The translations under genes and the position numbers were made by a program. Shown here piece after piece: positions 1 through 64,000 of a stretch of DNA of 64,000 nt. The stretch lies in NCBI GenBank assembly GCA_004764695.1, contig SMSO01000033.1, positions 558,001 to 622,000 on the forward strand. The letters run 5' to 3'. A model generated the notes under the pieces. That model saw nothing but the letters and a program-made list of their open reading frames with translations, searched no databases and was not told where the DNA came from. The stretch's first letter is position 1, and each line of letters opens with the position of its first letter. The stretch comes from Schizochytrium sp. TIO01. Its lineage: Eukaryota > Protista > Bigyra: Labyrinthulomycetes.

Positions 1-44
1 GTCCAGGAAAGGGAAAGGGGAAAGCTAGGGAGGCAAGCATAAAG

Positions 45-1217
45 ATGCTGTCGAGATTGTCGAGATGGAGACGCCAGGAAGCAGGTGGAGAGAATGCAGA
101 TGGCGAGGGAAATGAAGATGGAGACAAAGCTGTAGAAGACGTTTCGAGCAGCGAGGAAGATGACGAGGAAGATGACGAGGACGATGTCAGAGAACAGGGA
201 CGACGTAAGCGAGGTGAAAACCGAAGTCATGGTGTCCCCCAAGACTCTCATGACCTTGAAGAAGGAAACTTGAGAGATTCAAAAAGTCAAAATGGAAAGA
301 AGGAAAAGAAGAACAGAAGACAGTCTCTTAAGAAAGCTTCTGCAACTATAAAGAAAGATGATGAAGGTGGGATTGAGACAATCCGCGAACTTTCATTTAT
401 CAAGCTCCCTGAGGCGAAACCAGTATTTGAGCGGCAGCATTATATCATTTCCATCATACTTGGGGTAGTTGTTGCAACATGGATTTTCGGGATCGAAGGG
501 CTTTGCTTATTCGCTGAGAGCTGCATGTTCTATACTCATCGTCAGCGCTATAACCAGGATCACTTCAAACTGAACCTTGTGGACACAACGAATCCCCATG
601 TACCAGCAAACGGAGCAATGGCGCTCTTCCTTGCTGCAATATTCGTAATATTTGTTCTAACTCCAGGCAGCCTTTACCTCACTCGAACAGAGACACGTCG
701 CAATGTTCGATTGGCCAGTCTCGTTTCAATTCTTGGGACAGTTCTTTTAATTTTACTTGGCATTATCTTCTTTTCCAAGAGCCCCAAAGTCCAGTATGAC
801 TATAATTCTTCGGCGCAGCGGCTGTATTCATCTGCAGAAGAAGCTAACAAGGCTGCTCGGAAGTCAAGCAGCATGTTTGGTTTCCTATTTTTTGCAGCAG
901 CCAGCTTGCAAGCCACATTGGCTGCATACATTTTTAAGTTTTCGAGAGACGTACCTTTCGAGTCTACACGTCCATCAAGAATCCAAATCATTGCACGTCC
1001 CAGCAGGAAAGAAGATCCTGACATTGAAATTGGTGAAGCAAAGAGGAGAAGACGTCGCGGCAGCCTTAATTCGATCCAAAGTGGCAAGGATAACCGCTCC
1101 ATAGAAAAGAAGCAGCGCCGCCGTCAGTCCCACTTACAGAAGCACCGTGAAGCAGGTCCAGCTGATGATCATGAGCACGCTGGCGACGATAAAGATGATG
1201 ACGATGATCTGCTATAA
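45..1217 (+). CDS. Hypothetical multi-pass membrane protein (390 aa) with charged low-complexity termini
   Basis: ATG-started ORF with about four hydrophobic segments (YIISIILGVVVATWIFG, MALFLAAIFVIFVLTPG, LVSILGTVLLILLGIIFF, MFGFLFFAAASLQATLAAYIF). No family recognised. Confidence 0.75.
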   Translation: MLSRLSRWRRQEAGGENADGEGNEDGDKAVEDVSSSEEDDEEDDEDDVREQGRRKRGENRSHGVPQDSHDLEEGNLRDSKSQNGKKEKKNRRQSLKKASATIKKDDEGGIETIRELSFIKLPEAKPVFERQHYIISIILGVVVATWIFGIEGLCLFAESCMFYTHRQRYNQDHFKLNLVDTTNPHVPANGAMALFLAAIFVIFVLTPGSLYLTRTETRRNVRLASLVSILGTVLLILLGIIFFSKSPKVQYDYNSSAQRLYSSAEEANKAARKSSSMFGFLFFAAASLQATLAAYIFKFSRDVPFESTRPSRIQIIARPSRKEDPDIEIGEAKRRRRRGSLNSIQSGKDNRSIEKKQRRRQSHLQKHREAGPADDHEHAGDDKDDDDDLL

Positions 1218-1819
1218 TCATCGTCGTTTTTTTTCATTTGAAAACGAGGATATAGTGTGTTCAAAGGGAGGGAATAAAGAAAGATAATAATGAGCAAGTG
1301 CGGCATTTAATCTTCGAAGTCAAATTTGAAAGAGTCTTTTGACGAAACAGGAATGAATCTGTTTGGGTAGATAATCCATTTTTATGCATATATAGTAATA
1401 TTATATTTTCAAGTCGAAGTTCTTTTCAATCGAAGTAATCAACCGAAGCACTTAATCATGGTCTCCAGACGTATAAGTTAGCCTTAAGGCGGTAAAATAG
1501 CACCTTAAGAGCACGAACGATTTGTGCGAGTGCGAATGGATACGACCGAACAATTTCCAGCACACAAGCATGCGCACGAACGCCACACTACATTCTGCAG
1601 CCATTCGTCAAGAATTTGCGATATAATCGAATGTTCCAGTACCTGTAAGTCTCTAACCGATCGGCTTTAATATATCAATCACAACTGACTTAGTTAGGGG
1701 AAACCTAGTTAGAGTCTCCTCCCGTTCTGCTTTGCTGATCTTGATTGAGAATACTAATTCTAGGGTCAGACTACTGAATGTAGGAAGTAATGGGTAGAAT
1801 CGTCACTTACATGGTTTGT

Positions 1820-2509
1820 CTACTTGCGCACAGAGGCAAACATGTCGATGATTTCCTTCCGCTCCTGCAACGTGAGGTCCGGGTGCCAGACATCAAGGAG
1901 TAGTACGACACGATCTTCCTTGGTCTTGTTCCAGGTCTCATGTTCAAAGGCATCATCAAATACCAGCGCCTTGCCCTCCTCCCAGGCGCGCTCCTGGTCC
2001 GCAACACGAATGCCACATTCTGTTGAGTCCGCCGACGGCACGGAGAGGCCCAAGTGGCACCTTACGCGAAGGTTGCACGGTGCATAGTGCGGCTGGATCG
2101 CGCTGCCGCTTTTGAGTGTCGAGAAGAAGCAGTATGCAAACGGCAGCTCCAGCATTAGGTCTGGAACATGTTCGCGCAGAATTTTTGCAGTCTCTGGGCA
2201 CTGTGCTGCCATCTCGCTTTGCCATTGGCCTTTCAGCACAAATGACCTCCATTCCCAATCACCCTGGTGAAGCTTGTGCTCGCCATCGCTGACAGCGTAG
2301 TCTGACCCACGAGCTTTCTTCGCGGCATCATACTCTGCGCGAATCGTGGTCCAGTTCGCTTCAAGGGCGTCCGCCCACGAAGGCCGTGATGCTCCATCCC
2401 ATACAGGCGTCGATCCCAACCCTGCCAGCGCGAACAGAGACGGACACGATCTATTCTTCAGCCTCACGGCGCCGCTCCGCACGATCGTAGTACCTGTTGA
2501 AGACGCCAT
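1820..2509 (-). CDS. Aspartyl/asparaginyl beta-hydroxylase family 2OG-Fe(II) dioxygenase (catalytic domain only)
   Basis: Family motifs FSTLKSGSAIQPH, LRVRCHLGL, WEEGKALVFDDAFEHETWN, RVVLLLDVWHPDL. Confidence 0.9.
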   Translation of the reverse strand: MASSTGTTIVRSGAVRLKNRSCPSLFALAGLGSTPVWDGASRPSWADALEANWTTIRAEYDAAKKARGSDYAVSDGEHKLHQGDWEWRSFVLKGQWQSEMAAQCPETAKILREHVPDLMLELPFAYCFFSTLKSGSAIQPHYAPCNLRVRCHLGLSVPSADSTECGIRVADQERAWEEGKALVFDDAFEHETWNKTKEDRVVLLLDVWHPDLTLQERKEIIDMFASVRK

Positions 2510-2855
2510 TTGTCAGTCTGATCTAGATCACGCCAACACCGCAGGCGCGTTTAGGTCATGGATGAAATTTGACTCATCATGCTTTTATTTCTTTGGCCTG
2601 CATGTACAATAGTATGTATGTATAGCCTAAAGAACCCATTCATTCGTTGGGGAACTGAGGCAATCAATGTCCTCAAAAGTCATCCAATCGCTCGTGCTTT
2701 TGTTATTCCCTGAGTCCAAGTCGCGCACGGAGCATCTTGGCGAGCGCGCGTTGAGAATGTAGCGAGAGGGAAGTCGAGACAACAGAATATGCGTTTGCAG
2801 ATACGAGGTCTGTCTGCATGGGCCAAAGGAGTCAAAGGTGCACATGAACATCCCG

Positions 2856-2968
2856 ATTTGAATTTGAATTGAATTTGAATTTGAGTTTAAATTTGAGTTT
2901 AAATTTAAATTTGAATTTGGGAACTTTGAAATGGGCAATTTCGAATTTGAATTTGAATTTGAATTTGA
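2856..2968. repeat. Degenerate (TTTGAA/TTTGAG/TTTAAA)n hexamer repeat
   Basis: Directly visible in the divergent intergenic region; explains the NSNLNLN spurious ORF. Confidence 0.9.
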
Positions 2969-3402
2969 TCATTCGGATTTTTTTAATTTGCTCAGATTAT
3001 GATGTGCCCAAATTTGCATTTGAATTTCAATACCCAAATTGAAGTTTGGGCCTCCGCGCATTCAAACCTCAAGCCCACCCCGGGATGTCTGTAGAGTGCT
3101 CGCGCCGCTCTGCGTGTCCTCCGGGCCGCCCATACATCCTCAGATTCCAAGGACGGCTCCATTCGCTACCTCTGCCGTGATGGTTTTTCCCGCCGTGGAT
3201 GCAGCAAAGCTAAGCGTTCTTAGATAGTTCTAGCTAGATAAGCTACCTAGCTAAAAGAGAACAAACACCAGGCTGAGAAAATGAAAGAATTGTGAACAAG
3301 TGAAGCGACAAGGAAAGAACGCATCGCGCTTTCTCTGTCGCCGTTTGCGGATTTGGCGCCGCGGGAAGACTCCAGGTGTAATTTTAAGCGTGCACTGGAG
3401 CT

Positions 3403-4017
3403 ATGATCCAAGCATCCCCACGACTGGCTGCCTCAGAGCAGCAATCTTTGTACCGTTGCGGTGTGCGCACTCGCATTGCTCAGAGGACATCTGGACATGA
3501 CGGGCTTGCGGCGCCTGACTTCTGTCTCATGACACAGGACTCGTACAAGAAACTTGCGGTTCTCTGGTTGCGTGAAGAGGACCTACTAGGACCCGCTGCG
3601 GAGGCACAAAAACGCTGTGTAGAGATCGCTGCACCCCACGTCGCCAGTAAGGATAGCGTCGTGGTTGTGCTGGCTACGCGGAACCAGCAGACGATGGCAG
3701 CCTTCAAGGCAGTGCAGTCTTGGGCTTTTGAGCAGGAGGTCCGCTGCATTCCAGTGACTGCCCATATAAAGACCGTCGCGTGGGCTCTTCGGTACCTTGA
3801 GCGTAATGGCTCTGGCTCACGCAAAGCCGCTCCTGTCAAATTCAATGTGAAGCATTTCGAGGCTACTTGCACAGCCATACCCCGCGTGGGGCGGCTCACG
3901 TGCACGCAGAACTTGCTGCCAAAGGCCAAGACACTCAAGGCTGTATTTCAACTTGCAAAAACTTCCCCAGACCCAGCCTTGCGTCCCATTCGCGATTTTC
4001 TGACACAAACACTGTAG
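3403..4017 (+). CDS. FAAP24: FAAP24-like protein (inactive ERCC4 domain + helix-hairpin-helix)
   Basis: DGLAAPDF, LWLREEDLL, AIPRVGRL and C-terminal IRDFLTQ parallel recalled human FAAP24 motifs DGLTPDF, LYVTEADLV, QIPGVGKV and IHAFFTQ, in the same order; similar length. Confidence 0.7.
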   Translation: MIQASPRLAASEQQSLYRCGVRTRIAQRTSGHDGLAAPDFCLMTQDSYKKLAVLWLREEDLLGPAAEAQKRCVEIAAPHVASKDSVVVVLATRNQQTMAAFKAVQSWAFEQEVRCIPVTAHIKTVAWALRYLERNGSGSRKAAPVKFNVKHFEATCTAIPRVGRLTCTQNLLPKAKTLKAVFQLAKTSPDPALRPIRDFLTQTL

Positions 4018-4816
4018 ACAAACTAAACTCCTGAGAAAATAAGAAACTATCACAACCTCGTTGTGATTCCAGCTGCTCCCGAACAAGATGCAATCGAATG
4101 TACGACCACCGATATCAAAGGATGAAAAAGAACGCACATGATTAGGAGATGTGATGCTGGTAAGTCCTGTTGAAAACACATTGATTTGCCAGTTGGTACG
4201 AACTTCCTTAAGGTTCGCCCCTGCAAAATCTCGAGCCTTGTAATTCTGTACCTTAACCTGCCTTTGCAACTTCAAGGAGTCCATATCACAAGTAAGCGTA
4301 TAGACTGTTGAGATCACCCCATGTTTCTCACATTAATCTCTACCCACCCAACTATCGTGTTGACTATTTGTCTTCATGTTTTACTTTAAACTATATTTCC
4401 TAATCTCCCTCTATCCTAGGTCTTAGCATACTCTGCGCCTCTGTTTTGTGAAAGACAATACTACGGATCTACAGTCTTGGAAAACACGCTGGAGGTTCTC
4501 AGAACATAGAATTTGTAAAGCGAAATAAGATTATTCATGAGGTGTGCTCAGCTGCGGCTGAGTAGTATATGTGCCTCAAATGAAGCTTCAGATAGGCCCT
4601 GTCTTATGACTTTTGCAAACATAGCCTACTCTGTTTCCTTAGAAAAGAAAGTTGCCTGTCATTCGAAATCTTTCGCATAACACAGACAAAAAAATCAACA
4701 TAAACAATCAAACTGACATTATTAATTTATGATAGTTCTCACCTAAATTTAAAAGTAAATTATAAATTGTATAGTTATAAACTTAATTTTATAATTTTAA
4801 AAAATAAAAAAATAAT

Positions 4817-4888
4817 TTCCCATACCGGGAATTGAACCCGGATCTGCTCGGTGAAAGCGAGCGATGCTAACCATTACACCATATGGGA
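4817..4888 (-). tRNA. tRNA-Glu (UUC)
   Basis: Reverse complement TCCCATATGGTGTAATGGTTAGCATCGCTCGCTTTCACCGAGCAGATCCGGGTTCAATTCCCGGTATGGGAA: acceptor stem, GCTCG/CGAGC anticodon stem, loop CT-TTC-AC, T-loop GTTCAA; T-run downstream. Confidence 0.95.
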
Positions 4889-4988
4889 ACTATATGCCAT
4901 ATGTTGATAACGTACTTTTCACAAAGGTATATGAAGACCTCGCTTTTTGTAAAACAAGGAAAAAATTCGGCTTCAACACAAAAAGAAG

Positions 4989-5059
4989 TTCCCACGCCGG
5001 GAATCGAACCCGGAGATTGACGGTGAGAGCGTCAAATGTTGCCATTACACCACATGGGA
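4989..5059 (-). tRNA. tRNA-Glu (CUC)
   Basis: Reverse complement TCCCATGTGGTGTAATGGCAACATTTGACGCTCTCACCGTCAATCTCCGGGTTCGATTCCCGGCGTGGGAA: TGACG/CGTCA stem, loop CT-CTC-AC. Confidence 0.95.
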
Positions 5060-5363
5060 TTTGTGATCAGATATTTGAAGTCATGGTCTAACCATTTATA
5101 TACTTCAATTGAAGTGAATAGCAGCTCCACAAATTAAATTTTATTGAAAAAGCCCTAACAGCAACCTCCTTGCATAAAACAACTTTACAACATGGTGGCG
5201 TCTACTTCTCGTCCAACTAAAACAAAATAGAATAGAAAATGCCTATAAGCATCTTACTCTTGCGCTACCTCTTAAAGAATACTGTCCTATCATAACCTTC
5301 AAGCCCAAACAAATTATTTCCTCAAAAATGAACTGTCAGCAATACCGCAACATCAAAAAAAAG

Positions 5364-5434
5364 TTCCCACGCCGGGAATCGAACCCGGAGATTGACGGTG
5401 AGAGCGTCAAATGTTACCATTACACCACATGGGA
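5364..5434 (-). tRNA. tRNA-Glu (CUC), one D-loop variant
   Basis: Same as 4989-5059 except GGTAAC instead of GGCAAC; T8 terminator follows. Confidence 0.95.
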
Positions 5435-5474
5435 GAAGAATCATATAAGAGATAATGAAGCCAAAGCTTCGAAT

Positions 5475-5546
5475 TTCCCATACCGGGAATTGAACCCGGA
5501 TCTGCTCGGTGAAAGCGAGCGATGCTAACCATTACACCATATGGGA
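5475..5546 (-). tRNA. tRNA-Glu (UUC)
   Basis: Identical to 4817-4888. Confidence 0.95.
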
Positions 5547-5869
5547 GTTGACGCTGGAATTTCCCAGAAGCCGTGACCTTCCAATGCATGCGCTCATTCT
5601 TAAAGCTCCACCCGCAAACAGCATTCGAGGGGAAAAAAAGCAGTCATACGTTAACAGGCAGACAGACGGCTACAAGAACAAGTTAGTTGTTAAAAAAACA
5701 AACTGAAAACGTAGAACAAAGTACTTTTGCAACAAACAAAGTACTTTTGCAACAAACAAAGCACAGCCACCCAACCACCCATCCATGACTCCAGGTAGAA
5801 CCTGATAATGCAAACACCATTTCTATCTTAAAAAGACAAAAAAAGAAGAAGAAGAAGAGAAAAAGAAAG

Positions 5870-5940
5870 TTCCCACGCCGGGAATCGAACCCGGAGATTG
5901 ACGGTGAGAGCGTCAAATGTTGCCATTACACCACATGGGA
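5870..5940 (-). tRNA. tRNA-Glu (CUC)
   Basis: Identical to 4989-5059; T-rich tract follows. Confidence 0.95.
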
Positions 5941-5983
5941 GAAGAAACAATTAATACCGCATGTGACAAGTGGCGGTAATATA

Positions 5984-6055
5984 TTCCCATACCGGGAATT
6001 GAACCCGGATCTGCTCGGTGAAAGCGAGCGATGCTAACCATTACACCATATGGGA
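5984..6055 (-). tRNA. tRNA-Glu (UUC)
   Basis: Identical to 4817-4888. Confidence 0.95.
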
Positions 6056-6092
6056 GAGATAAGAACATTGGAAAAGAACGGTCAGAACACTG

Positions 6093-6164
6093 TTCCCATA
6101 CCGGGAATTGAACCCGGATCTGCTCGGTGAAAGCGAGCGATGCTAACCATTACACCATATGGGA
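6093..6164 (-). tRNA. tRNA-Glu (UUC)
   Basis: Identical to 4817-4888. Confidence 0.95.
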
Positions 6165-6196
6165 GAAATAAGGGGAAGGAACCGGAAAGAAATTGT

Positions 6197-6268
6197 TTCC
6201 CATACCGGGAATTGAACCCGGATCTGCTCGGTGAAAGCGAGCGATGCTAACCATTACACCATATGGGA
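6197..6268 (-). tRNA. tRNA-Glu (UUC)
   Basis: Identical to 4817-4888. Confidence 0.95.
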
Positions 6269-6499
6269 GCTTACAACTCATCGGTTGTTCCCTTGAGGCA
6301 ATGGGGCGCATACTTCGTGATAAAGCGTCCAACGAGGGAGGACTTCGTGCAAACAGTCGCCAGGACTGAGGAGGCCGAGAGCGCAGCTCTGAAGAGGCCA
6401 CGAAAACTCTCTCTCTAGTCCCGGCTCGCCCTCTGGCAAAGCTTTCGCCGATCAGGATTCAGGACAGAATTGGCACAGCTCGTCCTTTCGTGCTTATTG

Positions 6500-7700
6500 C
6501 TACTGGAGCTAGCTACTTTAGTAATTTACTACCGTACAGTATAAACTCTAGTTTTTCTTTAGTGAATGATGACTTTACATAATAATGTTGATATATCAAC
6601 TCCGTGGTACTGTCTCTTCTTTTTGTAATATCTGATCTTGGTGCCGAATGCTGACTCAAAGTGGCCTCTCGCACCTTGCAGCACCCAGACAGGCCTCTAC
6701 CTTGGTAGAATAGAAACTCATAGTATTGCTTGTCCTGAGTGCAATAGTTTTTTATCTGTTGTGTATTGTAGACGTATAATTTTAACCATTTGGGGCGAGC
6801 AATATCACTTTCTGCCATGTACATTGCTTGGAAATGCATGTCTTTTTAAATCCTATGCTTTGTAGGATATGACGGGTATACTGATCCGTTGTTGCATAAC
6901 TTGTCCTACAATTTGTGTTAACTTTTCTCACTATAACTATTATATTTCACTCATAATCCCTCAATTGGTCGTCCGCCGATACTACGGAAGTATCATCCAA
7001 ATCAAATTTTAACTGAATCAGAGACAAGAAACGTTGAAAATTGCATTAATTTGTAAACAAAATTTGTGTTGAAGTAGGTTGAAACTATATTAATACGCAT
7101 TTAGTAATAAATCCCAACGAATGTGGATGTTTTGCACGTATCTGACTTGCTGTATCGTCCAGCTTTAACTCTTTGTTTCCTCAAAAATAGCCAAAGCATG
7201 TTTAATTTATATTGATTTTCTGAGTATATAGTTGAACGTCCTCCGCAGCAAGACTTTTGGTGACAGTTCATTTGTTTGCCGACTTTTTTGCAATGTATAT
7301 GTCGCCTTTCTGCCATCAAAGGGCGAACTGTTGTTCAAAGACTATTCAGGGTGTGGTTTCCCGTGATGATAAACTTGTCAGACTTGTTTATTAAGTTCGA
7401 CACGATTTCGGTATAGCCATCAGGCTTTATGAATCACTATGGATAATTGAAGATGATATGAAGTTTCGCTCCAGGCGAACTCAACGATACATGTGCGTAA
7501 GAATGCTGAAGTGTATTGCAATTGTATACGATGAGGACCTGCGGTGGAATTGCATTCGTTCGTTTTCTTAACAGGGATATACTTTCGCAAACACGATTAT
7601 GTGTGTCCAGTTCGATCACGAGCCTCTCGCTCTCTTTCGCGTGGTACGAGTATTGGTTTCTCCTTGTTGATACTTAATGTGTCTAAATTTTTAAATTATT
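6500..7700 (-). pseudogene. Possible eroded P-loop NTPase gene (Crinkler-type NTPase-like); boundaries approximate
   Basis: Frameshifted fragments in plausible order: KPILVPRERE, SLSSPGA/KTSYHL (broken Walker A near 7460-7485), SLNNSSPFD...LLRRTFNY, SIGGRPI. Many stops. Confidence 0.3.
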
Positions 7701-8112
7701 ATGGCAACATGTCCTTACTCAGAATGGAAGACTCACTGCATCCTATCTTGGTTGAACCCAGTTGTTATTGTTGTCAGATCAGAAGAACTCATGACCCTCA
7801 AATTCGGGGTGTTCAATGCTGTGTCTATAAGCCTGATGTAGGGCATCTTGGTTAGTCGTTAATAAATGAGCAGTGTCTTATCATTCCCTAAATATGAATT
7901 TTAAAAAGCATCTTTATTAGAGAATAAACATCTCACAGTATCCCGTCTATGTGTATCAGATAATGAGAGCTAAAGGCCATTAAAATATTTTGGGAACTAA
8001 TTTATATTATTTGCGAGTGACGGAAGTATAAGACTGGTAAACTCTTTGAACATTGCCTCATGCAAAACACCAATATTAATGGTTCCATTTGCGAGTGATT
8101 AGTCGGTCGTAT

Positions 8113-11100
8113 TTACCGTGTCATGCTCTCAATATCTGGTGCTGGAGTCAAAGCATTTGACATTCTCTTTGTAGACCGAATTGGATTCGTTCGCTTAGTG
8201 AAGCTAGAAGGCATCGATAAATGAGCACTTTTAAGGCGCACAAGGCTCGCAAGGCTGACTTGATCGTAGTCATATAGATCATCCTTGCCATGGTCGCTTT
8301 CAGCGTCAAGTTCCAAGACTTCCCTAGTAGAATGGCTACCCTGAAGGGCTCTGGTCAGGGAATGGCGAGCTTGATAGCGACTAGCATAATCCGGAGGCAT
8401 GTTTTCTGAATCAAGAAAGTAATTTTCATTGTTTTCATTGTCCTCGTCGTCTTCGTCCATGTTGCTTGATGAAAGATCTTGTTGGTTGCTGCCATCACGC
8501 ATGGCGAATCTCCACTGCCCTCCAAATGGTCGCCGGACACGTTCTGAGAGCGGTCGTAAAGAACGAAGGCGACTCGTAAACTTCGACTGAGCTGCGAGAA
8601 CAGATTCGAAGAAGGGATCTGGTGTAAATCCAAGAGCTCGTCTTAAGAGCGAGCGACGTGATTCTGCACCAGAGGTATCAAGCTTGCGCTCTTCATCAAG
8701 GACACGGCGAATAGTACTAGTGACCTCAATCAATGGGATTGACCTATTCATGAAATCCCGACCGGTCTCAATGTATTGCCTGCATACATCAGCATACGAC
8801 CAAACTTGATGCCCCGGGAGGACAAGCACTGGATCTGGGATAGGTTCCAGGTTAATAAGATCCACAGCATTGTCAAGATCGATTGGCGGATCACCAGGGT
8901 CAAGAATCACTGGGGCGAGGCTTCGATATAATGGCAGTGCATCTGCTCGTAGATGCCGTTGCCATTCTGCCCAGTTAGTCATCCACGTTTCAAACTGAGC
9001 GTTAGTGATTGCTTGAGCTTCCTCGCGAACCTCATCTAACACATCTTCAGGGATATGGCGACGATAAATCAAGGTAGACGTCCTTACAGGTAGATTGAGA
9101 TCATCCCGTAGAGCAATCTCAAATTCCAAATGAATACTCACATCGTCGCCCATAGTTTCCAATGAATACTTGAGAGCGGCCTGGTCGACGAGCTCCAGCC
9201 GCATGATTCTTCGACCAAACTGGCGAAGCTTCAATGCACTACCCCGCGCACGAGCAATTTCTGTCATCATTTCCATGCGTCCCAATGCCCATATAGGTTT
9301 ATCATTGCAGGCAGTCAAAGAGTCTGCCATCAAAGTGAGCATTTCAGGCCGAACAAGTGGGTCAGAATATATAGTATGGAGAACCTGCGCAACACGTGAT
9401 TGAAGAACAGGACGCAGATCCTCATTACGATATTCTTGAGAGCCCGTAATACGTGATAGGAAGTCAAGAACACCTTGACGGTATGCAGGCTCTATGAGTT
9501 CAGAAAGGCGACTCTGATCAATTTGAAAATCCTCTGCAGCTCTTGTCAAGCGTGTCGAATCCTGCAAGTCTGTGTTATCGCTGCTGCTGGAGTTCCGATG
9601 TTGCATATCTACTTGGAATTCTATTTGCGCGGAATTCAAAAGAGTACGGTTGAGTGTAATCAATGCTGCTTGAGCAATAGGATCAGTAGCTAGCTTGGTA
9701 AAGGGGAGATACAAACATAACTGGCCTACCCGAGGATGACGCAACACCTCTAGAGGGACGTGTTCTAGTCGTGTGCAATAAGACAGGTCAATTACAGACC
9801 CACCAATTAAAAGATCCTCTGGCAGAACTCGTAGAGATGTACATCCTCTCGCAAACAGGTTACCACCCACGATCAATCCATCAGGCAAGTTAGAGATAGC
9901 TTTGCACCCATGGAGGAATAAATCACCATCTACCCGCAGACCTTGTGGTAGAGATATTAGAGATTTACAATCGCGCAAGTCTAAACTGCCTTTCACATGG
10001 CGAAGGCTGCGTGGAAGCTCGCGTAGCGAGTGACAACGCTCAAGAATAATACTCCCTCCCACGTCGAGTCGAGTTGTACCTAAAGAAATGAGCCTTTTGC
10101 AGTTCCAAAGATCCAAGTCCCCACCAACGAAACCCATCGATATAGGCAGAGTCTTTAGACGCCGGCATCCTCCTAGGTACAAGTTGTCCTCCACAGTAAG
10201 ACCTGCAGGAAGGCTAGTTAATCTAGAGCAATTTTCTAAGTGCAAAGAACCTTTAACATGTCGCAATGACTTGCCGATTCTGCAAAGTTGGGCGCAGTTT
10301 GTTGCAATCACTGATCCACCGATGCTTTGACCAGGATCCCCAATTGTGATTAACTCTAAACAATCAGAAATATTTAAATCTCCACTAACGTACAAATGTT
10401 CTGGGAGGGTTCTAATGCGAGACGAGCCAGCAAGATCTAGGTTTCCTTGAATATGGGTCTCTGGTGGAAGCTGTGTTAGGGACGAGCATCCTGCAATTTC
10501 CACATCACCAGCAATGTGCCATCGTTCGACCTCCCGAATATCCAAAAATTTTGAGCAGTTTCTAAAACTGAATCCACAAAGGTTTTCTGTAAGCATGGAT
10601 GGAGCTGTACCTATTTCACAAGATACTAGTTGCAGGTGCGTAGAAAGTGATAGAGGGTCTTGGATGTGCGATAACGGCAGGGCTGCACGATATATCATCA
10701 TTTTATTTGTGACTGGCTGAAAGTTACTCTTCCATTCAGCTCCGAATCCAATGAGACAGAGAGAATGCCCAGAGGTGACTTCAGCTGTAAATTGAATACG
10801 GGGGGACGCAGGTCTATTTTCATTCTCAGCGCTTGATGTTTCCTCCAAAGCATGTAAGTTGACAGGGGAGGATGGTTCGCCTTCGTTGCTTTTAGGTGAC
10901 ATCGAGGTTCTAGCAACAACAATAAGGGACCCTTCCTCCACAGTAAAACCCATAGGAAACAAGTTCAATGTGCTGACAGGCTGTTTGGTTTCGAGCTCAA
11001 CGTTTATGAGAACGTGCCCATTTTTGACAATTAAATGGGGCATATGCTGGTTTGCAGAAATGGAAAATACTAGCCATGAATGAATTCCTTGCTCAATATT

Positions 11101-11997
11101 AGATATCTCTACACGTCGCATCTTATTTTTTCCGTAGGCATGAATATTGAATTTTCCGAATGTAGCCGTAAGGTCCGGATTGAGTATTCTCGTTGCCATT
11201 TGGAGTATTTTCTTTTGCAGAGTTACCTCCGAGACCTCATCAGAATCTATATTTTCCCCGCAAAGTTTCTTCTGCATTGACTTAAGTTTAGTAATTGTGA
11301 AATGTGATCCGTAAACAAAAGGCAAGGTGGCGTAGAGAGAAAGTGTCGCAAGGCCAAGGCCAAACAGGTACCCTGGAAGAATAAGTCCCCCAGCAACATA
11401 AGACATGGCTGATGCTCGACACGGACTAGAGAGCACTCGTTTGAGACATGTATTATACCACGCAAATCTCGTTGGTTCATAGCTTGGTTGTCCTATGACC
11501 CACACTACTCCACTCTCATCAAAAGGTTCAGGTACATACACTTCTAGATCACACAATATTGCTGACCTATTATTGCAAAGTTCAAGGTACTGAAGGATGC
11601 ATGCATCAAGCGTATGCACCATGCATCCTGTTGAGGGCCTCAGTCGCTGGCAGCAGGACATACCCGAAACGGATGTTTCGTATTCATGAATATGTAGTAT
11701 GTCTTCTCGAAGACACATCCTAGGAAAGCAAATCGTTGATACAGTTTCCAAATCATTCAATGGAACTGTACAGCAGCCTAGACATGTTTCCCTCTGGCTT
11801 TGAACCGCAAGTCGATCTGTAAAGTGTGCAATTGGTTGTCTGTCTGATTCTTCATTGGTTTCTTGAAGTACTGGGGTCGACAAAGGGGGATTAAGTTCAT
11901 TTATCAGCCTCTCTTGTACCACAGCGTCCATGATATTGTCACTTGCATCTCCCTGTTCAACCTCCACATCATATCTTCTACCCACATAATTTCTCAT
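8113..11997 (-). CDS. LRR + NEL-type E3 ubiquitin ligase domain + U-box-like domain protein (1294 aa)
   Basis: About 21-22 aa LRRs (LTSLPAGLTVEDNLYLGGC, ~10550-9730). NEL-like region with ADSLTACNDK (Cys codon 9307-9309) and DDVSIHLEFEIALRDDLNLPV. U-box-like DLINLEPIPDPVLVLPGHQVWSY. One N-terminal hydrophobic segment. Confidence 0.8.
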   Translation of the reverse strand: MRNYVGRRYDVEVEQGDASDNIMDAVVQERLINELNPPLSTPVLQETNEESDRQPIAHFTDRLAVQSQRETCLGCCTVPLNDLETVSTICFPRMCLREDILHIHEYETSVSGMSCCQRLRPSTGCMVHTLDACILQYLELCNNRSAILCDLEVYVPEPFDESGVVWVIGQPSYEPTRFAWYNTCLKRVLSSPCRASAMSYVAGGLILPGYLFGLGLATLSLYATLPFVYGSHFTITKLKSMQKKLCGENIDSDEVSEVTLQKKILQMATRILNPDLTATFGKFNIHAYGKNKMRRVEISNIEQGIHSWLVFSISANQHMPHLIVKNGHVLINVELETKQPVSTLNLFPMGFTVEEGSLIVVARTSMSPKSNEGEPSSPVNLHALEETSSAENENRPASPRIQFTAEVTSGHSLCLIGFGAEWKSNFQPVTNKMMIYRAALPLSHIQDPLSLSTHLQLVSCEIGTAPSMLTENLCGFSFRNCSKFLDIREVERWHIAGDVEIAGCSSLTQLPPETHIQGNLDLAGSSRIRTLPEHLYVSGDLNISDCLELITIGDPGQSIGGSVIATNCAQLCRIGKSLRHVKGSLHLENCSRLTSLPAGLTVEDNLYLGGCRRLKTLPISMGFVGGDLDLWNCKRLISLGTTRLDVGGSIILERCHSLRELPRSLRHVKGSLDLRDCKSLISLPQGLRVDGDLFLHGCKAISNLPDGLIVGGNLFARGCTSLRVLPEDLLIGGSVIDLSYCTRLEHVPLEVLRHPRVGQLCLYLPFTKLATDPIAQAALITLNRTLLNSAQIEFQVDMQHRNSSSSDNTDLQDSTRLTRAAEDFQIDQSRLSELIEPAYRQGVLDFLSRITGSQEYRNEDLRPVLQSRVAQVLHTIYSDPLVRPEMLTLMADSLTACNDKPIWALGRMEMMTEIARARGSALKLRQFGRRIMRLELVDQAALKYSLETMGDDVSIHLEFEIALRDDLNLPVRTSTLIYRRHIPEDVLDEVREEAQAITNAQFETWMTNWAEWQRHLRADALPLYRSLAPVILDPGDPPIDLDNAVDLINLEPIPDPVLVLPGHQVWSYADVCRQYIETGRDFMNRSIPLIEVTSTIRRVLDEERKLDTSGAESRRSLLRRALGFTPDPFFESVLAAQSKFTSRLRSLRPLSERVRRPFGGQWRFAMRDGSNQQDLSSSNMDEDDEDNENNENYFLDSENMPPDYASRYQARHSLTRALQGSHSTREVLELDAESDHGKDDLYDYDQVSLASLVRLKSAHLSMPSSFTKRTNPIRSTKRMSNALTPAPDIESMTR

Positions 11998-12931
11998 ATT
12001 GGAATCCAGTTTGAGGAAATAAACTTAAAAGATGGTATTGTCCCTCTCGATCCCAAACGATACAGCCTTCACGGAGTTGCGTTCAGAATAGCCTCTTGGT
12101 GGCGCTCTTAAGCGTGACGTCGCACACGACTCCAGAAACAAATCAGCAAGCAACGTAAGTGAATCTAAGCTCACCACTACTTCTATGGCAGAGAAAACCC
12201 TTTTGCAACTCAGGGCTCTTGTTAGTACGAGTGCTGACTCGAGTATCTAATTTGAGCTCAAGCAAAGTTATCTATCTCACGAAATGATTATCGTCTCCAC
12301 TCACTTGATCTTCAAACTGAGGTCAGCTACCTAGTTGATTTTTACTCTTGTTGCTATTTTGTGTCTAAGCTTGTAGGCGCTTTCCAGGCGAAGGCGATCC
12401 TTCTGTTGCGCAGCCGAGCCAGGTGGACCTTAACACAGCGTCCTTTGTGACGCCTTGGTGTTCGAAGCCAGCTGATTTGGGTCTGCTTTGCACTCGAGCA
12501 TCGGTTTAGAAGGCTTGTATCTCTTGAGGAGTGCCCGGCCCAGTTTCTCGCTTTTCTCTCCTTGCTACAGATTTTGTCGCGTGCACGTGCTCCAAAGGAT
12601 CGTTCCAGTGGTTCTGGTAGTTCCTTAAAAAAGAAGAAAAAGACATTAAAAATTATTTATCGCATAAGTAGGTCTTACCCCCCCCCCCCCAAAAAAAAGA
12701 AAGTTGCAGTGTGTACTCATAGGTAAAGCTACCCAATCGATATGTTTGTACCTTAAAAAAGAAAAGAAAAGGACGGCAAGTTGGTAGTGCTGGTGCAAAG
12801 GACATAAATAAATAAAATCATTTATGGTGTACTTAAGTTCACTCTGGACACGCCGTTGGTCACGTTGGCAATATTTTTGCGCGATTTACAGGTGTTGCAG
12901 TTATTTGTCTTGATTGTGTGAAAACCTCAGA

Positions 12932-12988
12932 AAGCGGCAAGCGGCAAGCGGTAAGCTGCAAGCGGTAAGCGGCAAGCGGTAAGCGGTA
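12932..12988. repeat. 7-bp tandem repeat (AAGCGGY) about x8
   Basis: aagcggc aagcggc aagcggt aagctgc aagcggt ... directly visible. Confidence 0.9.
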
Positions 12989-13884
12989 GGCAACAGTAGC
13001 AGAACACCAAAACGCCGAAGAAGAAGAAGAGCTAGTAGAGTGTGTCCCATCAAAAAGAAGCAATGGATTACTGCTACTAACTACCTCGAATTTCAAGTAT
13101 AACGTGACATTGAAAATTCTAGTGTATTCTAACACGCCTCAGGCTTTCGGGCGGTATGATTTTGTGCTCCCAACATTGATAATTTTTTTCTTTCTGAATT
13201 CAGAACTAAAAAAGGAACCTAAAAAAAGTGTAGTATTTAGCTAGGCTTGAACAAAGCATTGCTAATCTTATGAGCAGATTTATAGATCTATCAAAATCAG
13301 AGTCGTCTATGACTTCATGCTTATAGTACTAGTATAGCAAGGCGCTAACCCAGGAAAATATGACTGCAACTTAAGATTACCTTTAAACTGACTGATTATT
13401 ATTATATGCAAGTTAAAAGGGTCTAAAATAAAATCAGGTATTATGAAGACAATATTATGTTCTATCTTTGTGGCACCAAAGTCCAGTGATGCTGGCTGTT
13501 GCCAGTAAATTGCTGCAACTCATAAAACATCATCTGGCGCTCACAAAGACAGAGTGGGGGCTTATCAAAACAAATGAGTTACAAAAAAGAAACAAATCGA
13601 GAATTCTTTATTCAGGATATGGATTTCGTAGATTTGTGCAACCAACATTGTTTATCTCCATTTGAGAACTAAAGGGACTGTTTTGAGGCGAGAAAGTCGG
13701 ATCATAGACAACGTTTGATTCTTTAGTACAGCCTCCCTGCATATTTACATTTGAAAGTCACTGGCGCTCCCTCGGCACAAGTGCACATAAAATTCTTCCA
13801 CCAAGATAAGATTATTCATTTGAAAGTAAATGAAGCGTCAGAGCTTTGTGAGGTATAAAAGGAACTAGAATGATTTATACATTT

Positions 13885-15261
13885 TTATTTGCCACGGATG
13901 ACATCATTAACGCAATTAAACAAAGGAATAGGGTTTTTACCTTGAGCCTTAACCTTTTCAATTCGCTCCTTTGCAGCACGCTTAAAATCATCCAAGTCCA
14001 CAGCCGCCTGATCTTCGAGAACGCGGCTTTCAAAAATACGCTGCCTTCGTTCTTCGACCTCGCGTTCGCGCTTTTCTTGAGCTTGATTAAGCAGAATTGC
14101 TTGGTGCTCTCTTGCTGCCTGAAATTCAGCTTCGTATTCAAGGCGCTCAAGCTCCTCAGCATGTCTATTGTGCTCACGCCACCGTCGTGCAGCCTCACGG
14201 TCAAGATTATGTTGGTGTTCTTTCTTGTCGATGCGCTCTTTGATTTGCACTTTTCGGGATTCATCGATTGTGCGAGCGTAGGCGGCACGCTTATCAGCAA
14301 GTCGTTGCATGCGCTCGTCCTCAAGACGCCGAGCTTCGGCAATCTCTTTCTCCAATCGTGAGTTATTAGAGTCATTAATTTCTTGAAGTCTACGAATTCC
14401 TTGTTCGATCATTTCGTCACGTCGCTGCTGCTTGGATTTCTCAATCTTTTCAAACTGCGCCTTTTGGCGCGCCCGAAGAGCATCCTTTTCTGCAGCATAC
14501 CTTGCAATCTTGGCATCCTCCTCAGCTTCACGTGCAGCCATTTCTGACTTCATTTTCAGAAGCTCTTTATTAGCCTGAAGGACATCCTTCTGGTTCTGAC
14601 GGGCCGCCTCATCCCGTTTCTTCTGCATCTCAATTGCCTCAAGTTCTTGTTTGCGAGCAGCTTCTGCCATCTCTAGTCCAATAGCTTGCTCCTCTTTAAG
14701 TGCATCCACATAACGCTGGCGCACCTCCGCCAGCTGTTCCTGTTGCACTTGTGCAATGTGCTTAGCCATGGAGGAACGCTCATTTGTCTCCTTCTCTTCC
14801 CGTGCTTTTGCACGAGCCATTGACTCGCGTTCCATCTCCACGAAGCGCTGATTGTATTCAACCTCCGCTTCCTGAATACGCTGCTTAAGAGCAACTTGAT
14901 GATCACGCACATGAAGACAGTCACTAAGCCGCTCTGCAGAGGCAAGCCTCTTGGACTTGTCTGTGTTTCTGTAAATGGTTTTGGCTGCTTCATCAATGAT
15001 CTGCTTGCGTCGGGCCGCACGGAGTGAGTCTTCTTCGGCATCGATACGCAGCCGCTCGTTCTCTTGAGCATGAAGACGAGCACGGTAGTTTTCCTCCTTT
15101 TTCCGCCGCTGCGCTTCAATGGTGTCCGGCCATCGTTTCATTCGTTCCTGAGACATGAGTTGTTTTTCATCCCGACGTTTGTCACCTTCAGTCTTGGCAG
15201 GTGGTGCCACGAGGTCCTTGAAGGTCTCATATTGATCCAAGCTAATCCGACGCGGCGGCAT
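13885..15261 (-). CDS. CFAP210: TPH-domain coiled-coil flagellar protein, CFAP210/CCDC173-like
   Basis: Long E/K/R/Q-rich coiled coil with SQERMKRWPDTIEAQRRKKEE and IYRNTDKSKRLASA motifs typical of CCDC173. First ATG is at 15261 (the track start at 15306 is GTG). Confidence 0.7.
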   Translation of the reverse strand: MPPRRISLDQYETFKDLVAPPAKTEGDKRRDEKQLMSQERMKRWPDTIEAQRRKKEENYRARLHAQENERLRIDAEEDSLRAARRKQIIDEAAKTIYRNTDKSKRLASAERLSDCLHVRDHQVALKQRIQEAEVEYNQRFVEMERESMARAKAREEKETNERSSMAKHIAQVQQEQLAEVRQRYVDALKEEQAIGLEMAEAARKQELEAIEMQKKRDEAARQNQKDVLQANKELLKMKSEMAAREAEEDAKIARYAAEKDALRARQKAQFEKIEKSKQQRRDEMIEQGIRRLQEINDSNNSRLEKEIAEARRLEDERMQRLADKRAAYARTIDESRKVQIKERIDKKEHQHNLDREAARRWREHNRHAEELERLEYEAEFQAAREHQAILLNQAQEKREREVEERRQRIFESRVLEDQAAVDLDDFKRAAKERIEKVKAQGKNPIPLFNCVNDVIRGK

Positions 15262-15416
15262 CTTACCCCTTTCTTGAGCTTGAAGTCCACTAGCAGCAGC
15301 TTCCACACAACTCCTGTTCAGTCAATGCCAACGCTTGACAGGGTTTTGCAAATACGCCTTTAATAGCTGCGAGCTGACTAGCTGGCTGCCCTGTCGGCTG
15401 CCTGCTTGCACCTCAG

Positions 15417-15463
15417 CACGCACGCTAGCACGCACGCTAGCACGCACTAGCACGCTAGCACGC
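15417..15463. repeat. Short tandem repeat (GCACGCACGCTA)-like
   Basis: Directly visible upstream of the CFAP210-like gene. Confidence 0.8.
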
Positions 15464-16040
15464 TCGCTCACTTGAGGGTACTGAGCACAGCTGATGCAAA
15501 ACAATGCAGATGCAAAGGCAATGATTTGCAAAGCAAGCTTAAGTACCTAGAGTCCTTGAGCCATCAGAGGAACATGAGCGCACATGTTTTGTCACTTCAA
15601 CGGATCCTTTTAGAATAAGAAAACCATTTTGGTGTGTACTCGCTATTACTATGTGATGGTTGTAATCCCTACATATCACCTAGTAACAGGTACTAGTTAG
15701 GCCAAGTATTAAATATTTTCTTTGTGAGATTCATGTAGAAGGTTTTAGTGCCTCTATAATGGCATACACATTTTCGCATAGGTAGAAAAATTGCTCCATA
15801 AGATTGTTTTTGCTTTGTACATTTGGGACTCAATTAAGGCGAGAGATAAGCAACATCAATTTGAATTTCGTCGTAATGGTTGATAGGACGAGATGCTGAC
15901 GAGATGGTCCAATTGCTCTGCAAAATCTTCATTAAGTCTTTTGGGAAAGAAATTAAAAATACTCTTGATGTCTTAATTGTGTTACTTCTTCATTTCGTGA
16001 CATAAGGTCATGACTTGAAAGCAAAAACCTAACAAACTTT

Positions 16041-18302
16041 TCATTGGTGACGTGGGCGTTTAGCGTTGTCCATGCGCTCTTCATCTTCTTCCATAGTTGT
16101 TGAAGCAAGGACACGCGGACCCATAATTCTTGCAGCGTGCTCGTCATCGTCATCTCTTCGATGGCTCATCAACTCAGCGCGAATATCATCTGCCGCACTA
16201 TCACGCGTGGGTTTAGGTCCGAATGACTCAGCTTTTGCGCTTGGTGGGAGATCAGGACGCTGGCTGGCCACTGGGTCCTTGCGAATTGTTCTCTCAGAAG
16301 GGCGAGAGTTGGTTCGAATATCTTTACGAAACATAGGCAACGCGTTTGGCAAGATGATATCTTCCTCTCGAATTTTGGGCGCCTCAGAAGAGGCATAGTA
16401 AGCACGTTTCGTGGAGGCACGCCGGTGACTACTCAGTAGTGCACCCTTTGATGAAAGCTCTTTGTCGAAAAGCACCACAGTAGCTCCATTACTGCAGCCG
16501 ATAAAGATTTGGTTCAATTTGTCGTGCCATTGCACAGATACAGGTTTAATCACCATGGAAGATTTTACATCCTCATCATCGTCAGCAACTACCTGATGAG
16601 CATCTTTTTCAGTCTCCTCAATAAATTCTTTTATGCTCAATCGCAATGGACGAGATTTAGGATGTTCCACAGGGAAAATCACGAGGTCACCAAACGTTGT
16701 CTCTCCTGTGATAACAAATTTCCCATTTGGACTAAAAGTTAAACCAGTGCTTGAGGAGTCATTCTCAAGCCGTTCCGATGCAGAAAAGATTTCCCGATAG
16801 TCTCCACGGCGCACAGAAGAGTCCCACAGTTTCAATGTACCGTCTTGGCTTCTTGATGCAAGTTTTTTGCCATCGGGTGAAAATTGAACGCAGGTGATTT
16901 CTTTATCTGGGCTATGCGCAGAACGTACAGTAATGTCTGGGCGAATGTATGCCGCACTTGGACTAACATTCCATATTTGTAAAGACCCGTCAGAGCAACC
17001 GGCCACAATTCGGTCTCCTGAGGGTGTCCAAGCACAGCTGTGTACAGCAACCCGGGTAGCCCTGGCGGTTTTAGTCTTAATAATGCGCAGAGACATAAGA
17101 TGAGAGTCCATGAGTGTACGCTGACTACGCTCAAGATCCCACATACGAACCGTTCCATCAATGCCACTTGTAATGAACATAGTATTGGAAACAGGGCTCC
17201 AGGCTCCGTCCGTGATCATAGATGGATGGCCTTTAGTTTTGGTCATGTCCATCAAGTAGGGATCTCCTTTGGTTGTCCGAGTTTGCTCTCTAGCATCGCG
17301 GTCATAGATCACTGCTACTGAGTCGGCTAGAATTACAAGAAAAAGTTTACCTGTAGGGCTAAAACTTAGCGCACGCACTACCTGGTCTTCTACAGGTCGT
17401 ATTTCTCGGAAGGGCTTGTTCGATTCGTTCATTCCACCGAAATCAAAAATCGAGATCTTGCAGTCATTGCCACCCACAGCAAATCTTGAGCCTGCACGGT
17501 CGATCCCGATGGCACATACAGATTTAGTTTGGGCGTTGATGCAGATGTGCTCGCTATGTGGAACACCTTGGAAGAGCTTGCCTGATGCTGCAAGCGGCTG
17601 AGGTCCTTCGCTGTCATCGTCATCTTCTTCGTCATTGATAATCGAATTGACGTTAGGTTCAGATAGAGACTCTTCTGCTGCAGCCGTTTGTTTGAGAGTC
17701 TTGTAAACTGGAGCAGACGTGCTCATTTCAAGTGCAAGGCGATTAATCTCAGCCTGGCGTTGTTCACGGGTCATGCTTTCCTCATTCATTCTGGCTTGAG
17801 AATTAGACATTGATGTTGATGTTGATGTAGAAGTGTCAGTATCTTTAGCTGAAATAGATTCGGACTTTTCATTCGCCACACTCTTAAGTTGATACAGTTT
17901 TTTACTCGTGCCAAAGCGCAGCACATCTTGGGGGCTTCTTAATGGTACTGGAACATTGGCCTCCAGACGCTCATCATTAATGAATGTGCCCTGGCTCGAG
18001 CCCAAGTCGATGACAACCAACTCCGACTTTCCTGCGTTTGTGAAAACCGGCACCAGAGCTGCATGGACCCTCGAGAGGCTTCCATGGTCCACAACAATAT
18101 CGCAGTTCTTCTCTTTCCGGCCTAGCACCACATATGGCTTCCCGTTGGACTCTGCTGGCCCATGCTTAGAGCCCGAAGCGACGGCCAGACCACCAATATC
18201 TAGTACCTCGCGAACTTCGGTCTTCTTGGGTTTCCGAACCTCTAACACAGCTCCAGACCAAACTCCGCTGGCATTGGCAGCCACTTGACTTGCGATCTCC
18301 AT
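16041..18302 (-). CDS. WDR70: WDR70/GAD-1-like WD40 protein with N-terminal FHA domain
   Basis: FHA motifs (VLGR, HGSLSRVHA, DLGSSQGTFIND). WDR70 signatures FDFGGMN..KPFREI, KGDPYLMDMTKTKGH, WHDKLNQIFIG, IILPNALPMFR, RKDPVASQRP. Confidence 0.85.
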   Translation of the reverse strand: MEIASQVAANASGVWSGAVLEVRKPKKTEVREVLDIGGLAVASGSKHGPAESNGKPYVVLGRKEKNCDIVVDHGSLSRVHAALVPVFTNAGKSELVVIDLGSSQGTFINDERLEANVPVPLRSPQDVLRFGTSKKLYQLKSVANEKSESISAKDTDTSTSTSTSMSNSQARMNEESMTREQRQAEINRLALEMSTSAPVYKTLKQTAAAEESLSEPNVNSIINDEEDDDDSEGPQPLAASGKLFQGVPHSEHICINAQTKSVCAIGIDRAGSRFAVGGNDCKISIFDFGGMNESNKPFREIRPVEDQVVRALSFSPTGKLFLVILADSVAVIYDRDAREQTRTTKGDPYLMDMTKTKGHPSMITDGAWSPVSNTMFITSGIDGTVRMWDLERSQRTLMDSHLMSLRIIKTKTARATRVAVHSCAWTPSGDRIVAGCSDGSLQIWNVSPSAAYIRPDITVRSAHSPDKEITCVQFSPDGKKLASRSQDGTLKLWDSSVRRGDYREIFSASERLENDSSSTGLTFSPNGKFVITGETTFGDLVIFPVEHPKSRPLRLSIKEFIEETEKDAHQVVADDDEDVKSSMVIKPVSVQWHDKLNQIFIGCSNGATVVLFDKELSSKGALLSSHRRASTKRAYYASSEAPKIREEDIILPNALPMFRKDIRTNSRPSERTIRKDPVASQRPDLPPSAKAESFGPKPTRDSAADDIRAELMSHRRDDDDEHAARIMGPRVLASTTMEEDEERMDNAKRPRHQ

Positions 18303-21300
18303 CTTTGCAGCGCACAGTAAGAGACTCTATACGTGGATTCTGGTCGAGCTGCGACTTCCTCGCTTTCCACAACGAGGCATCGTCTTCATTCTCCCTTAGT
18401 ATCTTGGTGGTACTTAGCGATCTACACTAATTCTTTTTAAAATTGAAAATAAATAATGATAAGGTTGACTTACTTTCTGCATAGGGCTTAAGGTATCTAT
18501 CTATCTATCTATCTATCTATCAAATGACCATCATGATATGATTTTTATTATTGATGACTAAAGACTCAGGGATTGACTAAATAAAAATGTATGCTTGTGC
18601 CAAGTACGAATACAACATGGGAGAGCAAGCTCTTTTGCAAAGAAGGCTACAAATTAGCCACATGTCATCTAAGGTTTTGCGTTAGGAGCAGGTTGAGGCT
18701 CACCAACGTTGGCGAGAGCTTGTGGCTCCTGCCTTCCAATTCGAAAGATGGAGAATAACTTTGAGAGCGCTCTACTATAGTAGGTCCTTTCTAAAAAGAG
18801 TGTGGCCCAGAGTCAATGGGCCCATTGCTCAATGGACCATCGCTTCATCTGCTGGCTTGATTGCGGCATCTCAAAATTATGATTAGCTTGAAGACGTAAT
18901 ACGGACCATACGCTAAGTCACACTGACTGGCTAATGTTTGAACGCGCAGTGCTTGGGAAGAATAAGATTTTAATTTTCAGCTTCAATAAAGAACAAGAAC
19001 CATTTATAACACCCCATATGTCATCATACTGAAGAATTAGAAAGTATACGAGTATAATTTGTTAAGTTGTAGATATTAGATCACGTATCAATTATTGTAT
19101 CAAGTTCTTAGTCGTCCAGTGCAACAACCTGCAACAGGACAATATTAGAAGCTAAAGTATGACTTGAAATTCAACATTCTAAAGAAACGTAGAGTCGCAT
19201 AACCAAGCCTTCCGTTATTTTTCTTTCGAACTCAACCTTGTCGTTGTGCGCTCTCACTCAATTAGCCTTTAGGACCATATGTATGGTTCATTGTCACTTT
19301 CATCATAATAAGAGAGACCACATGACATGATAGATTTTCACACAAAATAAAAGCTACTTCTACTACAAACAAATTTGGTATGAGGATATGCGTTTTTACC
19401 ACTGGCATGTGAAATGATTTATTTAGGTTCGGATGGAGTATCTACTTTCCTGCCTAGCCTCGGTCGTTAGAGTGCAACTGGAAAAAACATCTTTGACTCG
19501 AGGAGATGTAGAGCGCTTGATACGGCACATTCAAATTTTGAGTTGGAAGCTAATTTGTAGCCTCATCATGATCATACCACATCAAAAAGGTTGTCATTGT
19601 AGTTTGATATTCTAAAAAACTAAAAGAGTTGGCCAAGTCAGGTCTTCCTAGACCCAGCCATAGAGCCCTAGCCATTCATTTTTGTAGCAGCCTGGCTGGC
19701 AGCATCAGAAACAGCTGGTGAGCTACGTTTTTGCAAAACGGAAGATACTCCGCCTCTGGCACCTTTTCAGATTCCAGCGTCGTTCGTTTGCTACGCTAGC
19801 TAGGTACTGACTGCATAGGTACCTCTAGTCTAGAGGGAGTATTTCGCCATTCTGAATTGCTGTGCCAGCGCGTGCAGAGGAAATAGAAGAAGCAGCAGAA
19901 GAAGCTCCTGAAGTCTGCAGTCGCTAACAAATTGGATAGTGGCCAATAGATTGGGTCGAATCATCCTAGTCCGTGTTCCTCATAGGGTTGTAAAAGGGTA
20001 AGATCAGCAAGAGAGTTTGAGCGAGGGATACAAAACCCTTCCAAATTACTATTGCTATCATATAGGCACCTAGTTGCTAGTCAGAACATAGGTAGTAGTA
20101 GGTGCTCTGCGAAATGCTTTTTCTGGGATTAAAAATAAACTTATAAAGCTCTGCAGACTCCAAGTGTATATTCTAATTAGAATATGGGCCCTACGAGATT
20201 ACAAAGGCTTTTCTTTGACAAGAGGCGGCAAAAGTTTCAGTGTGGCTAGTAAATCATCTAACAAGTTTGAGCCATGGACTCTCCTATTATCGTGACGCAA
20301 GACATAAAGAAAAAGGTCAAATTTTATGAAAAGTCAAGATAGTCATGGAAACTCCATACAATTGTATGCTACTACCGAGGTACTGCACTGCAAACTTCAA
20401 GCTTCATGATCGTACCTAGTGCCTAGTAGCTTCTTGCATTGACAAGAGTTGCACTCCACTGTCTCGATTGAACTTTCACACTTAGTGATTGGGTGATAAA
20501 AATAAACATTGACCCCAATGCTAAAGAGGTTACTAAATTGCTCCCGAACCACGTTGTTTCTCCGGCTTGGTCCTCGAGACCTCTATTTCTACTACTTAGC
20601 CAGTCGATGAAATAAGGGCCAAGATGCCGATTGCTCCTCGACGCTTAACGACACATGAATACTTTAGAAAGGCTCTCGTACAGGCTAACTATACGTATCT
20701 ATAGCAGTGCACGCACGTGCAAATAAGAGATTCTCAACTTGTCTGCTACAGTGAATACTGAACCTAAGGTGTCGGGGGAGTCGCCAGTTGCTTAGCGAGT
20801 TTGACATTCGAGCGGCGCTATTTCGATACTATCGATTATCTTACCATCGTCGATGAGGGTACGATTGTATCCTCACCTATTCGCAGTCAGGCACTCTGCA
20901 AATAGATAATCCTCCTGCCTCGGTGTCGCAATTGGAACTCCAAGTGCGTCTTGTGGAGAACTTCATTTTTTAAACAGTGAAGAACTGCAGTCTCACTAAT
21001 CAGAGATAATGAGTCACAACGTGAACATCTTTTGGCTTTAATCGCTCATGGAAGAACTTGAACTGTTGAAATTAGTGTGGAGGTACCCAATTATCTTTGC
21101 AGTCCGGTCCAGAGCAATAGACCAAGTCGGGCCGAGACCCCAAGTTTGTTCTCCCTACTTTCAGGTTTGCAAATCGTCATTGCAACGACAAAGGAGCTTG
21201 AAGCTGTTGCTAATCCGATCAATAAATCATTTGCTTTGGATCTGGCTGAGCATTTGATGTTGGCTTGACCAACCAAATCCTTGCTGGAATAACCTACAAT

Positions 21301-22867
21301 AATAAGAACGCTTCAAGCACGCTGACAGAACCACTTAATTTGATTAATTAATTGATTTTAAAAAATATAGTTTGTGTAGTCCACTCGAAGGTGAGGGTGA
21401 GTGACTCTGATCCAATGAAATGGGCCCGTAGACCTCAGCCTGACAACAGCCACTTTCACATGTCAGAGGTAATCATAGGTTAAAATACTGGGTGAAAACG
21501 CAAGCCCCAAATAATCATGGCCAACAGCGAGGAATATGATTTATCGTCCTACTAGTGCCTACATAGGCAGTAGTGGCGGTGCTACTGAAAAAGGTGAAAG
21601 TGCAGAATGATTGTGTTTGGTGTTGATTTATGTAGGTAGTAGGTAGTACCTATGTACACAATCAATCAATCAATCGATCCATCGATCAATCAATAAATGA
21701 ACAAAGAAATAAAGACATCTGAAACTTCTCGTTGGAATGCTTCTCGGGCTGAGCGAAGAAACAGAATGGGAGGAGCGACAAGTCAAGGTTTTTGCAAGGA
21801 CGCTCAACAGCACTGTGCACGCCCGTAGAGTACCAGCGTGTGGGTGCTGTGAAGCTTGGAAAGAGCAACTACGAGGTAGGCCGAAATCAAAGAGCCCCAC
21901 TCTCTTAAAATCCTTGAACTTGAAGTTGGGGGTTAACACTCAAGCCAAGACATTCCATTCACTCATTGCAACAGCTTGCTGCTGTAGGCAGGTAGGTAGG
22001 TAGGTACCTAGCGACGTAGTGCTGCCTTAACACGCGGTGTTCGAGTTAGATTGAATGAATGCAGTTGGGACCGGAGTGCGATTGATCTGTCTTCGTTCCG
22101 TCGTGAGTCTTTTCACTCTTCCATCTCAACTTTGCACAGTTTGATCATTCGTCGCGTGCAAAAGTGTTATAATGTTGAAGGGCCACCTGGTCCTTCAAGG
22201 AATACAAAGACCAGCTCCCTCCTTACTAGACTGAAATTCCCCGAGTGGAGAAATGTGTCAGTTTGTAACGTTAAAGAGTGCATTAAAAGTAGTAAATTTT
22301 GTTTTTCCGTGAGGGAGTTAAAAAGGGAAGTTTGCAGTGAGTATAGCTGAGTAGTGACGGAGCTTCATTATACTCAGCACGTGCCGAGTGGCAATGCTCA
22401 GTCAACACACATAATTGATTCATAGATTGATCACTAAGTCAAATCCACTACATGCTGTAATCTTTCCACGGACTGACAGAAAAGCAAAACCAAATCTCGA
22501 GCTCGCTGACGAGCGGTGTTTTGATCACTCGTCTATCTATCTATCTTTTCAGTGAGCAGCAACCTTGCTCGCTGTAACTTCGAGGTTTTCGGTCACATCA
22601 CGAATCGTGGCACGTAGTTTCACGCGCTCAGTACACAAGAAAGCCCCGTCTACACGCGAGAACTCTTGTCTGAAAGACTATCAGACAAGCAGGGCGTGGT
22701 GCAAATCGCGGAATTGTATACTGCTGGTCGAGACTTGAAAAGTCCTGACTTTGATCATTATCAACAAGCTCTTGCAGGCATATCCACAGCTTGCTTGCTC
22801 TGTGTGTTTTCAAAAGTTCTCTGTTAGTTGACTCGGTTGACTACTTTGTGTTTCTAATTTCATCAAG

Positions 22868-25800
22868 ATGGGTACTATGAAAAAGCTTTTCTGTGCTCCC
22901 GGTAGCGGGGCATCTTTGTCTCGCAACAAGGTGGAGACTGCCCCTGCCCCTACCCCAGCTGTTATTGAGCCAGGTGCTGATGCTGCTGATGAAACCCCCG
23001 AGGTTGTCGAGGCCAACGTCGGGGCCCGTGCCAGTCTTCGCAAATCTCTTTCAAAGAAGATTGGCTTGGACAGCATCGGTGGCGGCGAGAACCCTGCCGG
23101 AGATCGCTCTTCCAAGCGACTCTCTTCTCGTCTTTCTGGCCGCGGATCTCTTCGTGCTGCGTCTACTGTGATGGCATTTCCGAACTTTGAAGAGACTGTG
23201 AACCACGCTATCAACGGCATTGTGGTCCTCAATATGACCTACGAGCGCCCGTACGAGGGTGGCGGACGCGGCTGTGGTGGAGCTACAGGCTTTGTTGTCG
23301 ACAAAAAGTTGGGAATCATCCTTACTAACCGCCACGTCGTAACTGGTGCGCCAATGCGCGCAGTCGCAACCTTTCAGAGCAAGGAAGAAGTTGAACTTAC
23401 TCCAATCTACTCTGACCCCATCCATGACTTTGGATTCTTTCGTTTTGACCCGTCTGAGGTCAAGTATCAAGAGCTCGTGGAAATCCCACTCGCCCCAGAA
23501 CGTGCCAAGATTGGCACTGACATTCGCGTCTGCGGTAACGACAACGGCGAAAAGCTGGCCATTCTCAGTGGTACACTAGCTCGTCTTGACCGCAACGCAC
23601 CCATGTATGGAGGCCCGTACTCTGATCATAACACATTTTACCTCTCGGCTGCCTCAAACACCTCCGGAGGATCGTCGGGCTCTCCCGTCCTCGACAGTGA
23701 TGGTTATGCTGTAGGCCTTAATGCTGGAGGTGCATTCTTTGCTGCCTCAAGCTTTTACCTCCCCCTAGACCGTGTTGTTCGCACCTTCAAGTACATCCAG
23801 AAGGGTGAACTTCCTCCGCGCCGAACGATCCAGACAATTTTTGTGCATCAGTCTTTCGTGGAGGTAGAACGCCTCGGTCTTCCAGATAAGGAGCAGGCAG
23901 CCTTCCGCAAGAGCTTCCCGAAGTCGTCTGGTTTACTCACAGTTGACGAAGTCATTCCAGAGAGTCAGGCAGAGGCTTTGGGGCTAAAGCCTGGAGATGT
24001 ACTCATTCGCATGAATGGGAAGCGGATTTGTGATTTTGTTTCCTTTGAGGAAATCATTGACTCTAGCGAGCAAGTCACGCTCAACCTGCGCCGTGGAACT
24101 GAGGACATTGAGGTCAACCTTGACACTGAGGACCTGCATACGATGATGGCCACTGATCTCCTGGAGATCTCCAATGGTGCTCTTCACACTCTTTCCTATA
24201 TGCAAGCTGTTGCATCCCACCGCGCTGTTGGTGGTGTTATTCTTGCGCAGACTGGCTACATGTTTGACCGAGCCATGGTCCCGAGTAACATTGTCATCAA
24301 GGCGGTTGGTGACCAGCCTACGCCAGATCTCGAATCCTTCGCTCGTGCCATGGATAAGCTTAATGACCTTGACAAGGTTAGTATCACTTTCACAAGTGTC
24401 ATGGACAAGCACCGCAAGCAGGTTCGACCAATCCAGATTGAACGCCGCTGGTTCCCCTGGGTTCGTCGTGAGCGTACCTTCGAGGAGGGAGCCTGGGAGT
24501 GGAAGGAGCGCGCCTGGATCACGGAAGACGGTATCGAGGATGATACACCTGCACCGAAAAAGAAGGTTGATAACGGACCTCGCAAGGTCCAAGTGCTTGA
24601 TGAGGAGGACCCTCGCCTCTGTGTAGTTACCTTTCAGGCACCCATCCCTATCTCTGAAGTCATGTCGAACTCCTACATTGGCTGCGGTGTAATCATCGAT
24701 ACGAAAGAGGGTCTAGTGATCTGTGACCGTAACACTGTTCCTTCCACACTTGGTAATGTTTCTGTGACAATTGCCGGCACTGTGGAACTTGAAGCGAAGG
24801 TATTGTTTGTGCACCCAATGCACAACCTTGCTTTAATTCAGTACGATTCCAACAAGGTTGAGGTTGAGCTTGGTGAGAGTGAGGCTGCCACCCGTGGTCT
24901 CGGACTCGAGGCCGCAGAGCCGTCCCCAGAGGAGCTCAAAAGCGGTTCGGTGACGAAGCTGGTTGGCTTTACTGGTCAGATGCAGCAGGTCTCGCAAAAG
25001 GTCACCGTTACGGTTGTAAAGCATGTTCAATCTGGCACTGCAAACATGGACAACATGGGTGATTTCTTCCTCTTCTTTGGTGGTGGTTCCAACTTCTCTG
25101 GCGGTGCCAAGAACCAAATTACTATTGAGATAGATAACAACAACCTCGACAACGTTGGTGGAGTTTTGCTTGACGACGAAGGCCGCGTTCAGGCATTCTG
25201 GTTCGATTTCTGGGGATACAAGATGGGTGTACCAGCGTCTATTGTCTACGACGCAGTTGCCCGCTTTCGGGCTGGAGAACCTCTTCGCAGTCTTGCCTGT
25301 GAGCTTGGCACCATCCCGCTTTCCAAGGCCGCCTCTGCGCTTGGTCTCACCGATGAGTGGGTGGCTGAGTTTAGCCAGAGCTCGAAGAACCGCCATGTTC
25401 TCTCCGTTTCGACTGTTATGATTGGCTCCAAGTCCGATGGTAAACTTGAGCCTGGTGACATCATTTTGGCTATTGATGACCAGCCTATGGTAGACTACCG
25501 TGCTGTGGAGCAGGCAACCGCTGACAAAGATCAGGTCACCGTGACTGTACTTCGTGACCTGGCTGAGGAGGCGATTACCATTGATACTACAGAGCTTCCT
25601 TATGACGGCTGTACTCGTGTGGTTCTTTGGGCTGGTGCTATTCTTCAATCTGCTCCGCTTGACCTTGCTTTCCGTGGATTCCTTCCTGAGGGTTCTCAGG
25701 GCAAGGGTGTCATGTGCTCAGGTTTATACGGTGGTTCCCCTGCAAACCAGTACGGTTTGCGTACACAGGTATTCGTGACTGCAATCAACGAATTTCCCAC

Positions 25801-25981
25801 TCCCGACCTTGATTCCTTCGCAGAGGCTGTGAAGGATCTCCCTGATGACGAGTTCATTCGTGTCCATACCATGACATTTGACGGGGTCCAAGATGTCACA
25901 CCTCTCAAGCTTGATAACCTTTACTGGGAAAAACGTGAGCTTAACTACGACGAGGATACTTACAGTTGGGAATACGTATAA
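22868..25981 (+). CDS. NMA111: Nma111/DEG7-type HtrA serine protease with duplicated protease-PDZ architecture
   Basis: Triad motifs LTNRHVV, DPIHDFGF, NTSGGSSGSPV; GNDNGEKLAIL; second degenerate protease domain (FVHPMHNLA); PDZ domains; C-terminal LKLDNLYW. Confidence 0.9.
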   Translation: MGTMKKLFCAPGSGASLSRNKVETAPAPTPAVIEPGADAADETPEVVEANVGARASLRKSLSKKIGLDSIGGGENPAGDRSSKRLSSRLSGRGSLRAASTVMAFPNFEETVNHAINGIVVLNMTYERPYEGGGRGCGGATGFVVDKKLGIILTNRHVVTGAPMRAVATFQSKEEVELTPIYSDPIHDFGFFRFDPSEVKYQELVEIPLAPERAKIGTDIRVCGNDNGEKLAILSGTLARLDRNAPMYGGPYSDHNTFYLSAASNTSGGSSGSPVLDSDGYAVGLNAGGAFFAASSFYLPLDRVVRTFKYIQKGELPPRRTIQTIFVHQSFVEVERLGLPDKEQAAFRKSFPKSSGLLTVDEVIPESQAEALGLKPGDVLIRMNGKRICDFVSFEEIIDSSEQVTLNLRRGTEDIEVNLDTEDLHTMMATDLLEISNGALHTLSYMQAVASHRAVGGVILAQTGYMFDRAMVPSNIVIKAVGDQPTPDLESFARAMDKLNDLDKVSITFTSVMDKHRKQVRPIQIERRWFPWVRRERTFEEGAWEWKERAWITEDGIEDDTPAPKKKVDNGPRKVQVLDEEDPRLCVVTFQAPIPISEVMSNSYIGCGVIIDTKEGLVICDRNTVPSTLGNVSVTIAGTVELEAKVLFVHPMHNLALIQYDSNKVEVELGESEAATRGLGLEAAEPSPEELKSGSVTKLVGFTGQMQQVSQKVTVTVVKHVQSGTANMDNMGDFFLFFGGGSNFSGGAKNQITIEIDNNNLDNVGGVLLDDEGRVQAFWFDFWGYKMGVPASIVYDAVARFRAGEPLRSLACELGTIPLSKAASALGLTDEWVAEFSQSSKNRHVLSVSTVMIGSKSDGKLEPGDIILAIDDQPMVDYRAVEQATADKDQVTVTVLRDLAEEAITIDTTELPYDGCTRVVLWAGAILQSAPLDLAFRGFLPEGSQGKGVMCSGLYGGSPANQYGLRTQVFVTAINEFPTPDLDSFAEAVKDLPDDEFIRVHTMTFDGVQDVTPLKLDNLYWEKRELNYDEDTYSWEYV

Positions 25982-26674
25982 ATTTGCCTTCTTCATAATG
26001 AAAATATGTTTTCTTTTTTTCTTTATTCGTATGTGCTTCTGAAAGACATGCATTGCTGCACTATATCAATGGTGCTCACTTCAAGAGACGACTTGGATGA
26101 TTGGGGTCATAGGGCACCCGCAATTACGATGTGGTTCATCGTGTAAATTAGCAATCGAAAGCTCTCCCAAGCAAGTCTGACTGTTTCGGTCGAGCATATT
26201 ATTAAATTATTATTTCGCAGGATATGATTCACTGTACTCCCTGCTCATACAAAGGAAAGGTAAAATTTGTAAAAACTTGTATCGCATAGTTTGTATATTT
26301 CACTTCTCTATCTTTGCAGAGCAAGTGTGACCGAGCGACCAGCAAGATGATAGCGTGCACTATACTTCAGTATGTCTCTTGACAAGATATAATTTCAGAA
26401 GAACATCCATCTTACCTGAGTAGGTCGTATGAACCTACCTTACCAAGCTCTCCACTCTCACTAGTTAGAAGGGAATAAGTTAAAATCTTTTAGCTTGAGA
26501 ATACAAGAATGATACGCAGAACATCTGGAACTGAAGAACTTTCATGAGTAAATAGTAGAGAGGCAGGCACAAAGACCAAAACTATTCTAGGCTTCTTTCC
26601 TCGCGAGCTTAGCAACTTTAGACCAGGCTCGAGGATACGAGAAAGGTCACTGCGTACTACGCCATTCGGGTGAC

Positions 26675-27536
26675 ATGCCTAGTGTTGGATCCCCTCGGGC
26701 CGGTAGAGGTACAATTTCACCTCGGGCCTGGGAGGACCTGCTCGATGCTGTTGCGGTTCCTAAGCGGTAAGTCCCAACGAGGTGGCCAAGACATGAGCGC
26801 CAACATATGCTTGTACGCGCTCCCGAATCAGGGAGTCACGTGCAAACTCGTTTGCGCTTTGTGACGTTGAGTAATTGTTGACGTGATTAGCGTGAACACC
26901 GAGAGTGGTAAGAGAACTAACAGATCCGTATGAATATCCAGCGTGATTAATGATCTCTTGCTTGAGTTTCTCTTGACGGAGGGCTTTGTGCGATCAGCAG
27001 AGCTTTTCCGAGAGGAAGCAAATATTGCATTTGATGAGAGTGCCGTTGAAGGGGTGCTACAGCGCAATCAAATTCGCAATGCAGTGTTGACTAAGAACAT
27101 TGAGCAGGCTATGGAGCTGACGGACGAGATTTCACCAGAAATCCTTGCAAATAACCCAAAGCTTCTATTTCGATTGAGAAAGCACATCCTTATTCGTCAT
27201 ATTCGCAATGATAATATTGGGGAGGCCATTAATTTTGCTCAGACGATGCTAGCTCCACTTGTCGAAGAAGGTGACGACGCACTGCGGCAGGATCTAGAAC
27301 AAGTTCTTGCTCTGCTCATCTTTGACAATATTGATTCCTCCCCGGTTGCGCACGTGCTGCATGCAGGGGAGGTGAGCGAGACAGCTCGTATGCTAAATGC
27401 TGCCATTCTCCGTTTTGAAGGACGAGATGATGAAGCGCGTCTCTTGAAGCTTTTGCAAGAGACACAGTGGGCTCAAGATCAGCTCGGTGAAACTGGTCTA
27501 GACTTCCCTCCTGTTATTCGTACACCAAATCTTTAA
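26675..27536 (+). CDS. GID8: GID8/Twa1-like LisH-CTLH-CRA protein, two exons (26675-26766, 26942-27536)
   Basis: Exon 1 MPSVG...ISPRAWEDLLDAVAVPK ends at GTAAGT (26767); branch ACTAAC near 26916; CAG at 26939-26941. Joins in frame to VINDLLLEFLLTEGF (LisH), RNQIRNAV (CTLH), AINFAQTMLAP (CRA). Confidence 0.85.
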
Positions 27537-28013
27537 AGTTGCATCTCTTTTTTGTAGAAACATACTTATAGTCTTTGTTTCGTTAATTTCATCATGAAGC
27601 TATGTTATTCATAGGACAGTGGGGTCACTTTCACTTCCGACTCATTAATTCTACAACCTGCATAAAAAGTGTCTTCTAGTGAATCGCTATTCTACGTAAT
27701 AGTTCATAGTTCAAATTTGGAGCGCCATCAAAGGTTGCATGGATTACTTATTTAGAGGAGTTATCTATATACGAGATGTGATAACTTCCCCCACCCAAAG
27801 TTAATTTTTAAAGATACGATAGATATAAGAAAAATATATTACAGGATTGGTTCCAAGCGCAATATGATAGTATACCTTTTTCTGACCAACTACTCTTAAG
27901 CTCGTATCTGCATCCGTTTATATATTGATTTAAGCCAAGGTCTGCTCGATCGAGCAATTTCCTTTAAATGAAGGGTACGAAAGGAAAGCAGGGTTTTCTT
28001 TTTTCTATACTCA

Positions 28014-31000
28014 TTAAACAAGGGCGTCCTCTTCTAATTCCATCTTTGTGCAAAGAAAAGCAAGATATAAATCAGGCCCAGTGCAATTGCTATCACATGA
28101 AAGGTCTGAAGTGGTATCGATGCCAAAACATCGCTCTCTAAGAGTATCCCTTCGTGATGTAATTCGACCAATAGACATGGTCCATGTGTCATCAAGGCTT
28201 GCAACACCTGCATAACCTCCGAACATCCATAAGGTGTCTCCATGCACCGCGATTGCGGCACCAGTGCGTGGGACAGGTACTGAGTTCTGGTCTTCAAGAG
28301 TAATTACAGTTCTTGTGCCAGAATATACATCGAGCGAGCTAAGGGGTGCAGTATGAAATGAGTCAAACATCAAAATTCTACCCAAATTCAGCATGGGAAC
28401 TACTATCTCTGTGTCTCGAAATGCATCCATGCTGACTTCCCCGCGTTGATCCCAATTATTTGTTTGGATATTATATACCCACAGGTCATTGCGCAAACCT
28501 TCATTAGGGTCTTTGCCACCAAAAATGTAGATCGCCCCATTCAGCGCGAAGCTAGAATGACTATAGCGCGCAGGAGGACCACTAGTGATGTTTGTGAGGT
28601 TGGTCCAGCTTGGTTTGGGCTCACAAGGATGGATTTCTAACTCGAGTTGCCATGAAAGAATGCCCCCAGAAGTCAATTGGTCCATTTCTTCGTCTGCACT
28701 ATATATAGACCAACCCTCAGGATTGTACAAAACACCTTCGTACACAGATATTGGGGATGAAGGGCGGTAAGTTCCGCTTGTTTGAAACGCGAAAGCTTCT
28801 CGTAATGTTGAAGACGCATCATCATTTAAAGTGAGCTGCACTGTCTTATTGCTGTTAGGATTGCAGCTTGGGCGCGCGCTACTATCGCGATCAAAGACAA
28901 GTATACCAAGGGTATCATCCACGTTTCTAGCCTCGTATCCAGCCCCCCTGAGCCATATGCGAAGTGAATTCGGACATGGGTGATCGATGACCAAGGTAAG
29001 TTGTCTCACCCTGTTAATACATAAACTACCTGATTCCATGGAATCAATTAGAGAGCCCTCTGTTTCTACTCCTGGGGAGGGTAGTAATGCACCTTCCCGA
29101 AAATCTGCGAAATATACTGGAGAAGCGCTTTCTATTACCACATTGCTTGATTGCGTTGGATCATAAACATAAAAGCTGTTTAATGAGCTTCCCCTCCAAT
29201 CTTCACTCAACGAACTTTGAGACAGTGAGCTTTTGATTGTAAAGGAAGATATACGACCAGTTGTAGGATTGCGTGTAATACTAGGGGTTTCTCCCTGTTC
29301 ATTGGTCTGTGACACCTTTTCGAGATTTAAGCCGCCAAATATGTACAGGTAGTTGTTCCACTGCACGGCCGAGTGCAAGCCTCTACCTTCCGGTAGGGTG
29401 GTTTCTGAGAAACGGGTCTCGATTGTCCAAACCTTAGCATCCGGATCATAAACCCAAAGCTCATTAGACGAGCGTCGACCTTGAACACATTTTGCAGTTC
29501 GAGCTTCCCCTGGCAGCTCGCACGAAAAGCCATCGGTGTAACCTCCAAACAGGTAGATTCTGCCATTTTCGAGCCGAGTGGCACTGTGCCCGTGGCGAGG
29601 CATCCAACGCGCATTCTCGAGTGACATTTCAGATATGTCATCATTCGCTCGCCCACTGCCACTGGCAGGATCATCAGACCATGGTGTAGACAATAAGCGT
29701 GCATCGATATCACTACTAGTACGGAAGCGTGCTTCGATAGGCATGGCGAACGGTCGAAATGGAACACTAGACCATGCTGGGTATGGTGTTTCCTTAGTTC
29801 GTACCATTAAACTATTCCCAACCATTTCTGGGCCTTCTCGAGGTGATACTGCACGGATTCTTATGGAATAAAGGGTATCCGCTGTGAGTCCCTTGAGTAC
29901 TGTTTGGTTTACGTCATCAATATTCTTGATAACTTTGAAATCTTCGTTTCCAATACCAGTTGATGCCTCAATTAAATACCCTGCGCCACTTTGTTTGCTC
30001 CATTGCAAAGTAATACTAGAATGATTCTTGTCAGCTACCCATATTTTAGGGGCGATGTAGCCATACTCAACAGCCTCAGCTTGGTTTCTTGAAAGCATCA
30101 GATATGCCGAGTTTGCAAATGAGCTTCCTCCACCGCCACCAGCTCCTTCAACTCCACTGCCGCCTCCACCGCCGCCAAAGTACCCTCCTCCACCTCCACC
30201 TCCACCTTCAAATCCTCCTGCCCCATCGCCACCAAAGTTATGTCCTCCATTTGATGCAGACGTTGCCGGTGTTGCCAGAATTGAGGCAAGACTTCCACTT
30301 TGCCCTCCTTGTCCACCAAGAATGGTGGAACCTGCGAAACCAGGAACTGCAAGGATAGAATAGTCAGCAAGTGGAGCATGGCCTATATCTTTGTTATTGT
30401 GATCAGCAAAGAGTCTTGTGTTTGGGTCTACATCATCGAGGCCTAAAAGAACCAGGCTTGAGTCTGGCGTTGAGCCACTTTGATGCGCATCCCCACCATT
30501 TGCACAACAATAGTCTGAACCACCAGCGCCTCCACCTCCTGCGGCAGTGAGAATTGGTGTATCCATAGATGAGTGTAATAAAATGGAGCTTGCTCCACCT
30601 CCACCAGCACCATGTCGCAGAACACCTTTTCCGCCAGATCCACCTCCGTTCCAGCCGCCTTGGCCTTGTGACCCCCCAGCATGGCCACCGCCACCAACCC
30701 GCACGTGTAGTGCGCCAGTAAGAATTTGCTTTGATAATGTAGCTTGCAGAAATGCGCCAGCTCCGCCATGCGCTGTCTCTGGGCTCATACCAGTGCTACC
30801 TCCACCAGCGCCCCATAATTTTACCTCTAGAGAATCAATAAGCGGGTCATTTGGTATTTCATAGACTTCCGTTGAGCCTGTATAAAAGAAAAGCTTAGCA
30901 GGCCAAAAAGACTCTGCAATTCCACTTCCCTGTAATGAACGAGGGCGAATACTCACTAAGCCCGGTCCTCCTGCGAAACCATATTGTTCGCTTCCAATCC

Positions 31001-33038
31001 CCCCAGTGTTCAATCCACCGCCAACGCCAACGCCATTGACATACTGAGGGTCATCCGCATGTGGGGCACTTCCATTGACACCAATATCAAGAATAATATT
31101 GGCTAGCGCGCGAGATCGTGCGTCGAGTAGATCTAAGTTTGGTGGAGCATCAACAAGAGTTTCTGGAGACATTTCAGTCCGAATTGGACCTACAGGATCA
31201 GTCCATGATCCTGCACTCTGCCTTCCAGAATCAGTATCAATGTGAATTTCGCGCATTCGGAAAGCGTACCATGTGTATGGTTTTAGGCCGTTCACTGTAG
31301 CATTAAGGTACTCAGACTGGGGTGCATAACGTGGTAATATACCATTTTTAATGGTTGAAACTGCCACAGGGCCACCAGGGCCAGACCAATAGCCATCAGA
31401 GTCTCGAGATATGCTTTCAGAGATGACAACAAGCGGTGGTTGATCCCCTTGATGATATATTGAGTTAAAGACAATGGTGTATGTATATCCATGTTCTGTA
31501 GTCCGAGAGCTCCGTGTGACAGATTTCGCGGTAATGCCAAGACCAGACAATGCAGTGCGTAGTGCTGAAGCAGATATATCGTACGGGAGTGCAGAAGTTG
31601 GAGACCGAGTGTCTCGAAAAGCAAGTGTAAAAGAACCCCCGTTTATTACACCTGAGCCGGGATCAATTCGAGTAGTAATAGTTTGGACTTCTGCTTGGCC
31701 AGCATAGTATGGCGGCTGACCTTCCATGTTGACATAAGACCAGAGGCTATTATCTCCATCGAGAAATTCGGTAGACCTTCGACCATCTTTCAATTCTCGT
31801 GCTTGCATTTGAAACTCCAAAACTCGGTCGTGGTTTTGCGCCCAAGTTACAAGGATGCTTTCTGGACCACTGGGATTAACACTTAGCTCAATGTCACTGC
31901 GAGATTTCTCTGCAGTATGAATTGTCTTCGTTGTGGTATGTGTTGCATCTTGACCTGGAACTAATGCTCGGACTAAGTAATCAGTATCAGCTTCTAAATT
32001 ACCAGCAACGAAGTCCGAGGAATCTCCAGATGTTGCACGAGGAAGAGTTTGCCAGACCCCAGCGCTCATCTGAATTTGTATTTTTGCCCCCTCAGGAGCA
32101 CCTTGTAGTTGAACCCGAAAATAGTCTTCGGCAATACTTATGACCTGAATATTACTAGCAGTTGCGAGTTTTCGCCCCCCCGGGATCGATATTGTTCGAG
32201 ACGGATTAGAGTAGTGTGACCATACCAAAGTCCCGCGAAGGTCGCGAACCAGTGCTCGTACACGATACAAGTAGACTTTGTAAGGCTCAACAGAAGAATC
32301 ATCGAAGAAGCATTTGTCCTTGTAGGGATCGCGTTTATCTGGGTTGTTCAAGCAGGCAAATGACGATGTTCGACCAGGACGAATTTCAGAAACCCCAACC
32401 GTGCGAATTTGGCTTCCAAGAAAGCTCGCATCTAGCGTGCTTGCGACAACTTGTAAGGCTGGATAAGCTTCGCCTGCGTCCATGAAGGTAACTGTCCATT
32501 GATAGCCGCCTTGAGCGTCTGGTCCAGAGCGTTTTACCTGAACACTTTCGATATTACCAAGACTTTCGAGTGCATTCACGATCTCTCCTTCTGAAGCACT
32601 ATAACTGATCCATGGCGTTGTAGATGGGCTTTCAGGATCTGCATCGAAGAGTCCATCCTTCTGCATCGAGAGGCGGAAGAATCCCGATGTAATTGATTGT
32701 CCCTCATCTGCACGAGTCTCAATTAGCTGGACCTCCCTTGGCTTTGCTTCATTGGTTGCCATAACTCGCCCAACCTCGGCCCATGATGAGCCTAATTCTG
32801 CCCTTTCTACAGCAAAACCTTCACCGTTAAAAATAGATTCTTCTGATGCCAGCCAATGGACTTTCACAATCTTCTTGTTCTCAGCCAACTCAGTGGTTGA
32901 AGATGTTGACAAATCTACCTCAATGTCCATGAGAGCCTCAGCGAGCCGCATATTCCACGAAAAGGCTAGCATCGCTGCTATCAAGACGCGCAACGCGAGT
33001 CCCATCCCGCCGCATCTGGGCCTCGCCATGGCGGGCAA
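28014..33038 (-). CDS. Secreted multidomain protein: FN3 repeats, ALK/LTK-type glycine-rich domain, Kelch repeats, P-domain-like insert (1674 aa)
   Basis: Signal peptide; FN3 motifs (GLKPYTWYAFRMR, GLTADTLYSIRIRA); FYTG...VKLWGAGGG...GGGGGASSI Gly-rich domain; Kelch motifs PRHGHSA, IYLFGG, ARYSHS; IDHPCPNSLRIWL...GGILSWQLEL P-domain-like. Confidence 0.85.
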   Translation of the reverse strand: MPAMARPRCGGMGLALRVLIAAMLAFSWNMRLAEALMDIEVDLSTSSTTELAENKKIVKVHWLASEESIFNGEGFAVERAELGSSWAEVGRVMATNEAKPREVQLIETRADEGQSITSGFFRLSMQKDGLFDADPESPSTTPWISYSASEGEIVNALESLGNIESVQVKRSGPDAQGGYQWTVTFMDAGEAYPALQVVASTLDASFLGSQIRTVGVSEIRPGRTSSFACLNNPDKRDPYKDKCFFDDSSVEPYKVYLYRVRALVRDLRGTLVWSHYSNPSRTISIPGGRKLATASNIQVISIAEDYFRVQLQGAPEGAKIQIQMSAGVWQTLPRATSGDSSDFVAGNLEADTDYLVRALVPGQDATHTTTKTIHTAEKSRSDIELSVNPSGPESILVTWAQNHDRVLEFQMQARELKDGRRSTEFLDGDNSLWSYVNMEGQPPYYAGQAEVQTITTRIDPGSGVINGGSFTLAFRDTRSPTSALPYDISASALRTALSGLGITAKSVTRSSRTTEHGYTYTIVFNSIYHQGDQPPLVVISESISRDSDGYWSGPGGPVAVSTIKNGILPRYAPQSEYLNATVNGLKPYTWYAFRMREIHIDTDSGRQSAGSWTDPVGPIRTEMSPETLVDAPPNLDLLDARSRALANIILDIGVNGSAPHADDPQYVNGVGVGGGLNTGGIGSEQYGFAGGPGLVSIRPRSLQGSGIAESFWPAKLFFYTGSTEVYEIPNDPLIDSLEVKLWGAGGGSTGMSPETAHGGAGAFLQATLSKQILTGALHVRVGGGGHAGGSQGQGGWNGGGSGGKGVLRHGAGGGGASSILLHSSMDTPILTAAGGGGAGGSDYCCANGGDAHQSGSTPDSSLVLLGLDDVDPNTRLFADHNNKDIGHAPLADYSILAVPGFAGSTILGGQGGQSGSLASILATPATSASNGGHNFGGDGAGGFEGGGGGGGGYFGGGGGGSGVEGAGGGGGSSFANSAYLMLSRNQAEAVEYGYIAPKIWVADKNHSSITLQWSKQSGAGYLIEASTGIGNEDFKVIKNIDDVNQTVLKGLTADTLYSIRIRAVSPREGPEMVGNSLMVRTKETPYPAWSSVPFRPFAMPIEARFRTSSDIDARLLSTPWSDDPASGSGRANDDISEMSLENARWMPRHGHSATRLENGRIYLFGGYTDGFSCELPGEARTAKCVQGRRSSNELWVYDPDAKVWTIETRFSETTLPEGRGLHSAVQWNNYLYIFGGLNLEKVSQTNEQGETPSITRNPTTGRISSFTIKSSLSQSSLSEDWRGSSLNSFYVYDPTQSSNVVIESASPVYFADFREGALLPSPGVETEGSLIDSMESGSLCINRVRQLTLVIDHPCPNSLRIWLRGAGYEARNVDDTLGILVFDRDSSARPSCNPNSNKTVQLTLNDDASSTLREAFAFQTSGTYRPSSPISVYEGVLYNPEGWSIYSADEEMDQLTSGGILSWQLELEIHPCEPKPSWTNLTNITSGPPARYSHSSFALNGAIYIFGGKDPNEGLRNDLWVYNIQTNNWDQRGEVSMDAFRDTEIVVPMLNLGRILMFDSFHTAPLSSLDVYSGTRTVITLEDQNSVPVPRTGAAIAVHGDTLWMFGGYAGVASLDDTWTMSIGRITSRRDTLRERCFGIDTTSDLSCDSNCTGPDLYLAFLCTKMELEEDALV

Positions 33039-33556
33039 TAACGAGCAGCCAGAAACCTTGGTGTTTCTAGTACCAGGATATTGTCCACAGCACAGCTCTT
33101 CAAAATTTAGTCGCCTCGGTATCCTGAGGCGAGATCCCGCACAGCCTCAAGCCCTGGCGATGTCAAATTGGGTTCGTGTTTTTGTTCAACTTCAAGTTCT
33201 GATTTCAAAACTTAAAGTCAACGGAAGCATAATAGGTTTCGATATTCCCCTAATCATAATAGTCTAGTGCTAGGCAGTACTAGTACGGATACTACTTATG
33301 GGCTCTGCGCAACCCTTCTTAACATGTGCGCAACGCATTCTGATCAGCTCATTGCTAGCTCTCTCCTCTAAGACTTATATAGAGCTTGAGATACAAGTAC
33401 ATTAGAGCTATTCTAAGGGCATAAATAGTGTATTAGTACGCTGAGTTTGCATGTGTGGATGTTTGTTTAGTTATTTGGCACGGGGAATGTAAATCAGAGT
33501 CACTATCGTGGAAGCGAAGTAGATTGCTAACAAGGTGGGATTCGAGAGTGGCAACG

Positions 33557-34870
33557 ATGATGACGGAGGGCGCCTCTGAGCTGGCCGACCTCAGGCACCT
33601 CGGGGCCCCAGACGGGTCTGTGTCGCAGCACCATGTGCGCGCTGACTTGAGTACTCTAGGCTTGCCACAGACCACTGCTGGAACTGGTGGTGCTGCGGGT
33701 GAGGGCGAGGACCGCGGTCCTTTCGTGCTCATTTGCGGTGATGGCGATTGCTCTTATACGCTTTCCTTAGCGCTGCTTTTGAGAAAGGAAAATCGTCGTG
33801 CTCGAATTGTGGGAACCACACTTGATACTCATGAGGAAATGATGAAGTACGCCAGGTTTCCAGCTATCGAGGCGCGTCTCGCCGAATTTGACAATGTTAA
33901 GCTTGTCCACGGCGTTGATGCTCGCAAGATTGAAGAAAAACGTCAGGAGATTTTTGGTAATGATGAGCCATTTGCTCAGTTTGTGCTTTTCAACTTTCCG
34001 CATTATGGTGGGCATTCGCAAGTGCAGGTGAACCGCAAATTACTTGGAGACTTCTTCCTCTGTGCTCGCCATTTAATTCGCCCTGGAGAAGGTCAGATCT
34101 GGGTAAGTCTGATTTCTGGCCAAGGAGGAACTCAGGCGGAGCGCTTTAAGCGCTTGATTTGGGCAAACACCTGGCAAGTACAGGACCAAGCTGCTCAAGG
34201 TGGTCTTCTGATGCAGGATGTGGAGCCCGCACAACCTGCCTTATATCGGCTGGCTACTATTGACTCAGAGCTTGGTTACCGCCCTCGTGGTTACAAAGAT
34301 GGAGATGCAGGATTTCACCAAATTGGTTCGATCACGCACAAGTTCACCTGGCCACATGAGACGTTCTGTCCTCGTGCGCGCTATCCAATGACCTGGGAAG
34401 GCTCGCTCGGTCTGTACCTTGACCCTGAAAACTTTCAAATGGATCAGATGTTAGACTGTTTGCGTAAGCGCCTGCCTGGTGCTCGCTTTCGCACATGGAT
34501 TTTCGATAGGTATCTTGAGCCGTGGTCTCGGCGTTTTGGCCGCACATACCGTATTGAGGTCACCTCTTTAGAGGTAGCTGTGAGTCGAATGGAGGTCCAC
34601 CGCACCATGGAAGAGTTGAAGGAAGATATGTTGGCGTTGGAGCAGCATTATTTGGATCGCTACAACTTGCGTCGTTGGTCCAAACCTGAGATGCGGGCTG
34701 CGCGGGCAGCTGGAATCCTAGACGTTCCTCGCTTGGCTGCCGAGGCCGCCTTGGAACGAATGAACCCGAAGGCCCCGATAGACGATTCTTGGCGCGAAGA
34801 AGATTACGAGGAGGAAGAAGAAAACGAAGATGCTGATCCTTTTGGTGCATTCGCGAATATGAGTCTTTGA
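33557..34870 (+). CDS. FDXACB1: FDXACB1/Bmt5-like rRNA uridine-N3 methyltransferase (DUF2431) with FDX-ACB domain
   Basis: LICGDGDCSYTLSL, HGVDARK, FNFPHYGG, QVNRKLLGDFF, GQGGT, TWQV motifs; C-terminal FDRY...TYRI ferredoxin-fold domain. First ATG at 33557 (track start is GTG). Confidence 0.8.
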   Translation: MMTEGASELADLRHLGAPDGSVSQHHVRADLSTLGLPQTTAGTGGAAGEGEDRGPFVLICGDGDCSYTLSLALLLRKENRRARIVGTTLDTHEEMMKYARFPAIEARLAEFDNVKLVHGVDARKIEEKRQEIFGNDEPFAQFVLFNFPHYGGHSQVQVNRKLLGDFFLCARHLIRPGEGQIWVSLISGQGGTQAERFKRLIWANTWQVQDQAAQGGLLMQDVEPAQPALYRLATIDSELGYRPRGYKDGDAGFHQIGSITHKFTWPHETFCPRARYPMTWEGSLGLYLDPENFQMDQMLDCLRKRLPGARFRTWIFDRYLEPWSRRFGRTYRIEVTSLEVAVSRMEVHRTMEELKEDMLALEQHYLDRYNLRRWSKPEMRAARAAGILDVPRLAAEAALERMNPKAPIDDSWREEDYEEEEENEDADPFGAFANMSL

Positions 34871-35738
34871 GGTGCGAGAAGGCGATGAATACAGACCTTA
34901 TTTGAGCGAACCAAAAACATACCATGTTGGTGATATCAAAGACGTTGGAAACGATGGGCTCGTCTTTCATAATATGTTTGTTGGCTTAGGTCACAGATTA
35001 TCAAGTAAATAGGCCCTTCATTCTGTGGCAAAGGCCTTGTGTATTGTCTTCTACTTTAGACATTCATTCATCTGATCTCACAGTCTGGCTCGTCAGGATG
35101 CTCCAGCATTCACCAAACTTTAGCAACGCAACGCTCTTCTGCATATGCAGAGCTTTCAAGAATAGACCTGTGCACTTTCTCTTAGGAAGTCTTGTTTTGG
35201 TCCTGTTCAATTACCTATCATAACTGCCAGTTTGCCACAGGTTTGCGGGCATAACTACCCGCGCATCTGCGTTTTGTCGTAAATAAACAATTGTCACAAT
35301 TTTTTGAGATTCCTTCCCCCAATATAAGATTGCGGCTTTGAGAAAAGAGATCCAAAAAACCCTCTTGTTCATTTTTCTCTGGAGAAAACTGAATGTGTGT
35401 TTCAAATCACAGGATAAAATTTTCTTTACAAGCAAGATATTCGAGCTTTTCGAAAGAGAAGTAAACGGGGAAATAGAGTTGTCTGTGTGGGGGCAAGATA
35501 ACGAGAGAGAAACAAAAGAGAAGGCAGAGCAGCAACGGGACTCATAAATTGTGTTTTGTGCTGAGGTTAAGTAGGCAGAAAAGGTTATTGAATCTTGATT
35601 TAAAGCACGGTTCTGCACTTACGAGGAAGACTCACAGCAACTGTCGACCAATCCTCGGAGATGCATAGTCGAAGTCCAAAGCGGGACTTTTGATTATGCG
35701 AAAGATATGATTTGGCAGGGATGAAGACAAAAGGCAAA

Positions 35739-36937
35739 TTATTTGGACTCGCGCTTCTCCTTGAGCTCCTCAGGGGTAGACCAGGTGGCCTTGAGGGTGC
35801 CAACGAGGCCATCGCCAGTGATGCTGACCTTGAGGAGGCCAAGAACGGTGAGGCCGGTCACGGCGAGGAGGCCGACGCGGATGGCACTGTTGGGGGTGGC
35901 GACAGGTACATAGTCAGTGAGGATCCAGTTCATGCCGATGTGGGCGTGGAGGGGGAACACGATGGAGAGGAGAATGTCACACGGCATGGAGAGGAAGCTC
36001 GGGCTGGCAACAACGGCGATGGGTGTCAGCACAAGGGCGGCAATGCTCGTCTGGTGGAAGAGCTTCTGCACAGCGAGAGACTGGTCAGCTATTTATTCAC
36101 AAAAAAGAAAATGAAATACGAATGCTCCCATAAGAGAACATAAAGCAATATGTTAGTCATGGTTGTTTGATTTCTGTCATAGGAACGATGCATTCATTCT
36201 CAGGCGCGTTCACAATCGATTAAGTGTCTGTCTATTTCAATCTTCCATGATTTTCTATCTAAAGTCTGTCTTTGATGCACGGTAAGCAACGATCAACCTA
36301 AAGTGGGATCTGGGTTCACGTATCTGCGAAGTATAGGAAAGACTGGCTGACTGGCTCAATTGATCAAATAACTGTTGTGTCAATTTAAAAGACAAAGGGA
36401 GGGAAACTAATTCTCGAGAGGACCGTTTTGATTCAGCCATCAGTTCGCTTCGAGGTTTTCTATTTCCCATCCTCCACAGTTCACAATGTAGCCCACAGAA
36501 GTAGAAACCCTTGTTGCCCAGTCAGCGCCAAGGCTCTTCTCCTTGTTAATATAAAGGTCGGTGACACCATTTTGCCATTGCGCAAGATTGAGTGCCTCTG
36601 AATAGAAAATAGAAAGAAAAAAACAGCAGACGAACAAACCAAACGAACCAGAAGGCCAGAAGGAAATCATGAGACATAGCAAGACGACTTTCCAACACGC
36701 TCCAGATTAGCTGAGCACACATTAAGAGCAGCGCAGAGTCGAATGCTCTCCTTCGATTTTTTCAAAAAGAGGGAGATTTGAGGGAGGTTCGCCCTCGAAC
36801 TTACCGGCGACAAGGCTGAAGGGGGCGTCCGGCTTGGTGGCCATGGTGCGCACAGAGGTGGCACGGACGGCCGGGCGGGCGGAGGCGAGGCCGGCAGCGG
36901 CGACCTGGCGGCCCATGGGCATCATTGCGCGGAGCAT
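35739..36937 (-). CDS. SDH4: Succinate dehydrogenase small membrane anchor (SDH4/SDHD), two exons (36937-36805, 36088-35739)
   Basis: Arg/Ala-rich mitochondrial presequence exon ends at GTAAGT; branch ACTAAC near 36155; AG at 36090-36089. In-frame join gives FSLVAADQSLAVQKLFHQTS; PLHAHIG and TDY motifs; 160 aa. Confidence 0.85.
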
Positions 36938-37850
36938 GATTGTGTAGAGTGGCTTTGCCGTAGCGGAATGAATTCCCGGTTTCTTTCACCTTTGGTTATT
37001 ACCATTTCGTCACCATCGTCGTAGCACCGTCACATTCGCATATATCCATAACCCAAACCACAGAACGGAACGCCATTCCCCAGAAGAACAGAACGCCACA
37101 TAAGAGAAACAGAGGGAGGACAAAGAGAGCAAAGGAAGGAATAAGCGGGAAAAAGGAAATCGCAGCAGAGCAGTCGTAGCAGTCCGTAGGTGAGTGGTAC
37201 CCATAGATTAAAAGAAAGGAGAAAGAAAGAACGAAAAGGGAGAAAAGCAGGGAAATGAAATGCCGAAAAGTTTCATTCAATGAGTTGATTGAATGAATTC
37301 AAACAAAGGATCCACGATCCGCATGCGTCCGAGTCCGAAGGGCCGCCAAGAGGGTCCAAACGGAGGGTTCGCGGGCGTCAATGCACCGTCGTCGTCGTCG
37401 TAGTTGTCATGTTCACGTCAGTCTTCTGTTTCAGTCCCGTCCGCTTCGCCCGAGTCCCAGCAAGAGAGGCCTTCCTGCCTGCCTGCTTGTCTGTCTGCAT
37501 GCATGCTAAACAAGCCGCCGCTCGCGGATGTGCCCTGAGCGGCCGCAGTCCGTGCTCCAGGCCAGGCAGGACGCCTTCACAAATACAGTCTAGAAATGCA
37601 CGCATCCGCCGGGTCTCCCGGGCCGGCCCCCGTGCCGCCCTCGTCGCCATGCCCGCCCGCGCCGCTGCAGACCCGCGCCGCCTTCGCTTACCTATCGCGA
37701 TCTGCTTTTGCAGCTGCGCCTATTTTCTTCTGTCTCTCTGCTCTGTCCTAATTCCCGTAGAAAAGTAACCTAAGCAGAGCAAACTTGGTAAGAGATCAGC
37801 TAGCCAACCAGCTACCCTAAAGCCTAACCATTCCATGTAATGTAATAAAC

Positions 37851-37992
37851 AACTAACTAATTTAAATAACTAACTAATTTAAATAACCAACTAATCTAAA
37901 TAACTAACTAATTTAAATAACTAACTAATTTAAATAACTAACTAACTACTTGAGTAAGTAAGCTTAGTAAGTAAGTAAGTAAGTAAGTAGTA
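37851..37992. repeat. AT-rich 17-bp minisatellite (AACTAACTAATTTAAAT) followed by (AAGT)n
   Basis: Directly visible. Confidence 0.9.
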
Positions 37993-38552
37993 AGAGAGCG
38001 ACTAGGGGTCAGCTAGTCCTCTGTTGAACATCAGAGCCCCCTGCAAAGTGAAGTATTCCCTCACTCACTGTGGACCAAACCCATTCTTCATTCACCGCCC
38101 CTGTATACTCTACAGTGTGGCGCCCTATACTTCACTATCGCCGGCGCTGACAGCGGCATTCGGGGCCCCGCTAGAGGGCCTACGGCTTCTTACGCCGCCG
38201 CCGCTGCTGCTACTGCAAACGCTACGAGTGCTGGTACGAGTCTCTCTCTTTCTTTCTCTTTCTCTCTGTTTCTCTCTGTTTCTCTCTCACTCTCTTTTCC
38301 TGCTGCTGAGAAGCTGAAGTCCGCTTCGATCTCTCCAAGAGCGAGGCCAGTTCCGCTGCTCGCGCCGCCTCGCACAGACAGGGAAGTTCTGGCCAGGGCC
38401 TCTCGAGCATTGGCGCCGCCGCTCCTCCTCCGCCTCAGTGCCCGAAATCCGCTGTTTCCACCTTGCTGCCTGCTTTCCGTCTGTTATTTTGCTCAGCTCC
38501 CTCCAAAGCCCTTTGAAAAAGGCATAAAACTCCACAGTTCGGGCGGATTTCA

Positions 38553-38638
38553 AGAATCATAATCAGAAATAGAATCAGAATCAGAATCAGAATCAGAATC
38601 GAAATCATAATTAGAAATAGAATCAGAATCAGAATTAG
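38553..38638. repeat. (AATCAG)n degenerate microsatellite
   Basis: Directly visible. Confidence 0.9.
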
Positions 38639-40539
38639 AGTTCTTCATCAACACGCCAAACTATCCCTCGAGACCCTGAGACCACCACGCGAGCGAAGGC
38701 CTCAGAGGTGGGCCTCGAAGAGCCCTGCGCCGTCTTCGTCCTTCCTTTGCCCCCTTTCTTCGCCTTTAAAGTTTGCCTCTTCTTCTTCTTCTTCTTCTTC
38801 TAAGCTGTTGCCGCTGCTTAGAGGGCCCATGTATTACCCAGCACTGTAGACACTTCACAGGAGGGCCGCGGAATTACAGGGACCGCGCTGCCCGCATTAC
38901 TTCTAGTAGCGCCACTTACGGCTTGGGCTAAGAGCGGGTAGACAGAGTAGGGGTGTCGCTAGGACACCCGCGCTGCATGTAGCAGAAGGAGGCAGGACTC
39001 TAGGACTCGGCTAGAGGCGGCGGCAGAGGCTAGAGTGCGGCCAAAAGCCAGATACGGGTTTTGAGAGGAGGAGGGAGTCCTGCGCAGTTGGGTAGCTGTT
39101 TAGTAGGAAAGGTGATAGGGTGGGCAGAGGGGGCGTTAAGCTAGTAGTAGATAAATGTGAGGTTGGAGTGAGTGTAAGGTGCTAGGGATGGAGATGTATT
39201 CCTGGATGAACTGATAAGAGACTAGATAGAGGGATAGGTAGGACATCACTGAAATCCGTAGCAATCGCAAATACGCTTGTTCCGTACGGAGGGGAAGAGA
39301 TGTTCGTTCTCTTGCTAACTTCTTAGTAGGTAGCACCGCAAAAGTAAAAAGAGAAAAGGAAACACCAAACATCACTTACGCACCATGGCAGACTCGAGAT
39401 AGAATCGTTACAACTCTCCGGTATTTGAGGCCGGATAAAGCGCGAACACTCTGGCAGTAGATACTCATAATGCTGCCTCACATTATATCGTTTGCACAGC
39501 TGTTGCTTTTCTGCCTGTGTTGTGCATTTCGGCCTTCTACAGCGTGAGCAATGTGGAGTATGAACTCCAGGGACGCCAGGAGCGTGAGCGTCGCGACGAG
39601 AACGAGGGAAAAGAGTCCTAGCTACCGGCGAACGGACTGAGGAACACTGAGTGCCATAGTTTAACCAGGGGTGTTCTCTGGTGCAGAGGCGTTCTTTTCA
39701 TAGAGCACCGGCCTTGATTTGGTTCTTTGCAATAGCTCAAATTGAGCTGAGCTGAGGTTCGCTCTGATTTGTGGCGAGTCATCCAGGAGCAGTCAACGTG
39801 GAAGTCCCCGCATTGAAGCTGAGATGACGATCAGGACGAAGACTCAGCCCGCACATGGAATGTCTACAAGTAAATTAAAGGGTATATATATATTTATGTC
39901 GGAATGTCATTCTGAAACGAAGTGGTTATGTAGTTGAGGTCAGAGGTGACTTGCGCAGAGATGATCGCTGTTTGCCTTCGCAAGGGAAGAGAGGGAATCT
40001 AAGTATTGATGGAATTATAATTTTAAAATAGGGGTGGTAGCCAGCAGTGAGCGATGTAGAAGCATGATCTTCAATTTTATTAATAAATAAATAAAAAATT
40101 AAATTAAATTCTACAGAGAGCTGTCTTTGTAAGTCAAAAGCGATGAGGAGGAAGTCTGAAAAAAGGGTTCTCAAAGTCAGGGTCATATACTTTATTTGTT
40201 TTTACATAAAGAGAAAGATTATGCAAGCTTGGAGAGGCACTTCTGAAATGTAAATAGAGATAACCAAGGAAATGATGACTTAACGCGCAATAGTGTTTGA
40301 GATGTCGAAATATCCCAAAACATGCACGTGCACCCCCGGTTTTCTGAGCTTGTGTTTGTGGTGTTATAGTGGTGAGATTCTAACTTAATCTTTGACTAAC
40401 GATATCGCATTGACTAGTGAATGCGCTGATGTTTGTTGTGCCTATGGTTGCAAAATTAAGACAATAACCATTCAATTTCTTTTCTTTTGCTCTTGCTCTA
40501 CAGCTCATACGATAGGCCAAACACTAACTGCGTCAAAAG

Positions 40540-42558
40540 CTACTGTTGGGCAATAGCAAGCGAAGACACACATTGCGGGCTCTGAGCACGCTCAATGACC
40601 TCAGGGTCGAAAGAAATACGCACATGGCGGGAATTTTGAGGCGATTTGGTATTCATCTCGTGCTCAATGAGATCACGCCGTGTCATCAGAAGAGAAGGCT
40701 TCCGATTCAAAAGCTTTGCCTGCTGCTCAATAGCCTTAGTGTAAGTTGGGTTCATTTCAAGGCAGGATTTAAAGCGCTCAAGAGCAGCATCTTTATTACC
40801 TAGACTTGCGTGGCAAAGTCCGATGTTATGTTCTGTCACATGATGCTTTCCAACGAGGTCTGAAGACTTGGAGTAGAACACCAAGGCACGTTCGTACTCT
40901 TGAAGACCGTAATGGAACCTCCCGAGCTCAAAAGCAAAGTCCTTATCGTGTTCAAGTAGAAAATAGTTTTCCCAAGCACGCTCCATTCCACGTCGTAAAT
41001 CATCGAGAAGACGGACATTACACACTTCAAGGTTGTTCAAAAGGACATCGCGATATTTAAAAACTAGGTCTGCGTCCCAGTCGCTGAGCTGAAGTAATGC
41101 AATGACGGCCTTGACGAGCGTCTCATCTCGATCGGTCGTGGAATTCGCAAATTCGCGCTGCTGAAGGTGAAAGAAGTGATCTGGTCCAAAGCTTCCCACT
41201 GCCTCACGAAAGGCAAGTTTAAGGCTTGAAAACAGGCGTGTATGCGTTTTGGGTACTTCACCAAAGCAGTTCCACTCGCTTGTATCTACAAGAGAAGATG
41301 ATACTGCCACAGGTGTATCAATAACAAAACACGAAACCTTTAGAGACGCATCCTCAAGCGGGCAATGCAATGCAAAACCACCTTGTGCCTGAAACCACAG
41401 TCCAATTGCATGATAATTGACCATAAGCGAGAATGATCCATGGATAGCAATGTGCGGGTCACTCAAGCCGTTTTGCTGAAGCGAAATTGTGTTTGATTGA
41501 CCTTTGTCTCCAGACAGGAGCATGATGCGACCGGTGCGTGACAGGGAGCGAATTCGATCGAGGCAGCGAAAAGATTGTGTCGGGATTAAAAAGGACGCAT
41601 CAACCTTGTCAAAATGTTTTGAATACCAAGATAGCATTGCTGTCTCGATTGAGTTCCGAGATCCGTCCAAAGCTGCAGGTCTCCAAGACCACTGAGGCGT
41701 AAACCGATTTAGAATGGTTGGATCTGTTTTATCGCACTCCTCAGAAGCTGTACGAACACTGAGGAAGCCCTCGCATAACTCTCCCGATTTGACTCGAAAT
41801 GCATCTGCTGGTAACGTATCAAATAAGTAGTTTGCGACTACAATGGGCGGATTTGCCATCTCGCGAAGTTTTGTGCCACTCATCTGGAGATGAATATAGT
41901 CATCGTTGCAAGCATCAAACTTGGCAAAGTCGAGCAAGCCAGCGTTCAAGTATCTTTGCAAAGCAGGGTGAGTCCTCCAGAATCTGAACGGGGTTTCACA
42001 GAAATCTGTTAGTACATACTTGAAGCGGACCGGGGGTTCATCACCATAGAGAAGTTCCATACGTTCGACTAATGCTTTGAGAAGTAGAAATGAAAATTTG
42101 CCGGAGCCTACGCCTAACTCAATGATATAAACAGGCTCGCTTGGGTCCACTCCGTTGCGTGTGTGTAAGTCACTGAGGTAGCTCTGAATGATTTTAGCGT
42201 AGGATCGTGCGATGAATGCATTGCAAGTAATAAAGTGTGGCACAATTCCAAGAGACCAGGCGTCCACACCCTGGTCAGCATAGAACCGACGCATCATTTC
42301 CCAAAGGATACTTTGACTAAATCTAGTCTCCTTTTCAAGGATAAAGTCTCTCTTTGAGAGCTCATCCTGACTTTGCTTCTGAGAGTCTCCACAAGTCTTT
42401 TCTACCTGAGCTTCATGACCTTGAGTAAGTTGCTCTTTGCTTTCTTCAGATCGCGCAATTTCTACTTCAACACGACAGTCATCCAGTGCCTCCTCGTCTT
42501 TAGTTGACCCCTGATTCATTGTGATTGTCCCTGGGTTACTCTTGAAGGATCGTCCCAT
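40540..42558 (-). CDS. SAM-dependent methyltransferase (MidA/NDUFAF7-like fold) with C-terminal TPR repeats
   Basis: VPHFITCNAFIA, motif I YIIELGVGSGKFS, YVLTD, VVANYLFDTLPAD, LSGDKG; TPR-like FAFELGRFHYGLQEYERAL and HNIGLCHASLGNKDAAL. Confidence 0.8.
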   Translation of the reverse strand: MGRSFKSNPGTITMNQGSTKDEEALDDCRVEVEIARSEESKEQLTQGHEAQVEKTCGDSQKQSQDELSKRDFILEKETRFSQSILWEMMRRFYADQGVDAWSLGIVPHFITCNAFIARSYAKIIQSYLSDLHTRNGVDPSEPVYIIELGVGSGKFSFLLLKALVERMELLYGDEPPVRFKYVLTDFCETPFRFWRTHPALQRYLNAGLLDFAKFDACNDDYIHLQMSGTKLREMANPPIVVANYLFDTLPADAFRVKSGELCEGFLSVRTASEECDKTDPTILNRFTPQWSWRPAALDGSRNSIETAMLSWYSKHFDKVDASFLIPTQSFRCLDRIRSLSRTGRIMLLSGDKGQSNTISLQQNGLSDPHIAIHGSFSLMVNYHAIGLWFQAQGGFALHCPLEDASLKVSCFVIDTPVAVSSSLVDTSEWNCFGEVPKTHTRLFSSLKLAFREAVGSFGPDHFFHLQQREFANSTTDRDETLVKAVIALLQLSDWDADLVFKYRDVLLNNLEVCNVRLLDDLRRGMERAWENYFLLEHDKDFAFELGRFHYGLQEYERALVFYSKSSDLVGKHHVTEHNIGLCHASLGNKDAALERFKSCLEMNPTYTKAIEQQAKLLNRKPSLLMTRRDLIEHEMNTKSPQNSRHVRISFDPEVIERAQSPQCVSSLAIAQQ

Positions 42559-44927
42559 GATCTTCTTTCCAAGTCAATGCCTACACGACACGTACAGTGA
42601 AAGATAGAAACGTGGTGAAGGCGTGCAGAGAGTAACGCAGATTTTCCAATGTATCTCCACAGACGTCAAATCGTAGGTCGCAGACTTTATGTAGCTAAGG
42701 CGCAAAGCGTGAATAGGGTTTGTCAGAAAATGAAATTGTTTTTAAGTCTAGACGGACTCGAACTCGTTAGACTGCACAGAATAAAACAACCTTGCCAAGC
42801 TTTGGCAAAGCTATGTTACCTCGATCAAGACAAGGTGTAAAGTAAGCTAGATAGCTGCACGCCAAGTCGCCAAGCTGTGCTACGCTCTTCAAGAACAGTG
42901 CACGAGGTCGATGTTTATCCTAGTTTGGTGTCTGGCCATGCACCTCTTCAACTCCTTCGTTCGCTACCAAGTTTCAAGTTGGCACCAGGTCAATATATAT
43001 TTATAATGGTACCCGGACGGGATTGACGGTGCACGTAAACACAAGTGTCGCGTGCCCCGTGTGTTCTCTTGCTTTCTGAAGAGGGCTAGTTACTATTGCG
43101 CGCTGGAGACTAAGCTTCTTGTGTTTGAGAACTAACCTCATTCACCTTAATAATTAGGATGCTCTATTACACTTTGAACCATTCAATTAAGGTGGGTCGA
43201 TGGAGCAACCCCTCTAGTGAACGGATTCGTACCGATTTTCAGGACTTTACAAAGTAAAATCACAAAATTTATACATTGCTGGGGATACTATGTTTATATC
43301 CGCTCCAGACGGCCAGGAGTAGACATAGCAACAACATGACGACCATAGTTGCTTTAAGCATCCTGTGTTGTGATATAATTTCATGAGCATTCTTTCTTTC
43401 AAGCATTAGGTCGAACAGCACAAAGGAAGAGAATAGGTCCACCTAGTACCTCGAGTTAGCGGCTATACCTCTCTTTCTTTGATAAAAGTCACTCAAGTCG
43501 AAGCATACCACTGCATACGACTCATATCATATGGTCGCTGAGTGCCTTTCTGGGCAAGACAATCATAAGAATGAATATAGCAACGACGTTTGTGCACTCA
43601 CTTACGCTTTCAATCTATTAGCTGAGGAACTCGAATTCGACGTCAATTTTTCTCGGGTGGGTTCCTTTCTTATCCCACACAAGAATAAATTACATCTTTG
43701 CCCTAGTAGGCTCTTGCACACCTTTAAGAAAAGGGAGGAGAGCTCCCGAGACGACATGACATCAAAACAGGGCAGTCTACTACTACTTACATTAAATGAC
43801 AAAATCGTATGAGAAAGATTAGGAAGGAAGTGGCGTCAACTTTGAAGATGGTTGTAGCTCTCTCTCGCAGTCTCGTGTTGGAATCTGGGAGAAATATTCA
43901 AACGAATCATGGCAAGCATCGTTCATAGAATTGTTTTCAAAGCAGCGTTGCAGACACCTAACTGCTAGAAAGTGGCACTCTCTAGTTTATGAGGAGGATA
44001 TTCTTTGAACTGCAGATCTATAAGCTTTCTTATAGAACAGTTGAAAATAATTTGTCGCGTCAAAGGACCAACGAACGGTCTTATTTATCTCATTCGATTT
44101 ATGTAAGCTGAAAAATCGGTTGTTGTGCAAGTTGGACGAGTACAGCTACTCAAAAACTTTATAAAGTGGGCCTAGTCCTAACAGATTAAAGATCTTGAAG
44201 TTGAAGAAAATAGTTTCCACCCAAATTTGACCCACAATACCATCTTTAGTTGATCTGAAGGGCTTTGACTATTGAAGTGTAACTTTAGCAACTTTCCACC
44301 ACTAGCAATTTGATGTGGCATTCATTTACCATCACGATTCATGACTGTTGAGAATCAAGCTTCAGCAATAATATGATAAGCTGGCTCACGAAACTTCTTC
44401 CTGTTGCTTTGAAGTATGACTCTCTTTGAATTATTGATGTCTGCCACACCTCTTTCCTGCTTGCCAGTGCTATGCTACTACTTCCTTTCAGTAAGAACTC
44501 TTGCTTCTTATAAAGTTAAGTTTGTTATGAATCTTGCACTTCTAAAAAGAACAAGCAGAGCCTAACATGAGGTATTAAGACCCGCGTATGCACTCTTATT
44601 GAAGCAATATCGCGCGATCACGACTCCTATTGCACACACTCTTTTCTCTGTTTGCTAGTTTATCTCGCTGAGCTTTGTTTTCCTGATATATCTTATTGGA
44701 ATCGCAAAAGACATGCCACGCTCAAGCTCTTCTGATGCCTCCTGCTAGCTACTTGCAAAGCTGTGAGGATCCTTGTGATTTTGCAGCTTATCGCACGATG
44801 AGAGAAGGTGTATTACTTTATTTATTTATTTTGTATAAATTTATTGATTGAAAATGAGAAAGGGCTAGTCAGCGCACAAGCACGCTCGAAACTGGTCATC
44901 AATAAAAAATAAGAATGTAAAACAGCA

Positions 44928-44952
44928 GTTTGTTTGTTTGTTTGTTTGTTTG

Positions 44953-45007
<55 letters not shown>
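44928..45007. repeat. Compound microsatellite (GTTT)n(GATT)n
   Basis: Directly visible. Confidence 0.95.
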
Positions 45008-45009
<2 letters not shown>

Positions 45010-46353
45010 CCTCTAGCACGTATTCATTGCTTCGGAAACCGACTCTTGAAGTTCTTGCGGACGGCTGGTATTGTTCTAATTTTTCTTTTAGGACTCAGGT
45101 CATCGTCATGATCATCCAGTGATTTCCTCCTCGTTCTATAAAAGTAAACGTTTCGCATTCTTAGTTAGTTAGTAATGGGTGCCAAGGTAGATAGATATCC
45201 CTGTTCCTTTTTATTGCCGCCTATCTACCTACTTATTTAGCAAGAGTATAGAATCGCAAACTTTTCAGTCATTGTTAAAAGGTGGTGTTGGTAGAAGAAG
45301 AAGCAAAGTCGTTTACAATAGTCGTGATGACGACGATCTTGAAAATAAATATTAACAAGGTTTTATTCATTTCTAAGTTCGTTCGCTAGCTAGATGCCTA
45401 GGTAGACCCTATTCATAATACATTATTTTTAATTGAAAATATAAATAAAATATAAAAAGTACTAAGAGTACTACTTCTAGAGGTCGCGATAGCTTCTGTC
45501 AAGAACAGTTTTATTCATGAGAAGAAGCAGAAGGTAAATTGAATGACTACTCGTGAACAACGAACAAGGAGGCTCTCCCTTTTGCCACCCTCTTGCATCC
45601 CTTATTCGTTTCATCCCTCCTCCAAATCCTTTCCAGCATGAACAGCAAAGTCAAAGCCAATTGAACAGAGATAATCTCACGGGCATTATTTTATCCTGCT
45701 TCGCAATGCCGCTATATATACGTGCGTAAATATCTATTCATTTAATTTATAAAATAAAAAGATGCAAAGAATAAAATGATACTGCTGAGCAAAAGCTCCT
45801 TTCTCCAGACTCGACTTAGCCGGTTCTTCTTCTTCGCAGAGCGTGGCGTCGAAGTGCGTGACATGGATCTCAGATATCGCCACACTCGAAGAAACGTGGT
45901 GCATATCTCCACTTTGCCCACCATATCCACCCGCCCAGAGGCCAAGACTTCGAGGCGAGGAAACTAAAGCAGGACTTTTCTGTGCGGGTGGTCTGTGTGT
46001 TCAAGAGTGCTATAAGTAATTCTGAATTCTCTTTCTACTCTTCATCAAAATTAAATATTAGTCTTTTATTTATCATAGATTTATCATACATAGCAAATAC
46101 CAGCACTTAGACACTCCTACTAGTTCTCACACGATGAAGAATCACTCAAACAGCGTGAGCCGTAGCGCTCATCTTCATCATCTTCATCATCATCACCTCT
46201 GTGGATGATCAACCATTCTCTTGAAAGAAGGGCCGTTTATGAAAGGGTTCTGCTCTTCGCGGAGAAGTCTTCGCCCCCTTCCTCCATTCCTGCCCAATCA
46301 ACTGTCTTTCACCCGCCTCAGCATTAGTCTCTTCGCATTCCCCGCGTTGAATT

Positions 46354-46448
46354 CTTTGCTTTGCTTTGCTTTGCATTGCATTGCTTTGCATTGCATTCAT
46401 TACATTGCACTGCACTGCATTGCAATTTGCACAATTTGCACAATTTGC
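46354..46448. repeat. (TTGCW)n pentamer repeat plus (TTGCACAAT) repeats
   Basis: Directly visible. Confidence 0.85.
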
Positions 46449-46947
46449 CACACATCTCATCGGCAGTTCAACCCTCGGAGCGAGCAATCTGTTCGTTGAT
46501 GCCAGCGATCGGCGACCTGTCCGTCTGCTCTTTCGTCTGCGCTGCCGCGTCTCTCGCGCCGCCACAGCCTTTGCGGCTGAGTCGCGCGCCGCGGTTTGTC
46601 GTTGCTTGCGCCATTGTGCTGTATGGCGCATACCTGAGCTTGTTCTTGCGTCGTTGGCCTCTCTCTTTCTCTCAGAGCGGCTGCTAGTCGCGCCTTAGCT
46701 ACTGCTAGGGTCCTTTCTCCGTTGTTCGTTCATCATTGCTGCTTTGTTTGAAAAGGTTTTCAATTGAAAGGTTGTTACTCATATTCAATTTATTTTACTT
46801 TTTAATTTAAAAAGGAGAGAAGCCACCTATTAGCACCTAATGCGCTCTATTGCGCGGAAACCACGAATAAACTTTCTTGGCAGGTGCCTAAGAGTGAAAG
46901 CAATGCAAATAGGAGCTAAGAAAGAAAGTTAATTTGTTATAATCAAA

Positions 46948-47020
46948 TGATTAATTGATTGATTGATTGATTGATTGATTGGGGAGTGAGTGAGTGAGTG
47001 AGTGAGTGAGTGAGTGAGTG
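46948..47020. repeat. Compound microsatellite (GATT)n(GAGT)n
   Basis: Directly visible. Confidence 0.95.
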
Positions 47021-48332
47021 AAAGAGGTGCCGCGAATCCTGATCTGAGGCGATGTTCCGATTGGAGGGGCTTTGAGGGATCATCTGCCCTCCATTTATGC
47101 GTCGATCGATCGATAAATCAGTCTCCAGAGATCTTCAGAGCCTGCGTCATTGAGCGACTCTGTGACAATATCGACTTCTTCTTCTTCTTCTTCTTTTTTC
47201 GCTCCTTCGAGGCTGGTAGAAGCACTATGAGTACTATGTATTTGTTTGTGCATCTCTCGATTTGCTGACTTTACTTATCTAATTATGATTAGTACATCTC
47301 TCTACTTAACCCGACTGAGTGTCGCGAAGAAATCAATCATTTCATTTCTGTTCATTTCTTTGATGGTTAAAACTAAAAACTAAAAACTTGATTGAAATGC
47401 GGATTATACAGTAGTGAGCAATACGCAAAAGTCGATCATCTGTGAACTACTGTTTGTTTAGGTGTCAGTCGCACGGAGATTGCGTGGTTTAGCTGTCTCG
47501 AGCGAGGTTTCGAGGGCATAAATCTCTAGAAGCTGGGAGAAGAGCTCTCTCTCGCCGCCAATGAGTCGGTTGCGGCTGCTCCATGTGCACCAAATCATCG
47601 GCATGCAAACGATGAGAAGGAGTCGATCGAGGGTGTGTTTGCCGAAATTAAAGAACGGCGATCATTCTCCTCATATTAAGTTCTCCTCTAAAAAGTCAGC
47701 GTTACATTTATTACATCATTTCCCTTTCTTTCTTTTACTTTCTTTCTTTTACTTCTTTCTTTTAAAATTGAAAAATTGGTGTCATGAAAACGCAGAAGAA
47801 ACAACTAAAGGCTAAAGACAGCTTCTTCCCTCAGTTGCGGAAAGAAGAAGCAGAAGTCGCAGCTGAAGGGTCAAGGTGCATGGCGAAGCAAGCTACCCTG
47901 AGAGCAGCAGCGCCGTGCTCTCTCGCCCCTTTCCTGTCCTTTCAGCGGCAGGCCGCCCGAGATCCACGCGTACGAAGGCGAATGATCCGATAAACCAAGT
48001 TGAACCAACCAACGAGAAAAGACTTTCCCCAATTTTGCTCGCCTCCTATTTCCTATCAGCAGCTAGTACTACCTATTAGCTACTAGCTAGCTAGCTAGGT
48101 GTTCGATTTTCATTTTTTCACGATTTCATTTTGAGAAATTATGCGAAACTTCGAGTTTTCGCTGCGAAGTAGTTTGACATGAATTAAAAATAATATAAAT
48201 AACCGCTATAGATAGAGACATCATCGCATGAATCATACGATATATATCCAAATGTTAAAATAAAAATAAAAATAAATGTTCAAGTAAAATGTCATGCTAA
48301 GCAGTAGGTAGGAAACTGGAGAGGAAAGAATG

Positions 48333-48400
48333 TTGTTTTGTTTTGTTTTGTTTTGTTTTGTTTTGTTTTATTTTATTTTATTTTATCTTATTTTATTTTT
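48333..48400. repeat. (TTTTG)n(TTTTA)n microsatellite
   Basis: Directly visible. Confidence 0.9.
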
Positions 48401-48928
48401 CTGTCTGTTTTCTTTTTGGTTTTTGTTCACTTCTTTTTTCTTTCACATAATATTTATTTGTTAGTTTCTCCTCTCCCTTTCTTCCTGCCCTGCATCGCGC
48501 GGATGGATTCCTGGCACGCGGGCTCTGGTAGTGGACGCACATATTAATATAAGGTTTGAAAATGTTAACAGAATGCGTGCAGCGACAAGATGCAGCAGGC
48601 CATTGAAAGAGGAAAAGCAGGCCTTGCTTCGTTTCCTCCCTTGCCGCGTCAGCCCCTAAGGTTGTGCTATCCGCACATAGGCAAAACAACCTCGGCCAGA
48701 AATTCCTGAGCACAGAAACGTACGTTAAAACCCCCAAAGTTTAGCCGAATATCCGGGTATCCCCAACAGGCTGTGGGTGAGGTATGAGCAACCAGGGACT
48801 CGGAGAATCCTGGGAGGGGTATGAGGGGTAGGATACAAAAGAGGAGCACTGCCTGCAATGCGCTGTTGGCAAAGGCACTGCCGCCAACAAGCAACCAAAC
48901 CTCGTACGCTCAGACCTGGACACGGGAG

Positions 48929-49313
48929 GTAAGTGCTCCAGCGGACGCGTTGCCCCGGCCCGTCCCCGACCACCACAGAGGCACGAACGGTGCTCAGAAT
49001 AGATAAACCCTCACGCTGAGTGGCTAGTTGGCCCAACCTGGCCTTGCATGAGCTCGAGCAAGCTTTTGCTCGTGTTTCATGCACTCTGGCAGACTCGCTG
49101 CCTGTTCTGTTCATATCATATCCTTGCTTGCTCTTGCCCTCGAATTTAGTCGGTCTCTACCTACAGCGTGCAGTGCGCTGATGGGGCTAGCTTGGGCTTG
49201 GCGATCGTCAGTGGTTATGTGTGCTGTGATGTGGTTGAAATGATTGATTTTTAATTCAAGATTGGCCTGTTAGCTAACTGTGATTTGTTTATTTGATTGT
49301 TCGATGTGTGCAG
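48929..49313 (+). other. Probable 5'-UTR intron of the phosphate carrier gene
   Basis: AG|GTAAGT donor at 48929, GCTAAC branch near 49273, T-rich tract, TGCAG acceptor at 49313, 36 nt before the ATG. Confidence 0.6.
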
Positions 49314-49349
49314 AAGTAGTGCAAGTCACGAAATAAAACCAAAAGAAAG

Positions 49350-50764
49350 ATGTTCGGCCCCCTCGGTAGCATCCAGGCCCGCGTGGCCGTCGAGAAGGAG
49401 CACAAGCCCGTGCGTGCCCTCTCCGTCGCTCAGCCCGTCAAGGCCATGAGCGCCCACGAGCAGGGCCCCTTCGACCTCATGTACTTCGTCAAGGGTGCCT
49501 TCTCCGGTGTAAGTTAATCTTGAACCAAGTATCTATGAACCTGAACACATAGATCCAGTTCACGTTTTTACGTGCTAGCTTTAGTCGTTGAACTGTGTTT
49601 TTAATCCTAGACGACCTACTTGGCCATACTCTTAGTTTCCAGCAAGCGCCGGCTTGGTTTTTAAGTCTATACTATTATGGGCGGGACTAAAGTTTGGGCA
49701 TGGATCTTTTTGTGACCAGGATCTATATCATCTTGTTGTTGTCGATCAAATTTATACTAACTGCATTTCACTTCAAATCGTGTTGAATTACGTTACGTAT
49801 GTTCAATGGATTCCTTTCATTAATTCTAATCGTTGACATTGCGAATCTTCAATGCACTTTATGATGACTATTTCTAATCTTACAGGGTGTCTGCTGTGGT
49901 ATCACCCACGGTTCCCTCTGCCCCGTCGATGTCGTCAAGACCCGCATGCAGCTCGAGCCCACCAAGTACACCGGCATGATCTCTGGCTTCCGCAAGGTCA
50001 TCGCTGAGGAGGGCATGGGTGCTCTTGCCACTGGTCTCGGACCCACCGTTGTCGGCTACTTCATCCAGGGCTGGTTCAAGTTCGGTGGTGTCGAGTTCTT
50101 CAAGATCCAGCAGGCTTCTTACTTCGGTGTTGAGAAGGCCTGGGAGTACCGTTTCCCCATCTACCTTTCCTCTGCCGCCATGGCCGAGTTCATTGCTGAT
50201 ATCTTCCTCTGCCCCCTCGAGGCCACCCGCATCAAGCTCGTGTCCAACCCCAGCTACGCTTCCGGTCTTATCACTGCCTTCCCCAAGGTTATTGCTGACG
50301 AGGGCTTCTTCGCTGGCTTCTACTCTGGTTTCGTCCCCATCCTCTTCAAGCAGATCCCCTACACCATGGCTAAGTTCGCTGTCCAGGGTGCCGCCCAGGA
50401 GAAGATGTGCAACGTGTCTGGCATCGACCTCGCCACCGCCTCTGACTCTACCAAGGTTTCCCTCTCCCTCGCTTCTGGTGTGATTGCCGGTGTTGCCGCT
50501 GCCATCATCTCCCACCCCGCTGATACTCTCCTCTCCGTCATCAACAAGCCTGGTGCTGGTGGCAAGGGCTCCATGGTTGTCCGCCTCGGCCGCGTCGCCG
50601 CCGAGATGGGCCTCGTCAAGCTCTGCCTCGTTGGTCTCCCGGCCCGTTGCGTCATGATCGGTACCCTCACCGCCGGTCAGTTCGCCATCTTCGACTCCGT
50701 CATGGCTGTCACCGGTGCCGAGAAGTTCCACTTCGTCGACCCCGCCGACTTGGAGCAGAAGTAA
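49350..50764 (+). CDS. MIR1: Mitochondrial phosphate carrier (SLC25A3/MIR1/PIC2 family), two exons (49350-49508, 49886-50764)
   Basis: Exon 1 ends YFVKGAFSG at GTAAGT; exon 2 starts GVCCGITHGSLCPVDVVKTRMQ. Motifs GYFIQGWFKFGG, AEFIADIFLCPLEATRI, KQIPYTMAKF, SHPADTLLS, MIGTLTAGQF. Strong C-ending codon bias. Confidence 0.92.
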
Positions 50765-52000
50765 ATTGCCGTGTTGTGTCTCAATTGTCTTTCACAAACC
50801 TGAAACAGCAGCACCAACTTACCGCCTGCTTCTCCTCCCCTGTCCTTTTTTCCAAATCGAAAATACATGTGATGAGAAACCCGTTTCAACCTTTATTCCT
50901 TTGTCTGCTCTGTGATTTTATAAATGTGCATGTTTGCACCCTTCTTGAGAATTCGTCCTTGTCTTAAGGTGCCCTACTGTAGCCCCTACTCTTGTTGCTC
51001 TACGTCCATCTGCATTTGCTGTGACTGTTTATTCCTTTCACAACTGAAGAGTTTAGGTGCTGATGTGAGGGATAACCCAACTAAGAAATGTTGTTTTGCT
51101 TCAGGTTTGCCTGCTTGCTTTGAAAGTGGCTTTCGAAGATTCACTGTTCTAAATATAAGTTTGCCAATCCTATTTCGAATTCGGATATATCTTAACCAAA
51201 GGGAAATGAATATCTGTGATTATATGTGTCTGGTTAGCTAAAGTACGCGATAAATAACGTCAATTTCAAAGTTTCAAGAAATTGCGTATTCTGGTGAATA
51301 CAAAGCCTCTGAGACTTCAATCACAACAACCCTTCACAATTATTCTTTAAATTATCTGCTTCATCATCATCTGATAGAAAAGCTAGTGTTGTACTTTGTA
51401 TAATTGAATGTTTGTAGTCGAGCAAGCTCAATTTACACAAGGATTTAGGTTACCGTCAGATTTGGGCATGTAACCTTAGTTTTATCACCATAACGCAGTG
51501 CGCTACTGAACCGTCTGACAAAGAGAGCCAAAAATTGAAAAAAAAAAAAAAAGAAAAAGAGGGAAGATTCAAAAAGTGCCTTAGTAAGAATATTTTCGAG
51601 TAATAGATTGTCCACGCAAAATTAGAGATGGACATCCTGTACTTTGGGATCCACTTGGTAGAGTTAAACATAGAGAAAAAACAAAAGGTGATTGGCCTGA
51701 AACGTTTGAGGTAGGAGTTCAAAAGCAAATAACGTTTCAGAGAAGAAATCATACGTCATGTAATCAACCGGTGAAGAACTAATATGACACCTGACTGTCT
51801 ACTACCTTGTGTGTGTTGTGTTTAATGGAAAGAGCGGGGGGGGGTTGACTTGTTAAGCAAAGAAGGCGAAATTCAGTAGAAATAGAGCATCGAGGTTCAT
51901 GAAAGGAACCTTTTTGAGATACTTGCTTGGAATCTCTGATGAATGATAGATATAGCGACTTAGTTGTAGAAAAAAGGACAAAACGGTGCTGTTCGTAGAA

Positions 52001-53923
52001 TCACTCAGCGCAGCAGGAGTGTTTTTCCCCAACTTCTATCTTGTCTTGCTGCTGGACAACCTTGTGCTTAGCTGCAGTGGGAGTATCATCGATTTCCTCA
52101 GCAAATTGGCAACAAGGGTCAGCAGCCTGGCCCTTGGTAGAGCGTAAGTTCATGTTGAAAATAACATGTCCAGCAGCAAGGCCGAGTACCACAGCGATGA
52201 AGAGAAACGCCGAATATGTCATGATGATTAGCATAGCGAAATAACCATTCGTGACCTGGAGAATGTACATGGAGATGTACACTGAATAATTTGCAGGGGT
52301 TGACCAACGATCTTGGAGTACCTTGAGGTGGTAACGGCGAGCCCAGATCACAAATTCAACAAAAATGGCAAAAGCAAAGCTTCCGAGAAATCCAACAGCC
52401 ATCTTCCAGCGAGTATCCAAGGTCCACTTGCGGAAAAGAATATTGACACAATAATCGTCAGGGTCAATGCTGGACTGAAAGCCAGACATGTACATGACAG
52501 TGCCGTAACCATTACAAATAGATCCAGATTTAGTAGTAGTTGAGGTTGACGAAGAGTTAGATGTGCTATTGCCCGAGAGAGTGTCCGGGCAAGTCAGGGT
52601 GCACTCAGTACAGTGGGAGTCACCAAGTTCCCAAACTTCACCTGTCTCAGAGTTTGCGCATACAGCATCATCAGCAGTTGAGCTGGAGGTGCATCCATCA
52701 CCGGTTGCAATCTCCATGCAGCTCATCCAACAGTATGCTTCACCTGTGCCACAACTGGTTGCGAGGTCACGAGCCATCATATGGGGAGATTGGGCATTTG
52801 AAGAATACTCATTCGAGTATGAGCAACCGGCGCCAAATGAGTCTTTTTGGTGGGTTACTGCAGCAACACGGATTTTATCCTCCTCGCCATATGACAACTT
52901 TGAGCGCTCGTTTACGGCACTCTTCGGCTGTAAGAACATACGACCATACCATGCACGCATGATATTGTCGCCAAGCTCACAGGAAGGTTGCATCACCATT
53001 GCGTGCGGGACAGGGCGCATGGGCATGCATTTGTGACCAAACTCAGTCATTCCCTGACCCATCATAAAGAAGATAACATCACCTTCCTCTGCCAATGCGG
53101 GGCGCCCAATCTCGCCTTCAGAGCTTTCAACAAGAAAGCCCATGCCGGGCTTCGCAGAGACCTCATTGGCAGTTGAGGTGTCGTAATAAGCAGAGGGCAG
53201 AAGAGCAATGAACAAACCGACATCGGTGTGAAGGTCAAGCGCCGCAAGACCACTCTTCATCTTTGTGCTACTGCAGTTAGCTTGGTAAGCATGATAGTGC
53301 TCCAGATGAGATCCGCTTGTAAGGAATGATTGCATTGACGGGTAGTGGTCAACGCCATTGATGTGGCGCGCAAAAATTTCGCCAGCAGTGCGAGTGCCGC
53401 AAAGAGCATCGAGTTGAGCAAAAACCATAGTTGACACGCGAGTTACAAGCTCGCGAACGGCTGTGGAAGTCGCCTCGAACTGCTTGCACTCTTCCGAGAG
53501 CTCTTCGTCAGAAATGCCGAGGTGCTGCTTCATGCTTGTTTCGTAGCGTTGACCGTGCTCAATAATGCTCGCAAAGGTGTGGCGAACAGTCTCGTCAGCA
53601 AGAACGGCAGTCTTGACTTTGTCTGCTGTCATCATGCATTTGACCATCTCATGAAACATTTTCTTGCGAAGGGTCTTGAGACGGGGTACTTGGGTCACCT
53701 GAAACATGCCTTCTCGGACCACAGCTTTACGAATAGAGCTGCCATCGACATCAGTGAGGAGACTCTCGAAAGAAACCTCCTCAACCGGAACGGACTCTAC
53801 AAAGGAAGATTCATAGCCACTCAAGTGCTGAGCAGAGGTCCCTGGGATCAGGGTAGCCACGAAGAGCACAGCCGAGAGCAGTAGCAAAAGCTGCGTGGCC
53901 ACGTTCTTAGCAGCCAGCGACAT
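52001..53923 (-). CDS. Ctr copper transporter with large N-terminal extracellular 2OG-Fe(II) oxygenase-like and Cys-rich domains
   Basis: Signal peptide; LDLHTDVGLF (HxD), PVPHAM, RAWYGRM; CGTGEAYCWMSCM Cys-rich linker. Ctr motifs MYMSGF, ILFRKWTLDT, GYFAMLIIMTY (MxxxM), GLAAG (GxxxG); C-terminal PCC and HSCC. Confidence 0.85.
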   Translation of the reverse strand: MSLAAKNVATQLLLLLSAVLFVATLIPGTSAQHLSGYESSFVESVPVEEVSFESLLTDVDGSSIRKAVVREGMFQVTQVPRLKTLRKKMFHEMVKCMMTADKVKTAVLADETVRHTFASIIEHGQRYETSMKQHLGISDEELSEECKQFEATSTAVRELVTRVSTMVFAQLDALCGTRTAGEIFARHINGVDHYPSMQSFLTSGSHLEHYHAYQANCSSTKMKSGLAALDLHTDVGLFIALLPSAYYDTSTANEVSAKPGMGFLVESSEGEIGRPALAEEGDVIFFMMGQGMTEFGHKCMPMRPVPHAMVMQPSCELGDNIMRAWYGRMFLQPKSAVNERSKLSYGEEDKIRVAAVTHQKDSFGAGCSYSNEYSSNAQSPHMMARDLATSCGTGEAYCWMSCMEIATGDGCTSSSTADDAVCANSETGEVWELGDSHCTECTLTCPDTLSGNSTSNSSSTSTTTKSGSICNGYGTVMYMSGFQSSIDPDDYCVNILFRKWTLDTRWKMAVGFLGSFAFAIFVEFVIWARRYHLKVLQDRWSTPANYSVYISMYILQVTNGYFAMLIIMTYSAFLFIAVVLGLAAGHVIFNMNLRSTKGQAADPCCQFAEEIDDTPTAAKHKVVQQQDKIEVGEKHSCCAE

Positions 53924-54860
53924 CTTAGTTTAGTCTAGTCAGCAGCCCAACGAACGGCCAAAGGCAGCGTCTACTAAACAAGTGATAGTCCAAAACACCC
54001 CGCGCCTTCACGTCAGCGAGGGTCAAACAAAGATTCACGCCACAAAGGACAATCGAGCTTTGCCTTGCGTCGGCGGGACGCGGTGTTGGGCTTTTGTTTT
54101 CGCCGAGACCGTGAGTCTAGGTATTGTATTTCAATTAAAATTTACTCATTCACTCGTCAGTAATAATTTATTCTTTTCATTTTTCCTTCCGCACCATTTA
54201 CTTTGCTCCTTTTTCAGTAGCAGTTAGTTATCTATTCATAACATCCATTGGTCTACCATCTAAACATTTATTGTCTTTTAATATATAGGTTATTTCATAA
54301 ATTAAAAAATAAAATCTTTCAATTGTATCGTTTGGTCTATTCAAAGAGTCGTGTCGGTAAGAGCCATATATGAGTAACGACTAGCACTTCAGAGTGGAAG
54401 AAGCTTCGCAGTTTAAGTAGTAGTAGTTTAAAGTGAGATCGGCCACTCACTTTTAATTGAAAAAGGACACTTTTAGTTGAAACGAAACTAGGATGAAAGA
54501 ATCTATACAATTAGATTAGGCTTCTGCGAGGATAGAGGAAGTTCGATTAGGATGCGCGTTTAGATCACGCTTGTGAAGACTTGTAGAACGCGATATTGAT
54601 TAGGAGGAGTCATTTGAGGAGCACGGTCTAAAATGATGAGACGAAATAGACAGGAGGAACTTGAAGACTGAACATAGGAGAAGAAATTGCAGGCAAATGC
54701 GTGAGATTGTGCAGAAATTTAGCACGCGCTAAATGTAAACACGAGATGCATGACCTATACTGGATGTACACACCATACAGACTTGGACATTGTTTGTGTG
54801 ACGCAGCGGCGAATAGGCTCGGCGTAAAATGATCTCGAGGTATATTCTGGGCTGCAGTGT

Positions 54861-54891
<31 letters not shown>

Positions 54892-55990
54892 AGGATGCGC
54901 AGCACTTTGCTAAGTCTTTCAGGGAACGGAGCCCATGAAAACCAATCAAGTTTCTTTTTCTTTTTAAAGTCCTGTTTTTAAAAAATGCCAAGATCTGTCT
55001 GTGCCACTCTGTAACCCTACGAAGCGGGATTTGCTGCCAAACAATGTTGTGTCGAAAACCATAGGTTTTGGCAACTTCAAGTCTTCATTTTGAACTAAAA
55101 CTTTTCCTAGCATGCCGTCTGAAAAGCGATTGATCATGACAGGGGCAAGCTTGGACGCACAGATTCACTGTAGTATACGCAGTGCAAAGTATGAACTTCA
55201 TGGCCGCTTTGAATGGTCGATTTTATTGCGCATCGCTGGTCAAGGTGATGGCATCGTTTCAGACTTGCTTGAATAAAAACCAATTCAGAAAGAAGTTTTT
55301 ATTTATTTATAAAGTTATACCTTAGTAGTGTAGTAATAGGCAGGTACTACTATTATTCCCATGCCTAATTTCGTTACCATATCTGAAAGAAGTTATGCTA
55401 ATCTTTTTCATAGTAAGACTCTAGTGATTCAAAGTTAAACTGCGATGGGTCACCCGCATGTACGTCGCTTAACTTGGAGTATCTAATAATTCATTCTCGT
55501 AGTTAGGTAATACTAACTTCGATGTAATTCGAAATGATCGAAACTGAGTGAACGTGGCCTTGAATAGTTATTCGCTAAATCGTGAAAGCACAAGCTGTGG
55601 TTCAAGAAGTATAGGTTCAGTTTTCTAAAGCTGGTCGTAGTTCAATTTGATTTAATGATAACCCCATCTTATGAAATTGAAAGCTCTATGGACTAGATTG
55701 AATATATTTGCAACCTACGGTATTATTGAAGTAAGAGGATTGTGATGTATTCTAATTTGTAGGCTGATGGCCATGCAGCAAATACAACTTGTGGGCTATG
55801 TAACACACAGGTGTGTGATACCTACGCTTTTGAATAAAATACCAAATTGATGGATACCTTCGATGCTACCAAAAATATTTGCAAAGTTTAAATCGAACAG
55901 GGAATGGTACTCCAACTTTAAGATCAGTGTCAGTCTACCTTGACAGTGACCACCAGCAGAAGGAATTTAAAAGGACAACGTTTTTGCCAA

Positions 55991-57145
55991 TTAACTCTTA
56001 GATTCGGGATTCAATACATAGCTAAGAAAACCTGTGATAGGGATAGCATTAGCGTTCTTCCCTGGGGCGATACTCAGGAAGTCTGAAATGATTGCGATTT
56101 CATCAGGTGACAAATCAAGACCCGCGTCCAAAAGAGCATACTTAAATTCAACTCTGTCCAGCATGTCATCATGTGCTTTGTCGTAGCTCCTGACATGATC
56201 CTCAAACTCTGAGGGTGTTGCTGAAACAATAGATGCAATATAGTCAAATACTGCATCTGAAGAAAGTTCTTGGCAGCTATCATATGTGTTCTCATAGTCT
56301 GGGGTTTCTGCGAGCTCAACAATCCATTCATTTCTCTCAAGAACCGGCACACGCTGATCAGCGATATGAGTCCCGCGTGCCTCTCGTTTTAGGACATGCA
56401 CCCGACGAGTAGGTTTGTGTAAGCAACAAAACGCATCAAGCTCCGGTCCATAATCATTGTACACAACAGAAGACGCGTCCATTGCGAGGGATTTACCTGA
56501 AGCGCAATGAATGAATTGAATGGGGTGTCCACTTGAAATGCGGAGGTCTGCTCCAAGAGGCGATGGTTGAGCTTGAAGTTCTTCAATACGCCATCGCATG
56601 TTACTTAGATCTTTCTTAGCCACTGGCTCACAAGTGACGCGTACTTCTTGCTCACCTGAGCGGCTTGTACTCCCCAAAACACTTGCCGGTGCAGACATGA
56701 CGTAGAGCTGCTTCTGGCAAAGTCCTGTGGCAGCGCTTGTGCGAAGCGCCGGTGCTGTAAGCAACAAAACCTCGTCTCCCAATTCGACAAACTCTTTCTG
56801 GCTAGAACCTGGGGCAGGCTGAATCATAAAGGATGTGCGCAAACTCTGCTCATTCACACCAGATGCCTGGTAAGCCCGTGGCTCTTTCTCGACAGAAAGG
56901 TTCCCTGCAAAATACTTCTCAGTAGCGCAGTGCTTGAGGGCGATGAAGTCTCCATATCTCAGTAGTCCATCCTCGTGGTAAGAAATCTGCGCAGGCAAGG
57001 AACCTGCAACATTTGCTGCTCGAACTTGATCAATAAGACGTTCTCCTAGCCGAGCTTTATGCTGCACTGATTTCTTGCGAATCTCGGAAAGTGCTTTGTC
57101 TTCATTCCAGTTGCCAATAAGGACTTTCTTGTTGTACCCGCTCAT
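55991..57145 (-). CDS. CFAP161: CFAP161-like flagellar protein with C-terminal EF-hand
   Basis: YNKKVLIGNWNED, DGLLRYGDFIAL, FIHCASGKSL, NDYGPE, NEW motifs; EF-hand-like YDKAHDDMLDRVEFKYAL. First ATG at 57145. Confidence 0.75.
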   Translation of the reverse strand: MSGYNKKVLIGNWNEDKALSEIRKKSVQHKARLGERLIDQVRAANVAGSLPAQISYHEDGLLRYGDFIALKHCATEKYFAGNLSVEKEPRAYQASGVNEQSLRTSFMIQPAPGSSQKEFVELGDEVLLLTAPALRTSAATGLCQKQLYVMSAPASVLGSTSRSGEQEVRVTCEPVAKKDLSNMRWRIEELQAQPSPLGADLRISSGHPIQFIHCASGKSLAMDASSVVYNDYGPELDAFCCLHKPTRRVHVLKREARGTHIADQRVPVLERNEWIVELAETPDYENTYDSCQELSSDAVFDYIASIVSATPSEFEDHVRSYDKAHDDMLDRVEFKYALLDAGLDLSPDEIAIISDFLSIAPGKNANAIPITGFLSYVLNPESKS

Positions 57146-58235
57146 CTTGCTATGCACCACGCCGACCTAGTTTCGATTCCTGATTGTTGGCTGTGCTCTC
57201 AAATTTGTGACTCTGTCTCTTTGCTGAGTGCGGATGCAACAAAATTCCCGGAAGCTTATCAATATTTAAAATGTCGCGCAGTCGAGCAAGCCAACTTGGT
57301 TTGATACGCAACTTGGTTGTTTTATTGACACCATATACTTGATGCTGCTCTAGTTTGCATACGGAGTGCGTAACATTATTAGAAAAGTCATAGCAAATTT
57401 GATTTTGTATTCCATCTTGGCTAAGATAATTCATACTTCAAATACTAGGATTCTATTTTGGAAAAAAAGTATGATAAGATGGAGAAAAAGAAACAACAAG
57501 AACCTCGTCTGACCGGTGTGCCCCAATCCTTTATTAGTTGTAGAATGTAAACGGCCGGTAATTATTTATTTCCTCTAAATTTTACAATGCATATTTTTGG
57601 ATGACATGCAACGCATAGAAAGCCCCGCCGGCATAATTCTCTATTTTTGAAGAAAAGAGAAGAAAAAACAAAAATTGATCCGTTGAAATTACTATCAGGG
57701 AGGTGTGTACCTTGACGAATTAAGCTGACCACCTTTTCATTGACAACGGGACCAGCAACCAATTAGAACAGAAAAGCATGGTTCGAAGAGACAAGCAAGA
57801 TAAACGTGCTTTTGGTCAGGTATGGTGTTCTCTGTAGGTACAGTTTCCAATTTGCATTATCTAGTACCAAAAACAAAAAAACGTTCATAGCAAAACTACT
57901 AGTTGTACTTTTGGGAAAAGGACGAAGTCGTTGTACACGTGCGTATCCGTGGTTGTCAACAATTACTTGTATCAGGACACAAACCAAAAAAATTAAAAGA
58001 AAAAAATTAGGACATTAAGTGCTTGTCTCAGATATCATAGTGCCGGTGTAATGGTGAAGGTGCACGTTGGTGTTGAAAGACACGCTCACAATTAAGCCAT
58101 TGTCAAAGCTCTTCGAAAGTCTCGAGCTCCACTGTCTTGCTTTGCTACGACCACGTAAGACCTTGGTATTTCCCCCCTTGTGCAAGTCGAGCTTGAGAAG
58201 CTTATTGCACCAAAGATACCAGGTCCGCCTGCGTG

Positions 58236-60776
58236 ATGGATCTCCAGTATGGACGAGCTCCGCCTGGAGAGCGCAAGGTGGACTGGGTACGCGAAAAGCT
58301 TCTGGTGCCACGGCGAGAGCGAGGTCTTAAGCCGTTGCTGGCAGGCTACAAGAATGACGAGGATGATGAGGAGCGAATTGTAAGAGAGGCAGAGGCAGCG
58401 AATTCTCGTCTCAAAGCTAGCGGCCTAGATCGATGTCCGACAGGGAGGCTGCCAGGACTTGGCACGCTCAAGTCTGAGAAGGTGTTGCTCAAGCAGCAAA
58501 AAGTCGAAGCCGAAGCTGAGGCTGCAGAGCGCAAAAGAAATGCGGAAAAGGTATTCGTAGAGTGGCTGAAGAGGAAACAGGAATCAGGAGAAACGTATGA
58601 TGCAGCTGCAGAAGAACAAAAGCTCAAGAAAGCTGAGCAACAACGTACAGCTGAGCGTAAAAGGCTGGCTGAACAGAAATTCACAGAGTGGAAAGCAAAG
58701 AAGGATCGTGAGCGGCGAGAGCGTCGCAAACAAGAGGACGAAGCTCGTGCAGCAGTCCTTGCAGAAATGCTCGCGATGGGACCTAATCAAAGCTCTACCA
58801 CGGAAACAAAATCACCTACTTCGCAGAGCGCAAAATCCTCAGTTGAATTAGCTGCAAATTTGGAAATGAATCAATCTAAGAATAATCAAGACGAATCCGA
58901 AGGGTCGCCTTGTATTGATCCAGCACTACCCCCACAAGCGAGGAGCCCAATTAATGGTGTACCCAACTTGAAGCAATCAGATATGAAATGGGCGCGCGTT
59001 TATTTAGACAAGCCAATTCCCCGACCGCCCCCACAAGCAGGAGCTGCAGCATCGCCTCAGAATGGGGAACGCACATTACTAAGGCAATGCCTTCAGCGGC
59101 TCTCTCGCTGGTTGGCCAAGCCACAGTACCGATTCGACTTTGAAGACGCTTTACACCGTGCAGATCAAATCGGTAATGGGCAACTTACTGAGGAGCTCGA
59201 ATACTCTATTTTGCACGAATGCGGATTTAAAATCGGAGCCTATGAGCATAAGCTTTTGCACAGACATATTGAAAACCATTTTCATGGTCAGTGCCAACGC
59301 CTGGTTAAACATCTGATTAAAAAACGAGAACAAAGGGAGAAAGTGAGTGCAGAAACAAAGAAAAAGCACTCTGCTGTTTCCAGAGCAAATTTAAGCACAA
59401 GGGGCGCTTCGTCCCGTGGCCCAGGCGGTAGAAAGCGCCGGCCAAGTGCTGCACGGCGAAAAGCTGCTGCGCGGCGTGTTGTTCATGCAATGAACTGCGA
59501 ATCTGTTGAAGGTCTTCAAGATATTCTCCAGAGAGCAGCTTCAAATGCAGCTCAAGCAGTGGCAAATCCTAATGACCTCAGAGCCAATCTTGATTCTTTC
59601 CTGGCGGAGACCGAGCTTCGAGACATGAGTGAACTTCTCGATAAAGATCTAAATTTACTCTGTAACTTGTTCATGGAGGACGAGTTTCGACAACTTCCAA
59701 AGTCAACGTATGGCTTACTCGTATACTTGGGAGAAATTGCAGATGTGCAAGCTACTTCAGCGGGTGAAGATGGCTTGCAAGTCCAAATTACAGAAGATGT
59801 GCGGCAACCACTTCAGGCTTTGTTTCAAAGCATAAGTGACAACCCTACTCGAGCTTGTGTTGCAAACCTTTTAACGAATTGCCATGAAATGAAAGCTATC
59901 AAGGGGACCGTCTTGGTTGAGCTCTTAACTACTCACGGTGCTTCATTTATTGAGTCACTTGAATTGCAAACGATGTCTGAAACAAATAGCAAATCATCAG
60001 ATGCAAATAAAAACAGGAGTGGGGACGATTCTTCGAAAGTAATGGAAGGCCTTGTACCTGAAGAAGAATTTGTAAATTATTTCTACACCAAGTATGAGCA
60101 ATACCAAAGAGAAAGTATGGCCAAACAAAGCCCGACTATGTGTCCGACAAGCACGCGTCCCCATACCTCACGTACTCGCTCACGCCAAGGAAAACCTCAA
60201 CGTCACCGCACTAGTTCTTCACCGAGTCGAATTCGACTCGTAAAGCCACCCCGTTACTTGCAGGAAGCAAAAGCAGAACGTGATCGTAATGTGAAAGAAG
60301 CATACACTTCAGGAGAAGAACAATATATACAGGAGCGTCACAAACCTAGGGATTCTTATGTAGCTCAGCAAACAGTGCATGAACATGCAAAGAGTGCGGC
60401 GAAGAGTCTTGGTTCAGTTACCTCTGTCCAGGTTGTAGAAGTGCTTAATCTTGAGAAGCCTTCGAAAGAAATCATGCAGACAGTTGGGGCTGCATGCTTG
60501 CTGGTCGGCTTTACTCCAACTTGGAAACACGCTCGCGCTCTGTTTAAGCACTGGCCGAATTTTCTTGCTTTTGCTTCAAGTGTGACCACAACCCACGTGC
60601 CTACTCTTGACGAAGAAACAATGAATAAACTTGCGAAAGCCGTCGCACCACTTTCTGGAGAAGTCCCTCGTTTGGTGGTTGTACTGCACAAATGGGTTGC
60701 TGCTATGCACTCACTTTTGAAAATGCGAGCTGACATTAAATCCCCCAAACCCTCAGATGTAGTGCAAATTCCTTGA
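58236..60776 (+). CDS. Hypothetical coiled-coil protein (about 846 aa)
   Basis: Long ORF with repeated F(V/T)EW(L/K)xxK coiled-coil motifs, a degenerate EF-hand-like ADQIGNGQL segment and a helical C-terminal region (LEKPSKEIMQTVGAACLL...TWKHA) reminiscent of dynein-stalk-like modules. No confident family. Confidence 0.7.
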   Translation: MDLQYGRAPPGERKVDWVREKLLVPRRERGLKPLLAGYKNDEDDEERIVREAEAANSRLKASGLDRCPTGRLPGLGTLKSEKVLLKQQKVEAEAEAAERKRNAEKVFVEWLKRKQESGETYDAAAEEQKLKKAEQQRTAERKRLAEQKFTEWKAKKDRERRERRKQEDEARAAVLAEMLAMGPNQSSTTETKSPTSQSAKSSVELAANLEMNQSKNNQDESEGSPCIDPALPPQARSPINGVPNLKQSDMKWARVYLDKPIPRPPPQAGAAASPQNGERTLLRQCLQRLSRWLAKPQYRFDFEDALHRADQIGNGQLTEELEYSILHECGFKIGAYEHKLLHRHIENHFHGQCQRLVKHLIKKREQREKVSAETKKKHSAVSRANLSTRGASSRGPGGRKRRPSAARRKAAARRVVHAMNCESVEGLQDILQRAASNAAQAVANPNDLRANLDSFLAETELRDMSELLDKDLNLLCNLFMEDEFRQLPKSTYGLLVYLGEIADVQATSAGEDGLQVQITEDVRQPLQALFQSISDNPTRACVANLLTNCHEMKAIKGTVLVELLTTHGASFIESLELQTMSETNSKSSDANKNRSGDDSSKVMEGLVPEEEFVNYFYTKYEQYQRESMAKQSPTMCPTSTRPHTSRTRSRQGKPQRHRTSSSPSRIRLVKPPRYLQEAKAERDRNVKEAYTSGEEQYIQERHKPRDSYVAQQTVHEHAKSAAKSLGSVTSVQVVEVLNLEKPSKEIMQTVGAACLLVGFTPTWKHARALFKHWPNFLAFASSVTTTHVPTLDEETMNKLAKAVAPLSGEVPRLVVVLHKWVAAMHSLLKMRADIKSPKPSDVVQIP

Positions 60777-61610
60777 TCACCACATAATTCACTGATATAC
60801 AGATTTAACCATTGATACGCCAAAGATAAAATGAAATCTTTTTGTTCACTAGGGTATTTTACAACATTTTGCTAATCTAGTTCATTGCATTTGCACCATT
60901 ATGGCTGCAGATCTTGCCCTTCAACCAAATCCGGTCAGGTTTGTTGAAATGATTTTCCCCATATCTATATCACTGAAATGGGGACACATCATATCAGTCT
61001 TTAAAGTCTCTTAATAGACCATTTTATTCGGCTCTTCCCATTGGGAAATCGGGGTGAACTTTTGCTCTTTCTTCGCGCAGCAGCAAATCCGCAATCGATC
61101 AATCAATTGTTTGACTGATAGAGAATCGTGGGCTCGACGACATTGACGGTCGAGTCTGCAAGCTATTGCTCAGGGTGAGGCAAGTTGGCGAGCAGTAGTC
61201 ATTTTGGAGAGTCACAGCTGCTAGACTGCTCGACGGCGATCCTCTGAAGAGAAGATCAGCAGCTCTCCTAGATATATCTCCGTTGCGAACTGCCAAGGTC
61301 CCAGCCGTGCATATACTTAAGTATTCTCTTCTACATAGGTGCCAACAATTACAAATCACCCATTTGTTTAATTATTGTTGTAGCTACTCGATCTTCACAG
61401 TTTGTCAGAAGCCCCTGACTTTTTCAAAAAAAAAAAAAAATCAACAACAGCAGACAGAATCTTTGGTTATTCGGAGACCTTCTAGCTTCCTCCCTCAAAG
61501 GGACTCAGTGTATTGGTTTTCTCAAGCTTTCGCTTGCTGTGTTGTCTAAAAAGAAGGCAATACACCGTTGTATCTCTAAGGTTAACTGGCCTTCGCGTTA
61601 GCTCCGCACC

Positions 61611-64000
61611 ATGGATGATAACGACGCTCTCACACCAGAAACCAAGCCATCTGACCCTGCCAGCTCGCGGAAACGTCAGCGTCCCGGCGAAAGCTATGCT
61701 TCAACTTCGCCGTCTTCGGCCGATACAGTAGCCGAAGCATTTGGGAAGCCACATGTGGCCAGGCGCCACGAGCTTGGTTACGGCACCCCTGCCCTGGACC
61801 CTTATACTAGCATTCCAGAAGACGAGGACGATGAAACTGACGCCACTAATGCATCATCACATTTGCCAGGAGACTCAAATCGAGGCCAGCCGCAAAGCCT
61901 GGCAGAAGCAGAGCCCGTAGAACATGCACGAAGGCTTTACGAGAGCGTTCAAGGAGAGGATATTTTGGTACTTGAGGAGGTGCTCTCGACGTTGGACTCT
62001 TGTAAGCAGGTTTACGACCTTGAACATGTCGAATGGCTTATCACCTTGTGCCGGCGTGGAGAAGACCAACGCTTAGAAAGGATCCAGGAGGAAGCTATGC
62101 GACTTGTTGATGGGTGGGCGCGTAACTTACAAACATATATTCCTGCCGATGGTGTTCCAGTTCCAGACCCTCTGCGCGACGAGCTAATCGATAGTGCAGT
62201 CACGTTCTTGGAGGACGAACAAGTCAAAGATAGATCTGTCGATGAAAAGGTACAATTCTTGTTAGATAAAGGCTTGAATCGAACTGAAATTCGGATTGCG
62301 TGTGCTCAGGTTGGTGTGGAACCACCTAGCTCATTGCTATATTCGGAACCACTGCGCCATGAAATGGTAAAGAACGGTGCATCATTTTTAACAATTGATG
62401 ATGTGAAGGACAAACCTCTAGCGGAAAAACTGTCTTTTCTCAAATCCAAGGGCTTAGCCGATGGTGAGATCATGCGCGCCTGCGAACTTGCACGTCTGGA
62501 TCCGCTTCCTACACCTGAGGACTTGAAAGGCCTTCATGAATACCAGGAGCGCGCACCTCGTGAAGATATGGTTAAAAATGGCGCCATTTTCCTCAATCAC
62601 AAGTCAATGGCTTCAAAAACATTGCGTGAGAAGCTTGAATTCCTTAAAACTAAAGGTATGACTGCGACCGAAGTAGCCAAGGCATGCGAACGAGCAAAAG
62701 TGGATCTCCCTAGTGATCTTCGGAAAGAGTTCGCTGCTTCCACAACGACTACCACAGAAGGAGGTCGTGGCACCGGTGGTGGTAGCGACGGCTCCAAGGT
62801 AAATGAGGCGTCATCTGGCAATGCAAAATCTGGTAGATCGTCTGCTGAAGATGGCACCCCAGAGTCAGTTCGTAGTGAGATGGTTCAAAAAGGTGTTACA
62901 TTTTTGTCCCATCCTTCAGTTGTAAGCAAGCCTGTTGTCGAAAAGCTCGCATTCCTTCGGGAAAAATCTTTGACCGAAGCTGAAATCAAGCAGGCTTGCA
63001 AAGAAACGAACGTGGCATATATTGCTGGAACCGTTGGACTCTCGCAGGAGAATGTAAGAAAGGCAGTTGCATTTCTGCGTCATCCGAGTGCTCAGGGTCG
63101 TCCTTTACAGGAAAAAATAAGTTATCTTCGCTCAAAAGGCCTCTCTACAGAGGAAATTGAAGCAGCCTGTCGTCAAGTTGGTGTCCGATCAGCTGGTATT
63201 GGCATGTCCTATACCAATGCTGAATTAAACGAACCCTTTGAGGACGTCTCGGAGGAAGATGATCGTGACTCCTCTTCTAAAACTCCCAAGACACTTACAA
63301 ATGAAGAGGTAGAATCAATGCGACGTGTGCGACAAGGCCAACGCTTTCTGCTTCATGAAAAGACTCAAAAACTTGAGAATCGAGACAAAGTAAGCTTTTT
63401 GCTTGGAAAAGGCCTCTCCTTAGACGAAATTGAATCCTGTTTCGCGGTGGTTGGCCTGCCATGGGACGAAGAAGAAATGAAATCTGTGAAGCCCGAAGAT
63501 CAGTCTAAAGCGCGCATGGAGCGGGCTGAGCGATTTCTAGAAGATCAGCGAGAAAAGGTTCCTGAAGACGAAACATTTGATGCACAAAAACAGGCTCTGT
63601 TTCTTTGTCAACAAGGAATCCCCGAAAAGGAGCTTTCAAGAGTCTTTGAAAAGCTAGGCTTAGAATTGGATACCTCAAAACTTGATGAAGACATGGTTAA
63701 TATCGGTCGAACATTTGCTCAGAAGGCTGGCACGGGAGCAAAAGCTCGGAATTTCTTACAGAAAGAGAAGAATCTCTCTGAAGATCAAATTAATCGTGCC
63801 TTTCAAGGTCTCGAGAATAATCCAGTTGAGCTTGCTCGCCGGTTCCTTACAAGCTCTCAGGCTGCAAGAGAACCTCTTGCTGAACGCATCAACTACTTAC
63901 GGCAGCATCAAAATCTTTCAGATGAGCACATCCGTGAAGCCTTACAGCTAGCTGGTCTTGAAGCAACTGAACAAGACTTTCAAGATCCTGCAACTGTCGA
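61611..64000 (+). CDS. Protein with a tandem array of at least nine Pex14 N-terminal-like domains; 3' end outside window
   Basis: Manual translation from ATG 61611 (in-frame TAG at 61599) is open to the window end (796 codons). Repeats such as LRDELIDSAVTFLEDEQVKDRSVDEKVQFLLDKGLNRTEI and QENVRKAVAFLRHPSAQGRPLQEKISYLRSKGLSTEEIEAA. Confidence 0.88.
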   Translation, partial: MDDNDALTPETKPSDPASSRKRQRPGESYASTSPSSADTVAEAFGKPHVARRHELGYGTPALDPYTSIPEDEDDETDATNASSHLPGDSNRGQPQSLAEAEPVEHARRLYESVQGEDILVLEEVLSTLDSCKQVYDLEHVEWLITLCRRGEDQRLERIQEEAMRLVDGWARNLQTYIPADGVPVPDPLRDELIDSAVTFLEDEQVKDRSVDEKVQFLLDKGLNRTEIRIACAQVGVEPPSSLLYSEPLRHEMVKNGASFLTIDDVKDKPLAEKLSFLKSKGLADGEIMRACELARLDPLPTPEDLKGLHEYQERAPREDMVKNGAIFLNHKSMASKTLREKLEFLKTKGMTATEVAKACERAKVDLPSDLRKEFAASTTTTTEGGRGTGGGSDGSKVNEASSGNAKSGRSSAEDGTPESVRSEMVQKGVTFLSHPSVVSKPVVEKLAFLREKSLTEAEIKQACKETNVAYIAGTVGLSQENVRKAVAFLRHPSAQGRPLQEKISYLRSKGLSTEEIEAACRQVGVRSAGIGMSYTNAELNEPFEDVSEEDDRDSSSKTPKTLTNEEVESMRRVRQGQRFLLHEKTQKLENRDKVSFLLGKGLSLDEIESCFAVVGLPWDEEEMKSVKPEDQSKARMERAERFLEDQREKVPEDETFDAQKQALFLCQQGIPEKELSRVFEKLGLELDTSKLDEDMVNIGRTFAQKAGTGAKARNFLQKEKNLSEDQINRAFQGLENNPVELARRFLTSSQAAREPLAERINYLRQHQNLSDEHIREALQLAGLEATEQDFQDPATV

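Follow-up and report, generated by a model that had tools for sequence, protein, structure and literature searches.

Does the long open reading frame on the minus strand of the window, a 64,000-nucleotide stretch of Schizochytrium sp. TIO01 DNA, encode a bacterial-type NEL ubiquitin ligase that belongs to the protist itself, and if so, where did this gene come from and what does the segment behind its catalytic domain do? In current reviews NEL ligases figure as a family of bacteria, with descriptions from proteobacterial pathogens, and neither eukaryotic members nor a fusion to a U-box is mentioned (PMC13720258; PMC9320238); our literature search turned up no publication on NEL families in eukaryotes or on NEL-U-box fusions. 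The 'NEL' named for Klebsormidium and algae (PMC7145615) was considered and set aside, as the LRR superfamily signature is meant there and not the catalytic NEL. The first-pass annotation had described an intronless frame of 1294 aa with a horizontally acquired LRR-NEL ligase to which a U-box had been added in a eukaryote. Both the frame (Table 1) and the motifs quoted from it hold up, with LTACNDK at residues 894-900 (placing the cysteine at 897), RIMRLELVDQAA at 930-941 and DDVSIHLEFEIALRDDLNLPV at 951-971.

Table 1. Layout of the NEL gene and its product; positions are those of the window, res are residues of the protein
Feature	Position	Strand	Remarks
Transcript, unspliced, ~4.57 kb (runs guessed to be RNA)	7970..12539	-	5'UTR ~540 nt, 3'UTR ~143 nt; ends in an A-run
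ORF, 1294 aa	8113..11997	-	stop codon within the coordinates; intact; sole long ORF at the locus
N-terminal region, res 1-440	10678..11997	-	orphan, Cys-rich, without a recognisable domain
Hydrophobic stretch, res 198-230	11308..11406	-	Kyte-Doolittle 19-residue means 1.4-1.7; possible membrane anchor
LRRs, 12 units of 21-22 aa, res 495-751	9745..10515	-	pattern V.G.L.L..C..L..LP..L
NEL catalytic domain, res 836-1018	8944..9492	-	Pfam PF14496, profile, Foldseek
Catalytic CxD, Cys897-Asn898-Asp899	9301..9309	-	alignment with IpaH and paralog invariance
U-box-fold domain, res ~1040-1100	8698..8880	-	predicted fold and profile homology
Low-complexity C-terminal tail, res 1105-1294	8116..8685	-	acidic, Ser-rich; pLDDT <50 beyond res ~1105

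The catalytic domain is recognised by the Pfam NEL family (PF14496; IPR029487) with an E value of 1.1e-20 (74.5 bits; the curated cut-off is 24), and a profile of the protein's own family matches IpaH structures with an E value of 1e-25. In the profile alignment Cys897 and Asp899 fall opposite the 'CEDR' Cys and Asp in IpaH, and both residues are unchanged in all 16 paralogs that were aligned out of the 18 loci described below. An AF2 model shows an all-helical NEL fold (pLDDT 82, pTM 0.77), for which the first ten Foldseek ranks are structures of SspH2, SlrP, SspH1, IpaH3, IpaH1.4, IpaH1880 and IpaH9.8 (prob 1.00 at ranks 1-9 and 0.98 at rank 10), so that the fold match anticipated for residues ~835-1020 is indeed found. 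We conclude that the protein is a member of the NEL E3 ubiquitin ligase family with predicted catalytic activity, as its sequence indicates, and that the claim of a eukaryote-encoded, bacterial-type LRR-NEL ligase with a catalytic CxD is borne out.

Like IpaH, SspH1-2 and SlrP of Shigella and Salmonella, the protein places LRRs ahead of an all-helical NEL domain, and it has in common with them the alignable CxD and an acidic helix of the form 'D-E/D-V/I-x-V-Y-L...L.LP'; it also matches the fold of SspH2 (3g06, E 7e-5), and its alignment with SlrP spans both LRR and NEL (E 2.7e-8). An LRR domain that binds substrate at the N-terminal side is usual in NEL ligases, though not universal. It is only ~17-21% identical to these effectors, however, and differs from them in its Cys-containing repeats of 21-22 residues, where theirs are of the 20-residue LPX type, in an AC.DKPIWAL motif in place of the IpaH CEDRV, and in its long orphan N-terminus and C-terminal U-box, the latter absent from the effectors. 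One or two degenerate units precede the 12 regular repeats, so the count of 'about 13' LRRs was a fair one; among solved structures the repeats match an LRR protein (8z5u, E 1e-10) and a plant NLR LRR (E 9e-9).

Bacterial contamination or a chimeric assembly could in principle have placed an effector gene in a protist contig, and the otherwise bacterial domain type and the lack of introns would fit such an origin. Against this, the genome is assembled at chromosome scale (64 Mb, in contigs of 2.3-9.8 Mb), the neighbouring genes are eukaryotic (TPH, FHA-WD40, Nma111-like, BMT5, Ctr and IP3R-like), codon usage resembles that of the neighbours (RSCU correlation 0.76), the stretch is present in 20 sequencing runs from 11 studies, and eighteen paralogs lie across nine contigs, some of them in fusion with SPRY, SAM or Arm, and six have orthologs in Hondaea. 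In four runs from four studies, whose status as RNA is a software guess, coverage is confined to 7970-12539, with a depth of zero at 7000-7196 and 12713-12900, and in one run this interval is spanned by a single contig of 4579 nt with zero joints, ahead of whose 7970 end a loose TTTTTTTT stands on the plus strand, consistent with a terminal A-run. If the guess at RNA is right, these runs support both transcription in the thraustochytrid and the description of the gene as intronless, and the flanks, reads and paralogs refute contamination or chimerism for practical purposes, leaving it a negligible probability. The gene belongs to the nuclear genome of a thraustochytrid. Its product is homologous to the type III secreted IpaH/SspH effector class yet stands outside it, because the gene sits on a chromosome-scale contig of a eukaryote, with eukaryotic neighbours, and its transcript contig ends in an A-run; being encoded and apparently transcribed by a eukaryote, the protein is not T3SS-secreted.

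Could the thraustochytrid itself export the protein to act on its hosts, its prey or competing organisms, as bacteria use theirs? Among Labyrinthulomycetes there are parasites and decomposers that attack other cells, and LRR-NEL is the architecture of injected effectors, yet we regard export as very improbable: the N-terminus (MRNYVGRRYDVEVEQ...) is without signal-peptide character, the SAM, SPRY, Arm and TPR domains found in paralogs belong to cytosolic signalling, and the E1, E2 and ubiquitin that the enzyme requires are cytosolic. The hydrophobic stretch at residues ~198-230 is borderline, contains Gly and Pro and is not conserved elsewhere. Pfam gave zero matches in residues 1-440, BLAST of the N-terminus against the paralogs and 150 family representatives retrieved only itself, and a search of the ESM Atlas with residues 1-470 found no look-alike. 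Comparison of strains revealed 10 synonymous and 10 nonsynonymous differences in the frame (pN/pS ~0.31).

The gene is one of at least 18 NEL loci spread over nine contigs, in which the module upstream of NEL-U-box may be LRR, SPRY, Arm, SAM or TPR; the majority of the paralogs terminate soon after the U-box and are without the long tail. Six of them form 1:1 pairs with Hondaea fermentalgiana orthologs that are 50-69% identical (GBG33660.1, GBG34266.1, GBG27871.1, GBG24240.1, GBG26008.1 and GBG34058.1). These orthologs end, like the paralogs, in the NEL-U-box module but vary in what they carry at the N-terminal side (TPR, Arm, SPRY or LRR), and they are mis-named in the database as Nephrocystin-3, importin alpha, RPP5 or ryanodine receptor. 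None of the family representatives is a Hondaea ortholog of the window gene itself. Further homologs, of the CAK9... accession series, stem from another eukaryotic assembly, presumably that of a dinoflagellate. Neither the paralog family nor the orthologs in a second thraustochytrid genus had been noticed in the first-pass annotation.

Is the segment behind the NEL domain a U-box? Modelled together with NEL, it reaches a pLDDT of 85-92; modelled alone, it retrieves U-box or RING structures as nearly all of its top Foldseek matches, with Prp19 at prob 1.0 (TM 0.61/0.71, rmsd 2.5 over 60 columns), and structure comparison with VIA gives Z 5.7 over 57 residues. The 'U-box-like segment' of the first-pass annotation is thus borne out, both in its fold and as a module under conservation, being kept in all paralogs, in more than 80 representatives of the eukaryotic clade and in the bacterial clade described below, whereas IpaH, SspH, SlrP and the Pseudomonas NELs end before it. 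At the profile level the direct evidence is borderline, with the Prp19 U-box on top of the PDB matches at E 0.055; a homology to known U-boxes is otherwise indicated transitively, through the tail of the bacterial clade, which is homologous to the eukaryotic tail (hhalign E 6.7e-10) and matches LubX (E 1.8e-4) and Prp19 (E 1.4e-3). Pfam U-box PF04564 was unmatched in the whole protein (E <= 1), in 16 paralog tails (E <= 10) and in the bacterial relatives (E <= 0.1). As in Prp19, CHIP, E4B/Ufd2 and Legionella LubX, the predicted fold of residues ~1043-1100 is a beta-hairpin plus helix, and the tail alignment contains no conserved Cys or His that could serve as zinc ligands; unlike them, the tail of the window protein goes unmatched by PF04564, lies behind a Cys-dependent ligase domain and has its E2-contact residues replaced. 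The 'CP' and 'DP.T' signatures touch E2 in canonical U-boxes. Eukaryotic tails of the family have lost both, with hydrophobic substitutes at two E2-contact positions, while the bacterial clade retains the motif CPI[TS]...PV...YDY...W...GtDP.T...L.R.

The closest named bacterial relatives come from Rhabdochlamydiaceae and a Gammaproteobacteria MAG and carry the same LRR-NEL-U-box cassette with homologous tails, in proteins of 550-930 aa that are ~25-30% identical to the window protein and have a canonical U-box (CPIT...DP.T) and an SCDDRV catalytic motif. Their sole annotation is 'NEL-type E3 ubiquitin ligase domain-containing protein', and they are, to our knowledge, uncharacterised. The proposal that the U-box was 'added' in a eukaryote is therefore not supported, since this nearest bacterial clade already has it, with the clearer motif. 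In a NEL tree in which taxon names are missing on most rows and whose root rests on no outgroup but three Pseudomonas NELs, all 25 eukaryotic rows with a name are set apart by a 100/100 branch, with zero named bacteria among them, on a long stem of 1.76; the bacterial NEL-U-box rows lie between the eukaryotes and the outgroup, sister or basal to the former and paraphyletic. This arrangement supports the earlier proposal of a horizontal origin followed by domestication. The suggestion that similar proteins occur in Endozoicomonas found no counterpart among the nameable matches, and with zero named matches in support we rejected an origin there. A pattern scan of GTDB yielded no more than 4 bacterial loci, owing to the use of family-specific patterns. 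No relative of the NEL protein was found on viral contigs, and there is therefore no sign of a viral vector.

The transfer might instead have run in reverse, with the NEL-U-box clade born in protists and later acquired by intracellular bacteria, given that the U-box is a eukaryotic invention, that Chlamydiae and other endosymbionts frequently gain host domains, and that the root of the tree hangs on a distant outgroup. We consider this direction quite improbable, as NEL occurs widely among bacteria, under the Pseudomonas root the eukaryotes make up a single derived clade above basal bacterial rows, and the bacterial SCDDRV is nearer to the IpaH CEDRV than is the eukaryotic AC.DKP. Judged from these sequences, the NEL-U-box family apparently goes back to one old bacterium-to-protist transfer, with the fusion already present in the donor.

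How might the two domains work together? We propose, as the probable reading, that the window protein is a multidomain thraustochytrid E3 whose NEL-U-box module came from that single transfer, in an LRR-NEL-U-box gene, after which the family would have expanded and exchanged N-terminal domains (LRR, SPRY, Arm, SAM and TPR). Its parts run from the orphan N-terminal region through 12-13 LRRs, NEL with Cys897 and U-box to a disordered tail. The LRRs would bind substrate, the U-box would dock E2~Ub for NEL, and Cys897 would be charged with ubiquitin by a UBC4/5-type E2, in thioester linkage, and hand it on, as in IpaH/SspH; by analogy with RBR enzymes, this ligase would work in two steps, 'RING then Cys'. 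The RBR and RCR types (Parkin, HOIP and MYCBP2) offer a functional analogy only, in that a RING-type E2 dock is combined with a Cys relay; their Cys domain is unrelated to NEL in sequence and fold. The same genome encodes a UBC4/5-like E2, and the prediction of its complex with the tail speaks neither for nor against docking (score 0.00, with the fold of the E2 partner itself uncertain).

The U-box might instead bind no E2 and cap the NEL as a structural element, a dimerisation element or an autoinhibitor, with E2~Ub recruited by the NEL itself, as in IpaH/SspH. Classical NELs function without a U-box, the best structural match of the tail is a Prp19 U-box solved as a dimer, Pfam does not recognise the tail, and the eukaryotic tails are without the canonical CPI and DP.T motifs, all of which would suit a cap; yet conservation of the tail throughout the family, the full U-box signature of the bacterial versions and the two E2-contact positions that are still hydrophobic speak for E2 docking, and we rate the cap as a possible but distinctly less likely arrangement. 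That U-box and NEL act as two independent E3s, with direct E2-to-substrate transfer by the U-box (as in CHIP or LubX) parallel to Cys-dependent NEL catalysis, is compatible with the presence of both folds and with the intact, LubX-matching motif of the bacterial relatives. We think it rather improbable, however: NEL and U-box are always adjacent, in constant order and co-inherited, and one machine therefore fits better than two.

The eukaryotic NEL family, which has expanded, is conserved and is apparently expressed, indicates that a host lineage can domesticate an effector enzyme, and its invariant NEL-U-box pairing, shared with Rhabdochlamydiaceae, suggests a ligase design that is so far undescribed. 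A more speculative reading, to which we give little weight, is that a bacterial effector was turned into cell-autonomous surveillance, with at least 18 sensors whose variable recognition domains (LRR, SPRY, Arm, SAM and TPR) would feed a two-step NEL-U-box output not recognised before; if this were true, NEL-U-box would join RBR and RCR as the third 'RING-Cys relay' design to have evolved independently. The Hondaea orthologs allow misleading database names to be corrected, and, because it expanded before two thraustochytrid genera separated, the family provides a dated marker of gene flow between bacteria and protists.

The 1294-residue protein carries all of the motifs quoted for it in the first-pass annotation, each at its assigned residue, including Cys897 in LTACNDK. 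Its sole significant Pfam domain is NEL (PF14496; E 1.1e-20, 74.5 bits against a Pfam cut-off of 24 bits). A profile built from the NEL region of 16 paralogs matched all of the solved structures of IpaH, SspH and SlrP, with E values down to 1e-25, and in the alignment the family motif 'DaCgDkpiwALnqm' lies opposite 'tesCeDrvaltwnnl' of IpaH, which places the IpaH CxD at Cys897/Asp899; a second family motif, 'vDDvcvyLrfEiaLrdeLdLpV', lies opposite IpaH 'vDeieVyLafqtmLaekLqL'. When an AlphaFold2 model of residues 800-1140 (341 aa; pLDDT 82, pTM 0.77) was searched with Foldseek, SspH2, SlrP, SspH1, IpaH3, IpaH1.4, IpaH1880 and IpaH9.8 occupied ranks 1-10, with probabilities of 1.00 at ranks 1-9 and 0.98 at rank 10. 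We conclude from profile and predicted fold that this is a bona fide NEL domain, as first proposed. Codon 927 encodes Phe in this assembly and Leu in the other strains, the aligned paralogs and the homolog checked (RQ[F/L]GRR), a strain-specific change within a conserved NEL helix.

Upstream of the NEL domain, the regular LRR units are preceded by one or two degenerate ones, and the LRR stretch has matches among LRR proteins of solved structure (8z5u, E 1e-10; the LRR of the plant NLR RPP1, E 9e-9), while the alignment with Salmonella SlrP spans both LRR and NEL (E 2.7e-8). For the N-terminal 440-470 residues, which include a borderline hydrophobic stretch, no relative was found in Pfam, by BLAST against the paralogs and 150 family representatives, or among Atlas look-alikes.

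Features of the ligase gene and of the surrounding window (window coordinates unless residues are stated)
Feature	Position	Strand	Remarks
1294-aa ORF	8113-11997	-	sole long ORF within 7-13 kb
Borderline hydrophobic stretch	residues 198-230		
LRR, 12 regular units of 21-22 aa	residues 495-751	-	pattern V.G.L.L..C..L..LP..L
NEL domain (PF14496)	residues 836-1018		
Codon 927	9219		
tRNA-Glu genes, eight within 1.5 kb	4816-6268	-	anticodons TTC, CTC; ~1.8 kb beyond the 3' end of the ligase gene
1674-aa ORF	28014-33038	-	ALK/LTK glycine-rich domain, fn3, two Kelch propellers
283-aa and 272-aa ORFs	49880-50764	opposite	overlap almost complete

The approximately 60 residues that follow NEL (consensus TDL.G.P..DPV........WS..DLL.HWV.TG.DF.N...S.E.....L.R) are kept in every paralog, and most paralogs end shortly beyond them. 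In the AlphaFold2 model this tail folds into a beta-hairpin, a helix, a short helix and a strand (pLDDT 85-92), and the Foldseek matches of the 341-aa model that rank after the NEL structures are mostly U-boxes (Prp19, E4A, E4B, LubX, Ufd2). Modelled alone (pLDDT 78.6), the tail retrieved almost only U-box and RING domains, with the Prp19 U-box dimer as top match (probability 1.00, TM 0.61/0.71, rmsd 2.5 over 60 columns), and VIA-align gave Z 5.7 across 57 residues. In the alignment of the tails neither Cys nor His is conserved at any position, which marks the tail as a U-box and not a zinc RING. The Pfam U-box model does not match the tail, and the top PDB match of the tail profile, again the Prp19 U-box, reaches an E of only 0.055; it is the tails of bacterial relatives that make the link to U-boxes solid at the sequence level.

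Relatives were sought with a family profile among 1.84 billion representatives; 2007 proteins matched at E <= 1e-3, and 227 of these also reached E <= 1e-30. The top non-self matches come from the thraustochytrid Hondaea fermentalgiana (50-69% identity to paralogs in the genome under study), and two further top-tier relatives belong to another eukaryotic assembly. All six Hondaea representatives (P0017, P0018, P0028, P0032, P0039 and P0045) combine NEL with the U-box tail; Hondaea proteins carry misleading public names (Nephrocystin-3, importin alpha, RPP5, ryanodine receptor, CSA1). A second tier of lower-scoring relatives (550-930 aa) includes 'NEL-type E3 ubiquitin ligase domain-containing proteins' of Candidatus Rhabdochlamydia and a Rhabdochlamydiaceae symbiont protein encoded on a 1.74-Mb contig. 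A 4-Mb GTDB Gammaproteobacteria MAG (G001) carries four separate NEL-U-box genes (L040, L042, L044, L045), and the fusion is therefore not limited to Chlamydiota.

In the second tier, the C-terminal 65-90 residues align as a textbook U-box signature, reading C-P-I-[TS]...E....PV.....Y-D-Y..F..W-[WY]-I..G-t-D-P-.-T-r..I....L-.-R. A profile of 20 bacterial-tier proteins matches the Legionella U-box ligase LubX (E 1.8e-4 and 3.7e-4) and Prp19 (E 1.4e-3) via positions 367-432, whereas its matches to IpaH, SspH and SlrP end at about 354-365, before the U-box region. Homology between the bacterial and the eukaryotic tails is borne out by hhalign (probability 96.6%, E 6.7e-10). Because bacterial kin carry the U-box tail while the NELs of Pseudomonas, IpaH, SspH and SlrP do not, the NEL-U-box proteins form a distinct subfamily, and the earlier view that the U-box was added in a eukaryote must be abandoned.

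The genome comprises 64.07 Mb in 37 contigs (sampled contigs 2.3-9.8 Mb) and contains 18 NEL loci over nine contigs, one of them apparently broken. Sixteen of the 18 were aligned, and all 16 retain the CxD with an invariant Cys and Asp, as well as the conserved tail. The N-terminal parts vary, from LRR only to SPRY plus LRR, Arm, or a SAM-domain array in a 3458-aa protein. Three NEL-U-box paralogs of the window gene's subclade (L022, L024, L016) lie inside 17 kb at C24:1949952-1966773 as a tandem cluster, which points to local duplication. Locus L017 (C31:2872556-2873105) consists of two pieces separated by a TAA and is probably a pseudogene, or contains a rare intron.

The window gene is flanked by long eukaryotic ORFs, among them those for a trichohyalin-plectin-homology protein, an FHA-WD40 protein, an Nma111-like protease, a BMT5-like rRNA methyltransferase, a Ctr copper transporter, an IP3-receptor-like fragment and CCDC34, and it resembles them in GC, GC3 and codon usage (RSCU correlation 0.76, compared with 0.58-0.84 among the neighbours themselves). 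Twenty public runs, drawn from 11 studies, contain the stretch almost intact. To our knowledge, the combination of ALK/LTK glycine-rich, fn3 and Kelch domains in one protein, encoded elsewhere in the window, is unusual outside animals. In four runs, whose RNA label is a guess, contigs span only about 7970-12540, with none at 7000-7196 or 12713-12900. A single 4579-nt contig covers 7970-12539 with no joint, in agreement with the intronless ORF first described, and ends in a loose T-run (+ strand); this is the pattern expected of an unspliced minus-strand mRNA with a poly(A) tail, read with the RNA label guessed and the strand not visible from contigs. Strains differ within the ORF at 10 synonymous and 10 nonsynonymous positions (pN/pS about 0.31). 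We conclude that this is an old eukaryotic gene and that it is in use, its transcription being read from runs guessed to be RNA.

A quick tree (155 rows, LG+G4) and a careful one (75 rows, LG+C20+F+G4 PMSF, ultrafast bootstrap/SH-aLRT) agree. All 25 named eukaryotic rows fall on one side of a 100/100 branch with a long stem (1.76), in a clade of 41 rows that includes no named bacterium; with the Pseudomonas NELs as root, Rhabdochlamydia, the gammaproteobacterial MAG and unnamed second-tier rows lie outside it. Six 1:1 pairs with Hondaea show that the family expanded before the two genera split. The window protein, on a long terminal branch (1.39), belongs to a seven-row subclade (99/93), its companions there being four paralogs, a Hondaea protein and a protein of the other eukaryote. 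No viral relative was found in the viral contigs searched. Horizontal acquisition, as originally suggested, in the form of a single bacterium-to-eukaryote transfer is thus the best-supported reading rather than a proven one, since the majority of tree rows are without a taxon name and the outgroup is narrow.

The adjacency of NEL and U-box is invariant, the catalytic dyad is conserved and the identities of the domains are established. By analogy with the IpaH/SspH paradigm (PMC13720258, PMC9320238), substrate would bind the LRR, which may also autoinhibit NEL, and a UBC4/5-type E2 would pass ubiquitin to Cys897 and from there to the substrate; a canonical UBC4/5 homolog is encoded in this genome, on C24 (L030:1489-1929). 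We propose that E2~Ub would dock on the U-box, which would make the module a ligase working in two steps, much as RBR enzymes do. Against such docking, the CPI and DP.T contact motifs are replaced in the eukaryotic tails. The one complex prediction, of the tail with the genome's UBC4/5-like E2, scored 0.00 with the partner's own fold uncertain, and speaks neither for docking nor against it. The U-box may instead have a structural or regulatory role or, less probably, provide an independent second E3 activity.

In the literature open to search, NEL counts as bacterial, and mention is made of neither a eukaryotic NEL family nor a NEL-U-box fusion; one paper (PMC7145615) places 'NEL' in green-algal NLRs, where an LRR superfamily signature is meant. 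The NEL ligase as a kind is known, and the Hondaea sequences were already public, but mis-named. What is new here is a NEL ligase that is encoded and expanded in a eukaryote and that has a U-box in common with its chlamydial relatives.

Follow-up and report, generated by a model that had tools for sequence, protein, structure and literature searches.

The window analysed here, 64,000 nucleotides of contig SMSO01000033.1 of Schizochytrium sp. TIO01, is intron-poor eukaryotic DNA. At its 3' end a plus-strand frame opens with an ATG at 61611 and runs to the last base (64000) without a stop, coding for 796 aa; because it is open at the 3' end, it is absent from the default list of open reading frames. 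A search for longer relatives supplied the full-length protein, P0003, which has 1807 aa, is identical to the window frame at 796 of 796 residues and ends in CRL. The ORF at 61611..64000 (+) thus holds residues 1-796, with about 3.0 kb more beyond the window and, if the gene is intronless, a stop at 67032-67034 in window numbering. Within the window the protein begins with a leader and continues with a series of Pex14_N units.

Contigs from five runs presumed to be RNA begin at 61093, 61093, 61105, 61115 and 61125, where DNA-run contigs pass through; this hints weakly at where the likely mRNA roughly begins (61093..61125, +), as contigs cannot settle transcript start or strand. In four of these runs the contigs extend 3156-3263 bases beyond the window (the stop needs 3034), and in the fifth (X20) the contig that starts at 61093 extends further than the other four. 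None has a joint within the window part. The RNA status of the runs is a guess, none being recorded as RNA, and is based on gene-shaped contigs of very unequal depth compared with continuous DNA contigs. As a weak guide, the contig pattern fits a single intronless mRNA. An assembly artefact was ruled out: at least 95% of the words occur in 20 of the 24 runs listed, and the divergence between units is too great for them to stem from a collapsed repeat.

The next gene upstream (58236-60776, +) codes for 846 aa with a weak CCDC34 match. The product aligns over residues 416-782, at 51% identity, with residues 1-359 of GBG28837.1, a protein of the thraustochytrid stramenopile Hondaea fermentalgiana, and gene order is therefore conserved. 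The GenBank model GBG28837.1 probably fuses two genes; in the window, transcript-like contigs break between them, the upstream gene having a contig of its own that ends at 60816, and a DNA run is unbroken from 54898 to 64000. Four ordinary neighbours, assigned by family match, are a trypsin-PDZ protease (22868-25981, +), a mitochondrial carrier (49946-50764, +), a Ctr-domain protein (52001-53923, -) and a MIR/EF-hand cilia-type protein (55991-57145, -), none of them peroxisomal by family. Two other genes deserve mention in their own right. A 1294-aa ORF at 8113-11997 (-) joins leucine-rich-repeat-like units to a Pfam NEL domain (E 1e-20, residues 836-1018) in a eukaryote; this layout is that of bacterial IpaH/SspH-type E3 ligases. 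A 1671-aa protein at 28014-33029 (-) has a signal-like start and fibronectin III, glycine-rich ALK/LTK-like and Kelch domains.

An array of thirteen Pex14_N units

The leader of P0003 has two parts. Residues 1-94 (61611..61892) form an acidic, low-complexity tail that is likely disordered and is missing in the relatives P0005 and P0008. The following segment of about 90 residues (61893..62171), probably helical, is conserved: it was matched in P0005, P0008, P0009, P0010 and P0015, with the best stretches starting from query residues 101-122, and it has no Pfam match at cut-off.

The array occupies residues 188-1038 and consists of 13 units, mapped with an HMM built from the units themselves and with hand placement of two weak ones. 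All run on the plus strand. Unit 1 (62172..62318) is the best conserved, with 92% identity to Hondaea, 71% to P0005 and 56% to P0008. Next come unit 2 (62349..62495) and unit 3 (62556..62699), the latter with a 55-residue Gly/Ser/Thr linker behind it, then unit 4 (62865..63011) and unit 5 (63039..63182), with a 43-residue acidic linker behind unit 5, and then unit 6 (63312..63455). Unit 7 (63501..63659) and unit 8 (63687..63815) are degenerate, scoring 1.3 and 13.2 bits on the unit HMM versus 43-67 bits for the other 11. Hand-placed unit 7 keeps both FL motifs, with a longer loop and Q for K56, and its counterpart in P0005 scores 27 bits; unit 8 was matched in its second half only and has FA for the first FL and a short middle helix. 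Unit 9 (63810..63956) scores 43 bits, unit 10 starts at 63993..64000, and units 10-13 (residues 795-1038) lie beyond the window.

The identity of the units was supported by several comparisons. Pfam Pex14_N (PF04695) matched the 796-aa window part with E 2.4e-64 and 213 bits in seven stretches (curated cut-off 23.2), and it counts 11 of the 13 units in P0003. With phmmer, units matched the human (2w84) and Trypanosoma (5mmc) PEX14 structures, and they have the three-helix fold. The first FL motif is present in 12 of 13 units, the equivalent of human F52 is F or Y in all 13, and the equivalent of K56 is K in 10; F52 and K56 of PEX14 are named as Pex5-binding in one report (10.1101/2020.07.23.218024). 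P0003 itself contains no WxxxF/Y motif and no match to the PTS2 pattern, and self-binding through a WxxxF/Y motif is therefore not indicated. Nor does any transmembrane segment occur in its 1807 aa, and the 19-residue Kyte-Doolittle mean peaks at 1.64, at residue 1581, which lies within the solenoid described below.

The units also carry a record of their age. Pairwise identity among the 11 well-scoring units is 19-56% (median 33%, 55 pairs), and 10 of these 11 best match the same-position unit of Hondaea, at 49-92% identity; units 1-6 and 13 pair by position with P0005 too. Since same-position units pair best across species, the expansion is old, and the array was not homogenised. A unit tree, built on few columns and with 23 of 44 inner branches open, was used for the position-wise pairs alone.

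Most of this had been anticipated. The original prediction described at least nine Pex14_N-like domains in tandem, outside the ORF track and in a frame running beyond the window; nine units and the start of a tenth do lie inside it, and the nine begin no more than about 15 bases from the starts it gave. The greater divergence of units 7 and 8, the old expansion and the lack of a transmembrane segment, which it had likewise read from the window, hold for the full-length protein, and the profile search it proposed for the repeat count returned the numbers given above.

The C-terminal domain and its family

Beyond the window, residues 1039-1807 of P0003 (769 residues, +) were modelled as a helical solenoid with a pLDDT of 76. 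The predicted fold is a HEAT-type alpha-solenoid, and its best match in structure searches, end to end, is Pex8; both the fold and the match are predictions. The C-terminal CRL is a putative PTS1, fitting the consensus pattern. By sequence, the domain had no match to Pex8 in PDB sequences, Pfam or the protein atlas, where only generic helical matches were returned, all below 0.9. Plant and yeast Pex8 do not detect each other by BLAST. An alignment search with the C-domain among 7988 candidates gave zero matches and missed the family's own members too, and it is thus silent on stand-alone forms. One metagenome match (L001, query P0005) was rejected as spurious; it lies in a bacterial-looking gene. 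Taken as a whole, descent of the C-domain from Pex8 is very probable.

A search for relatives among 1.84 billion representatives gave 53 matches. Over the window part, GBG28837.1 is 60% identical and P0005 40%. In eight distinct full-length proteins, several units are combined with a long helical stretch and with a PTS1-like C-terminus, namely P0003 and P0004 (CRL), P0005 and P0011 (GKL), P0008 (ARL), P0020 and P0026 (AKL) and P0033 (SKL). The number of units ranges from 2 to 13. The predicted signal is thus present in 8 of 8, two having the weaker GKL, and the PTS1-type pattern is absent from the other 50 of the 61 proteins compared, many of which are fragments. In a leave-one-out HMM test, seven of the eight C-domains were homologous, with 154-751 bits against at most 6.1 for shuffles; the family is conserved and carries differing numbers of units on the same C-domain. 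The C-domain of P0033 scored 0.6 bits and was not counted as a proven homolog. Pex8 has a WWY-type motif for RING docking on its last outer helix; of 8 relatives, 6 have an in-register W there, against A-Y-L in P0003 and Hondaea, the register being taken from aligned range ends. P0002 consists of units only, and P0007 and P0012 have partial C-domains.

Other combinations were seen among the matches. P0033, from EukProt, combines its two units and SKL end with a long helical stretch and a last-helix motif resembling that of the others; it is either a very distant family member or an independent fusion. In seven proteins (P0014, P0018, P0019, P0024, P0025, P0028 and P0044), 2-5 Pex14_N units occur in the absence of any Pex8-like domain, the four units of P0018 being joined to a SnoaL domain. 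Tandem Pex14_N may be a reused module. Ten short matches were looked up, nine with a single unit and one with two, and none is named as a labyrinthulomycete protein.

A proposed lumenal role and its alternatives

The feature is real, and it is likely a stramenopile Pex8 carrying a 13-unit array of Pex14 domains. Our main reading, to which we give a probability of about 70%, is that 13 Pex14_N domains and a divergent Pex8 solenoid act together, probably in the lumen, by catching Pex5 and delivering it to the Pex2-10-12 export pore. A protein with both putative Pex5-binding modules and a predicted matrix signal would be expected to bring the two to bear on a single receptor within the lumen. According to a recent study, the Pex5 N-terminal domain (NTD) binds Pex14 and Pex8 simultaneously via separate sites and passes the N-terminal pole of Pex8 (10.1101/2025.08.30.673231). 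By most evidence the NTD of PEX14 faces the lumen, binding WxxxF/Y motifs there and perhaps preventing back-diffusion (PMC13591263), although its orientation can change (PMC12925559).

On the main reading, the PTS1 and contacts with Pex5 would carry the protein into the lumen. When cargo-loaded Pex5 leaves the pore, several Pex14-type domains could hold its WxxxF/Y motifs together, as an avidity trap that would prevent Pex5 from sliding back. The Pex8 part would then take hold of that Pex5 molecule by its N-terminal helical bundle, and the weak PTS1 of the fusion might compete for the TPR groove and so aid cargo unloading. Finally, the last helices would dock at the RING complex, from which position they would thread the N-terminus of Pex5 into the export pore. 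In a stronger version, which seems to us unlikely, the lumenal half of the Pex14 job has moved to a soluble Pex8 with up to 13 Pex14 domains; this ratchet would draw Pex5 from the pore and link it directly to the RING exit, and membrane PEX14 would have lost its Pex5-binding domain or be able to do without it. Occurrence of Pex8 in SAR would, in addition, place Pex8 in the last common ancestor of eukaryotes, and its absence from animals would be a loss. The original prediction had offered either a multivalent WxxxF/Y reader or a module put to new use in an undescribed pathway. The groove residues are compatible with the former; the latter is not needed, because the PTS1-ended solenoid best matches Pex8, which belongs to the established cycle of Pex5 import and recycling.

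With the C-domain still taken as Pex8, the array could be something other than a lumenal Pex5 trap, and most units might be dispensable. It might bind Pex5 in the cytosol with piggy-back import, cross-link Pex5 into a condensate, or serve other aromatic-motif partners (PTS2 co-receptors, Pex13, Pex19 or tubulin). The spread of unit numbers among relatives, the degeneration of 2 of the 13 units and the ability of fungal and plant Pex8 to function without Pex14 domains all favour this, as does the binding of microtubules by the PEX14 NTD through the same F52/K56 surface, reported in 10.1101/2020.07.23.218024. Nevertheless, the conservation of units position by position across species suggests selection on each, and the Pex5 NTD is a known partner of both halves of the fusion, bound at once, so we regard another role for the array as unlikely. 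It is improbable, too, that the C-domain is an unrelated alpha-solenoid, derived for instance from Utp10/HEATR1 or a karyopherin, in a peroxisomal scaffold or Pex5 sink that is peculiar to the lineage and does not descend from Pex8. The lack of a sequence match to Pex8 would fit such an origin, Utp10 trails Pex8 by less than 1 Z unit for model 1 of the C-domain, and generic solenoids rank first in Foldseek; Pex8 is still the best end-to-end match on the predicted fold.

That the protein is simply the organism's own PEX14, in divergent form, is very improbable. Hondaea GBG28837.1 is auto-named 'Peroxisomal membrane protein PEX14', and a separate PEX14 of Schizochytrium sp. TIO01 was not demonstrated in our analysis. 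However, the Pfam match alone explains that name, no transmembrane segment follows any unit, where ordinary single-unit PEX14 proteins (e.g. P0042 and P0039) show a hydrophobic peak, and the C-terminal half is modelled as a PTS1-ended solenoid rather than a coiled coil. The Hondaea database label would thereby be corrected.

The preferred reading of a Pex8 fused to Pex14 domains has consequences beyond this protein. If true, it adds a third supergroup for Pex8. The fusion would also be a 'Rosetta stone' for a debated step, namely whether the PEX14 NTD holds Pex5 inside the peroxisome and how Pex5 is afterwards handed to Pex8 and the export ligase.

Comparison with known peroxins

Reviews and papers of 2025-26 describe Pex8 in fungi and plants only and ask how broadly it is conserved. 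A comparative survey lists PEX8 as fungal (PMC8172628), and the relevant passages of two others (PMC6203080, PMC7710942) do not mention it for stramenopiles; the first of these two reports Pex14 and WxxxF/Y motifs as missing from diatoms and haptophytes. In the literature searched, which covered few subscription papers, Pex8 was confined to fungi and plants, and neither a protein with tandem Pex14_N domains nor a Pex8-Pex14_N fusion was reported.

Like Pex8 of fungi (P. pastoris 8rqt; S. cerevisiae) and plants (At1g73970), the C-domain is a predicted alpha-solenoid of similar length (713 and 803 aa in those, about 770 here) that matches in predicted structure end to end, with a predicted C-terminal PTS1, a candidate aromatic motif on the last helix and no transmembrane segment. 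By contrast, P0003 adds 13 Pex14_N units and a leader of about 190 residues at the N-terminus, has Ala for the first Trp of the motif, lacks a PTS2-pattern match and belongs to a stramenopile, a group with no reported Pex8 in the literature searched. The ortholog GBG28837.1 has the same unit order, the same C-domain (72%) and a CRL end, and differs in that the first 360 or so residues of the deposited model stem from the neighbouring gene upstream. Fungal Pex33 and Pex14-17 are likewise second peroxins that reuse the Pex14_N domain; they are PEX14 paralogs of the membrane docking complex (PMC8172628), whereas P0003 is predicted to be soluble and is multi-unit and Pex8-like.

With PEX14 itself (human 2w84, Trypanosoma 5mmc), P0003 shares the three-helix unit and, largely, both FL motifs and the F52/K56 positions. 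It differs in having 13 copies instead of one, fused to another domain; a single N-terminal domain followed by a transmembrane segment, a coiled coil and a disordered C-terminal region, which together make up a whole PEX14, were not found. Jobs of separate proteins in fungi and plants would be joined here in one chain. Having neither transmembrane segment nor coiled coil, the whole protein is not a PEX14, and we infer that in its working it resembles Pex8 combined with the lumenal domain of PEX14.
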